A stretch of DNA of 64,000 nucleotides from NCBI RefSeq assembly GCF_046119375.1, contig NW_027362764.1:604004001-604068000 (forward strand). The letters are read 5' to 3'. Both the position numbers and the translations under genes were made by a program. Position 1 is the first letter of the stretch. Each line of letters begins with the position of its first letter. The notes under the pieces are model-generated. The model saw only the letters and a program-made list of their open reading frames with translations. It was not told where the DNA came from and searched no databases. This DNA is from Phyllobates terribilis (taxonomy: Eukaryota). Positions 1 through 64,000 of the stretch are shown here, one piece after another.

Positions 1-137
1 GGATAATTATTATTTTTATTTTTTAGGAATCTTAGATTGATACCGCATAAATTATATTAACATTTCTAAATTTCTATGAAAGATAATAAGTTAATCAATA
101 TAAATAACAGATAATATTTTTTGAAGCTGTATTCGGC

Positions 138-795
138 ACGTTTCCACTGACTCCAACTCCACCGCCCTGTTGGTAAGGTAGAACCTGGGGGGGGGGGTTA
201 AAGTTCACACACAGTATAAGATATAAACTGTTGCACTGCGCTGAATATCTTTACTGAAATCCATGGTGAAACCACATTGGGCTAAATGCAGATTATGATG
301 CATCGATGCTTGACTCTTTTTCATTATAGAAACACTGAAGGACCCGTTGAAGCGCAAGAAGGTGCGAAACAGCCTTTGTCCATATTGTGTCCCATATACT
401 CCCTCAACCATTTTAACTATTTCTGAATAAAATGACTTTTAAGGGATGTGAGTGCCACCTTTCTCACTCAGTGACTATTGTTTGCCTCATTCGGAATCCC
501 TTTCCAGGAGGTGCATGTCCCATTGGTTATTTTTGTGAATAGTAGAATGTCATATGGTGCTGGACTTCCTTACCTGACGGCATTCTGTACGTTTCCACTG
601 ACTCCAACTCCACCGCCCTGTTAGTAAGGTAGAACCTGGGGGGGGTCGAGTTCACACACAGTATAAAATATAAACTGTTGCACTGCGCTGAATATCTTTA
701 CTGAAATCCATGGTGAAACCACATGGACTGAATTCAGATTATGATGCATATTTTGCGTTTTGATGCCTGACTTTTTTTCATTCTAGAAATGCTGA
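138..795. repeat. Local direct duplication of ~200 bp (138-338 and 589-795)
   Basis: acgtttccactgactccaactccaccgccctgtt...gttcacacacagtata...atccatggtgaaaccacat occurs twice, 451 bp apart, with few differences. Confidence 0.85.
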
Positions 796-820
796 CCCCA
801 CAACTATGCTTATACTCTTA

Positions 821-1247
821 AGGCCCCTTCACACTAAGCGACGCTACAGCGATCCCGACAACGATACGACCTGTCAGGGATCGTTGCTGCGTCGCTATGT
901 GGTCGCTGGTGAGATGTCAAACAGTCAGATCTTCCCAACGACGCAGCAATGATGCGGCGACCCGTAACGATCTGTATAACGATGCACGCCTATGTGTTTC
1001 TGTGTCTTGAGTCGTCAACAAGGTCGTTGGTAAGGTGTCAAACACACCGATGCATGCTACCCAGCGGGACCTCAACAATCAAAGAAATGTCCAGACCATT
1101 CCGACACGACCAGCGATCTCACAGCAGGAGCATGGTCGCTGCTAAGTGTCACACATAGCGAGATCGCTGCTGAGGTCACTGTTGCGTCACAAAACTTGTG
1201 ACTCAGCAGCGATCTCGCTAGTGATCTCGCTTAGTGTGACGGGGGCT
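821..1247. mobile_element. Harbinger/Tourist-like MITE
   Basis: Terminal inverted repeats (TIRs) AGGCCCCTTCACACTAAGCGA / TCGCTTAGTGTGACGGGGGCT, with TTA on both flanks (818-820, 1248-1250). Confidence 0.8.
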
Positions 1248-2527
1248 TTAAGGCTATATACCGTCTACCTCAAAAGACTCCTTCTTCCTAAAGACAGATT
1301 ACCTCCCATAATGATCTACCTAAGCAGCACCCTCTGGCCTTGATCTTCTGATGTCAGGGGGCACTTGAAGAGAAGAGGAGTTGGCAGCTGCTCCAGTAAC
1401 AGCCTTCACATTAAGTTTGGCTATACAAGATAAGAATTGACTTTTTCCAATAAATGTGGAATGTGATATTTATCCTGATTGCCTTCAGTTTTGTAGAGGT
1501 TTTGTTAATAATGTGACTCATTGACCATGTATGCCTGAGAAGATCAGATATACTGAGATCATTATGAGATGACTAGGTGACTGCCTCTTATGGTGGTTGC
1601 ATGGCCTCACTAGGGCCGCTGTTCTCCCACTAATATTGATTCTGGTACAAGGGCATTGGGGTTTGATCATTGTGTATAACCTTCCTTGCTGATTGCATTA
1701 TACATAGACTTGCGTAGGAGCACAACATGTGCATGGATATCTCTGAGAGAATGTGAAAATCACATTGACTTGCAAAAGGCTTAAATAATTCATTAAAACA
1801 TTTTTGATTCGTATGAATTAAGCATTTCTCCTTGTTTCCTGCTTCGTGAGGATGAGCGGAGCATTATTCATAGCTATTCAAGGGTCCCTTCTTGTGAGTT
1901 GGAAGTCAGCATTTTGTACAGCAGTACCCATGAAAATGTTATTTTAGTTGACATTTGTTTAGTGGAAATGCTGTCTGGAATAACTTACCAAACAGAAGGA
2001 ATATGGCCTCCTGTTCTAGCCAGAGATAAACACCATGAGGAGAATATAATAAGAGCTGGTGATGTGAATTTCAGAAAGTCCATAATACTGTCAAAACATT
2101 GCATAGTTATTAGCCCCCTCCATCACCTCTTACATATGACTTGTGAGTGACTCTATAGGGTAACAAACTGTGATTCAGTGACGTTACCATTTTACTACAA
2201 TAAATTTGTTATTACTATTTATTGGCCATTTACAAAGGAGTCAGATTCTTGGTTTACTGACTCCACAGCCCTGCTTACTAAGACTCAGCCCCTTAAAGGG
2301 TTTGTTGAAGACTTGACAGTTCCTTATTAATAGCTTCATTATGCAGCTTAAATAGAAAAATTGTGCACTTACCTCCCCAGAGGAGACAGTGCTGAGATAG
2401 GAGGAATGGTGCTTGTCCAGTTGGGTTGTTGGAATAGTGCTAGTCCGATTGGTACATTTTTGCTATGGTATGCTGAACGTTGGCGCTTTTAATAAGGACT
2501 TGTCCAAAAAGTGGACCTCGGCTTTAA

Positions 2528-2878
2528 AGGGGTATTCCCATATCCAAGATCCTATCCCAATATGTAGTAGGTATATTAATAATATTAATATTCGCAAATA
2601 CCTACAGTTACAAATGTAGTATAGTTCTTCTGGTGTCTCTTTCCTCATGAGCAGGGCATTGCAGGACCTTAGGCATCCATGGTTATGACCACTGATATAG
2701 TGACAGTTAGCTAGTTGCTAGTGGTCATAACCATGGATACCTAAGGTCCTACAATGCCTCAACATGAGGAAAGAGACATCAGAAGAACTATACTATATTT
2801 CTAATTGGAGGTATTTGCTAATATTACTATTACACCTACTACATATTGGGATAGGATCTTGGAGACTGGAATATCCCT
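2528..2878. mobile_element. T2/Kolobok-like palindromic MITE
   Basis: TTAA|AGGGGTATTCC start, near-complete inverted symmetry around ~2705, and an end reading GAATATCCCT|TCAA (decayed TTAA). Confidence 0.85.
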
Positions 2879-3736
2879 TCAATGCATCGCAGTTCCCTGG
2901 TAAGCCCTCTTTTAATAATCTGTACTTTATTATAATCATTCTGCACTTGCTTTACTGAAAATTTTCTCCTGGTACCCTCAATCTCTGATAAGCCTGTGAT
3001 AGATTAGCATGCATATACAGCAGCCAGTCTAAAGAGAAGGGGGGGAGGGGAGCCGCTGCCTGAACCAAAGACGAGAGGTGGGTAATACATGATAACTTGC
3101 TGATCTCTGGGGGTCTAACCTTTGGGACCCCCAGCAATCCTGAGAACTGAATGGAGTGGCGGTCAATCATTCGCAACCCAAGCCCATACATTGTTTATGG
3201 GACTGTTGGAAAGAGCCGATCACAGTTCTCAGCGGAGCTGCACATGCTTAAATGTCACTCGATTCCCATGTTACTTTGTAGTTTTCAGAATCTGTGGGAG
3301 CCCAGCGATCTGGAAGGTATCACCTATCCCACAAATAGGTGAGAGCTTGATATCTTCATAGTAACCATTTAATTAAAGTTTTAGTGATCTAGATCCATCA
3401 GTATTTTATCAGAAATCACCAGGTTTTGGCCACCATGCTTTCTTTTTAGGTTGCTACTCTTTTTGTTATTTAATTCTATGACATTAGCAGTAGAAGTGAC
3501 CTGAAAATATCATACAGGGCTATGGCTTGTTCATATTCCCTGCCGGTTCTCTCTGCTTTCTGTCAGCAGAAAATAGCAGTACAACAGTGAGAATTCTACT
3601 GATGGCTTCTCTGGAATTGAAGGAACTACTAATTAGGAAAATAAACCTATGCTTTCACAATGGAAAGTGGGTTGAAGGTGCAAGATACATTGGTCTGCGC
3701 AGTATAAAATGTGGCAAAATTCTAACAGTCATTTAA

Positions 3737-4714
3737 AGGGAACCAATGCAATCGAATCTGCAGGCAAATGTCACACACAGTGTAGGAAAGACAAAGTGCA
3801 ACACGAAGGGATGAACCGAAGGGAGCTCAGACGCTAAGGACAGAGGGGGTGAAGACCTCCTTGGCTGATCTGATATCACCCTGTCCTTCCCTATCGTCCC
3901 TTTATTGGTTGCTCACCAATCGCCGAGCAGGAACCTAAATCCTTTTTCTCCCTAGAGTTGAGGTCTGGCTAGGGAATGGGGGGGGGGGGGTGAGCTCTAG
4001 TCAGTCCCCACTAATACTAAAGACAGCAAGGGGAGACAGACACGGGGGAAGTAGCTTAGCTTGAGTTGACTTCAGAGAGATTGCACACACGTCCTTTTAG
4101 CACCAGAGAGGAAGTAAGAACTACACTTGCTCCAAGCCTTCACAAGGGGTCATGTGAATATCACCAGCGCCTCCCTATTGCAAAGTGAAGGTATTTATAC
4201 TCCAAGGCCAGGCTGTTAATTAGCAAGAGGAAGGTAGCCGATGGGTCCTAGAGTGAGACAGATCTAAGAAGGTGTCTGTAATGCCAAAAGAAGAGATCTC
4301 CTGCAACCAACTGCAGGGCGACTGTCACATCTGACACACCCGTGACAGCATGAATCAGAGAAAACATAGCTTGAAAACCTAGCTGGGGAAAATAGGCGGA
4401 AAGGAGACTAGTCTGGAGCCCCTCTACTCCCGACCAGCTTTTTGAAGGGATGCTCCAGGTGATTGCAAGGTCTCTCACTGGGTACACACATTGAAGAGAC
4501 CTTCCAATTACTTGGATCAGCAGAGGAAAAAGCCGTCCGTTGGCAGCGCCGGACTAGTCTTGTCTCTGCCTATAGACCCAGGCTCTTCAAACTATATTTT
4601 CTCTGAAACCCCAGAGCATTTCAAATAATAATATACCTGGCTGCCATCATTTAGTCAGGCTTTGATTCATCCTGTCCGTAGTTTGGGCAGCATGAATCGA
4701 CTGACAGGTTCTCT
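3737..4714. mobile_element. T2-like MITE interrupted by a solo LTR
   Basis: TTAA|AGGGAACC ... CAGGTTCTCT|TTAA termini. The ggca/gcatgaatcag motif is split by the LTR at 3769-4347. Confidence 0.7.
3769..4347 (-). mobile_element. Solo LTR (probably Gypsy-type)
   Basis: TGTCAC...GTGACA termini and a reverse-strand TATAAA near 4192. Resembles the LTRs at 9870 and 52936. TSD is imperfect. Confidence 0.65.
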
Positions 4715-5428
4715 TTAAGGTGAATCATTTCTTCCAATCTTCTTGTTCAATGTTTAGTTTTCTAAATCTTAGATTAAAAGGACTGTGTAATTTGTACATG
4801 TGTCGTCTACTTAGGTGGTCCATGAACTATCGACATAGGCTTTGGAGGAAAAGGCAGATTTACTGCAATGAGGAAAGTTTAATTAAGTTTGGCAGCTTGT
4901 AAAAACATTTTTATTTTTCTGTGGGCTCAGACTTATCTTGTGCGATAGCTGTATGCACTTTGAGTAATATTAATAAGTACAAACTTGCCAAGTGCTAGGA
5001 TTAGCTGTAAGCCACTGCAGCAAATCAGAATGCATGAAACCTGATTCCTTTAAGAATTTTTTCCATATTTGAAAACGTCTAATCACAGTACAAAATTCTG
5101 AGCGCTTACTATTGAGAGACGATTATAACGCTGTCATGCAAAATCACGATGCATGTTGAGTTCAGAATGACCGGAACTATTCTGCTGTCAGGTACATGAA
5201 CCTTTTGTTTTCATAATGTATTTAATTTTTGGTGTTTATAATTACATTTTTTTTCTGCGTATAGTCATGGACTATAAGATGAACCCAAATTTATAGGACA
5301 TCCCCCCCCATTCTTCTCTCAGACATTTAGGCACTTCTTTTTAGAAATGAACTGTTCAGCACAGTTGTATCTTCTACCCTTAACTACCTTGAGAATGTTT
5401 TGTAGAAAGTTTTTACATAATTTCTATC

Positions 5429-5580
5429 NNNNNNNNNNNNNNNNNNNNNNNNNNNNNNNNNNNNNNNNNNNNNNNNNNNNNNNNNNNNNNNNNNNNNNNN
5501 NNNNNNNNNNNNNNNNNNNNNNNNNNNNNNNNNNNNNNNNNNNNNNNNNNNNNNNNNNNNNNNNNNNNNNNNNNNNNNNN
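5429..5580. other. Assembly gap (N run)
   Basis: 152 N. Confidence 1.
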
Positions 5581-6170
5581 ACCAGTGTAACTTTATGTAG
5601 TATTAACTCTGGAATACTTCAACATATCCCATGGATTTTAAGATTGTTTTTTTTTTTGTGGCACATGATACTTTATAATAATGGTAAATTTAGGTTGATA
5701 TGTTTTGCATTTATTTATAAAAATATCAGAAATTTTACAAAAATGTGTTAAAAATTTCAATTTTCAAAATTTGAATGGCTATCCCTTTAATCCCAATAGT
5801 CATACCACACAAAAACATGAAGAAATAACATTTCCCTCACGTCTGCTTTACATCAGCACCATTTGTAAAGTGTTTTATTTTGTTAGCATTTTAGAAGGTT
5901 TAAAAATGTAGCAGTAATTTTTCATTTTTTCAAGGAAATTTACAAAACGTATTTTTATAGGGACCTGTTCAGTTTTGAAGTGAATTTCGGGGTCCTATAT
6001 GTTGGAAACCACCCAAAAGTGATACCATTTTAAAAACTGCACCCCTCAACGTATTTAACATTTCTTTCAGGTAGTTCATTAACCCTTCTGGTTCTTTTCA
6101 GGAAGTAATGGAAAGTGGCATGTCAAGAATGAAAAAGTTTATTTTTATCACCTAAATTATGATAACTTCT
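5581..6170. repeat. Fragment of an AT-rich non-autonomous DNA-transposon-derived interspersed repeat
   Basis: Composition and motifs (gacctgttcagttttgaagtg, accacccaaaagtgataccattttaaaaactgcacccctc) resemble a common anuran repeat as I recall it. No termini resolved. Confidence 0.4.
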
Positions 6171-6200
6171 GTACAGGCCACTATAGCCTGCAGACTCTAA

Positions 6201-6819
6201 AGCCCCCGTCTCACATAGCGAGATCGCTAGCGAGATCGCTGCTGTGTCACGGTTTTGGTGACGCAACAGCGACCTCACCAGCGATGTCGCTATGTGTGAC
6301 ACTTTGCAGCGATCAGGCCCCTGCTGTGAGATCGCTGCAAAGTGTCCTGGACCATTTTTTTGGTCGTTGCCCTCCCGCTGGTCAGCACACATCGCTTTGT
6401 GTGACCAGCGGGAGCAGCGATCAGGCTGGTAACCATGATAAACATCGGGTTACTAGGGGCACACGCGCACTTAGTAACCCGCTGTTTATCATGGTTACGA
6501 GCCTGCTAAAGTGAGCGGTAACCTCCCGCTCACTGTAGCAGAGTGGTAACCATGATAAACAACGGGTTACTAGGTGCGCGTGTGCCCCTAGTAATCTGAT
6601 GTTTATCATGGTTACCAGCCTGCTCCTGGTTCAGCAGGCAGGTAACCAGGAGCAGGACATCGTGGAAAGATTCTTTCCACGATGTCGCTGCTCCCCTGAT
6701 CGTTGGTGAGCCTGCCTGTTTGACAGCTCACCAGCGACCACATAGCGACGCAGCAACGATCCCTGACAGGTCGTATCGTTGTCGGGATCGTTGCAGCGTC
6801 GCTAAGTGTGACGGGGCCT
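6201..6819. mobile_element. Harbinger-like MITE, same family as 821-1247 in opposite orientation, with an extra internal multi-hairpin block
   Basis: TAA|AGCCCCCGTCTCAC ... GTGTGACGGGGCCT|TTA. The sequence at 6720-6819 is the reverse complement of 821-920. Confidence 0.8.
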
Positions 6820-7296
6820 TTAGGCCGTTATTTGGCCATGAACTGCCATGGCAAACATCAGGACCATACAATCAAGATCTCAAAGTGCTGATGAGGTTAA
6901 AGAGGAAGCCCCCACACACTCTGTTAACTATTTATATTCTGTAGTCACTATTGACAGCAGAATCTAAGGGGTCAAACGTGCATGGTCAGTGCCAACACTG
7001 ATTGTGGCTGATGCAGCAAGTTGTCAGCTATAGTGTACAGGTGAGAGTTACAGGATTGTCACCTGTCGGGGGAACGCTAGTCTCTTATATCGCAGCTCAG
7101 TAAAAAGACATATATTGGTCACTAAGGGGTTAACATTGAAGATCAAAGACGAAAATAATACTTTCCTTTTAAAAATACCTTAAGGAGGTATTCCCACCGA
7201 CATTTATCGTCTCTGCAGTGCATAGCTCATAAATCAGTACAGGTCTGGACGCTAAGACACGTACCTATTGCCAAGTGAGAAAGCCAGTAACTCCTA

Positions 7297-8868
7297 CAGT
7301 GGGTATGGAAAGTATTCAGACCCCTTTAAATTTTTCACTCTTTGTTTCATTGCAGCCATTTGGTAAATTCTAAAAAGTTATTTTTTTTCTCATTAAAGGA
7401 CACTCTGCACCCCATATTAAAAAACAAAAACTGAAATATCACATGGTGATAAGTATTCAGACCCTTTGCTCAGTATTGAGTAGAAGCCCCCTTTAGAGCT
7501 AGTACAGCCATGAGTCTTCTTGGGAATGATGCAACAAGTTTTTCACATCTGGATTTGGGGATCCTCTGCCATTCTTCCTTGCAGATCCTTTCCAGTTCCG
7601 TCAGGTTGGATGGTGAACGCTGGTGGACAGCCATTTTCAGGTATTTCCAGAGATGCTCAATTGGCTTTAGGTCAGGGCTCTGGCTGAGTCAGTCAAGAAT
7701 GGTCACAGAGTTGTTCTGAAGCCACTCCTTTGTTATTTTAGCTGTGTGCTTAGGGTCATTGTTTTGTTGGAAGGTGAACCTTCGGCCAAGTCTGGGGTCC
7801 AAAGCACTCTGGAAGAGGTTTGCATCCAGGATATCTCAGCACTTGGCCGCATTCATGTTTCCTTCAATTGCAACCAGTCGTCCTGTCCGTGGAGCTGAAA
7901 AAAAAAACCATAGCATGATGCTGCCACCACGATGTTTCACTGTTGGGATTGTATTGGGCAGGTGATGAGCAGTGCCTGGTTTTCTTCACACTTATGGCTT
8001 AGAATTATCACCAAAAAGTTCTATCTTCGTCATATCAGACCAGAGAATCTTATTTCTCATAGTTTGGGAGTCCTTCATGTGTTGTTGAGCGAACTCTATG
8101 CAGTCTTTTATATGTCTTGCACTGAGGAGAGGCTTCCGTCGGGCCACTCTGCCATAAAGGCCCGACTGGTGGAGGGCTGCAGTGATAGTTGACTTTGTGG
8201 AACTTTCTCCCATCCCCCTACTGCATCACTGGAGCTCAGCCACAGTGATCTTGGGGTTCTTCTTTACCTCTCTCACCAAGGCTCTTCTCCCACGATTGCT
8301 CAGTTTGGCTGGATAGCCAGGTCAAGGAAGACTTCTCGTGGTCCCAAACTTCTTCCATTTAAGGATTATGGAGGCCACTGTGCTCTTAGGAACCTTGAGT
8401 AATGCAGAAATTCTTTTGTAACCTTGGCCAGATCTGTGCTTTGCCACAATTCTGTCTCTGAGCTCCTTGGGCAGTTCCTTTGAGCTCATGATGCACTGTG
8501 AGCTGTGAGGTCTTATATAGACAGGTGTGTGCCTTTCCAAATCAAGTCCTATCAGTTTAATTAAACACAGCTGGACTCCAATGAAGGAGTAGAGCCATCT
8601 CAAGGAGGATCACAAGGAAATGGACAGCATGTGACTTAAATAAGAGTGTCTGAGCAAAGGATCTGAATACTTATGACCATGTGATATTTCAGTTTTTCTT
8701 TTTTAACAAACTTGCAAAAATTTCTACATTTCTGTTTTCTTCAGTCAAGATGGGGTGCAGAGTGTACTTTAATAAGAAAAAAATGAACTTTTTAGAATTT
8801 ACCAAATGGCTGCAATGAAACAAACAGTGAAAAATGTAAAGGGGTCTGAATACTTTCTGTACCCACTG
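7297..8868 (-). mobile_element. Tc1-like transposon (DD34E), full length, decayed transposase
   Basis: TA|CAGTGGGTATGGAAAGTATTCAGACCCCT ... TACCCACTG|TA with ~200-bp inverted repeats. ORF fragments MSSKELPKELRDRIVAKHRSGQGYKRIS and GRVARRKPLL...WSD. Stops, frameshifts and a D->N change at the second catalytic Asp. Confidence 0.92.
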
Positions 8869-9869
8869 TATATAGAGTGGTATACAGTAGACGGGTAATA
8901 AATGGGATCTCCTAGAATAGACATTTAATGAGGTCAAGTGAATAGAGACAAAGGTTCCTACTTAAAAAATGTTTCTGATTGCTGTCTCCTGGTGAAAGAC
9001 ACATATCAGATATATAACAAATAGCCGACAACTGTATCTAAAGGGTACCTAATAGGGAAGTCAAGATAATGTATGACAGCACGTATCTGAATATAACACG
9101 AGCTACAATTTTATCTTTCTTATTAAGCTGATAGAATTGGAAAGAATGGGAATCCCTGAACTTGCTTGCTTTTTCTTTTTCTATATTTCCAATAGATTTA
9201 AATGTGGAGAGCAATTAATATGAATAGTTATCTCTCCATTCACTCCCTACCTGAATGCAGTACCCGTCTTGCCTGGTAAAATGTGGATTGGCGAATCCTC
9301 TTTATCGGACATGTATATTGAAAAACCTATATACAAATGTTTTAACGTTTCTGGAAAAAATTTTGTGCATTTGAGGTTTTCACGTACAGTTTGTTAATGG
9401 GATTGTGTTGATGACCACAACGTAATCACAATTGGGACAAACTACATTTTTACAAACTGTTGATATCATGTTAGAAATCAAATTACTGTATATTTTGTAA
9501 ATAGTTCAGTATTATGTAGGTAAGTTACTGTGAAGTTATGTCACTGTTTTTGTAGTCATTGGTGCCATCCACCATTTGAGGCTGGTTGATCATTTTACTT
9601 AATGAACGGTATTAAAATAGAAACCTTTTATGACACCAAAAGATTGTTGTGTTATGATTGTCAAGTTTATCTAAGCCTCCTTTTAAAAAAAAAATAAAAA
9701 AATTTGGGTTTGGTGATGTTAACCCTTCTCATGCTTATAGGACCCAATGAAGCTCTGACCTTTTCTGCTGTTTGTAGGGTCCTTGCACTGAGTGTCTTAC
9801 TTGTCCATACCATGGCGTAAGTCATTACCAATATCTGAGGAGCAAGACATGCGCCCTTCAGGATTTTAG

Positions 9870-10543
9870 TGTCACAGGGATACCGCGACAGAGAGGGGCC
9901 AGAAGATTGCTGTTTCTGGTTTCACAAACTCCTGCACCGGTTAGAAGTATTTCACCATCTTGCGGGTTTTTTCTTCGCTGGCAGTGCAAGGGTTAATCTG
10001 TTCAGTTGGAGCACCTGGAGCTTTCCTACTTGGATTGTCTCAGCTGTTCAGTGTTGGCCACTCCACCCTGCTATATATGCTCGCCTCTGGCACTTAGGGA
10101 TTTCCAGTGTTAGTTCTTACTGCCTGGTGTGGAGTTGGAGATGTAGTTCGTGGTTGGTGTTTTCATTTGGAGATTTGTTCAGGAGATTGTTTCTTGGTGT
10201 TTTGTTTGTGTGCACATCCTCATCCTTTCCTATTTCGTTTCTCCTTCCTTTTACTCCCCTGTGTTCCACTCTGTTGTTTGGTAAGTGTATTTTGGATGAT
10301 AGTTATTTTCATTTATCCCTGTCCGTCTTCCCTTGTTTGTCTGGTTAGTGTTATGCTGTACTCTTCAGCTTCCCACCTCCCTGGGTGGGGGATAGGACAG
10401 ATAAGGGTTGTTATACGAGCATAGCAAGGCATCTGACCCCGGCGTCTCCACTTTAGGAGTAATCTGGGGAAGAGGGATAGACTAGGATGCCCCTAGTTCT
10501 AGGGACCTGGTTAGTGACCACAGTCCTAAGGCACTGTGTGACA
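9870..10543 (+). mobile_element. Solo LTR
   Basis: TGTCACA...TGTGACA termini and TATATA near 10073. The 3' part (10400-10510) is homologous to the reverse complement of 52960-53100. Confidence 0.7.
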
Positions 10544-10734
10544 AATAGTGAAAGATAGATTCTCTCAGCAGAAACACAAAGATTTATTTTTGATCTCTGC
10601 ATTCCCTCCATGGCAGTTCTGCAGCTCCCTCCAGTGCAAGAACCTGGCCAGCAGATTCAGACCCAGCTCCTGGGATCCCTTTGAGTCTGACATTTCCTAG
10701 CTAAGCTGATTGTGTACTGTATAAATTATGTTAA

Positions 10735-11286
10735 AGGGGTTGTTCACTACATTTTATTACCTCCCCAGTGTATTCCCCCGGGGCCCCTAAGTGGTTTTGT
10801 AATTACCTTGCGGTGCAGTTACTGCCTGTGAGCGGCGCTATCACTGGCTGCTCACAGGCATCACGTGACCCCCGGCTGCATCCGGCTCGGACAGCCGCTG
10901 ATGTCACATCATGATTCCGGATGCAGCCGGGGGTCTCTTCTGCGTTCCACCAGTGGATGCTGGGCTGTGGGTAGGGTTACCCCACACGTCACACCCTGCA
11001 TCCACCGCGCGCTCTCCCTCTCCCCATTCATTGGGAAAGCGCGCAATGGATGCTGGGTGTGACACGGGGGTAACCTCACCCACAACCCAGCATGCACCGC
11101 GGGGACCGCGTCACTGATGTCACGCCTCGCTTGACGTGACATCAGTGGCGGGTCACGTGATGCCTGCGAGCGGCCCACGGTAGCGCCACTCACAGGCAGT
11201 ATCTGCAACACAAGGTAATTACAAAATCCCTCAGGGGCCCCGGGTGAATACATTGGGGGAGTAATATAAAGTTGTGAACAACTTCT
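10735..11286. mobile_element. T2/Kolobok-like palindromic MITE with GC-rich hairpin core
   Basis: TTAA|AGGGGTTGTTCAC ... GTGAACAACTTCT|TTAA. Related copies at 47577-48031 and 58692-59232. Confidence 0.88.
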
Positions 11287-11649
11287 TTAACTATTATGTA
11301 ATGTATTGTTTGTTGTATATTTCTGAATGTCTTGTTGTAATGACTGTCTCAAACTGTAATGCTAATAAATAATGTGACATTCTTAGATAATCGCTCAATT
11401 TATTGAACCGAACGCCTTTATTTAGCAACCTACATAAGGAATATGTTTGTGTTTTCACACACTGAATTACCAAATCTCTTCAATAGCCTAATAAATTTAG
11501 AAATCTGTTTTGTAGACCGCTTTTGTTATGTAAATGTGTTGAATCTTGCTCTAAAAAATGAATCTTTTTTAATGTCTTGCAATAAATATCCTCCCCTTGT
11601 TTCACTTCTCATCTCCTCGTGCTTCATCTTGATTTTGTTTCTTTACAGA

Positions 11650-11716
11650 ATGATTGAAGACTGTGGGAAAAGGGGGAATAACATGGCCGACAGAAGGCAG
11701 TTGTTTGCAGAAATGC
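11650..11716 (+). CDS. dtna: Alpha-dystrobrevin, first coding exon (exon 11649-11716)
   Basis: Acceptor ttacag|A then ATG at 11650, donor C|GTGAGT at 11717. Encodes MIEDCGKRGNNMADRRQLFAEM(R), matching the alpha-dystrobrevin N-terminus as I recall it (human MIEDSGKRGNTMAERRQLFAEMR). 67 coding nt, phase 1. Confidence 0.95.
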
Positions 11717-12439
11717 GTGAGTAGCATCTTTTAGCTTTTACATTTTTGCAGACCTGTTTTACCAGACTGACTGATTTAAAGGAGTATTCCAGCCAAAATA
11801 ATTTATTCAGATAGTCTGGGGTCCTAATGCTGGGATCCCTGGGATCTTTAGAACAAGGGATTCTGGTTCCTTTCTCTCCCTTATTACGTTCGCTACATGA
11901 TTGCAGAAATAAAAAGTCTGAGAATGAGTTGTGCTCTTTTGAAGTCTATGGAGCTAATGTTGACAGAAGAGCGCTGCACTCAGTTGTTTCCTTTAGTGGA
12001 AACGACTTTTAATGGAGTAAGAGCGCAGACGATGCTTCCTGCAGGTGCCGTCTAATGCCGGGACATTATCTGCGCATCTGTCTCCTGTGTGTGACTTGGG
12101 GGGGATTGTTGGGTACAGAAGAAAGCACCACTATGTTTACATATAATTGATGAGTGCGGAGCTCAGAACTGACTTTTTTCCTTCAAAATCCGCAAAAACT
12201 GATAATGGCAAACCTGGAAAATACTCTGAGTAAATTAAATGTTGCATGTCTGTGAGTGGCTAATAACACAGCTTTGATGGCTTTGGGTTTCTATATAACA
12301 TGGACCAGCGCACTATGTCATCTACTGTGCCATCAGGGCAACTGTCATTTGGCTTTTTTTTCTCTTTCCAATACTATATTAACTCTTTAGAGGCAGTTTG
12401 TCGGCTCTGAAATCTGTATTAAAGTAAGCACAGGTCTTA

Positions 12440-12620
12440 GGCCAAGGCCCCACTATCAGTATTTTTTCTCAGGAGTGGGAGCCAAAAGCAGGATTGGGTG
12501 ATAAATGCAGAATTGGTGACTTGTTTCTATTCTACCTGTTCACTGATTGTTCCCCTCCTGGTTTTGGCTCCCACTCCTGAGAAAAAATACTGACCGAATA
12601 CTGATAGTGGGGCCATGGCC
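12440..12620. mobile_element. Short Harbinger-like MITE
   Basis: TTA|GGCCAAGGCCCCACTATCAGTATT ... AATACTGATAGTGGGGCCATGGCC|TTA. A partial second copy lies at 52787-52925. Confidence 0.85.
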
Positions 12621-13979
12621 TTAGTAGGAGACGTTGCGCTAAGAAGAGCCATATCTTTAATTTAATTTTGGAGTAAACCTTCTTCATGTTCCCATTCAAA
12701 TGAGGTGCGTGGAGCAACATGGGTATGGCTGACCGGTTACAAGCATCCTTCCTCCCACAGTTTTAGTATCTCTCAGTGCTGTCAATCATTACTGCAGTTC
12801 AGGGCTAGCCTGTGAAACTGTGGGATTAAGTGTGCTTCAGGCCACGCGGGCCCATCCAGGGTGCCAGAGCACCTCACCTTCATATGGATATAAGCCTATG
12901 TGTACTCTGGTGTTTAGGCTCCTGTTTCTCCTTTGGCGTACAAATACTGAGGTAAAATACTGACAATATACTATGAATTAACACATGTGGAATTATATAC
13001 TTAACAAAAAAGTGTGAAACAACTGAAAATATGTCTTATATTCTAGGTTCTTCAAAGTAGCCACCTTTTCCTTTGATGACTGCTTTGCACACTCTTGGCA
13101 TTCTCTTGATGAGCTTCAAGAGGTAGTCACCGGAAATGGTCTTTCAACAATCTTGAAGGAGTTCCCAGAGATGCTTAGCACTTGTTGGCCCTTTTGCCTT
13201 CACTCTGCGGTCCAGCTCACCCCAAACCATCTCGATTGGGTTCAGGTCTGGTGACTGTGGAGGCCAGGTCATCTGGCGTAGCACCCCATCACTCTACTAC
13301 TTGGTCAAATAGCCCTTACACAGCCTGGAGGTGTGTTTGGGGTCATTGTCCTGTTGAAAAATAAATGATGGTCCAACTAAACGCAAACCGGATGGAATAG
13401 CATGCCGCTGCAAGATGCTGTGGTAGCCATGCTGGTTCAGTATGCCTTCAATTTTGAATAAATCCCCAACAGTGTCACCAGCAAAGCACCCCACACCATC
13501 ACACCTCCTCCTCCATGCTTCACGGTGGGAACCAGGCATGTAGAGTCCATCCGTTCACTTTTTCTGCGTCGCACAAAGACACGGTGGTTGGAACCAAAGA
13601 TCTCAAATTTGGGCTCATCAGACCAAAGCACAGATTTCCACTGGTCTAATGTCCATTCCTTGTGTTCTTTAGCCCAAACAAGTCTCTTCTGCTAGTTGCC
13701 TGTCCTTAGCAGTAGTTTCCTAGCAGCTATTTTACCATGAAGGCCTGCTGCACAGTCTTCTCTTAACAGTTGTTATAGAGATGTGTCTGCTGCTAGAACT
13801 CTGTGTGGCATTGACCTGGTCTCTAATCTGAGCTGCTGTTAACCTGCGATTTCTGAGGCTGGTGACTCAGATAAACTTATCCTCAGAAGCAGAAGTGACT
13901 CTTGGTCTTACTTTCCTGGGGCGGTCTTCATGTGAGCCAGTATCTTTGTAGCGCTTGATGGTTTTTTGCAACTGCACTT

Positions 13980-15696
13980 AGTAACATAGTAACATAGTTT
14001 GTAAAGCCGAATAAAGACTTGCGTCCATCAAGTTCGACCTGTTAGTTCTGTAATTGCTAAATTTGATCCAGAGGAGGGCAAAAACCCCAAATGATTTGGC
14101 CAATCTTCACCTGAGGAAAAATTCCCTCCCGACTCTGAAACCAGCAGTCAGAATAAATCCCTGTATCAACCTACTATTTTATTTTATTTTTAAGTATATG
14201 CTGAAATCTGCCTGGTATCTAGAAATGCATCCAGTCCCCGCTTGAACTGGTGTAGTGAATCCGACATTACCGTCTCCTCACTCAGTGAATTCCATATTCT
14301 CACTGCTCTTACCGTAAAGAACCCCTTCCTATGCTGGTGCTGAAACCTTTTCTCTTCCAGTCTTAGTGAATGCCCTCTTGTTACCGTAATATCCCTCCTT
14401 TTGAACAAATCCCGGGCAAGATCTCTATACTGTCCCCTAACATATTTGTACACATTTATTATGTCCCCCCTCAACCTTCTCTTTTCCAGGCTGAATAGTC
14501 CTAGTTTTGCCAACCTCTCTGGGTATTGCAGTCCCTCCATTCCCTTTATTAATTTTGTTGCCCTCCTTTGCACCTTTTCAAGCTCATTTATATCCTTTCT
14601 ATATATTGGGGCCCATAACTGAGCACAGTATTCCAAGTGTGGTCTGACCAGTGCTTTGTACAGTGGAAGAACAATGTTCTCATCCTTTGCAGCTATACCT
14701 CTTCTGATACATCCCATTATCCTGTTTGCCCTTACAGCAGCGGCCTGACTTTGGGCACTCCAATTTAGTTTGCTATCAATCAAGATGCCCAAGTCCTTCT
14801 CCATCTCTGAATTCCCCAATGATTTCCCATTCAGTGAGTACTGGTGACTTCCATTTTTCCTTCCCATATGTATTACCTTACATTTCTCCTCGTTAAACCT
14901 CATTTGCCATTTAATGCTCCACCTACCCAGCTTATCCAAATCCCTCTGTAGGTCTGCACTGTCCTCTTTTGTATTAATTGTTTTACATAACTTTGTGTCA
15001 TCTGCAAATATTGATATTTTACTATTTATCCCATTGACTATGTCGTTAATAAAGATATTAAATAACATTGGGCCTAGTACAGACCCCTGTGGTACCCCAC
15101 TAGTGACGCTTACCCAATCTGAGTATATTCCATTTATAACCACCCTCTGCCTTCTATCCTTTAGCCAGTTAGCTACCCACTTGCAGACATTTTCCCCCAG
15201 CCCCATCATTCTCATTTTGTATACCAACCTATTATGTGGCACGCTATCAAACGCTTTTGAGAAGTCGAGATACACGACATCCACTGGTTCCCCCTGATCT
15301 ACTCGAGAGCTAACCTCCTCGTAGAAGTCAATCAGGTTTGTTTGACAGGAGCGATTCCTCATGAATCCATGTTGGTTTGGGGTTAATAGATTATTAGCAT
15401 CAAGATGCTCCGTAATTGCCTCTTTAATGAAGCTTTCAAAAATTTTGCCCACAACGGACGTCAGACTCACCGGCCGATAGTTTCCGGCGTCACTTTTCGC
15501 TCCCTTTTTGAATATTGGCACTACATTCGCCTGTCGCCAATCAAGTGGTACAGACCCAGTCTCAACAGAGTCCTTAAATATAAGATATAACGGTCTGTCT
15601 ATCACATTACTTAGTTCCCTTAGTACCCGTGGGTGTATGCCATCAGGTCCTGGTGATTTGTTTATTTTAATGCTACTGAGGCGTTTCTGTACCCCA
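13980..15696 (-). mobile_element. CR1 LINE, 5'-truncated
   Basis: 3' end has the octamer tail (ACTATGTT)n on the minus strand. Inserted in the Tc1 at gcactt|ggggacac with a possible ACTT duplication. Confidence 0.93.
14190..15695 (-). CDS. CR1 ORF2 reverse transcriptase region (endonuclease lost by truncation)
   Basis: Frame is open from the truncation point (KSPGPDGIHPRVLRELS) through [26 protein letters not shown] and FADD to the stop. About 500 codons with no stop. Confidence 0.9.
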   Translation of the reverse strand, partial: GVQKRLSSIKINKSPGPDGIHPRVLRELSNVIDRPLYLIFKDSVETGSVPLDWRQANVVPIFKKGAKSDAGNYRPVSLTSVVGKIFESFIKEAITEHLDANNLLTPNQHGFMRNRSCQTNLIDFYEEVSSRVDQGEPVDVVYLDFSKAFDSVPHNRLVYKMRMMGLGENVCKWVANWLKDRRQRVVINGIYSDWVSVTSGVPQGSVLGPMLFNIFINDIVNGINSKISIFADDTKLCKTINTKEDSADLQRDLDKLGRWSIKWQMRFNEEKCKVIHMGRKNGSHQYSLNGKSLGNSEMEKDLGILIDSKLNWSAQSQAAAVRANRIMGCIRRGIAAKDENIVLPLYKALVRPHLEYCAQLWAPIYRKDINELEKVQRRATKLIKGMEGLQYPERLAKLGLFSLEKRRLRGDIINVYKYVRGQYRDLARDLFKRRDITVTRGHSLRLEEKRFQHQHRKGFFTVRAVRIWNSLSEETVMSDSLHQFKRGLDAFLDTRQISAYT

Positions 15697-16203
15697 ACTT
15701 GGGGACACTTTCAAAGTTTTCCCAATTTTTCGCACTGACTGACCTTCATTTCTTAAAGTAATGATGGCCACTCGTTTTTCTTTACTTAGCTGCTTTTTTC
15801 TTGCCATAATACAAATTTTAACAGTCTATTCAGTAGGACTATCAGCTGTGTATCCACCTGACTTCGCGCAACACAACTGATGGTCCCAACCCCATTTATA
15901 AGAAATAAATCCCTCTTATTAAACCTGACAGGGCACACCTGTGAAGTGAAGACGATTTCCGGTGACTACCTCTTGAAGCTCATCAAGAGAATGCTAAGAG
16001 TGTGCAAAGCAGTCATCAAAGCAAAAGGTGGCTACTTTGAAGAACCTAGAATATAAGACATATTTTCAGTTGTTTCACACTTTTTTGTTAAGTATATAAT
16101 TCCACATGTGTTAATTCATAGTTTTGATGCCTTCAGTGTGAATGTACGATTTTCATAGTCATGAAAATACAGAAAAATCTTTAAAGGAGAAGGTGTGTCC
16201 AAA

Positions 16204-16334
16204 NNNNNNNNNNNNNNNNNNNNNNNNNNNNNNNNNNNNNNNNNNNNNNNNNNNNNNNNNNNNNNNNNNNNNNNNNNNNNNNNNNNNNNNNNNNNNNNNN
16301 NNNNNNNNNNNNNNNNNNNNNNNNNNNNNNNNNN
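16204..16334. other. Assembly gap (N run)
   Basis: 131 N. Confidence 1.
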
Positions 16335-17517
16335 TTCAGTTCTTCAATACAAAAAGTGAAACTCATATTTGGACAATAGATCGTTATTGATGACACAAAC
16401 CATTTAAGTTATATATAGTGTATGGGGAAAAAAATCCATAAGGCTTCCTTTTCACTTCACGTGTTATTAAAATGTTTTGTGAAATATATATTTTTTTATA
16501 CATTCATTTTTTTTCTACACTTTACTGTTTTATAAAGAAGCTATTGGAAATAAGTCACCCAAAAATGCCATACCTAGAACATGGTGTGCTTAAAAAATGT
16601 GTGTATGTAACCACCCCAAAGAAGGTTTCTCAACAGAACTTCAAAGTGACCGGCAGAGTAACGTTGCCATGCTATTTTTACTGTGAATTGTGGGAGATTT
16701 ACGAAGCAGCTAATTATGCTGGAATTCTTGCATACTTTTTGGTAAAAACGATCTACTATGACCTGATCCTATGTGTTATTGACACTTTCCAGTCTTTTGA
16801 CAAGGGGTATGACATATCATGAAATCGAATCATTCAGCTTTGCTGAAAAGGGGCATGGTCTAAGCGACACTGCCATCATTGTGAGGCACTTTTCTGCTGA
16901 AAAGTAAATGGATTGAGGTTGTAACATTAGACTAGACTGTCTAAAAATGCACCAAATTGACAAGCATGAGCTATTGTGATAAATATGGCATATTTTAAGA
17001 CTGGCTACTGTAGGTTTACACTATCTAAAAATTAGACCATAGTAAATTCCCCTCGGTGAATGCAAAAAAAAACAAAACCTCTGTACAAAGATTTTTTTTC
17101 TCCATTTTTCAATATAATATACGGTAAATTTAAATGGTGCCATTAAAATAAAACTCGTCCTCCAATAAACAAACCGTTCCTTAGCTATATCAAAAGAAAA
17201 AAGAATGTCATGGCCAAAGAGGCATGTTCACACATAGTGAATACATTGGTTTTTTTTTAATCTGGATGGAAAATCTGCAAACAGAGGACATTGACCTACA
17301 AAACAAATTTACACTTTTTGCAAATAAATTGTGAAGTAGGCCAGCTGATGCTCAGCAAAATCTGCAGTGCAAAATTTGTAAGTGTGAACATTCTTTTGGA
17401 GTCTTTTTCTCAAAAACCCCATATGGGCATTATGAGTTAAATGACGGTTTCCTGGTTAGCAATTTCCATCAATTAGCTGAATAAGAAAGTTGCTATCAAG
17501 AGTGTTTCTCACTCTGA

Positions 17518-17867
17518 GGCTGGGTGCCCAAGATGCGTTTTTCAAGTGGAATCTCCGTAGCGGAAACGCTTTTAAAACACTTGGTAATCCATGCCCCACA
17601 GTCCCCAATGAAAATCCGCATGTTCTGTGCACATGCTGTGGATTTTCTGTGCGGAAAAATTCGCAGCATGTCCATTATTTGTGCATTTCCGCAAGCTGAT
17701 TTGACTACTCAATGCATTTGAAAAACACATGGCAAATCCGCATGTAAAAACGCAGCAAAAAATGCTTAAAAAACGCGTGTAAAATCCGCAAGCGTTTTTA
17801 CTGCCAAGGACATGCAGAAACACTGCGGAAATTTTCTGCTTCAATTCTGCATTGTGGGCACATAGCC
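17518..17867. mobile_element. Harbinger-like MITE (GGCTATGTGCCCAC family)
   Basis: TGA|GGCTGGGTGCCCA ... TGGGCACATAGCC|TTA. Confidence 0.7.
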
Positions 17868-18565
17868 TTAAGGAATCAACCATATTGGAAGCAGATGACC
17901 AATTTATTTCAGGGGGCACAATGTGTTGCTTAGTTTTTCTTGCGGTGATGCTGTAGAGGATGAACACTTGTTGCTTAGTTTCCACCATAGCTTACAGCTG
18001 CCCGCTCGAGGGTCTAGCAGTGAAACAAACTTTGTTCATCTTAAAACTCTGATCAGCTCCTAGGTTAATTTCACCCACTGTGGGTTGTTGTTTTTTTTTA
18101 CGCTATGTAAACTGACCTGTTCGGGCTCACAAAAATGCACCACAGGTGAATTTCTCTTCTGGGTATGCTGAGTTTTATGTGAAGATTTTCCACATAGAAT
18201 TGCATTAAATTACGGTAAGTAAAACCTGCCATTGATTCCAGGGTATTGTCCCGTTTACTCTTCTTTTTTTGTAGTTTTATAATTGAAAATTATATAACCT
18301 TTCAATAAAAATTGAATTTGAAAAAAAAATGTGTAAAACCTGACATACCAAAAGTAGACAAAAACACAATAAAACACATGTAAAAAATGCATTAAAAATA
18401 CAATGGAAAAAAAAAAACCTACAAGTAACTTAATATACCAAATAGGTGCAATAAAAACTCACTAAATATTCACAATGTAGCCTTAGCGAGACCTTCAATA
18501 TTGTGAAGAAGGAACTACATGAGCTCTGATGCCTATATACATTCATGGCCAAAAGTTCCAGAAAA

Positions 18566-18767
18566 TGAAATTGTTCCAGAAAATCAAGTTTTTCTCCCAG
18601 AAAATGATTGCAATTGCACATGTTTTGTTATACACAACAATACTCACCTTGAGATGTTGTGCCAGGTGAGCACAACTCCACTAATCGTTAAAACACCATG
18701 CAGCCTAGGTCTTGCATCCACGTCTGAGCTTGCCAATCTTTTTGGGGGTTTTGTGTGAAATTATGTC

Positions 18768-18799
<32 letters not shown>

Positions 18800-19005
18800 G
18801 TGTAGTTTCAATGCACACAAAGGAAATTAACATAGTTGGCAGCTCAGCCATGGATGCAAGACATAGGCTGCATCGTGTTTTAACGATTAGTGGAGTTGTG
18901 CTCACCTGGCACAACATCTCAAGGTGAGTATTGTTGTGTATAACAAAACATGTGCAATTGCAATCATTTTCTGGGAGAAAAACTTGATTTTCTGGAACAA
19001 TTTCA
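18566..19005. repeat. ~170-bp inverted repeat (arms 18566-18736 and 18836-19005) with a poly-T spacer
   Basis: The same peptide (EIVPENQVFLPENDCNC...TTPLIVKT) appears in ORFs on both strands, so the arms are close to identical over ~130 bp. Confidence 0.95.
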
Positions 19006-20039
19006 ATGAATGAATTTATTTCTGTGTTCAAAACATTGTGGCCCCACGTGAGATGGGTGAATCGATACACAGGACCCCGGATCAGCCCTGTGAATCGCCT
19101 CCTACCCGGAGGCATCCACGACTTCTCTTGTGATTACCTGGGCAGGCATGACATTGTGTGTCCATCAAGGCTCACTGATTTCACTCCAGCCCAGCTAATC
19201 AAAAGAGGAGCCACTAATGCCTTCAGGTAGGATGCGATTCACACAATTTACAGGGCTCCATCCAATTGTCATGAAATACTGACCGGGCTGCTGGACTGTG
19301 ACCCGGTGAATAAATCTCTCATCTCTACTTTCCAACAATTATATTCTTTTACTGCTAAGGACTAGTGTTGAGCGAGCACTAAAATGCTCGGGTGCTCGAA
19401 GCTCGGGCCGAGCTCGCCGTGATACTCGGGTGCTCGACCCGAGCAACGAGCCCAATGTTGGTCTATGGGAGACTCGAGCATTTTTGCGGTGGCACCCCCG
19501 GCAGTCTTTTAAAAGCCTAACAAGTGCCCAAAACGATAGTGACAGTGCTCAAATGACATGGGGACAGCATGGGGATCGCCCCAGGAAGCATTTCTGACCC
19601 CCAGGTCACTGCTGTCAACAACGTGGTCAGAGGTATTAAGCCACTTTTACAGGCTCACAATAAAACGTTCAAAAACGAAAGTGAAACTTTTTTCCTGTGA
19701 AATATGTTAAGGAACATCCTTTCCAGGGTAAAGACTTGTGTATAAGTTAAAATAAATGGCCAAAAACAAAAATACTCCTCCACACCTTCGGCTATGTTCA
19801 CAAGTAGCATTTTTATGCGTTTTTGCACTTTTGTATTGCTTTCAACTATGACAAATGCATTCACCGTGAAATGTCATTTTAACATTTTACAACCTTATCT
19901 GGCCATGTGCTGTGTGACACATGCATAAAGTGCTGAAAAGACAAGGGAACAGCATGGGGAAGACCCCTGGAAGCATCTCTGACTCCCAGGTCACTGTCTA
20001 AAAGTGTGCCCATCATAAGTGATCCTTACCGCATCAGAA

Positions 20040-21520
20040 GATGCAGACTTGCAACTATCCCCATGCAAGTTCTAGTCCCAGGGCAGTGTTCAATTGTACC
20101 TCCCCCATTCCTTGCAATACAAGCTCAAGTATGCAGCCTGCCACCCACCCACCCCCAGGCTGCAATACCATACTGCTTGCTTGCTTGAACTTGAAATTGG
20201 GCCTTTTAGGCATGTGGAGGCGGAATCTGGCCACCACGTCATGGCTGTGTTGGCGGCCTGGAATCCATACTCAGTCCCCAGCCGCCCGGCGGCCGGGTGT
20301 CCATACTCTGTCCCCAGCCGCCCCGCGGCCGGGTGTCCACACACGGTCCCCAGCCGCCTGGGGGCAGCCGGGTGTCCATAAACGGTCCCCAGCCGCCCCT
20401 ATTTCTCCTTGGAACATCCCCCCACACACTTTTATTAGCCCGGCCTGCTTTGGGCACCATTGTACGAGCCCACCAGAGAACCAGACTCCTCCGGTGGGCC
20501 CTGACTTCTCCATTGGTGGAGTTGAGAGTGCCAAGGTGAGGAGCATGATGATGATGACAGAAGTTAGCATCTGCTATGTTTTCTTTTAATGCAAGTGTAA
20601 GTGTGCAGCCTGCCACCCACCCACCCCCAGACTGCAATTCCATACTGCTAGCTTGCACTTGAAATGGGGCCTTTTAGTTTGGAGGAGGCCGAAGCTGGCC
20701 ACTACCTCATGGCTGCTTCGGCAGCGAGGTATCCGTACTCAGTCCCCAGCCGGCCATATTTGTCCTGGTGTGCCTTATACATAAGATTAAGCGCGTATAC
20801 CAAAACATTACCTGTGCCCTCCCCAGTGCATTTAGTGGGAAGGAGAGCCTATTCCACTGTAGTGTGTGCATGCCAAACCCCTGTTCATGGTACATGCGAA
20901 GATGCCTCCCACCTTGCACCTGTCGTTGCAGACTTGCAACTATCCCCATTCAAGTCCTTGTCCCAGGGCAGTGTTCAATTGTACCTCTCCCATTCCTTGC
21001 AGTGCAAGCGCAAGTATGCAGCCTGCCACCCACCCACCCCCAGGCTGCAATACCATACTGCTTGCTTGCTTGCACTTTAAATTGGGCCTTTTAGGCATGT
21101 GGAGGCGGAATCTGGCCACCACGCCATGGCTGTGTCGGCGGCCTGGTATCCATACTCAGTCCCCAGCCGCCTGGTGGCCGGGTGTCCCCGCTTGCTCCCC
21201 AGCCTCCAGGGGGTGGCCGGGTGTGCATACTCGGTCCCCAGCCACCCCTATTTGTCCCGGTAACCTTTCCCACACTTTTCTTAGCCTGGCCTGCTTTAGG
21301 GCAGCATTGGCCGACCCCACCGGACTATCAGACTCCTCTGGTGGGCCCTGGCTTCTCCATCAGGGGAGTTGAGAGTGCCAAGGTGAGGAGCATGATGAGG
21401 ATGATAGAAGTTAGCATCTGCTTTGTTTTGTTGTAATGCAAGCGCATGTATGTAGTAGCGGCTAGGCCTGAGGTGGTCAGCGTTTTGGCGCATATCCTAC
21501 CTCCTCCGAGGATTGCTGGA
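20040..21520 (+). repeat. Internal 885-bp-period duplication made of degenerate transposase-domain copies on the strand opposite the transposase
   Basis: cagacttgcaactatcccc occurs at 20044 and 20929. Translations such as SVQLYLSHSLQCKRKYAA...LLAL..PFRHVEAES...MAV...YSVPSR match transposase SVQLSISQTFERKRKFAA...LLALEMLPFRLVETES...MAV...YSVPSR. Confidence 0.85.
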
Positions 21521-21921
21521 TGTTTTCCTGCTACTATCCAAGTTCTATGACTCCCGTTAAAACAAAGCTTCAGGTGATAAATGATGGATGAGGTAGTGGC
21601 AAAGGAGAAAGAGCAGGAGGAACAGGGACCATTCACATCAATATCAGGCCAGTCAACCAGATATGACTTGTAGGATATGTTTCTGTAACAAAAGGAGCGG
21701 TTCGGCTGCACAGTTATAGGGCATACAGTGAGTGCAATGCCTACCAAAAATTTCGAGCCACTCCAATGCCCCTTGGAAATGACATGGAGGTCAGAGGGCG
21801 TTAACTAAACCTTTTTTTCCATTTATAGCAACTGGGTCTCCCGTGCACTGTTGGCCTAAGCAGTGAATGGAAGGCTTTCCAAAAATTATGAGGAACTGCA
21901 ATGCCCCTTACAAGAGCCATG

Positions 21922-22936
21922 TGTGGCACCCCAGGGGTCTGGTCACCACAGTAATAGAGATATTACGTCGGAGAGCAAGTGGGAGGTTTCCTGGTCAGGA
22001 TCCCTTAAACATGCAACATCCTCCTGCCCCAATCCTGGGAGGGGAGAATTCTGCCCTTATAAACTGGATCTGGGGCGGGGTTGAATGAGTCAGAGAACAG
22101 TCAGAGTCAGAGTGAGAGCAAGGGAAAGTAACAGCAAGGAGCTCTGTAGGAGCTAAAGACCAGGGGCTGGAAGCTGAGCAGAGCTCGCCCTGGCAGAAGA
22201 CAATAGGAACCGGACACAGGAGTCCGAAGCTGTGAGGACTTATATATCCAGCAACAGAAACCAGCCGGCAGGGGATTTCAGGTCCTCTGGCCATAGAAGC
22301 CCGGAGGCTCAGTCACAAGCAAGGGACCAGCACAGCCGTCGTGGAGCGGAGGCTAGCAGAAGGCCCCAAGTCACCAGCCATACGGGTGAGCACTACACGG
22401 TACACTCAGGGACGTGGGCTACTTCTACCCGCTTACAGCAAGGTAGCCAGGAAGAGTGCAGACAGACGGGGAGGCCTACAACTCCACCTGGCCAGGGGAA
22501 CTCCTGCTTGCTCACAGACTGACCAGGTCTCTTATGCTAGCCAGTACTCCCGGGAGGGTCTGCCTTATAATCATCAGTAAAGACCCTGAACTGCACTGCA
22601 AAGACTCTGAGTCATTCCTGCTGTGCTCGTGCACCATCACCCCCATCATCCACACTCACTGCCCTGAGGCTATACTCCTCCCGAGTCAAGTTATCCCATT
22701 CTATGCTGCGCACACAACACCAGCCTCAGCGGTCTGCCTCGCAGCGGTGGTACTCCCGGTCCGCAATCCACGGGTGGCGCAGTCGGACAATTAACCTCAA
22801 ACCCTAAGAAAGACTGCCACTGGTTTGACCAGCCTGAGCCACGGGACCGGGTCACCGCCACGGAGACTACAGACGCCAGAGACCCGGCACCGGGTATCCC
22901 ACACACGTGTACACACGGCCCAGGGGGCGCGTCACA
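21922..22936 (+). mobile_element. Solo LTR nested in the hAT
   Basis: TGTGGCACCCC...GGGCGCGTCACA termini, CATG on both flanks (the right copy overlaps the terminal CA) and TATAAA at 22058. Confidence 0.8.
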
Positions 22937-23320
22937 TGCAGTACAGCATATTACAAACATAAGTCCCATTATTGGGGAGTGGGTGTCCCATAGTATTTGC
23001 TTATGCTTTCCCAGCAAAAGCTGCCAAAAATTAGGATGGAGCAACTTGCAATGCCCCTTACAAGAGCCATGCAGTACAGCATATTACAAACATAAGTCCC
23101 ATTATTGGGGAGTGGGTGTCCCATAGTATTTGCTTATGCTTTCCCAGCAAAAGCTGCCAAAAATTAGGACGGAGCAACTTGCAATGCCCCTTACAAGAGC
23201 CATGCAGTACAGCATATTACAAACATAAGTCCCATTATTGGGGAGTGGGTGTCCCATAGTATTTGCTTATGCCTTGCAAGCAAAAGCTGCCAAAAATAAG
23301 GACGGAGGAACTTGCAATGC
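22937..23320. repeat. 133-bp tandem repeat, ~3 copies (hAT 3' region)
   Basis: Units start at 22937, 23070 and 23203. The tail of a preceding unit lies left of the LTR (21880-21921). Confidence 0.95.
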
Positions 23321-23479
23321 TGGCACCCTGGTGGTATAGTGGTGGTGGAGGCTGAGGATAAGGAGAAGAAGATTAAACAGCCGAAACGAGGAAGCGTATA
23401 CCCATGTGTGGGTGTGAAGCGGTGCATGTGAATACACCTCCCGAAATAACACAGTGGATTTGACTTTGTTACTCTGCTG

Positions 23480-26400
23480 TCATTTGGTGGTGATGAGAAG
23501 TCTGGCCCAATCCAGCCCTTGTTCATTTTGATAAGGGTCAGCTTGTCAGCATTGTCAGTTGACAGGCGAGTGCGCTTATCAGTTATAATTCCCCCAGCGG
23601 CACTAAAAACACGCTCCGATAACACGCTAGCGGCAGGGCAGGCCAGGCCAGGCCAGGACCTCCAAGGCGTACAGAGCGAGTTCATTCCAAGTGTCCAGCT
23701 TGGATACCCAATAATTAAAAGGCACAGAGGAATCACGGAGGACGCTGGTACGATTGGCAAGGTACTCCCTCACCATCTTTTGAAACTTTCCACTCCTTGT
23801 GAGAGTACCCCGCGCCTCAGGGCCTGTAAGCTGGGCGGGTGTCAGAAAACTGTACCAGAACGTTGACAGTGTTCCCCTGCCTCTGCTGGATTGGAGTTGC
23901 ATCTCTCTCGCCTGTACGCCTTGGTTGGGCAACGAACTGTGACCTCTGCCGCTAGCGTGTTCAGATGGGAATTTTTTTAAGAGTTCTGCAGCAAGGGCCT
24001 TCTGGTACAGCCCCATTTTTGTAGACCTCTCCACCTCAGGAATAAGAGAGTGAAAGTTCTCCTTGTAGCGGGGGTCTACAAGTGTCACCAACCAGTAATG
24101 ACTGTCACCCAACATTTTGACAACGCGAGGGTCACGGTTAAGGCAGCGTAACATAAAGTCAGCCATGCGTGCCAGACTGGTAACGGGCAAGATTTCCGTG
24201 TCCTCACCAAGATGACGACTGACCATGCTCTCCTCCTCCTCCTCCCCCCTGTCCTCAGGCCACCCACGCTGAACCGACGGTATGACACTTGTACAGGCAC
24301 TACCGTCTACAACGCATGATAGCAGCTCCTGTTCTTCCTCCTCCTCTCCCTCATTGTCCCCCAATGCACGTTGGGATGAGATGAGGCTGGGCTGTGTGTT
24401 ATCGCCCGCTATTTCTTCTTGATCCATCTCATCATACTCTGGCTGCAATGCCTCCTCTTTAATTCTCTGGAGAGAGCGTTGCAAAAGACAGACAAGTGGG
24501 ATGCTGACACTAATGATGGCGTCATCGCCACTCACCATCTTGGTGGCCTCCTCAAAGTTGGTCAGGATGGTACATATGTCAGACATCCAGGTCCACTCCT
24601 GAGGTCTTGTGTGGAGTCTGACCTGAAAATCGACGGCCTTGTTGCAGCTGGTACTCCACAACTGCTCTCTTCTGCTCACAAATCCTTTGCAACATGTGGA
24701 GGGTAGAGTTCAAACGTGTGGGGACATCACACACCAGTCGGTGTGCCGGAAGCTGCAAACGCTGCTGCAACACAGCAAGGGCGGCGGAAGCTGTAGCCGA
24801 CTTGCGAAAATGAGCTGACAGGTGGCGTACTTTCACGAGCAGATCTGGCAACTCGGGGTACGATTTAAGAAACCGCTGAACCACGAGGTTAAGCACATGA
24901 GCCAGGCATGGTACGTGTGTGATCTCACCTCGCCTCAGAGCCGCCACCAGGTTACGGCCATTGTCACACACGACCATGCCGGGATGTAGGTTCAGCGGTC
25001 TCAGCTACAGATCTGCCTGCTCTTTCACAGCTGTCCACAACTCACAAGCAGTGTGAGGTTTATCACCTAAGCTTATGAGTTTCAGCACAGCCTGTTGCCG
25101 CTTGGCGGAGGCAGTACTGCAATGCTTCCAGCTTGTAACTGATGTGGTGATATCTGAGATGGAGGCTGAACATGAGGAGGAGGAGGAGGATGAGCAGGAG
25201 CTGTACACTGTGGGGGCAACTCTGACTGACATAGGGCCCGCAATCCTCGGTGTGGGGAGGATGTGTTCCGTCCCAAGGTCCGACTGGGTCCCGGCTTCCA
25301 CTATGTTTACCCAGTGTGCCGTCAGAGATATGTACCATCACTGGCCACAAGCACTTGTCCACGTGTCCGTTGTCAGGTGGACTCTCCCAGTAACTGCGTT
25401 GTTGAGGGCACGGCAGATGCTTTGGGACACGTGCTTGTGTAGTGCGGGGATGGCACACCGGGCAAAATAGTGTCGGCTGGGGACCGAGTACCGAGGGACG
25501 GCCACCGCCATAAGATTGCGGAAGGATTCCGTCTCCACCAGCCTAAAAGGCAGCATTTCCAATGCAAGCAGTCGTGAAATGTGCGAATTTAGGACTGTGG
25601 CCTGTGGGGCGTTAGCTGCGAATTTCCGCTTTCGTTCAAAGGTCTGGGATATGGACAATTGAACGCTGCGGTGGGACGTGGACGTTGATGCTGTTTCTTG
25701 AGAAACTGCCACAACAAGTGAAGACTGAGAGGAGGGGGCATATTTACATGCAGTATGGACAGGGGATTGCCTTGCACACACAACAGGGGGTTCTGTTGCA
25801 CGCACAACAGTGGAAGAAGCGATGGTGACACCCGCTGACACTGGTCGTGGACCTTGGGTTTCGCCCCACAAAGTCGGGTGCTTTGCTGCCATGTGCCTGA
25901 TCATGCTGGTGGTGGTCAGGCTGGTAGTTTTGTCACCCCTGCTGATGCTGGCATGGCAGGTGGAACATATGGCCTTTTTGGGGTTATCAGCAGAGTCTTT
26001 AAAAAAATTCCAGACTCTGGAAGACCTACCGCTTGTACTGGCAACGTCCCTCGTGTTGGTGTTACGGGGAACGGTTGCCTGCCTTCTGTCTGCGGCCACC
26101 ACACTGCTTCTTCCTGCCTGTTGAGGTACCACCACCTCCTCCTCTTCCACTTGCGCACCACGATCCTCCTCCTCACTTCCTGGCAATTGTGTCTCGTCAT
26201 CGTCCACCTCTTGTGACAGATTGCCAACGTCGACTTCCTGTGGCCGTGGCTATTCAAATATTTGGGAATCGCAACATGGGATCTCCTCTTCCACCACTTC
26301 AAGCGTATCAGGCGAGGGGCCCAAATATGGAAATGGACCAGTGAACAGCTCTTCAGAGTGTCCAAGTGTGGGATCACTTGCTGTCTGACGACACTCTGCA

Positions 26401-26729
26401 TGGTGGGAGGAAGGAGCATCAGGGTGAGGAGGAGTATGCGGTCGAGACTCACGGCTACTAAGAGTTGACCGTGTGGAAGACAGACCGGAGGTGGTGGTGC
26501 CCAGGTAACTGGAAGTATTATCTGCTATCCAATTAATAACCTGTTCACACTGATCAGCTCTCAATACTGGTGTTGTTCTGTGCTTCCCTAGTAATTCGGT
26601 CAAGAAGTGGGAGCGAGAAGATGTGGCTGTTGGTTGTGGCACATTTTCACCTTGGCCACGGCCCCGTCCTCTGCATTTACCATCACCAGAACGTCCACTT
26701 CCACGTCCCTTGCCACGCGCCTTGCCCAT
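23480..26729 (-). pseudogene. hAT transposase, frameshifted
   Basis: Five consecutive ORF fragments carry: RG-rich N-terminus, BED finger (VWNFF...AICSTC...HMAAKH), TTDTWTS, CDNGRN, CLAH, TRLNST (W->L), LVDPRYK and C-terminal CPAASVLSERVFS. A (GGCCA)3 slippage near 23640 breaks the frame. Confidence 0.93.
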
Positions 26730-26797
26730 TGTAAATGAAGTAAAATAGCTTACACTTGCACTATCAATGGAAAAAGGGTAATAAAGAGTAGATTAGA

Positions 26798-27620
26798 ACC
26801 GTGGAAGAGGAAAACCACAGTTATTGTTTACTGGGGTATACCACACTTTTTTAAATAGAGATATTTGCGGCTGAACAGTGAGCGACACACTCAAACTGCT
26901 TTTTTTTTTAGATACCAAAGGCCCAAAACTGGATAGTACAGCAATTTAACCCGTGGAACTGCGAAACCACACTGGGATGTGGGGCCTACACAAGACTATT
27001 TTCAGCAGATATATTTTTGTGTCACAACAGTCAGGAGACACTACTGTTTTTCTTTACGGAAAAAACTACCAAAAGCTGAATAATAGAGATTTTTTACCGT
27101 GGGATGGCAAAACCACAGTTATTGTTTACTGGGGTATACCACACTTTTTTAAATGGAGATATTTGCGGCTGAAAAGTGAGCGACACACTCAAACTGCTTT
27201 TTTTTTAGATACCAAAGGCCCAAAACTGGATAGTACAGCGATTTGACCCGTGGAACTGCGAAACCACACTGGGATGTCGGGCCTACACAAGACTATTTTC
27301 AACAGATATATTTTTGTGTCACAACAGTCAGGAGACACTACTGTTTTTCTTTACGGAAAAAACTACCAAAAGCTGAATAATAGAGATTTTTTACCGTGGG
27401 GTGGCAAAACCACAGTTATTGTTTACTGGGGTATACCACACTTTTTTAAATAGAGATATTTGCGGCTGAACAGTGAGCGACACACTCAAACTGTTTTTTT
27501 TTTAGATACAAATGGCCCAAAATGGATAATACAGAGGTTTGAACCGTGGAAGTGCAAAACAACACTTCTGTTTCTTTAGCCTACACCAGACTATTTTCAA
27601 CAGTTATATTTGTGTCTGAA
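26798..27620. repeat. ~297-bp tandem repeat, ~2.7 copies, upstream of the transposase ATG
   Basis: aaaaccacagttattgtttactgggg occurs at 26811, 27109 and 27406. Confidence 0.95.
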
Positions 27621-28013
27621 AAATCAGAGACACGCTTTTTTTTTTTTGGGGGGGGGGGGGGGGGACACCAAAAGGTTAATAAGACGGGTATTTGTACAGT
27701 GTGAAGGAGGAAAAAAAAAGGAGGATTTAGATGGAAAAAAAAGGATTTTTCCTGGCCCCCGACACCTGGTGCTAAGTCCAGCAATTTCAGCAACAGGAGC
27801 ACACAGGACTGTAATGCAGCGTTTGCTGGTATAACCACTGTGTCTCCTATAGTGCCTGCCTGCCTGGTATCTGGGATGGATATTAGTCCTGAGAAGGACT
27901 GTTTGTTTGTTCTGGCAGCCTTTACAGACCTTACACTAACTATTTCGCAGTTTATATCTCTCCCTAAATCAGCAGAGCTGTCCCTACACTGTCTAATCCG
28001 GAGCGACTGTGTC

Positions 28014-28141
28014 CAAGATGGCGGCGCCCCGTTTTAAATACTCGAGGTGACGCTGTGCGGCCAGCCAATCACTGTAATGCCCACAACCAACATGGCTGCA
28101 GCATTACAGTGACTGTCTGGCAATCCCTGCATGTTCATTGG
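28014..28141 (-). promoter_or_regulatory. Putative hAT transposase promoter
   Basis: In minus-strand order: CCAAT (28137-28141), inverted CCAAT (28065-28069), TATTTAAA (28033-28040), then a YY1-type GCCGCCATCTTG (28014-28025). Confidence 0.45.
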
Positions 28142-29224
28142 CTCTGTAAAGAGCGCCAAACATGCAGGGCGGAGACCCGAGCTCCCGCCCGAGTAACCCG
28201 GAAATGCTCGGTGCTCGCCGAACATCCTGAGTAGCGTGATGCTCGGGCGAGTACCGACCAGTGTCGAGCATGTTCACTCAACACTACTAAGGACTGCCTA
28301 GTTGAACAATAACAAAAAAAAAAGCTTTACTCGCCTGGCGTTGCACCAGTCCTTTTTGACAGCTTCCTCTAAGAACGCTACAATTACATCGCATGTGAAT
28401 GCTGCAGCCAATCACTGGGCTCAATAATGATGCCAAGGTATTTGACATGAGACCGCTGGGCAGTGATTGGCGGCAGCAGTCACAAAAGCTGTAGTCGTTA
28501 TTTCCTTATTGCAGCCTGTCAGTAAAGACTGAGGGCAGCTTCGGTGAGCCGACCCTGGAGCTGAGGTGGGTAAGTAGAGCTATTTTTGTTATATTGACCC
28601 TGAGCCTTTTCAGTAAATAAATAATTGATGGATTAAAGAATAGTGATAAAACCGACCTGGCGCCAGGTGATTAAAAACTTCTTTATTAAAATCTCTGTAC
28701 ACAACTCAAGCCCCTTTTTCAAGTGGCATAGATAATGTCTCTATATGCATAATACCTACGCAACGGGTGAATAACTCACATGTTATCCCATTCATGGGGA
28801 AAGAGGGGATTTTACCACATCATAATGTATATAAGCCTATAAGAACAATGGTGCACCCCAAAAATGCAACTCAGTGCTAGAGAATGAATTAAAAAATATA
28901 TATTTTATTTAAGTATATTTAAAAACCAAAATCACTACAAAAATATAAAAGCGAGATCAATGGGTATGAGGTGAGATATACATGAAAGAAAGATCACAGG
29001 GGGGCATAGAGGCTCTATAGGCAATGCATAAGGGTCCTTTGTGCTAATAGATGCCAAAAAGGCAGTATTCATAGTTTAAGCCACAAACATGCATAGACTC
29101 ATGGGACAGTGCCAGTGCCATGCGCACAATTGAAATAACGACCTAATGAACAATATACATATGTATGTGCGCTCGCCGCTTAACATGAGTCAGGCTTACC
29201 CATATGTATCCCGCTGTGATCGTG

Positions 29225-29263
29225 CCCCGATGTGCGTTTCGCGTGGTGGGCTTCCTCGGGGGG
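29225..29263 (-). ncRNA. Minimal type I hammerhead ribozyme-like motif (degenerate)
   Basis: Minus strand reads CCCC-CCGAGGA-AGCCCACCACGC-GAAAC-GCAC-AUC-GGGG: stem I CCCC/GGGG, core CUGANGA with U4->C, GAAA, and an NUH triplet AUC. Confidence 0.65.
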
Positions 29264-29999
29264 CGGTGTGGTGTGTATGATATCTCTTGTCCATTTATAT
29301 CCCCATCCTCAATCAAGATGCTTGTGACAGCCGTTGGTAACGGCACACGTGCAGCGAAGTCCCGGCATCCACATATCACTTCCGGCCATCGCGATAACGG
29401 TGCGGGTCAGTAAAGTGTTTCCTGTGACTTCATTTCCCGCGTCGCATCATATGGATGCCTTCGTTGGTGGTGGTACTGCAGGGACCCACTGCGCGTGCGC
29501 ACATCCAGGTGGCCATTTTCCTTTTGGGCAAAAGTGAAGGGCAAAACTCACCACTATCTCGTCTTAAACCATTATCTTATTAGTGGGTTGTGGAGAGTAT
29601 TGGGACCAGGGAACCAAGAGAGGAGCATAGAGAAACGACAGACGGGACAGTCACAATCCGTATGGGAACAAGTAAATCTCATTGAAGGGGACATCACTCA
29701 AATACAATATGCGTCGGCATATGTGGTCCCAAGGAAGATATCCTATATTTCTTCTGTGTTCCCAAATCTAGGACTGTGTTTATCTCCATATACGCTCCAT
29801 TTCTCACAGGATCCCATAATGGCTTATAGGGTTGAGGGTCACGTCCATCAATAAGTAGGGAGTATAAATAGAAACATCAAAGATAATCTTGTGTCCAACT
29901 ATGGAATGTGAAAAAAATATAATAAAAGTCAGTTAAAAGAACAACATTCAAATTTAAAACCAATTGGAGAGAGTCAAAAACCCAGATTAGCTAGATAAT

Positions 30000-30594
30000 C
30001 TATTATAGAAAAGGTGAAAATGATAGTTTTTCATTTAACCCAGAGGGGGACATGGTGTCCAGAGCGAAAATCCAACGGCATTCCCTTTGAGCTAAGATTT
30101 TTCTTTCTGTCACCTCCCCTGATACCACATAATATTCTGTCGATTCCAATAAATTTAATTTCATCAGTATTGCACTTATGGTGTAACCTAAAGTGTCTTG
30201 GGATGGTTTTTAATACAGAGACATCCTCAGCCGTGCTCGCGGCTTTGATGTCTCTGATATGCTCCCTCACTCTTATGCCCAGCTCTCGGGATGTGAGTCC
30301 CACATAATGGAGGTTACAAGTACAAGTAGCACGATAAATAACGTAACTCGTACTACGGGAGATGTAATGAGTGATCCGGTAGTCCCTTCCCCCCTCAGAG
30401 GATGAAAAACTAGTAGCTCTAGTGATGTTTCTGCATGCCAGGCAAGATCCGCATGGAAAACAGCCCCATCTCTGTACACCAGCACCGAACGGGTTCGGAG
30501 GATTTGCCACATAGTGGCTCCTTACCAAGATGTCTCTCAAATTCCGACTTTTTCTTGCAGTAAGTAATGGATGGTCAGGAAGGATTCTCCTCAA
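30000..30594 (-). pseudogene. GIY-YIG endonuclease of a Penelope-like element (RT missing)
   Basis: ARKSRNLRDILVRS, a CFPCGSCLAC zinc motif, YVIYRATCTCNLHYVGLTSRELGIRVREH, and FIGID. Frameshift just before the final RWIFALDT-type motif. Confidence 0.88.
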
Positions 30595-31504
30595 GTAGGT
30601 TCTGTAGTGAGAATCGGATTAAAGAATAGTGATAAAACAAACCTGGCGCCAGGTGATTAAAAACTTCTTTATTAAAATCTCTGTACACAACTCAAGCCCC
30701 TTTTTCAAGTGGCATAGATAATGTCTCTTCCACTTTGGTCCTGGAGCCCAAAACGTGTGTACTGAGATTTTTATAAAGAAGTGTTTAATGACCTTGCGCC
30801 TGGACTGTTTTGGAGTTTAGTTGGGAATTGCCCAACGAACGCTTGGAAACATTGTTACCACTTGGCTTTGCAAGACAGAGGCTGCATCGTGTTTTAACTA
30901 CTAGTGGAGTTGTGCTCACCTGGCACAACCTCTCAAGGTGAGACTCTTAATTTATGTGGATCTTTTTGTTCCCAGTACTTACTCACCCTATGTCCGCTCC
31001 TTTTATTTATTCTGTTTTTATCCTAAATTCTGTATTATGCCTTTTTGCACAGAGGTTCACAGACAAACCTGTATTTAGGTCCGTATTTTAGTACATAGCA
31101 AGCACTGCTTCTATGGGGGAATACTCACTATCATATAGAACATTTCACAGCATGTCACATTTATTTCTTAAGAAATAAAGTGAGAAAGGTCCTGTGTGTA
31201 AAAATGTGCTGCACTTGGAGGTTCAGCTGGGTTCGGTAGGATACAAGGGGCATCAGTTTCTGGATCCGGATAACACAAAACTAGAATCTGCTCTTGTGCA
31301 TGTGGCCTAAAATATACTGAGGTATCTGAAGCGACCTCTACAGTGGAGATGGTGTAAGATGCTCCGTGATCTGGTAAGATGCGGAACCAATGACATGATA
31401 AAATTGTAATATGTGACTCCACCCTAGGTCATATTGAAGCCCGTGTTCATCATTGCACCACAGGTTGTAACTATCTAATGTGATCCATTTATTTTCCTAC
31501 CCAG

Positions 31505-31585
31505 GGGCTCAAGATCTGGATCGTATTCGCTTGTCTACATATAGAACGGCATGTAAAATTCGATTTGTACAGAAGAAATGCAATT
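31505..31585 (+). CDS. dtna: Alpha-dystrobrevin, second coding exon (81 nt)
   Basis: Pyrimidine tract and cccag| acceptor, donor T|GTGAGT at 31586. Encodes (R)[26 protein letters not shown](L). Phase 1-1, continuing the previous exon in frame. Confidence 0.96.
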
Positions 31586-32745
31586 GTGAGTAAGCAAATC
31601 TATTAAATAGTGCAGAAGTCATGATAAATGTTATGTGTCACTATGTAGTAATACAACCATAAAAAGTAACCCCTGGCACTGCTACCGACACCTGAAATAA
31701 ATAGCCGGTGCTGATTATATAACCATGAAGGTGCTCAGCACATCACAAAATAGCCCATAGTCATCATGTCAAGAAGAAATGAATGTGCGGCCCTCACCGC
31801 TTGAATAATGGTTCCTTCTTTATAAGCAATCCACAAATGCAGGATATTAAAGCATGATCTCTGCCTGCGGTCATTGCGTTTTGGCGACTTTTTGTACTGA
31901 AATTGCTTACCTGCGTCTGGTCAAGTAAAGGGAAAATTATAGCCAGGTGCTGAAGTGGTTAAAACAGAAGCAATCTAACCACAGATGATGGCGCTCTATG
32001 GTTTCTGTATGTAATTCTCAGTTACTGTGTAACTTGATGCATTTATAGCACTGTATTCGCCATTTAATATTACATCCTGGTCTATTCCGGGTTTACGCTT
32101 TTAATTCTTGGCACCTCTACATATTTGATATTCACTCCGCATTTACATTAAATATCCATTCTCTGCTTTCTGCGCTCGGCACATATCACCATTGTTCAAT
32201 TAGCATGAAACTAACACCTCAAGATATTTATTAAAGGGAACTAATCCTGCTAGAAATATGCTACCTGAACTCGCACCGTAGTTCCTGCAGTCCTAGGATG
32301 AAAAACATATTTAATTTGCAGATTAGGTAAGCAAACACAATGTAACCTCAAAGCGAAGGAAAGCCAGGAGAGAGGGGCTTCCACTGTCAGCTCCGAAAAG
32401 AACACCCACAAAATATACTCCAAATTATATACTGTGTTGTGTTTTGTGAGTTCTGTGCGGCTCTCGGAGCTATAGAAACAAAGGGTCAGTCTTATACGTG
32501 TAAGCCTGGATAGTCCGGGAATAAAACACTAAAGGATTATTCTCATGTTCTTTAATGCCCAAAATTATAAAGGGCTTGTAAAAACATGCAATTTTGCAAT
32601 CTGTTATTAAAAATCATCTCCATTCTCAAGGACTGCAAGATTTTTAATGTTTACTGCTTGTTGCCTAGGTTACTAGCCACCACTGCAGTGTAGCAGTGGT
32701 GGCCGAAGTTACACAGGTCTTACAAGCATTTTTCAACAGCTTGTA

Positions 32746-34307
32746 CAGTCATGGCCAAAAGTTTTGAGAATGACACCAAAATAATATTTTCACATGATCT
32801 GCTGGCCTCTGGTTTTTATTAGTGTTTGTCTGATGTTTATTTCACATACAGAAATATAATTGCAATCATATTATGAGCACCAATAGGTTATATTGACAGT
32901 TAGAATGAGTTAATGCAGCAAGTCAATATTTGCAGTGTTGCCCCTTCTTCTTCAAGACCTCTGTAATTCTCCCTGGCATGCTCTCAATCAACTTTTGGAC
33001 CAAATCCTGACTGATAGCAGTCCATTCTTGCATAATCAATGCTTGCATTTTGCCAGAATTTGTTGATTTTTGTTTGTCCACCCGTCTCTTGATGATTGAC
33101 CACAAGTTCTCAATGGGATTAAGATCTGGGGAGTTTCCAGGCCATGGACCCAAAATCTCTGTTTTGTTCCATGAGCCATTTAGTTATCACCTTTGCTTTA
33201 TGGCAAGGTGCTCCATCATGCTGGAAAAGGCATTGTTGGGCGCCAAACTGCTCTTGGACGGTTGGGAGAAGTTGCTCTTGGAGGACATTCTGGTACCATT
33301 CTTTATTCATGGCTGTGTTTTTAGGCAAGACTGTGAGTGAGCCGATTCCCTTGGCTGAGAAGCAACCCCACACATGAATGGTTTCAGGATGCTTTACAGT
33401 TGGCATGAGACAAGACTGGTGGTAGCGCTCACCTCTTCTTCTCCGAATAAGCTGTTTTCCAGATGTCCCAAACAATCGAAAAGGGGATTCATCAGAGAAA
33501 ATGACTTTGCCCCAGTCCTCAGCAGTCCACTCCCTGTACCTTTTGCAGAATATCAGTCGGTCCCTGATGCTTTTTCTGGAGAGAAGTGGCTTCTTTGCTG
33601 CCCTCCTTGAAACCAGCCCTTGCTCAAAGAGTCTCCGCCTCACAGTGCGTGCAGAAGCACTCACACCAGCCTGCTGCCATTCCTGAGCAAGCTCGGCACT
33701 GCTGGTAGTCCGATCCCGCAGCTGAAACAGTTTTAAGATACGGTCCTGGCGCTTGCTGGTCTTTCTTGGGCACCCTGGAGCCTTTTTGACAACAATGGAA
33801 GCTCTCTCCTTGAAGTTCTTGATGATGCGATAGATTGTTGACTGAGGTGCAATCTTTGTAGCTGCGATACTCTTCCCTGTTAGGCCATTTTTGTGCAGTG
33901 CAATGATGGCTGCACGTGTTTCTTTAGAGATAACCATGGTTAACTGAAGAGAAACAATGATACCAAGAACTAGCCTCCTTTTAAAGTGTCCAGTGATGTC
34001 ATTCTTACTTAATCATGACTGATCGCCAGCCCTGTCCTCATCAACACCCACACCTGTGTTAATGGATCAATCACTAAAACGATGTTAGCTGCTCCTTTTA
34101 AGGCGGGACTGCAATGATGTTGAAATGTGTTTTGGGGGTTAAAGTTCATTTTCTGGGCAAATATTGACTTTGCAAGTACAGTAATTGCTGTTAAGCTGAT
34201 CACTCTGACATTCAGGAGTATATGCAAATTGCCATTACAAAAAATTAAGCAGTAAACTTTGGAAAAATTACTGTTTGTCTCATTCTCAATACTTTTGGCC
34301 ATGACTG
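32746..34307 (-). mobile_element. Tc1-like transposon (DD35E type), full length, one frameshift
   Basis: TA|CAGTCATGGCCAAAAG ... CTTTTGGCCATGACTG|TA. 272-aa ORF (33119-33937) with FSDES and FQHDGAPCH, continuing as WPGNSPDLNPIENLW in the next frame. Confidence 0.94.
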
Positions 34308-34309
34308 TA

Positions 34310-35243
34310 AACAGAAAAAACAAGGTTACAATGGGCTAAGGAAACGCAATCATGGACTGTGGATGACTGGATGAAAGTCATATTCAGTGATGAATCGCGA
34401 ATCTGCATTGGGCAAGGTGATGATGCTGGAACTTTTGTTTGGTGCGGTTCCAATGAGATTTATAAAGATGACTGCATGAAGAAACCATGCAAATTTCCAC
34501 AGTCATTGATGATATGGGGCTGAATGTCAGGTAAAGGCACTGGGGAGATGGCTGTCATTACATCTTCAATAAATGAGCAAGTTTACATTGGTATTTTGGC
34601 AGTTTTCTTATCCCATCAATTGAAAGGATGTTTGGGGATGATGACCTAATTTTTCAAGATGATAATGCATCCTGCCATAAAGCAAAAACTGTGAAAACAT
34701 TCCTTGAAAGAAAACACATAAGGTCAATGTCATGGCCTGCAAATAGTCCGGATCTCAATCCAATTGAAAATATTGGTGGAAGTTGAAGAAAATGGTCCAT
34801 GACAAGGCTCCAACCTGCAAAGCTGATCTGGCAACAGCAATCAGAGAAAGTTGGAGCCAGATTGATGAAGAGTACTGTTTGTCACTCATTAAGTCCATGC
34901 CTCAGAGACTGCAAGCTGTTATTAAAGCCAGAGGTGGTGCAACAAAATACTAGTGATGTATTGGAGTGTTCTTTTCTGTGTTTTTTTTTCATGATTCCAT
35001 AATTTTTTCCCCAGAATTGAGTGATTCCATAATTTTTTCCCTCTGCTTGGTCTGAAAATTACCCTTACTGAGTACCACATTTTTTTCTTGATTTCTTTTA
35101 GTGTTTCTTAAAGCCATAAATTTTGCCATTTGAAATGACTTTAGTTTTGTGCCATGTCTGTGATCTGCTTTTTTTCAACAACATTAAACAACTGAATGAA
35201 CATCCTCTGAGCCCGGTGATTCCATAATTTTTGCTAGGGGTTG
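34310..35243 (+). mobile_element. 3' half of a different Tc1-like element (DD34E)
   Basis: WMKVIFSDES and FQDDNASCH...WPANSPDLNPIE. Right end TTCCATAATTTTTGCTAGGGGTTG|TA. The 5' half is absent. Confidence 0.85.
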
Positions 35244-38198
35244 TATATAGGCACCTGCACATGCAATAATAAGGTGCAAGGGGGATATTAGACACCCAAT
35301 TGTACAAACATAATAGTATAATGTTTGGATTTTGGTCCTGCATGTTTAATCTTCAACAAGGGTCCAGACTGATATATGAAGAAAACAAATAACATGGTAA
35401 TGGCCTATTTTAAAAAATAAATTAAATAAAAAAATTACTTAACCATATGGCTATAATCTAAGCAAGTGAGTTATAGAGATGATGCTTTTTTCGTGTTCTT
35501 GGGGCATCAAATATATTCTTGCTTTGTCACTAGTCAGCGATGGTGTCTTAATTTGTGCTGGAGTATTTTATACAATAATGTTTATTTTTATATGCATTGT
35601 TCGGACTCTTAATACATTTTCCTATCAAATTCTTTATCTGTGCATAATATTAATTTACTGTGTGCACGACCTTGTTCTACAACCATTTTTATGTTTTTTT
35701 AAAGGAACTTTTCTTGTGTCCTTTTCGGCATATAGCCAAGAAATGAACTACTGGTAGTTATTTTATTTTATGGGAGAGACATCTACTGGTCAAATGGTGA
35801 ACTGGAACAGCCACAGTTCTTGGGTAGAAATGTCATTTACTAAGTGCTCATGTATCTGTTATCCAGGAATGTTTGCATTTTACATCTGATTGATGTGGAC
35901 CCTGCAGGAGGTATTCACATTTTCATAACCATCGTTGCATGTCTTAATTTACCATCTTAATCCAGATAAATTGAGGCGGGCTTGATGTATCACTGATGCT
36001 TCCAGTTAGTATCATTACATCACCATGTCCTTCATTAATCTGCTGGGTGTTCTGCTTTAGAGGTGCAGTGCGGGAGGAGTAATAGTCATTGGTGAATATT
36101 ATTATGCTATGCAGGCCTCGGTGACATTGTTAGTTTGCTCTTCCCTACACTTACTTAGCGTGTATACTAAGAAAGCTTCCGACATACAAGCCAACATTTC
36201 CATAGGGCTTTATTGCCTAACAGAGGCCAAAAAAAATCATTTTTTTTGCTTCCGGCTGGCCAGTATACATCAGTATATCATAATATTAAAGTATGGAATA
36301 TTATAGTAGACTGTGCTTTTCATATTGCTGGATGCAGTAAAAAACATATTTGTTAAACCAATATATATATTTTTTTTTAACATAGAAGTCTATAGATAAC
36401 GAATACAATGTCGGAGCCTCCATTTAACATGCACATCAAGAGCGTACACTTTAAACAGAGGCTTTAAAATATAGTGTGAACATAACCTTACACTTGATGT
36501 CTGATACTTGTTATACATTGTCAAAGATCACAGCCAAGGGGGTCGCGCCGAACCTTTTTGTCACAAACAGTCCTCTGCTGCCCTCTATCGTCAGGACAAT
36601 TATACAATTGACCGATGAGTAATGGAGGAGGCCACAGGCTGTTACCACTGCCAGGCCAGTTATTGAAGAACTAACAGTGAACATTAGGTATACACACCTC
36701 CGATTCCAACACATGGAATATGTGTATATACCACGGTACGGTCACTGCCAGCTCTGCAATAATGAAAGCAACTACTCGCTTAGCGGATGGAAGCAATCGG
36801 ATTGAAAAAAATGGACCAAGCCTACACGCGATATATTTTCCGGCATTGAACACAGATCATTTGCCTTGTCTTTTTATCAGCACCTACGTTACACCCACAC
36901 ACATCTCCTTGATGACTCATAACAGGGCTGGTTATGGGATGCGGCTTAAGTTTCAGAAAATGATGAGATTCCCAGCATTCACAATATTTCAACTCCTGAT
37001 GATCACAGTCTTTTGATATTGCCATCACATTTTTATTGTGATATTACCTTTTCATAGATAGCTGACAACAACCATGCCATGTTTCCTATCTGGTTACTAT
37101 TGATTTGTGGCTTATTGCATGTCTCACAGTTATGAAAAAATATGCATAATCTTTCCCCTATTAGTCCTGAAGCTGAAAATGTATGTCCCATCAATATTGG
37201 ATCTATACAAACCCCAACATTCATAACTTTCCACTGGTGCCCAAGTGTCTAGTTGCAGATGTCCAGTTTCCTCTGAAGAGAACAATAGTTACCTCTAAAG
37301 GTGTTAGAATTTCGCTTCCCTTCCTCTCAAATCTACAAATCTTAGTCTTTATGACTTCTTCCTACAATTGGTATCCTGTTTTAATTTCCTGTCCACGGCA
37401 GGGAGTCGGGGCTTGAAAAGGAGTTTTAATTAGTTTTGTCTCTTCTTAGCTACCACTAATTTCCTTTCTGCCCCGTATGTCCAATGAAGTCTATTTCATA
37501 GAGAATTTTAGATTGTAAGCTCTTTCTCCTTCTGAAGTTGACTTATGTATTTTAATTTTTTCTATGATAACATGAACACCTCGCGGGAGACAGAGCTGTC
37601 AATCAAGGAGGGGGTGCAGAAATATAGGTATAACAAGTAGGTGGGAAGGTGCGCAGAACCACTGGGCCACGCTAAGGGTGCGCCATGCATCTCATTAGAC
37701 TATTATAATAAAGAAAAATTTCAGACAAACTCAGCTGTGGCTTAAGCCACCAAGGGTACAGTTCTTAGTAGGGCTGTGTGTCTTATAAGGGACACTGCAT
37801 AGTTTGGACACTTGTTTTGTGCTGACAGACTTCCTTTAAATGGGGAAGTACTTTTGTAACTAGAACAAAATGTTTCTCAGCAATTATGGGAAATTGTGCT
37901 ATCACGTTGATTAGATTGTGAAAATAAATGTTATGCAAGAGGAAAACGTGACTAGGTTGTCAACCAGATAAAATACAGTTTTCATTTATGCTTTATGCAA
38001 TCCTTCCAGATGTTGTATAGGATTAGAAAAGGAAACTAGTGACATTTGTCCATCTGCCTGGTATACTCTTATGAATGGAGCTGAGCTGTAATACCTTACA
38101 CAACCTGTGGAGCGGTCTCTGGAAGAAGAAAAAAGGAAAAATTTTCTTCAAATTTTAGATGACATGGTTAATCTTTTGTTGACAAAGACAATATGTAA

Positions 38199-38900
38199 GG
38201 CTGTGTGCCCACGTAGCGTTTTTCAAGCGTATATGCTGCGGAATTTCCGCAGCGTAAACGCTTGAAAAACGCATGTATATCCGCACCCCATGGTCCCCAA
38301 TGGCATTCCGCAATGTCAATGCCCATGCTGCGGATTTTTCCGCAGCGTATATGCTGCGGTCAAAAATCCGCAGCATGTTCATTAATTTTGCGGAAGCGCA
38401 GCGGAATCAATGTGCGGATGGTACCCAAGTCTGGAGGAGAGGAGACTCTCCTCCAGACCTGGGTACCAAAGAACCTGTAAAAAAAAGAATAAAACAAAGT
38501 TTATACTTATCTTCTGATGTTTTCCCTCCGTCGCGCTGTTGTCTGAAGGACCTGCCACGTCATTGAGTCATGTGACCCACCACATGACTCAATGATGTCA
38601 CCGCAGGTCCTGCACACAACAGCGTGAGCCGCTCAAGCCTCCGGACGGGGCAGAGAATGCATCAGAAGGTGAGTATAAAGTTTATTTTTTTATTTTTTAC
38701 CATTCTGAACAAGTTGTCAAGCACTTTTCCAAGTGATGCTTGGAGAAGTGCTTGATAACCCGCATGCGGAAATGCATGCAAAGACGCCTCATAAACGCTT
38801 CTACCTGGCGGGAAAACCGCATGTAATATCCGCATGCGATTTTCCCGCCAGGGAGAAGCGTAAAAAATATGCTTCAGGTCCGCAACGTGGGCACATAGCC
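38199..38900. mobile_element. Harbinger-like MITE
   Basis: TAA|GGCTGTGTGCCCACG ... CGTGGGCACATAGCC|TAA. A related truncated copy lies at 56354-57065. Confidence 0.88.
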
Positions 38901-38961
38901 TAATACCTCTTGATTTTAGCTACGGCAAACGTTTAGAGTTTAGATCTTGGTACCATATTAA

Positions 38962-39620
38962 GGCTGTGTTCACACATTGCGCATTTCCCTGCGTTTTTTT
39001 AAGCGCACGTATTTTACTGCTTTTTTTACCTGCGTTTTTTTACCCAGGTAAAAAAAGCACCTCCATTCACACACTGCGTTTTTTTACGGAGGTGCAGGAG
39101 AAATGAAGTGTGATGAGCATGGACACCTGTATGTAATGTAATGGTATGTGTCTGTATGTAATGTAATGGTATGTGTCTGTATGTAATGTAATGGTATGTG
39201 TCTGTATGTAATGTAATGTATGTGTCTGTGTGTCGTGTGTGTACTGTTGTGTCTGTGTGTCCTGTGTGTTCTTTCTGTGTCTGTGTCGTGTGTGTGAGTG
39301 TCCCCTTAGCAGTGTATGTACAGACAGCATCTGGCTGCAGTACATACACTGCTAAGTTATTAAAATAAAAAAACTATGGATACTCACCTATCCGATGGAT
39401 GGGAGAGGCGTCCACTCCGGTCCCGCGGTTTTCAGCATCTGCCGGTGAAGCTGTCAGCTGACCGGCTTGTAAATCAGCTGACCGGCCGGTTACAAGCCGG
39501 TTAGCTAACAGCTGATCGCTTCACCGGCAGATTCTGGAAGCGCAGGACCGGACCGGACGCCTCTCCCATCCATCGGATAGGTGAGTATCCATAGTTTGTC
39601 CTGCGCCTCCGTAAAAAAGC
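38962..39620. mobile_element. Harbinger-like MITE, right end missing, with a 25-bp minisatellite and a 220-bp palindrome
   Basis: TAA|GGCTGTGTTCACAC start. (TGTATGTAATGTAATGGTATGTGTC)n at ~39128-39225. Palindrome ggatactcacctatccgatgg...ccatcggataggtgagtatcc at ~39378-39590. Confidence 0.65.
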
Positions 39621-40538
39621 GCTGGAATTACGCATATTTTTAGTGTTTTTTTTTTGGGGGGGGAATATTATGTTCTACTGCATGAGTTGCATTATGACAC
39701 CCATCTTTGTAGAATGCTGAGTTGCATTTTGACAGTGTGCCAAATGTTTACTTTCAGAAATGTAGAGATACAGAGGTATGGTATGATTTTATTTTATAAT
39801 TTTAGGTTTTATTTGTCAGAAAGTAGTCATTGCAAAAATATTAGTAGTGTTATCCATTCTGATCAGACATCTCTCCTTGTTTTGGGCTTTGATGCCATTT
39901 CTATTCGTATGAAACAGTACAAATTCTAAATAAATGGTTTTATTGAACTGTGATGCAAGATTCCGGTGCTGCATACGTTACACGTTTTTGGCTGCTGCGA
40001 TACATTTCATTTATAGAATGTGGCAGAAAGCCGTGAACATTTCCAGGGACTGCTTTTCTGAGTAAACCACAACTGCCAATCACAGCAAAAACCTGGGACG
40101 CTGATCAGATTTCTTTTATTATACAATGAAAAAATATCTGAACCATCAAATCCACTCAAAGCAAAGCACAAAACAAATATCAGCACAATCCTCGCAGCAC
40201 AAATTGATGTAGATCTTTGAGCCAACTTTAACTGCAAAATCCCCAGTGATGGCGAAGTCTGCAGCCCAGAATAGCAGTCTGCAGCCGTAATATTGCTGTA
40301 AAAAATCTATGATCCCCAACGGAAATGGGGTGATTATGGCTGCATTTTCTGAAACATATTCATAGTAGGTGATGACATTCAGTTTTTAGTAAGTCTGTAC
40401 TCTCCCCAAGCAACTTTACATTTAGTAGCTTTATCAGATAACATAATATAATAATTTTAATTATTCTTAATTGCTTTGCAACTTCCCCCCTCATTTAAAG
40501 TGTGAACCAACACTAAATCCAGGCATTTCTCTGTTTAA

Positions 40539-40850
40539 ATGGAAACTGTCAGCAGGTTCTTGCTATGTAGTCTGAAGACAGCAGGAGACAGAGGGTGAAA
40601 CACAGGGTTGTCAGTTGTAAAAGTGCCGGACTAGTCCGGCAACTAAGTGCCTCGCGGTCTATGGACATTGTACTCAGAGTCTGGTGTGGGCGGGGTTAGC
40701 TTTCTCAGCTCTGCTTCATTCTTAATCTAAAAACTCTGTCAGAACGGCTGTGCCCAGTAATCTAAGTGATACATCAATGGATTTAGCTTCTCTTTGCCTA
40801 CATCAGGCTGCTCTCAGATGAGGTAGCAAAAACTTGCTTACACATTCCCT
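40539..40850. mobile_element. T2-like MITE
   Basis: TTAA|ATGGAAACTGTCAGCAGG ... CACATTCCCT|TTAA. Confidence 0.7.
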
Positions 40851-41040
40851 TTAAGTGCTACTGGCCTTGAAAGACACTATGAAATATTCACTCAGCGCAT
40901 GCGTTTATTGGTGACTTGGTACACAATAAACTACTGTCTGTGCTCAAGATAAGGAATGTACACACCTTCATGACTTATGGGGAAGCTAACATCAGAAAAT
41001 GACCTATTGTTTAAATCAAGTTTTTGTGTTGCATATACTT

Positions 41041-44000
41041 TAATAATAATAATAATTTTTATTTTTATAGCGCCAGCATATTCCACAGCACTTTACAAAT
41101 TTTAGGGGGGACTTATACAGACAATACAGAATAAGCATATCTCATATCGAAAGGAGTGAGGGCCCTGCTTGCAAGCTTACAGTCTATGAGAAATGGGGGA
41201 GACACAAAAGGTAGAATGTACATATATTGTATAATGCAGCCTTGATATACTAAATAGGATAAATAATACATGGACTGGTCGCCTGCCAGTATGTGTGCAG
41301 TCCTGACCGAGGCTATTAAGTGCATGGTTGGTATGAACCTGAAATTGAAGAAGATTTTAATATGGGGGAAAACTGGGACAGACAGATAGTGTGTGGAGGT
41401 GATACGCCAGTCTAAAGAAATGGGTTTTTAGGGTCAGCTTGAAACTGTGGGTATTGGGAATTAATCTAACTGTCCTGGGTAGTGCATTCCAAAGAATTGG
41501 CGCAGCACGCAAGAAATCTTGGAGATGGGAGTGGGAAGTTCGGATTATGGAGGATTTTAGTTTTAAGTCATTGGCAGAACGGACGGCACGTGTAGGGTGG
41601 TAGACTAAGACAAGGGAGGAGATGTAGGGGGGTACTGAAGCATGGAGCGCTTTGTGGGTAAGCGTGATAAGTTTAAATTGAACTCTATATTGGATGGGCA
41701 ACCAATGCAATAACTGGCACAGGGAAGAGGCATCGGTGTAGTGGTTGGCGAGGAATATGATCCTGGCTGCTGCGTTAAGGACGAATTGGAGAGGGGAGAG
41801 TTTAGTAAGAGGGAGCCCGATAAGTAGAGAGTTGCAGTAGTCCAGATAAGAATGAATAAGAGCTACAGTAAGAGTTTTTGCTGAGTCAAAGGTGAGAAAT
41901 GTCCTGATTCTTGAGATGTTTTTGAGGTGTAGATGACATGAACGAGCGAGTGATTTGATGTGAAGAGTGAAGGAAAGATCTGAATCAAAAATGACCCCAA
42001 GACAGCGGGCTTGTTGCTGGGGAGTAATGGTTGAGCTACAAACGGAAATGGCAATATCGGGCACAGGTAGGTTAGTGGAGGGAGGAAATACGAGTAGTTC
42101 AGTTTTTGACAGATTCAGTTTTAGACAGAGGGAGGACATAGTGTTAGACACAACAGAAAGACAATCACTGGTCTTTTGTAGTAATGCGGGGGTGATGTCC
42201 GGAGCAGAGGTGTATAATTGGGTGTCATCAGCATAGAGATGGTACTGAAAACCGAATCTGCTGATTGTTTTTCCAATGGGAGCGGTGTATAAGGAGAAAA
42301 GAAGGGGGCCTAGGACTGATCCTTGAGGAACCTCGACAGTAAGGGGAAGGAGAGAGGAGGAGGAGCCGGCGAAAGACACAGAGAAGGAGCGGTCAGAGAG
42401 ATAGGAGGAGAACCAGTAGAGAACAGTGTCCTTGAGGCCAATAGTGCGGAGCATAGTGAGGAGGAGCTGGAGATCCACAGTGTCGAATGCTGCAGAGAGA
42501 TCCAGGAGAATCAGCAGGGAGTAGTGACCATTAGATTTAGCTGTTAGTAGATCATTAGAGACTTTAGTGAGGGCAGTTTCAGTAGAATGTAAAGAGCGGA
42601 AACCAGATTGTAAAGGGTCAAGAAGAGAGTTGTCTGAGAGATAGCGGATTAGACGGAATGGACCAGGCGTTCCAGAAGTTTAGAGATAAAGGGAAGATTG
42701 GAAACAGGTCTGTAGTTGGCCGTGCAGTTCTGGTCAAGGGATGTTTTTTTTAAGTAATGGATGTATGCTGGCATGTTTAAAAGAAGAGGGAAAGATACCA
42801 GATGAGAGGGAGAGGTTGAAAATTTTAGTTAGGTGAGTGGTGACAGCTGGAACAAGGGACTGAAGGAGATGTGAGTGAATAGGGTCACTGGTGCAAGTGG
42901 TAGGGCGAGAAGATGCAAGGAGCCCGATCACTTCATCTTCCGTGACTGGTTCGAAGTCAGAAAGTGAGCAAGATACAATGTGGCGGGGGAGAGTATGCAT
43001 AACGTTTGGGGATAGGGAGAAAATTTCCCGTCGGATATGGTCAATTTTTTCTTTGAAATAATTGGCCAGATCGTCAGCACTGAGGTCTGTGATCAGGGCC
43101 TGTGCTGCTTGATTGAGGAGAGAATGAAACGTGTCAAAGAGTCGTTTAGGATTATTGGAAAGTGAGATGATGAGGTTGTTAAAGTAGGTTTGTTTGGAGA
43201 GGTGAAGCGCAGAGTTATATGTTTTCAGCATAAAGTTATAATGGAGGAAATCTTCGGGCAGATTAGATTTTCTCCACAGCCTTTCAGCGCACCTGGAGCA
43301 CCGCTGGAGAAGACGTGTTTGAGGCGTGTGCCAGGGTTGTCGCAATCTATGCCAAAATTGTTCTTTGTGTAGGAGGTGCGGCTTCATCCAGGGCGCATAG
43401 CATTATTTCGTTATAATGCTTCAATGCAGAGTCGGGACATGAGAGGGAGGAGTTTGGGGCAAATGATTGCAACTTTTTCAGACATTTCTGAGTGTTAATG
43501 GCGCATATTTTCTATAAGTGTGGAAAGTGGGAGTGTCTTGAGTAGCCTCACAGTTCTTGACAAAGAATGAAAGAAGATTATGGTCATAGAGTGGAAGGGG
43601 AGAGTTAGTAAAGTCATGTACTGAGCAAAGCCGGGAGAAGATCAGGACCAATGTGTTCCCGTCTTCATGTGTAGGAGAATTAGCAAGCTGTGAAAGGCCG
43701 AAGGAGGAGGTTAGTGATAAAAGATGAGCGGCAGATGGGGAAAGAGAAACGCCAATTGGGATGTTAAAATCTCCCATGATTATCGTGGGGATGTCGCAGG
43801 ATAGAAAATTTGGAAGCCAAGCAGCAAAGTGATCCAGGAACTGACGGGAGGGACTTGGAGGGCGATAGACAACCGCCACTCGCAGGGAGAAGGGCCGGTA
43901 GAGTCTGACTGTGCGGGCCTCAAAAGAAGGGAAGATAAGGGAGGGTACTGGGGGGATAACCTGAAAAGTACATTTTGTTGAAAGAAGCAGACCAACACCT

Positions 44001-44600
44001 CCACCTGATCTGTTGTCAGGTCTCGGAGTATGAGAGAAGTGTAGGCCACCATAGGAGAGAGCTGCAGCGGCGGTGGTGTCTGACTGCTGGATCCAGGTTT
44101 CAGTGAGAGCCAGAAGGTTGAGGGAATTAGAGAGGAAAAAGTCATGGATGTAAGAGAGTTTATTACATGCTGAGCGCGCATTCCAAAGGGCACAGTTGAA
44201 TGAGACCGAAGATATGCAGGGAATATTAATGAGATTAGCTGGGTTTCTGAATGTAACAGGGAAAGAATTAGTGTTATTATTTCTGGAGGGTCCTGGATTA
44301 GGAGAAATATCACCTCCGACTAAGAGAAGGAAGATACAGAAAGTGAGCAGATAGTTGAGTGATTTGTGAGAGCCTTTCCAGTGTTGTATGGTGGGAATGA
44401 ATGGATCTGTGTGGTATAACATTGTGAAGAGAGCATGACAGCTGTACATAGGAGAAGAGAGGAGAGAGGGTTTAGTATGGACGAAGTGTGCCGAATTTGT
44501 GGGAGAACGGTGAATGTGGATGATTGTAGCAGCCAGAACGTAAATGGCACAAATACAAATGGTGAATACTGTTTGCAAAACAGATGACCTGGAAGCAAGT
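41041..44600 (-). mobile_element. L2-clade LINE with nearly complete but disrupted ORF2
   Basis: APE motifs (WNARS, LTETW, YRPP, MGDFN, DHNL) in 43478-44611 and RT motifs ([15 protein letters not shown]) in 41357-42478. 3' end gcgctata...(TTA)n. Frameshifts and stops between the ORF pieces. Confidence 0.93.
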
Positions 44601-44740
44601 TTGTACTGCACTGTGCAGAAGTTTTAGGCAGGCATAGAAAAATGCTGCAAAGTAAGAATACTTTAAAAAACAGAAATTTTTAGTTTATTTTTTTAATCAA
44701 CTAACAAAATTCAAAATGAACAAACGAAATACTGATTTAA

Positions 44741-46022
44741 CCCCTTACTTACCGGGGACGTATTAGTACGCATATTTGCGATCCCCCCGTTCAGTGAGGG
44801 CTGCTGCGCTGAGCCCTCACTGAACGGAGCACAGGTCAGCTGATTCTTACAGCTGACATGTGCCCGCAACAGCCGCGGGTGGAATCGCGATCCACCCGCG
44901 GCTGTTAACATGTTAAATGCTGCTGTCAATCTCCGACAGCAGCATTTAACGCGCGCTTCCGGGTAGCGCATCATAAGCCCCGCCCACCGGCGACCCCGTC
45001 ACGTGATCGCGGGTCGCCGATGGGCGTGCATGACAACCCAGGGTCTGCAGCAGACGCCTGTGGTTGTCATGATCTTGTCGCTATGAGCGCCACCTAGTGG
45101 TCGGCGCTCATAGCACAGGACCATTTCTGCTGTATGCAGGGGACCTGCTCGTCCCCTGTATGTAGCAGAGGCGATCGGATAGTTGCTGCTTATAGTCTCC
45201 TATGGAGACTATAGAAGCATGCAAAAAGTAAAAAAAAAAAGTTTTTTAAAATATAAAAAAAATACAAAAATATAAAAGTTTAAATCACCCCCCTTTCGCC
45301 CCATTCAAAATAAAATATATATATAAAAAAAAACCCACATACACATATTTGGTATCGCCACATTCAGAATCGCCAGATCTATCAATATAAAAAAAGAATT
45401 AATCCGATCGGTAAACGGCGTAACGAGAAAAAAATTCTAAACGCCAGAATTACGTTTTTTGGTCGCCGCAAAATTGCAATAAAACGCAATAACGGGCGAT
45501 CAAAACATCGGATCTACCCCAAATGTTATCAATAAAAACGTCAGCCCGGCGCGCAAAAAATAAGCCATCAACCAGCCCCAGATCACGAAAAATGGAGACG
45601 CTACGGGTCTTAGAAAATGGCGCTATTTTTTTATTTTTTTTTTTACCAAATTTTGGAATTTTTTTTCACCACTTAAATATAAAAGAACCTATACATGTTT
45701 GGTGTCTATTAACTCGTAATGACCTGTAGAATAAGAAGGGCAGGTCAGTTTTAGCATTCAGTGAACGTGGTAAAAAAAATAAATAAAAAACAACTGTGGT
45801 ATTGCACTTTTTTTGCAATTTTACCGCACTTGGAATTTTTTTCCCGTTTTCCCGTACAGGATATGGTAAAACTAGTAATGGCGTTGAAAAGTACAACTCG
45901 TCCCGCAAAAAATAAGCCCTTACATGGCCATATTGACCAAAAAATAAAAACGCTATGGCTCTGGGAACAAGGGGAGCAAAAACGAAAATGCAAAAGCGAA
46001 AAATGCTCCGGGGCTTAAGGGG
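44741..46022. mobile_element. piggyBac-like non-autonomous element
   Basis: TTAA|CCCCTTA ... TAAGGGG|TTAA, 1.28 kb, no coding capacity. Confidence 0.85.
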
Positions 46023-47101
46023 TTAAATTTCTTTTTTTGATCATCCTTTGCGTTCAAAACCACATCTGTTCTTCTAGGTATACTTGTACAGATTCAGGGA
46101 TTTTGTAGAATTATAGTCAGGTGTATGAGTAACCAATTATACCAAGCAGGTGATAATGATCATCCTTTTCATATGTAGGTTGAAATGCTCATCTGAAACA
46201 GAAACAGCCATGTAGGAGGCTTAAAACTGGGTGAATATTAGCCAAATTCTGCTACAAAGGGGAGGTTGTTTTAAGACCGTTTAAGGTCACAGGTTATGCA
46301 TTCGCCATAGCAAGATTGATTTCAGCAACAAGACACAAGTTAGTTGAACTGCACCAGCAAGGTTTCTCCCTGGAAAAGATTTCAAAGCAGACTGGGGTTT
46401 AATGATATGCTGTTGCAGCTCTTTTGAAGAAGCACTAATTAATGGACAATGTTGAGGACCATAGATAGTGTGGTCGGCCAAGGAAACTTAGTGCAGCACA
46501 TGAAAAACGCATCATGATTACTTCTTTTCTAAATCTGAAGATTCTCAGCAGTGGCATGAGCTCAGAACTAGGAACAACAAGTGGGCCCCAGCTATACCCA
46601 TCTGCTGTACAGAGAAGTCTGGCTAGAAGTGGTCTTCATGGAAGAATTGTGGCCAAAGAGTCATGCCGTCGACATGGAAGCAAGGCCAACTGACTCAACT
46701 ATGCATGAAAACATAGGAAATGGGGCACGTGTTCTGGACTGATGAGTCAAAATTTTAAATATTTTGCAGCAGAAGACAGTATATTTCTCGGAGGGCTGGA
46801 CAGCGATACAAAAGTGAAGGCAAAAGTGAACCATGGTGGAGGTTCCTTCAGTGTAAGAAGATCAAGAAGTCCTGAAAGTGTTGAAATAAATGGCCCTGAA
46901 CTCAATATAATTTAAATTGTCTGGGATTACATGAAGAGATAGAAGGATTTGTGCAAGCCTACAAACGCAGAAGATCTGTAGTTAGTTCTCCTAGATGTTT
47001 GGAACAACCTCCCTGCCGTGTTCCTTCAAAAACTGTGTTTAAGTGTACCTCGCAGGATTGATGCTATTTTGAAAGCAAGGGATGGTTACACTAGATATTA
47101 A

Positions 47102-47526
47102 AGACGCACTCATATTAACATTTTTATCCTCTTAATCTATTGCAGTCATCATGTTATATGGCACTGTGTACTTACAATTGCTCATTTTGTCCTTCTACCC
47201 AGTAATTTTTTTTCCCATTAGGTCTATGACATCACGTAATTAAAAACAGACTTGCTGAATCCTTCTAACCTCTATGTGAAAACAGGAGGTCTATATTTCC
47301 TGTATGAATCATCATTGCAAAAGGAAGAACAGAGCAGCTGGGTCAGGTGTTGAACAGGGGGATGTCTCATGCAGGGAAAAGAGACTTCCTGATTCTACAT
47401 AGAGCACAGAAAAGAAAAGAACTAACTGGGTAGAAGGGCAAAATGAGCAATTGTAAGTACAGAGGGCTATATAATATGATGACTGCTAATTATTTAGCTG
47501 ATAAAAATTTTGATGGGAATGCTTTT
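47102..47526. mobile_element. T2-like palindromic MITE
   Basis: TTAA on both flanks and inverted arms (tacttacaattgctcattttgtccttctac / gtagaagggcaaaatgagcaattgtaagta). Confidence 0.7.
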
Positions 47527-47576
47527 TTAATTTGATTTAGATTTCTCTTTTGTTCTTTGACTTTGCATTTTGTTAA

Positions 47577-48031
47577 AGAAGTTGACCACTACTTTATATG
47601 AACACCCCAATGTATCCCCCCGGGGCCCAGAAGTGTTTTTGTAAATACCTTGCGATACCTTTTCTGCATCTGAGCGGCGCTATCACTGGCTGATCAGAGG
47701 CATCACGTGACCCCGCGACTGATGTCACGTCAAGTGAGGCGTGACATCAGTGACGCGCTCCCCGTGTGGACGCTGGGCTGTGGGTGGGGTTACCCCGTGC
47801 GTCACACCCAGCATCCACCACGCTCTTTCCCAGTGAATGAGGAGAGGGAGAGCACTCGGTGGATGCCGGGTGTGACACGCGGGGTATCTCCACCCACAAC
47901 CCAGCAGCCACCGGTGGAACGCGGAAGAGAGACCCTCGGCTGCAGCCTGGACTTGTCTTGACATCAGCGGATGTCAGAGCCGGCTGCAGCCGGGGGTTAC
48001 GTGATGCCTGTGAGCAGGCAGTGATAGCCCT
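47577..48031. mobile_element. T2-like MITE (10735 family) with right arm deleted
   Basis: TTAA|AGAAGTTGACCACTAC start and the same GC-rich core. Ends GCCCT|TTAA. Confidence 0.8.
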
Positions 48032-48451
48032 TTAATAGATAATAGTTTATTTTTTACACTTCTAATTTTTTATTACTTTGCTGCACTTTTTGGCAGGCTC
48101 CCAATGACACTTCTATACTCAGCTGATAACACAGGATCCACCATTCACAATAGGTGATGTCACAGATGACCCTGCGCTCAGACCCATCACAGTGACCTTT
48201 ACTCATACTCATTAACTGCTTAAATTCACTGCTGAGTTTGTTCTTTGTGGCTAATGTACATAAGTTGTTTCCTGTGAAAAAAAAATCTTGGAAATTTCAT
48301 ACTAGCCACCTATGGGTTTTTTTTAACCCTAAAAGTTCCAGTGGTCAGTGTGAAAATTGCTCTTTTATTTTAAATACAGATTTGGATCTACGAAAAAAAA
48401 CATTGGCAAAATATTTTAAAAATATATATTTAACAATAAAAACAGAGTTAA

Positions 48452-48587
48452 AGGGAACCAGTCAGCTGATACATGCTTCCCGCTGCAGTGTTTCAGGGAC
48501 AAACCTATATGGCTGTGATCACACAGACAGTGGGGTGATGCATGCTGCCCACAGTTTGGGCAGCATGTATCTGCTGATCGGTTCCAT
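48452..48587. mobile_element. Short T2-like MITE (3737 family)
   Basis: TTAA|AGGGAACCAGTCAGC ... GCTGATCGGTTCCAT|TTAA. Confidence 0.75.
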
Positions 48588-49309
48588 TTAAACAGTAGGT
48601 AATTATCTGTTAATAGCTTCCCTTTAAGTACGGGTCCTCATATAAACTCCAACAGGTTGTAATTTTGAAGCCAAACGAGAAATGGTCCCACTTTTATTTC
48701 CAAACACACTTAATTAAAGCCGACTCTTGCTCTCCATCTGTGTATTTATATTGGCACCTGTTGGATTTCAGAAGTGTGGGAGTCTCGAATGATTCTTACA
48801 GCTCAGCAAGAAACTGCTTTCTGCAGTGGCAAAAGGGAAATCCGGTGATGTCACAACTGAATATCATTAGCTTTTCTAGCTTAAAACCTGCCTTTCTTTG
48901 ATGATAATGTATTGTTCAGCCTGGGTAGACTAACAATACTCTTCCATTCTATTCTTGGGTTTTACGGTCTGTGCATTCAGTATGGAGATTACATATCGCT
49001 CAGTACAGTGATTTTGAACTTGCTTTACATAAGAGGAAAGGTTGCTGGATTTGTTTAGTGCATCAATATATCTGACCATGCAGTGAAGGAAAGTATAAAG
49101 ACTAAAGCTGGAAATTAACAATGGTGCAAGACGGTAAGAAATAACCAAGTGTTTTACAAGACAGATGGCGGCTATTACACTACCTTATTGCAATATAGAG
49201 GATAAGATGTGAATTCATTCTACAAAGGCTTATCAATATTGACAATACAAACTATATTATTGAGGTCTCATGGACATTACTGTTTCATAGCTGTGAGCAA
49301 CGTCTAAAT

Positions 49310-49485
49310 CAGTGACCCCAAACTCCAGTCCTCACGGCCCCCAACCATTCAGGCTTTCATGATTTCCCTAATATTGCATAGGTGGTGGAAGTATCATCAA
49401 GGCATCAGGAATTCTCTCACCTGTGTATAATTCTATGGAAATCCTGAAAACAGGGGCCGTGAGAAATTGAGTTTGGGAAACATTG
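49310..49485. mobile_element. hAT-Charlie-like MITE
   Basis: CAGTGACCCCAAACTC ... GAGTTTGGGAAACATTG, with flanks GTCTAAAT / ATCTAGAG fitting the NTCTARAN target consensus. Confidence 0.7.
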
Positions 49486-49614
49486 ATCTAGAGTATACAG
49501 AGCTATAATACGAATCCACACTGTAACTTTGAGTAAATGATAAAAAAATGCATGATGAAGATCTGACAGTATGTGTATGTATATTACATATGTAATATGT
49601 ATATTGTATATATA

Positions 49615-51243
49615 CAGTACAGACCAAAAGTTTGGACACACCTTCTCATTTAAAGATTTTTCTGTATTTTCATGACTTTGAAAATTGTACATTCACACTG
49701 AAGGCATCAAAACTATGAATTAACACATGTGGAATTATATACTTAACAAAAAAGTGTGAAACAACTGAAAATATGTCTTATATTCTAGGTTCTTCAAAGT
49801 AGCCACCTTTTGCTTTGATGACTGCTTTGCACACTCTTGGCATTCTCTTGATGAGCTTCAAGAGGTAGTCACTGGAAATGGTCTTCCAACAATCTTGAAG
49901 GAGTTCCCAGAGATGCTTAGCACTTGTTGGCCCTTTTGCCTTCACTCTGCAGTCCAGCTCACCCCAAACCATCTCTATTGGGTTCAGGTCTGGTGACTGT
50001 GGAGGCCAGGTCATCTGGCGTAGCACCCCATCACTCTCCTTCTTGGTCAAATAGCCTTACACAGCCTGGAGGTGTGTTTGGGGTCATTGTCCTGTTGAAA
50101 AATAAATGATGGTCCAACTAAATGCAAACCGGATGGAATAGCATGCCGCTGCAAGATGCTGTGGTAGCCATGCTGGTTCAGTATGCCTTCAATTTTGAAT
50201 AAATCCCCAACAGTGTCACCAGCAAAGCACCCCCACACCATCACACCTCCTCCTCCATTCTTCACGGTGGGAACCAGGCATGTAGAGTCCATCCGTTCAC
50301 ATTTTCTGCGTCGCACAAAGACACGGTGGTTGGAACCAAAGATCTCAAATTTGGACTCCTCAGACCAAAGCACAGATTTCCAATGGTCTAATGTCCATTC
50401 CTTGTGTTCTTTAGCCCAAACAAGTCTCTTCTGCTTGTTGCCTGTCCTTAGCAGTGGTTTCCTAGCAGCTATTTTACCATGAAGGCCTGCTGCACAAAGT
50501 CTCTTATTAACAGTTGTTGAAGAGATGTGTCTGCTGCTAGAACTCTGTGTGGCATTGACCTGGTCTCTAATCTGAGCTGCTGTTAACCTGCGATTTCTGA
50601 GGCTGGTGACTAGGATAAACTTATCATCAGAAGCAGTGGTGACTCTTGGTCTTCCTTTCCTGGGGCGGTCCTCATGTGAGCCAGTTTCTTTGTAGCACTT
50701 GATGGTTTTTGCAACTGCACTTGGGGACACATTCAAAGTTTGCCCAATTTTTCGGACTGACTGACCTTCATTTCTTAAAGTAATGATGGCCACTCGTTTT
50801 TCTTTACTTAGCTGCTTTTTTCTTGCCATAATACAAATTCTAACAGTCTATTCAGTAGGACTATCAGCTGTGTATCCACCAGACTTCTGCACAACACAAC
50901 TGATGGTCCCAACCCCGTTTATAAGGCAAGAAATCCCACTTATTAAACCTGACAGGGCACACCTGTGAAGTGAAAACCATTTCTGGTGACTACCTCTTGA
51001 AGTTCATCAAGAGAATGCCAAGAGTGTGCAAAGCAGTCATCAAAGCAAAAGGTGGCTACTTTGAAGAACCTAGAATATAAGACATATTTTCAGTTGTTTC
51101 ACACTTTTTTGTTAAGTATATAATTCCACATGTGTTAATTCATAGTTTTGATGCCTTCAGTGTGAATGTACGATTTTCAAAGTCATGAAAATACAGAAAA
51201 ATCTTTAAATGAGAAGGTGTGTCCAAACTTTTGGTCTGTACTG
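49615..51243 (-). mobile_element. Tc1-like transposon (DD38E type), full length, one frameshift in the DDE region
   Basis: TA|CAGTACAGACCAAAAGTTTGGACACACC ... CTTTTGGTCTGTACTG with ~200-bp inverted repeats. 260-aa ORF 50047-50829 plus a C-terminal fragment 49778-50050. Confidence 0.95.
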
Positions 51244-51250
51244 TGTGTAT

Positions 51251-51385
51251 NNNNNNNNNNNNNNNNNNNNNNNNNNNNNNNNNNNNNNNNNNNNNNNNNN
51301 NNNNNNNNNNNNNNNNNNNNNNNNNNNNNNNNNNNNNNNNNNNNNNNNNNNNNNNNNNNNNNNNNNNNNNNNNNNNNNNNNNNNN
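51251..51385. other. Assembly gap (N run)
   Basis: 135 N. Confidence 1.
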
Positions 51386-52935
51386 AGCTGCATACAAAAT
51401 CTGTATACGGCTGCTAAAACTACTGTAGAACAATATTGTCTCACATTAGACATAGAATACATAAAAGTAAACTGATAGTCCGCTTGTTGACACAGTGCAC
51501 AAAACAGATACCAAATAAAAAAGGAGCATCCATGTTAAATGGAATTATTGTGGATATGATGCTTATGTATACATGAATATGCAAAATCCCTATGATCAGC
51601 TTCAATTCCCAGCTACAACTTTTTTTTTTTTTTTTCTCTTTTATTTTTAGCAGAATCCTGCGCTTTCACCTATTGCCCAACACAATAATGAGCAAAGTTG
51701 ACAGTTTGGGCCTTTCAAACATATAGTATTTACTAGATGTTCTCAACCATGGTCAATCCATGTGTAGAATCTTAAAAGTTTATAGTTTTTCACTGAAAAT
51801 GCTGCAGGCTGCCATGGCCACCATTTTACAAACTAAAGGGGATTGCTACATACAATACATTTTTTAGCTGTAAAGAGTACAGACAGCTTCAATAGACTTC
51901 AGTGCCCCTATTGGTCAGTAAGAAGGTGACAAAAGACATATTTCTACTATACCACAGTGAAGATAAATTGTAATAGGACTGCTGTGTTATTTTCAGCTAC
52001 TACAAAGAGAAAAAAAGATACATCACAAAGTGTTTTTTGCTGTGACCGTATACTCCTAATGAATAATATATATTTCTCCTGCACTGTGTAGCTAGGCAAT
52101 GCAAAGCAAGACACACTTTTCTTTTTGCTAATGAGGGGTTAATAGCCCAAGCCACCCTGTAGTGCAAACACTCTGTGGTGTAAATTTTCTGTTTCAGTTT
52201 GGTCCACATTCTTTGTATGTTTGATTGACCATTTTATAAGATATAAGTAGCCAAAACCATTTTGGGTCAATCAACACGATCTGCGCACAAAGAACCTGCA
52301 TCTATTTACCTTACCAGCCATGTGGAATACAAAAAAATTCATTCACCTGCTGTGGAATTTTTTGTACAGAAATTGACTTAAAGGGAACCTGTCACGTCCT
52401 AGCTGCCCTCTACACTGCCCCCATAGCATTGTTAGTGATGCAGTGTGCATCACTAACCAGCTTTTTTCATTAAAATTGGTGGTATCATAATGAGCCTATA
52501 ACATATTATATACTTAGATCCTACCTGCTCTTTCAGTCATAGGGGTGTGATAATCATATTCAGTCATGGGTGGGCGCAGCATTCACTCACTGCTGGGGCC
52601 ACCCATGTATTTGAATATTGCTCCCGGCAAGCGCTGATATTGTGGGACGCATGCACATTTGTACATGTCCGGCCGCCTACACAGTGAGGCTGTGTGATTA
52701 CCAGCTGAATCTGTGTAGTTCGCAGCTTCACTGTGCGTGCACTATGACGCTCTGTTCCCCACGCGTGCACAGTGAAGCTGGTAACACAAAACCAGGAGTG
52801 GGTGATAAATGCAGAATTGGTGTACTGGTTTCTATTGTACCTTTTCTCTGATTGTTCCTCACCTGGTTTTGGCTCCCACTCCTGAGAAAAAATACTGACC
52901 AAATACTGATAGCAGTGCCATGGCCTTAAAGGGAG

Positions 52936-53571
52936 CATCACGACTCTATTGTCTGATATCCTGGGGTCAGGTGTTCCTGCCCTGTCCCTAGTGCTAGGGG
53001 CACCCTAGCTATACCTGTTCCCCAGTTAACTTCTAATGGCGAACACGCCGGGGCCACATACCTTGCTGAGCTTCTGAATCCGCCCTTTGTCTGTTCCCAC
53101 ACCCCGCCCAGGGAATAGGGGAGTAGTAGTGTATGGCAATACACCAACCAGACTAGCAAGGTAATACGAACAGGGATAAAGGAAAATACCAATCATTCAA
53201 ATATACTCTCACGAGCAACAGAGGGAAACACTGGGGAGTGAAGGAAGGAAAAATCAAAGTAGGAGAAGAAGATGATATGCACAAAACCAAAACCAAGCAA
53301 CAGTCATGCTTCCTCAAACAACACTCCACCAACTCCTGAAACCATGCAGCATGAAGCTAACTCTGGCAATGACTGCTTGACAGAGGAGAGTATATATAGG
53401 AGAGGGGAGTGGCCAACACTGAACAGCAGAGATCATCACAGCAGGAAAGCTTCCAGGAGCTCTCAACTGAACAGAATAACCCCTGCACTTCTCTTCTAGA
53501 AGAAACCTGCACTGTTTAAAATTAGACAACGTGGTCTTCTCGTTCCTCTGTGTCACGGTAACCCTGTGACA
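52936..53571 (-). mobile_element. Solo LTR with 5-bp TSD
   Basis: GGGAG on both flanks (52931-52935, 53572-53576), right end GTGACA, and homology to 9870-10543. Confidence 0.8.
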
Positions 53572-54099
53572 GGGAGTCTGACAGCACAGTATGACTGCTG
53601 AAACCAAGCACAGGCGCTCGGTGCTTAATGACGAGGCCAATCATTTATATACACCTTCCTACCTGCTTGGTTTCCATCTATCTCCACCCAAAAAAAAGCT
53701 AAACATGCAGGAAACAAAATAGTTGCAGAGAAGTTTAAATTGGCTGTTATTGAATATAAGTAAAAAAAACAAAAAAAGTAAATATGTCAAGCACAACAGA
53801 CACAAGGACATACTGGTGGGTGGACTGACAGCGAAACCCCCATAATTGATATTGCACTGGTCATATCAGTGGGACAATATATAAGAAATAAATCTACCCA
53901 TAAAATATGGTAATAGTTAATAAGTTATGCAGAATCGGTTATGCATAAAATGTAAGCAGGAGAGCGAATGGAATAATGAAACCCTGATCAAACAGAGTAC
54001 ATATAATAGTAGCATTAGAATAGAAACAGCTCGCCAACCAAACATACCCAATGTGCATTTCACACTTTGCATTTGTGTTACATTTATGCTTTTTACCTA

Positions 54100-55642
54100 C
54101 AGTGGGTACGGACAGTATTCACTTTTTAACTCTTTGTTTCATTGCAGCCATTTGGTAAATTCTAAAACGTTCATTTTTTTCTCATTAAAGTACTCTCTGC
54201 ACCCCATCTTGACTGAAATAAAACAGAAATGTAGACATTTTTGCAAATTTATTAAAAAAAGAAAAACTGAAATATCACATGGTCAGAAGTATTCAGACCC
54301 TTTGCTCAGACACTCTTATTTAAGTCACATGCTGTCCATTTCCTTGTGATCCTCCTTGAGATGGTTCTACTCCTTCATTGAAGTCCAGCTGTGTTTAATT
54401 AAACTGATAGGGCTTGATTTGGAAAGGCACACACCTGTCTATATAAGACCTCACAGCTCACAGTGCATGCCAGACTAAATGAGAATCATGAGCTCAAAGG
54501 AGCTCAGAGACAGAATTGTGGCAAGGCACAGATCTGGCCAAGGTGTTAGAAAAGAATTTCTGCATTACTCAAGGTTCCTAAGAGCACAGTGTCCTCCATA
54601 ATCCTAAAATGGAAGAAGTTTGGGACCACCAGAAGTCTTCCTAGACCTGGTCGTCCAGACAAACTGAGCAATTGTGGGAGAAGAGCCTTGGCGAGAGAGA
54701 AGAAGAAAGAAGAACCCCAAGATCACTGTGGCTGAGCTCCAGAGATGCAGTAGGGAGATGGGAGAAAGTTCCACAAAGTCAACTATTACTGCAGCTCTCC
54801 ACCAGTCGGGCCTTTATGGCAGAGTGGCCCGACAGAAGCCTCTCGTCAGTGCAAGACTTATGAAAGTCCACATAGTTTGCTCAAAAACACATGAAGGACC
54901 CCCAGACTAAGAGAAATAAGATTCTCTGGTCTGATCAGACGAAGATAGAATTTTTGGTGATAATTCTAAGCGGTATGTGTGGAGAAAACCAGGCACTGCT
55001 CATCACCTGCCCAATACAATCCTAACAGTGAAACATGGTGGTGGCAGCATCATGCTATGGGGGTGTTTTTCAGCTGCAGGGACAGGACGACTGGTTGCAA
55101 TTGAAGGAAACATGAATGCTGCCAAGTACAGAGATATCCTAGATGAAAACCTCTTCCATAGTGCTCTGGACCTCAGACTTGGCCAAAGGTTCACCTTCCA
55201 ACAAGACAATGGCCCTAAGCACACAGCTAAAATAACAAAGGAGTGGCTTCACAACAATTCTGTGACCTAAACCCAATTGAGCATCTCTGAAGAGACCTGA
55301 AAATGGCTGTGCACCAACGTTCACCATCCAACCTGACAGAACTGGAGAGGATCTGCAAGGGAGAATGGCAGAGGATCCCCAAATCCATGTGTGAAAAACT
55401 TGTTGAATCATTCCCAAGAAGACTCATTGCGGTACTTCGACTCAATACTGAGCAAAGGGTCTGAATACTTATGACCATGTGATATTTCAGTTTTTCTTTT
55501 TTAATAAATTTGTAAAAATTCTACATTTTATTTTTTTTTTAAGTCAAGATGGGGTGCAGAGTGTACTTTAATAAGAAAAAAAAATGAAATTTTTAGAATT
55601 TACCAAATGGCTGCAATGAAACAAAGAGTGAAAAATTTAAAG
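54100..55642 (+). mobile_element. Tc1-like transposon (7297 family), decayed, right end clipped
   Basis: TA|CAGTGGGTACGG start. Peptides MGESSTKSTITAALHQSGLYGRVARQKP and [15 protein letters not shown]...FQQDNGPKH. Confidence 0.9.
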
Positions 55643-56353
55643 ATAAATGGTAAATATCACATTCTAAATATTTGGTGGAAAGCAGTGGGATTGGCAGGAA
55701 AGTAGTGGTAAAACGTTCAGTAGATCAGTGCCCACTCTTGTGCTATTTTATTGTTTTGCTATTAGTAAGACGTGTTTCATACTCTAGAAAGGTGTAGGGT
55801 GCATGGAGAAACACGGTCGGTCAGTAATAGATTCGAGTATGACCACGTACTGTATTTTAGTCAATTTATACCAGTAAATTATAGGAATAGGAGAAAGCAA
55901 TGACAAGACATGGGGGGTACTTAATTAAGGCAACAACAGCTGTTACTATGTACTTCAATTGCAGTTACCAGCTGATAATGACCCAACTAGCCGTGTTGGA
56001 TTTTAATAATTTGCCTGCCCACTCAATGGTTGGTAGAATAGAAATAATAGATTTAGCTTTTCAAATAGATTTTCTATATTCTACCTCCTACAAAGCTTTC
56101 TGTCATACAGGCTAATTAGCTAATGACCCCTTTAATTCATAGGTCATGATTCCTCTTCCAATATGCTCGGTATGTAAATTTTTATAAAAATACACTATTA
56201 GCACCCTTTGGGCATTAATATTATAATACTTATTTATCATTTCATTAAGACCTATGCTATTCTTAAACCATTGGCATTTCAAATTGCATTTAAAATAACA
56301 TTTGAGGAGGAGCTGTCACTACCCCTGGCATCTGTTTTAGAAAATACATGTAA

Positions 56354-57065
56354 GGCTATGTGCCCACGATGCAGAAATGCTCCGGATTTTTCCTGAGCGT
56401 TTCTGCATCTCCCTGGCAGAAAAAACTTATGCGGATTGTACATGCGTTTTCCTGCCGGGGACATGCGGATGTGAAGCGTTCTTCACATGCATTTCCGCAT
56501 GCGGGTTGACAAGCGCTTTCCAAGCGATTTTAGCATCACTTGGAAAGTGCTTGACAACTTGGTCACACTATACAAATCCATGCAACCGGCATGGATTTAT
56601 ATACTGTGACCGTAAAGAATGGAAAAAATAAATCTATACTTGTCTTCCGATGGCCCCCGCAGTCTTGCTTCGCTCGGTGCTGACTGCCGGCAGTTTGCAG
56701 TACACTGAAGGGCCTGCCGACGTCAGCATCGCGTGACCCGTCACATGACTATGACGTCAGCGCAGGTCCTTCAGTCCATTGCGATTTGCCGGCATGGGAG
56801 GACGAGCGCAGCGGGGGCCATCAGAAGGTAAATATAACATTTATTTTTTATTTTATTCTTTTTTTCACAGGTTCTATGGTACCCAGGGTCCGGAGGAGAG
56901 TCTCCTCTCCTCTAAACCCGGGTACCATCCGCACATTGAAACGCGTGGAATGCGCATCTACATATGCAGTGATGAGTAATCCATGCGTTTCAATGCAAGT
57001 CAATGGCGGCGAAAACGCAGCACTTCCGCAAAATAATTGGTAGTGCTGCGTTTTTTTCCGCAATG
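56354..57065. mobile_element. Harbinger-like MITE (38199 family), right TIR missing
   Basis: TAA|GGCTATGTGCCCACG start and internal homology to 38199-38900 in inverted orientation. Confidence 0.7.
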
Positions 57066-58329
57066 ATATCCATTGCAAATAACAGTTCTGGAGCATTTTC
57101 TGAATTGTAATGTTCTATATTATTCCTCCTAGAAATATATGAATAAAGGGACCCAAAAATGTGTTGCCATTCTCTTTGTCAATTTGGCTGGCATGTCTCT
57201 ACAGCCTCACACTGTACTGTGTGCTGACAGCATGCAGGACATACTTTTATCCTGATAATGTAAAAGTGCATTAACACCTGACGGCATTAAACGACCACCA
57301 ATCAGGTCCTTGTTTGCTGATCAGCGGTCATTTAATCCCTTCTCGACATAAGACGTCCTGGTACGTCATATGTTTTTTCCTTGTCTTTAAAACAGGCTCA
57401 AAAATTGAGGCTGCCTTATTGTCAACAGATGGTGGCTATTATTCAGTCATCATCTGCCTCTAGCAACTGCAAAAGGAGCTGAGCTCTACTCACTGCTGTT
57501 AACTTCTGAAATGCTCTTGTCAATATTGGCACGCCATTGTACATACATGACCATCCCCCAAAAATGCAATTGCTGGGTTCCGATGGTTTACCATGGTGGC
57601 CGGTCGTCTGCTGTGCCTGTCATGATGGCATTTCCATGAAAGGCCCTCTGTCCGCTCAGAATGAATGTTTAACCCAAGTCCCACTGCTCGGTGCTTCATG
57701 GCGGGGCCAGTCATTTAAATACCTCATCCCACAGGCTTGTTTTCCCTCAGTCTCCACCCCCCTTTTCTTTGATTGACAGCTCTGGCTCAATAGTCAGAGA
57801 AGGGCAGAGATAGATGGAGATGACCTTCTTGATAACTTATCAAATAAGGTTACCTCACTTAAGAGGATTACGATAAACTAACATTGCACAAGTCATTGCC
57901 TGAGGTGTCATGTAAGGTGTCAAACAACACTTTTTGTTTGTTCCGAGATATTCCAGAGCTGTGTTGGGGTAAACATGGCTACTTCTGTACATGCTGAGTG
58001 CACAGATATTTAGCATATATTTGGTATTGCTACGCTTGTATATTTATACATTATATTTGGTATTGTTATTACTTATAGATCACATTGTTCCAAAATACAT
58101 CAATGACCATGTATTGCCTACCGGTTAAGATTAGAAAAGCAAAATGAACATCTAGTGAATTATGGTGGAAAGAGGATAATTGATTAAATAATTCTATAAA
58201 ATTTGGCTTAAAAGAAATCACGTACAACATTCAAAGATCAACTTGCCAAATACAAAGGCATATACAATTTCCGAAGAATTGCTAGCTTAGGTGGAGTTTT
58301 CATATGGTTTCAAAAGAGCATCATTCACC

Positions 58330-58600
58330 ACACACTGGATAAAAAAGCTTTATTCTGGAAAAATGTTCTGCGGACCGGTGAAACTAAACTAGATCTCTTT
58401 GGCAACCCATTTCCTTGTTGTGTTTATACAGACTATGCCCACAAAGAAAAATGCGTATTAGTACGGTAAACAATGGTGGGGGATCAATATTGCTTGGGCG
58501 CTGCTCTGTTGTCTCTGGGATTGGAGGCCTTGAACATGTTCCAGGAGCACTGAGAAGGATTATCAGAGTATTTTGGTGTAAAAGTGGGTATACATTACCT
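58330..58600 (+). mobile_element. Highly decayed Tc1 transposase remnant
   Basis: Segments resembling VLW.DETK.ELFG and TV..GGGSI.L. Confidence 0.5.
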
Positions 58601-58691
58601 GATTTGGCAGCATTAAACAACCATTGAATGGTTAATATTTACTGAATGGCAGTTGTTTAATAGCCTGTCTACACAGACAGCCCCCGTTTAA

Positions 58692-59232
58692 ATGGGTTGT
58701 CCAGTACTATTAATAATTGGCCAATCTATTTTTGTGATGAAAATAAGTGTCTTTGTAAATACCTTGCTTTGCTGTTACAGCCTGTGAGCGGCGCCTGTCA
58801 CTGGCCACTCACAGGCATTACATGACCCCTGCTGATGTCACGTCAAGTGAGGCATGACATCAGTGACGCGGTCCCCGTGGTGGATGCTGGGCTGTGGGCG
58901 GGGTTACCCCCTCGCGTCACACCCAGCATCCACCGCGCGCTTTCCCAATGAATGGAGAGAGGGAGAGCGCGCGGTGGATGCTGAGTAACCCCGCCCACAG
59001 CCCAGCATCCACCGTGGAACGCAGCAGTGAGTCACCCTCGGCTGCATCCGGAACCTGATGTGACATCAGCGGATGTCGGAGTCGGCTGCAGCCGGGGGTC
59101 ACGTGATCCCTGTGAGCAGTCCGTGATAGCGCCGCTCACAGGCAGAAACAGCAGCGCAAGGTATTTACAAAGATACTTATGTTGAAAATAAAAAATAGAT
59201 TGGCCAGTTATTAATAGTAGTGAACAACCCCT
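58692..59232. mobile_element. T2-like MITE (10735 family)
   Basis: TTAA|ATGGGTTGTCCAGTACTA ... TAGTAGTGAACAACCCCT|TTAA with the same hairpin core. Confidence 0.85.
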
Positions 59233-60305
59233 TTAAGGATGTGCTCTCTAACGATGTGTAATAGATTATTCAAAGCGCATAGACTTTCATTGTTATCGGC
59301 AGTGCGAGTCATGTTTACACAGGATGAGGAGTTGCCTAAAAAGATTATTTATTTTTTTGTGAAAATCAAAAGATAATTTCACCTGGTGAACAAACGTTTT
59401 GCTTGTTCATTGGGTTATTGACGATCTGTTTAGACTGCAAGATTATTGTGAATGAGAGTTCTTAAGAATACTCATTCACGATAATCTTGCAGTGTAAATG
59501 CACTTTTAGAAAACTAGCTTTGAGTCGGACAATATGGGTCCTACAGTGAAATAATGACCAAAAGCACAAATCCTAAAGAACAAAAGAATGGTAAAGAAGG
59601 AAAAAAATTGACTATTTTAAAATGGTCAGCAATGATCCCAGTTCGCAATCCTTAGAAAAGAGTTTAAATCTGCTTTTAGGAAAATTAACTGCAAACATTC
59701 TGGGACTTGAGAGAATTGTATTAGAAGAAACAACCAGAAGAAAAGTGCAAGAAGCTCACAGAGGGCTACAAAAAAGAACATGTGAAGGTTGCCATTGTTG
59801 CCAAAGGTTGGGCAAACAATTAGGGGAAGGGTGCCTTTAATCTGGTCTATGCCTTTTTAACTCTTTCTTCTTCTTTTTTTTTTAAATAACCACATGTATG
59901 GTCAACTTTTGTTGAATGTATTTGGACATGCTATTAAAAATTCTAATGCAGATGTGGAAAATATCCACTTACCGTATTTCAGAAGATCTTCGCTTATTTA
60001 TAACAATAATATAATCTTTTTTATTTATAACCAACATTGGCACCCTTGCTTATTTAGCACAACTGTAAGACAGATGTTAACATGTAGCAGCCAACAGAAA
60101 GGAATTGTTCTGACCAGGACATAATGTGAACAAAACAAGGAGTATACTATGAATATAGATGTACTTTGTATTCAAGGAGTACATATAATACTCAATTTTT
60201 CTCGTAATAATATTTTGAGCTGCATGGAGATGTCTTGTCAGTCTATTACATATAATTCCAACAAGTGTCCTAAACTTTTCTTACTTACTGTATATTTCCA
60301 TTCAG

Positions 60306-60519
60306 TACATCTGGTAGATATATGGAACATTATTGAAGCACTCCGAGAAAATTCACTTAACAATCTGGATCCTAATGTAGAACTGAACGTGGCACGTCTG
60401 GAAGCTGTTTTATCAACTATATTTTATCAGCTCAATAAGCGGATGCCTACAACTCATCAAATTAATGTAGAACAGTCGATCGGCTTGTTGTTAAACTTCT
60501 TGTTGGCAGCCTATGACCC
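60306..60519 (+). CDS. dtna: Alpha-dystrobrevin, third coding exon (214 nt, EF-hand-like region)
   Basis: Acceptor ttccattcag|, donor CC|GTAAGT at 60520. Encodes (L)[70 protein letters not shown](P). These residues fit DTNA rather than DTNB. Confidence 0.96.
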
Positions 60520-61762
60520 GTAAGTATTTCTCTGCTGTATAAATCTAGAGGATGTATAATAATCTGTGAACGTGGGAGCTGCTAACTGAATAGGGACCAT
60601 TTGGTTTCAATAAGGAAAGTTATCATCTTAAAAACAATTTAACAGTTCTTAGAAAAATGCAAGTGGCAGAAATTACATGCTAAGACACTTCTAATACAGG
60701 GAAGCAGATTTTACTTTATTTTTTTTTGAGTAAGCAGTAGCACCAAATCTTGTGAGATGCTCTTCCTTAGGAGATGCCAACCATCAGGGGGAACATGTGA
60801 TTCTATATAGCCTCTGAATGGAAATGGAGCCTGTACTCAGATCTGCAGGCTTTAGGTTGGACTCCTCAATTTGACTGTTTTGTCAACTCACTGGTCCATA
60901 GAATACAATCAATATTAGCGATTGATTCACCTATTTTCCTCAATATTTCCACTAAGCAGATTAACAAACATGGTAAATTATTTCACCAGTGCATCCCAAA
61001 GTATTAGAAATCAGTGAAATACAAAATGTACCCCTCCTACAGCCATGAGCTTTCATACAAAATATTATTTATTAACCATGTAATAAAATCCCCTTTGTTT
61101 TGCAACTTTGCTAAAGGAAGAGAATATAGCTGCTTCTAAAGGGTTAATCTGCAGTAGGAGAGTGAACATTGCTGTTTCTAAAGAGTTTATTTGCTTATAC
61201 AAGGGTCTCTTACAATATACTGTACATAGGTAGTACAGTATATAATACAGGATTATTCTGAGTCCTTTACTATAAACTGTACAGGCCCGTCACCAGCCAA
61301 GCCACACGGAAGAAGGCTGTAAGATTTACATCAGCTGCTTCTATCCTCCTGCTGTTCCATGACACATTCTTACATTCAGTGTTATATAATAACATCCTAC
61401 ATGAAGTAAGAGAGCAGCACACATCTTTGTGTTACTTGTTGCACACTCTCCCCCACACATTGGTAAAGACTTTGAAGCAGAAAGTCTCACAAAGCCATAA
61501 AAATAGGGTGAAAGTGGAGAGCCCAAATTCAGCTGACTTCTGTCTTTCTCTCTCTGGGCTATAGCTTTTTTAGCGGCATTGGAGAGGAAAGTATTTAATT
61601 TGTCTAATTATATTATATTACATTATATTCACACACATTGTGTATATATAGGGTTGTTGACAAACATTTTAAAACTAACTGAAATTTTGGTTTTCACAAA
61701 GTCTGCTGCTTTAGTGTTTTAACCTCTTTTAATTGTCAGTCTCTATTATTACTGATGTGAAT

Positions 61763-63205
61763 TGTTATGCACACGCCCGGGCTAAGCGGCGTGTGCGTGT
61801 GATTGGTAGTGATTCCACTGGACCGTGCCGGAGAGTGAATGCCTGGAGGGGCGTGACTAAGTATTCACCCGATCCGACCAGGGTCGCACGACGGCATACG
61901 ACGCCAGTGCACCAAGGAGGAACCGAGCAGAGGGACCAGGTGCTACTCCAGGACAGACCCCGGACACGGCTGTTGACCCACACAGGGGAATACAGGAACA
62001 GGCAGGTAGGCTGGCACACAGACTGGTGGGTATAGGCAGGCACGACTGGTATGCAGGCAGGCGGGTAAAGACAAGCACAGCTAGAGTGCAGACAGGGAGG
62101 CACTAGCAGGTAGGAACACAGGCGGGATAGGACCCAGTACACACCGGGACTCAGGAACAATACAGGCAGAGGGTTACAGGCAAGCACAGCTAGAGTGCAG
62201 ACAAGGCTGAGCAGGGAGGACAGGGCTCTGTTCACACGGAACAGACAGGAAGGGAAAGACAGAGCCAGATACTCACACAGTACTTGCAGAGACAACAAGC
62301 AGGAGTTAGGTACGAGTTCAGACTCTGCAGAAAAAGGAAGGGAACGGACATAGAGGCAAAAACAGGTAAAGGACAGGAGAGAGTTCAGACTGGAACTGAG
62401 TGAACGGAGGAGACCGACACTGCAGAGGGATACAGGAGCGGGTCTGGGAATACGGCCCCCAGAGAGGCGGAACGAACAGGCAAGGAGCGTGTTCAGACAG
62501 GACAGACCAGACACAGGAGCGGGTCTAGGAAATCGGCCACTAGAAGGCGAGAGGAACAGGCTAGGAGCGTGTTCAGACAGGACAGACAAGAGAGCACAGA
62601 AAGGACTCAGTTCAGACACGGGAGCTGATACCGCAAAGCAGGAGACATACAGGACTCAGTTCAGACACGGGAGCTGATACCGCAAAGCAGGAGACATACA
62701 GGACTCAGTTCAGACACGGGAGCTGATACCGCAAAGCAGGAGACATACAGGACTCAGTTCAGACACGGGAGCTGATACCGCAAAGCAGGAGACATACAGG
62801 ACACAGTTCAGACACGGGAGCTGATACCGCAAAGCAGGAGACATACAGGACTCAGTTCAGACACGGGAACTGATACAAAAGGCAGGAGACAAGAGACGGG
62901 ACCTGGCACCTTCAGAGTGCAAGCACACACTGAAGGAAACACTATGCTCAGGCAGGGATAGAAGGGAGCTGCTGAGCTATATACCAAGTGACAGACAGCA
63001 ATAGGCTGAGGACGCACAAGGGGTGTGACCCACAGCAGGTACAAAAGGCAGGAAGTGATCGGGCGCCGCCCTTAAGCAGCAGAAACAGACACAAACAGAC
63101 AGCATGGAGGGAAGCCAGAGAGACATTCTGGACAGGAGATCAAGTGCGCCCTCTTGCACAGTGGGAGATGGACCACCATGCAAGGACGCCGCCAGGTATG
63201 TTACA
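61763..63205 (-). mobile_element. Long solo LTR (1.44 kb) with perfect 5-bp TSD
   Basis: TGAAT|TGTTAT ... GTTACA|TGAAT, with a reverse-strand TATA near 62976. Confidence 0.85.
62603..62891. repeat. 49-bp tandem repeat, ~6 copies, inside the LTR
   Basis: ggactcagttcagacacgggagctgataccgcaaagcaggagacataca at 62603, 62652, 62701, 62750, 62799 and 62848 (last copy partial). Confidence 0.97.
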
Positions 63206-63269
63206 TGAATTTATAAGCTTTTGATACGTTTTTAACTCTTGTTGACAAATACATCAAGTTTATGCAAAG

Positions 63270-63915
63270 ACTCAACATTTACAGAGTTGACCCTTATTTT
63301 TCAAGACTTCTACAGTTTGCCCTGACATGCTGGATATCGGCTTCTAGGCAATTACTGTGTTTTTGCTTGTACATCCACTTTTTGATGATTGACCACAGGT
63401 TCTCAATAGGAATGAGATCTGGAGAGTTTCCTGGCCATGGACTCAAAATTTCAATGCTTTGTTCACCAATCCACTTAATTGTCACTTTTGCCTTTTGACA
63501 TGGAACTCCATCATACTGAAAAAAGCATTGCTCATCATCAAATTTCTAATGGATCGTTTGGAGGATGTTTAGATACCATTACTTATTTTTGGCAGTTTTT
63601 TAAGGCAAAATAGTGAGTGAGCCCACTCTCTTAGATGAAAGGCTACCCCATACATGAATGGTCTTTGGATGCTCTACTGTTGACAATAATTTTCAAACAG
63701 TCTGAAGGGGGCTTCATCATAGTAGATAACTTTATCCCAGTCCTGTGCAGTACAGTCCATGTACGTCTTACAGAATGTCAGTCCGTCCTTATTGTTTTTC
63801 TTGGAGAGAAGTGACTTCTTTGCTGCTCTTCTCGACACCAGATCAGCCTCCAAAAGCCTTTACCTCACTGTACATCCAGATGCACTGACACCTACCTGCC
63901 TGTTGCCATTCCTGA
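63270..63915 (-). mobile_element. Decayed Tc1-like fragment related to 32746-34307 (DD35E)
   Basis: FQYDGVPCQKAKVTIKWIGEQSIEILSPWPGNSPDLIPIENLW. Confidence 0.8.
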
Positions 63916-64000
63916 GAAAGCTCTGTACTGGTTTTAAAGCGAACCTGTCATGAGGATTTTGCTAAGTAAACTACAGGCATTGTCTGGTTGGCACTCTTAC

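What the first reader, a model, noticed from the sequence alone, without database searches (positions are those of the whole stretch)
20040..21520. hAT carries an antisense array of its own transposase domain: possible second gene or built-in silencer
On the strand opposite the transposase are four degenerate copies (~20070, ~20560, ~20955, ~21405; organised as an 885-bp duplication) of the segment between the BED finger and the first catalytic Asp (source ~25430-25700). By hand, copy 3 matches at about 33 of 64 aa (SVQL...KRKYAA...LLAL..PFR.VE.ES...MAV...YSVPSR). After YSVPSR a 36-bp unit repeats in frame (PYSVPSRPAAGC, x3-4). No catalytic motifs are included. Two hypotheses: (a) an ancestral convergent ORF encoding a catalytically dead multi-domain DNA-binding or dimerising regulator, by analogy with the accessory proteins of Harbinger and Kolobok; (b) an inverted self-homology that makes dsRNA/piRNA for self-limitation. 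I do not recall this layout being described for hATs.
Basis: partly seen in the sequence, partly recalled or inferred. Interest (0 to 1): 0.7.

Follow-up and report, generated by a model that had tools for sequence, protein, structure and literature searches.

The report
Decayed inverted transposase scraps inside hAT
A very abundant frog "cut-and-paste" (hAT) jumping gene carries, behind its enzyme gene and in the opposite direction, several worn-down copies of one piece of that gene; they are real and shared by the whole family, but they look like mutating passenger DNA, not a second gene.

Summary
Window 20003-21545 (+) holds four degenerate copies of the transposase segment between the BED finger and the first catalytic Asp. 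The best copy has 51 of 106 residues identical (E 7e-16) and 66-71% DNA identity. The copies form an 885-bp duplication with an in-frame 36-bp minisatellite.

I found the element's ends: TIR TAGTGTTGAG and 8-bp TSD CTAAGGAC, at 19363 and 28286. The array therefore lies inside one 8.9-kb hAT, downstream of the transposase stop.

The array is not private to this locus. Contigs from runs of three organisms cover all of 19363-25362 with very many near-identical pieces. Related hATs of Pristimantis and Engystomops have the same 3' end but no array.

The "second gene" reading is not supported:
- the homologous frame has 20 stops;
- changes on the array lineage are spread evenly over codon positions (23/25/29) and are twice as many as on the transposase lineage;
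- copies 1 and 3 differ by 11 nonsynonymous and 1 synonymous codons;
- no predicted protein resembles the array except true transposases.

The "silencer" reading is untested and unlikely today: the longest exact match to the source is 16 nt.

Best reading: an old inverted self-fragment, later amplified in tandem, that spread with the family. The scan had not noted this on other DNA.

The parts
19363..28286 (-). Complete hAT element of 8,924 bp with the transposase on the minus strand. The 8-bp target-site duplication CTAAGGAC lies at 19355-19362 and 28287-28294.
   Evidence: A TIR/TSD search gave a single hit: TAGTGTTGAGCG against TAGTGTTGAGTG, 11 of 12, read. 19363-19485 is homologous to the 3' ends of the related elements in L003 and L002.
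23191..26729 (-). Transposase gene, broken into six reading-frame pieces in this copy. It has a BED finger (aa 63-111 of ORF 25338-26207), a DTW motif near 25365 and a C-terminal hAT dimerisation domain.
   Evidence: ORFs. Pfam zf-BED E 7.5e-10 and Dimer_Tnp_hAT E 2.6e-6. Relatives P0001-P0009.
25385..25792 (-). Source segment of the array: transposase aa about 134-274, between the BED finger and the first catalytic Asp.
   Evidence: blastn and tblastn.
20003..20285 (+). Array copy 1. The core, 20076-20285, matches aa 178-245. The upstream part carries a deletion and an in-frame TAG.
20252..20398 (+). 36-bp minisatellite grown from the YSVPSR motif of copy 1: 4 copies, the last with a stop.
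   Evidence: TRF; translation.
20410..20579 (.). Spacer of unknown origin inside the 885-bp unit. Its partner is 21262-21404.
   Evidence: No match to the transposase or to the other loci.
20580..20840 (+). Array copy 2, lacking its start. It matches transposase 25640-25385 (aa about 190-274) and has a 4-nt deletion that shifts the frame.
20835..21170 (+). Array copy 3, the fullest. It matches aa 134/142-245 and has an in-frame TAA at 21078-21080.
21140..21243 (+). Second minisatellite block: period 39, 2.8 copies.
21405..21545 (+). Array copy 4: a short start (CKRMY) joined to a piece that matches transposase 25265-25218.
   Evidence: Inverted pair I14.

Best explanation
The array is non-coding passenger DNA of the transposon.

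Proposed history:
- In a progenitor of this poison-frog hAT family, a piece of about 420-570 bp of a transposase gene was copied in inverted orientation. The piece came from the element itself or from a close sister subfamily.
- It landed in the non-coding stretch between the transposase stop and the 3' subterminal region. The most likely route is template switching during repair of an excision gap, which is how such elements pick up filler DNA.
- The piece was then amplified in tandem: first head to tail, then as an 885-bp higher-order unit, with a 36-bp minisatellite growing out of the YSVPSR motif.
- It decayed without coding constraint and was carried along when the family multiplied to very high copy number in at least three species.

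Shown here: its position inside the element, its homology and orientation, its presence across the family, its absence from related frog hATs, and its neutral-looking substitution pattern.

Inferred: the mechanism of origin and the lack of function.
For: Inside the element: TIR and TSD at 19363 and 28286. No nested hAT-type TIR/TSD pair lies in 19400-23300.

Family-wide:
- Four runs from three organisms cover all 30 bins of 19363-25362 with contigs at least 90% alike: 248,274 pieces in X1, 3,727 in X10 and 1,989 in X11.
- Depth over the array is of the same order as over the transposase.
- Only 1.5% of the pieces in X1 lie on the stretch in part only, and little of what was laid runs on into unlike sequence (0-0.07 in X10, X11 and X13), so the layout is collinear in most copies.
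- A minority of contigs skip 849-861 bp, that is, one unit.

Lineage-specific: the Pristimantis element (L003) and the Engystomops elements (L001, L002) have the transposase. L003 and L002 also show the homologous 3' end. None has a minus-strand transposase hit. In L003 the distance from the end of the gene to the end of the element is 0.8 kb, against 3.8 kb here.

No coding constraint:
- With L003 as outgroup, the array lineage has 77 changes, spread 23/25/29 over codon positions (uniform, p 0.70).
- The element's own transposase lineage has 38. The two transposase lineages together give 33/18/40 (p 0.017).
- Copies 1 and 3 differ at 12 sites, giving 11 nonsynonymous and 1 synonymous codons.
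- The homologous frame has 20 stops, the most of the three + strand frames.
- The longest open stretch, 188 codons in another frame, is reached by 6.4% of shuffles.
- The two 885-bp units differ in length by 38 nt, and the long ORF of unit I is split in unit II.

No protein relatives apart from true transposases at 45-51% identity.

The same element has other tandem amplifications, 133 bp x 2.9 and 297 bp x 2.7, so tandem growth of its non-coding parts is usual.
Against: - The array is old. It is about 34% diverged from the source, while family copies are 90-99% alike. The active lineage therefore kept 1.5 kb of apparently useless DNA for a long time, which could hint at a DNA- or RNA-level role.
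- I could not read other full copies, because the poison-frog assemblies were too large for the tool. I do not know whether the stops and frameshifts seen here are in the family consensus.
- The codon-position contrast between the array and the transposase lineages is not significant by itself (p 0.17).
- At protein level the array matches a Ranitomeya and a Pristimantis transposase slightly better than the element's own (84 and 82 against 70 bits). So "own gene" against "sister subfamily" as the source is unresolved.
Confidence: 0.7

Rival explanations
1. Built-in antisense or hairpin regulator. A transposase transcript that reads on into the 3' region would contain the array as antisense to its own codons 134-274. 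It would fold back into a long imperfect duplex that feeds small-RNA or ADAR pathways, or that blocks translation or export, and so limits the element. This may have worked mainly when the copy was young and nearly identical.
For: - The array is inverted and lies downstream of the stop, inside the element.
- Predicted duplex energy of copy 3 with the source is -375 kcal/mol, against -236 +/- 11.5 for shuffles.
- The array is retained across the family in three organisms.
- There are precedents in which an inverted partial duplication of a transposase gene silences the family: Mu killer in maize (PMC3440606), and inverted Ac duplications made by alternative transposition (bioRxiv 10.1101/2020.01.07.897926).
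Against: - The longest exact match to the source is 16 nt, and the longest uninterrupted helix is 17-18 bp with G-U pairs allowed.
- The array diverged about twice as fast as the source, with no sign that complementarity was maintained.
- The family reached very high copy number despite carrying the array.
- No listed holder of the stretch is on record as RNA.
- Related frog hATs do without it.
Confidence: 0.15
2. Second gene. The array is, or was, a convergent + strand ORF that encodes tandem copies of the transposase's N-terminal dimerisation and DNA-binding segment. The product would act as a catalytically dead regulator, a dominant-negative partner of the transposase. This copy would simply be a broken example.
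For: - The repeats cover only the non-catalytic segment between the BED finger and the first Asp.
- ORFs of 95 and 138 aa lie in the homologous frame, the latter with an ATG.
- The 36-bp repeat is a multiple of three.
- The array is retained across the family.
Against: - Every copy is broken here: a stop in copies 1 and 3, a 4-nt deletion in copy 2 and a truncated copy 4.
- The homologous frame has 20 stops.
- Changes are spread evenly over codon positions, and copies 1 and 3 differ by 11 nonsynonymous and 1 synonymous codons.
- The frame is not kept between the two units.
- The array is absent from related elements.
- There is no array-like predicted protein in 5.8 billion clusters or 1.84 billion representatives, although poison-frog proteins are in those sets: P0001 from Phyllobates and P0010 from Ranitomeya.
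Confidence: 0.05
3. Remnant of a separate hAT copy that inserted in the opposite orientation into the 3' region of this element and was then largely deleted. On this reading it is a nested insertion, not a self-duplication.
For: - At protein level the array matches transposases of other frogs slightly better than the element's own.
- Its divergence from the host gene is large (34%).
- Unchecked notes of this scan report double and nested hAT insertions in this genome.
Against: - There is no second TIR motif (TAGTGTT or AACACTA) anywhere inside the element, and no TIR plus 8-bp TSD pair in 19400-23300.
- At DNA level the array is closest to the host element's own gene, including the poorly conserved linker upstream of SVQL (61-66% against 50-62%).
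- 19363-19485 is a genuine 3' end, so the element is not a tail-to-tail composite.
- In any case this differs from the best explanation only in how the fragment arrived.
Confidence: 0.1

Closest known systems
Filler DNA, or captured and rearranged internal sequence, in cut-and-paste transposons (Ds derivatives of Ac, Pack-type elements, internally rearranged hAT and P elements)
   Same: A foreign or self-derived fragment sits between intact ends. It shows no sign of function and is copied along with the element. Tandem growth of non-coding parts is seen in the same element.
   Different: The cargo here is an inverted piece of a transposase gene of the element's own clade. It was amplified into a higher-order tandem array and is present in what looks like the standard, transposase-bearing form of a very abundant family. 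That such capture arises by gap repair is my own knowledge, not tested here.
Mu killer of maize (PMC3440606), and inverted Ac duplications made by alternative transposition (bioRxiv 10.1101/2020.01.07.897926)
   Same: A partial inverted duplication of a transposase gene. The Ac case is also a hAT.
   Different: Those are single chromosomal loci with near-perfect arms. They make hairpin RNA and siRNAs and silence the family. Here the inverted piece is inside every mobile copy, is only about 66% identical to its source (longest exact match 16 nt), and the family multiplied greatly. No small-RNA evidence is available.
Truncated-transposase repressors and accessory proteins (P-element KP-type repressors, the Harbinger Myb-like protein)
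   Same: The repeated segment is the non-catalytic N-terminal part, which could in principle bind DNA or the transposase.
   Different: There is no intact ORF, no purifying selection, no conservation in related elements and no protein relatives. The comparison with KP and Harbinger rests on my own knowledge.

Membership tests
hAT superfamily transposon (the host element) | 8-bp target-site duplication | tested here: met
   CTAAGGAC at 19355-19362 and 28287-28294. It fits nTnnnnAn.
hAT superfamily transposon (the host element) | Short terminal inverted repeats that begin YARNG | tested here: met
   TAGTGTTGAGCG against TAGTGTTGAGTG, 11 of 12, with subterminal GCTCGG/CCGAGC motifs.
hAT superfamily transposon (the host element) | Transposase with a BED finger and the C-terminal hAT dimerisation domain | tested here: met
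   Pfam PF02892, E 7.5e-10, and PF05699, E 2.6e-6. The gene is frame-broken in this copy.
Transposon-encoded accessory or repressor protein gene | Intact open reading frame kept among copies | tested here: not met
   There are 20 stops in the homologous frame. All four repeats are broken. The two 885-bp units do not keep one frame. The longest open stretch is no longer than in 6.4% of shuffles. Only this copy could be read in full.
Transposon-encoded accessory or repressor protein gene | Purifying selection on the protein | tested here: not met
   Changes on the array lineage fall 23/25/29 over codon positions and are twice as many as on the transposase lineage. Copies 1 and 3 differ by 11 nonsynonymous and 1 synonymous codons.
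Transposon-encoded accessory or repressor protein gene | Presence in related elements, or as a predicted protein elsewhere | tested here: not met
   Absent from L001-L003. The only protein hits are true transposases at 45-51% identity.
Hairpin-type transposon silencer (Mu killer-like) | Inverted duplication of transposase sequence | tested here: met
Hairpin-type transposon silencer (Mu killer-like) | Long near-perfect double-stranded RNA that can yield small RNAs matching the target | tested here: not met
   DNA identity is 66-71%. The longest exact match is 16 nt and the longest helix 17-18 bp.
Hairpin-type transposon silencer (Mu killer-like) | Transcription across both arms, and small RNAs derived from them | not testable with these tools
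   No holder of the stretch is on record as RNA. X13 is only guessed to be RNA, and contigs cannot show strand or level.

The most novel reading that the evidence does not exclude
The inverted array is a self-limiting device carried by the transposon itself. When it arose it was near-identical to the gene, and read-through transcripts of every copy folded into a hairpin that fed the host's small-RNA machinery. The element was thereby tamed enough to be tolerated at enormous copy number. What we see now would be the decayed relic, or a still partly active, mismatch-tolerant piRNA or ADAR substrate.
Probability: 0.1. Interest if true: 0.7.

Novelty: new variant of a known kind. Interest (0 to 1): 0.3.

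Why it matters
If the array is only passenger DNA, it matters little. It is one more example of how the abundant hATs of poison-frog genomes pick up and amplify sequence, and it shows that a fragment of a transposase gene can itself become cargo. It is also a warning for annotation, because these copies will be called as antisense hAT fragments or spurious ORFs.

It would matter more if the array gives rise to antisense or small RNAs. hATs make up hundreds of megabases of these genomes (PMC6278860, PMC11152451). A self-carried inverted copy in every element would then be a natural test of whether transposons can carry their own brake. Ordinary stranded RNA and small-RNA sequencing of frog gonads would test this directly.

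Tried and rejected
- DNA of other poison-frog copies: the Phyllobates terribilis (P0001) and Ranitomeya imitator (P0010) loci were found, but their files are too large for the tool. I therefore made no family consensus and no between-copy dN/dS. I built no consensus and repaired no frame.
- Word searches with the 138-aa ORF in the homologous frame and the 182-aa ORF in another frame: no hits.
- Exhaustive HMMER search with the 138-aa ORF: only three proteins, all carrying true hAT transposase sequence; the best one, P0010, is a chimeric prediction.
- Exact-pattern scan of metagenome contigs with a 24-mer of the array: nothing.
- Pfam on array ORFs and on ORFs of 21328-23044: nothing credible.
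- Rfam on 17000-30000: nothing.
- Search for nested hAT ends inside the 3' region: none.
- Other copies in the window: none.
- A bacterial promoter and terminator scan was pointless for this genome.
- Earlier findings by sequence: blank.
- Rejected idea: a tail-to-tail composite of two elements. 19363-19485 is homologous to the genuine 3' ends of related elements.

Full report
**1. What is there**

The + strand of 20003-21545 holds four degenerate copies of one part of the hAT transposase gene. That gene lies on the minus strand at 23191-26729.

Querying with the N-terminal ORF (25338-26207, 289 aa, BED finger at aa 63-111), tblastn finds three hits, all in one frame:
- 20859-21170 to aa 142-245: 51 of 106 identical, E 7e-16, one in-frame stop;
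- 20076-20285 to aa 178-245: 33 of 70 identical, E 2e-10;
- 20652-20777 to aa 214-253: 23 of 42 identical, E 1e-6.

The same pairs are visible as DNA at 66-71% identity (inverted pairs I3-I11).

A fourth, short copy begins near 21405. It ends with 21491-21544, which matches transposase 25265-25218.

The copies are arranged as a higher-order duplication of 885 bp (20042-20608 against 20927-21455 at 83%). Each unit contains:
- a fuller copy;
- a 36-39-bp minisatellite grown from the YSVPSR motif;
- a spacer of about 160 bp of unknown origin;
- a copy that lacks its start.

Copy 2 ends at source position 25385, and copy 3 starts next to it at about source position 25792. The first step was therefore a head-to-tail duplication of a unit of about 420 bp.

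**2. The array is inside the transposon**

A search for an 8-bp target duplication next to inverted ends gave one solution. The element runs from 19363 to 28286. Its ends are TAGTGTTGAGCG and TAGTGTTGAGTG, and CTAAGGAC flanks both sides. With one mismatch in 12, I estimate the chance expectation at about 0.001.

19363-19485 is homologous to the end of the related elements in Pristimantis (L003 13042-13165) and Engystomops (L002 15052-15164), downstream of their transposase genes. It is therefore a true 3' end.

The array lies in the 3.8 kb between the transposase stop (about 23191) and that end. No second copy of the end motif, and no TIR plus TSD pair, lies inside 19400-23300.

**3. It is not private to this locus**

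Twenty public runs from five studies hold the 1.8-kb stretch or a part of it, among them small runs of three organisms.

I laid four runs on 19363-25362 at 90% likeness or more:
- All 30 bins are covered in all four runs, by 248,274, 3,727, 1,989 and 542 contig pieces.
- Single contigs in the small runs have word depths of hundreds to thousands.
- The array bins are of the same order as the transposase bins.
- Only 1.5% of the pieces in X1 lie on the stretch in part only, and little of what was laid runs on into unlike sequence (0-0.07 in X10, X11 and X13). The order of parts seen here is therefore the usual one.
- At several array positions (20735, 20753, 20856, 21002, 21315) nearly all contigs of all runs share a letter that this copy lacks. 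This is what one expects of a family consensus with private changes in this copy.
- A minority of contigs skip 849-861 bp (for example 20409 to 21271, 15 contigs). These are copies with one unit instead of two.

These are contigs, so they give neither a copy number nor a strand.

By its closest protein relatives the genome is a poison frog or a close kin: Phyllobates terribilis at 94% identity and Ranitomeya imitator.

**4. It is absent from relatives**

The related elements of Engystomops (L001, L002) and Pristimantis (L003) have the transposase. Their N-terminal ORFs are 54-57% identical to this one, and their DNA is 72-82% identical over the aligned stretches. L003 and L002 also show the homologous 3' end. 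None of the three has a transposase hit on the opposite strand.

In L003 the gene end and the element end are 0.8 kb apart. About 3 kb, including the array, was therefore gained in the lineage that leads to the poison-frog family.

**5. Where it came from**

At DNA level the copies are closest to the host gene (61-66%), then to Pristimantis (57-62%), then to Engystomops and Dendropsophus (50-58%). This includes the poorly conserved linker upstream of SVQL.

At protein level a Ranitomeya and a Pristimantis transposase score slightly better than the host gene (84 and 82 against 70 bits).

The source is therefore a transposase of this clade. I cannot decide between the host gene and a sister subfamily.

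**6. No sign of a coding constraint**

- With Pristimantis as outgroup, 77 changes fall on the array lineage and 38 on the host transposase lineage.
- The array changes are spread 23/25/29 over codon positions (uniform, p 0.70).
- The two transposase lineages together give 33/18/40, with the expected deficit at second positions (p 0.017). The direct contrast of the two distributions is not significant (p 0.17).
- Copies 1 and 3 differ at 12 sites, giving 11 nonsynonymous and 1 synonymous codons.
- Over 20003-21545 the homologous frame has 20 stops, more than either other + strand frame.
- The longest open stretch, 188 codons in another frame, is reached by 6.4% of dinucleotide shuffles.
- Copy 2 has a 4-nt deletion.
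- The two units differ in length by 38 nt, and the 182-aa ORF of unit I is split into two frames in unit II.
- Neither array ORF has a relative by word search.
- An exhaustive HMMER search of 1.84 billion representatives found three proteins, all carrying true hAT transposase sequence at 45-51% identity; the best one, P0010, is a chimeric prediction.

Caveat: only this one copy could be read in full, because the poison-frog assemblies were too large for the tool.

**7. Could it act as RNA?**

A transposase transcript that reads on into the 3' region would carry the array as antisense to its own codons 134-274.

The predicted duplex of copy 3 with the source is far more stable than for shuffles (-375 against -236 +/- 11.5 kcal/mol). 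Even so, the longest helix is 17-18 bp and the longest exact match is 16 nt.

No run on record as RNA holds the stretch, so this remains untested.

Known precedents are single loci with near-perfect arms: Mu killer (PMC3440606) and inverted Ac duplications (bioRxiv 10.1101/2020.01.07.897926). Here the family multiplied greatly while carrying the array, and the array drifted away from its source at twice the rate of the gene.

**8. Verdict**

The evidence fits an old inverted self-fragment that was amplified in tandem and carried along as decaying passenger DNA (confidence 0.7). A present-day protein-coding role is very unlikely. An RNA-level role is possible but unsupported.

hATs are a large part of poison-frog genomes (255 Mb in Oophaga pumilio, PMC6278860; 3.9% of the Dendrobates tinctorius assembly, PMC11152451). 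Neither paper mentions this layout.

Unchecked notes of this scan describe other hAT copies of this genome with captured gene scraps and tandem arrays. That fits a family prone to picking up filler DNA, but it is not independent evidence.

Noticed in passing
window 22935-23333: A 133-bp tandem repeat (2.9 copies, 97% matches) duplicates the last 42 residues of the transposase, the end of the hAT dimerisation region, in direct orientation just past the stop. Reads show that copies of the family vary in repeat number (joints 23325 to 23060 and 23325 to 23193).
   Followed up: partly
window 26792-27633: A tandem array with periods of about 150 and 297 bp (2.7 copies of 297 bp, 93%) lies in front of the transposase gene. 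Earlier notes of this scan describe 149-bp repeats at the same place in other copies of a poison-frog hAT family.
   Followed up: partly
window 24607: Some contigs of all four runs carry two more letters here (TG or TA) than this copy. This is where the frame breaks between ORFs 24579-24977 and 23627-24679, so this break seems not to be shared by all copies.
   Followed up: no
window 19690-19922, flanked by 19544-19611 and 19929-19996: Many contigs have loose ends at 19690 and 19922, and depth is higher between them. This suggests a separate high-copy repeat of about 230 bp inside the 3' region. It is bracketed by a 68-nt direct repeat that is 85% alike.
   Followed up: no
window 18566-19005: A 165-nt inverted repeat, 98% complementary with a 110-nt loop, lies just outside the hAT. 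It looks like a foldback or MITE-like element and includes a T29 run.
   Followed up: no
window 41000-45000, 14000-16000 and 62000-63000: Strong strand asymmetry of composition: GC skew +0.35 to +0.45 at 41-44 kb, -0.19 to -0.30 at 14-16 kb, and AT skew +0.52 at 62-63 kb. These are probably other repeats or satellites.
   Followed up: no
P0010 (Ranitomeya imitator CAJ0967291.1): A predicted protein of 1021 aa joins a reverse-transcriptase domain to a BED finger and the N-terminal hAT segment. It is most likely a chimeric gene model across two transposons.
   Followed up: partly
L002 3144-5773 and 9848-13036: The Engystomops locus holds two or three copies or fragments of the related hAT within 10 kb, all on one strand.
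   Followed up: no
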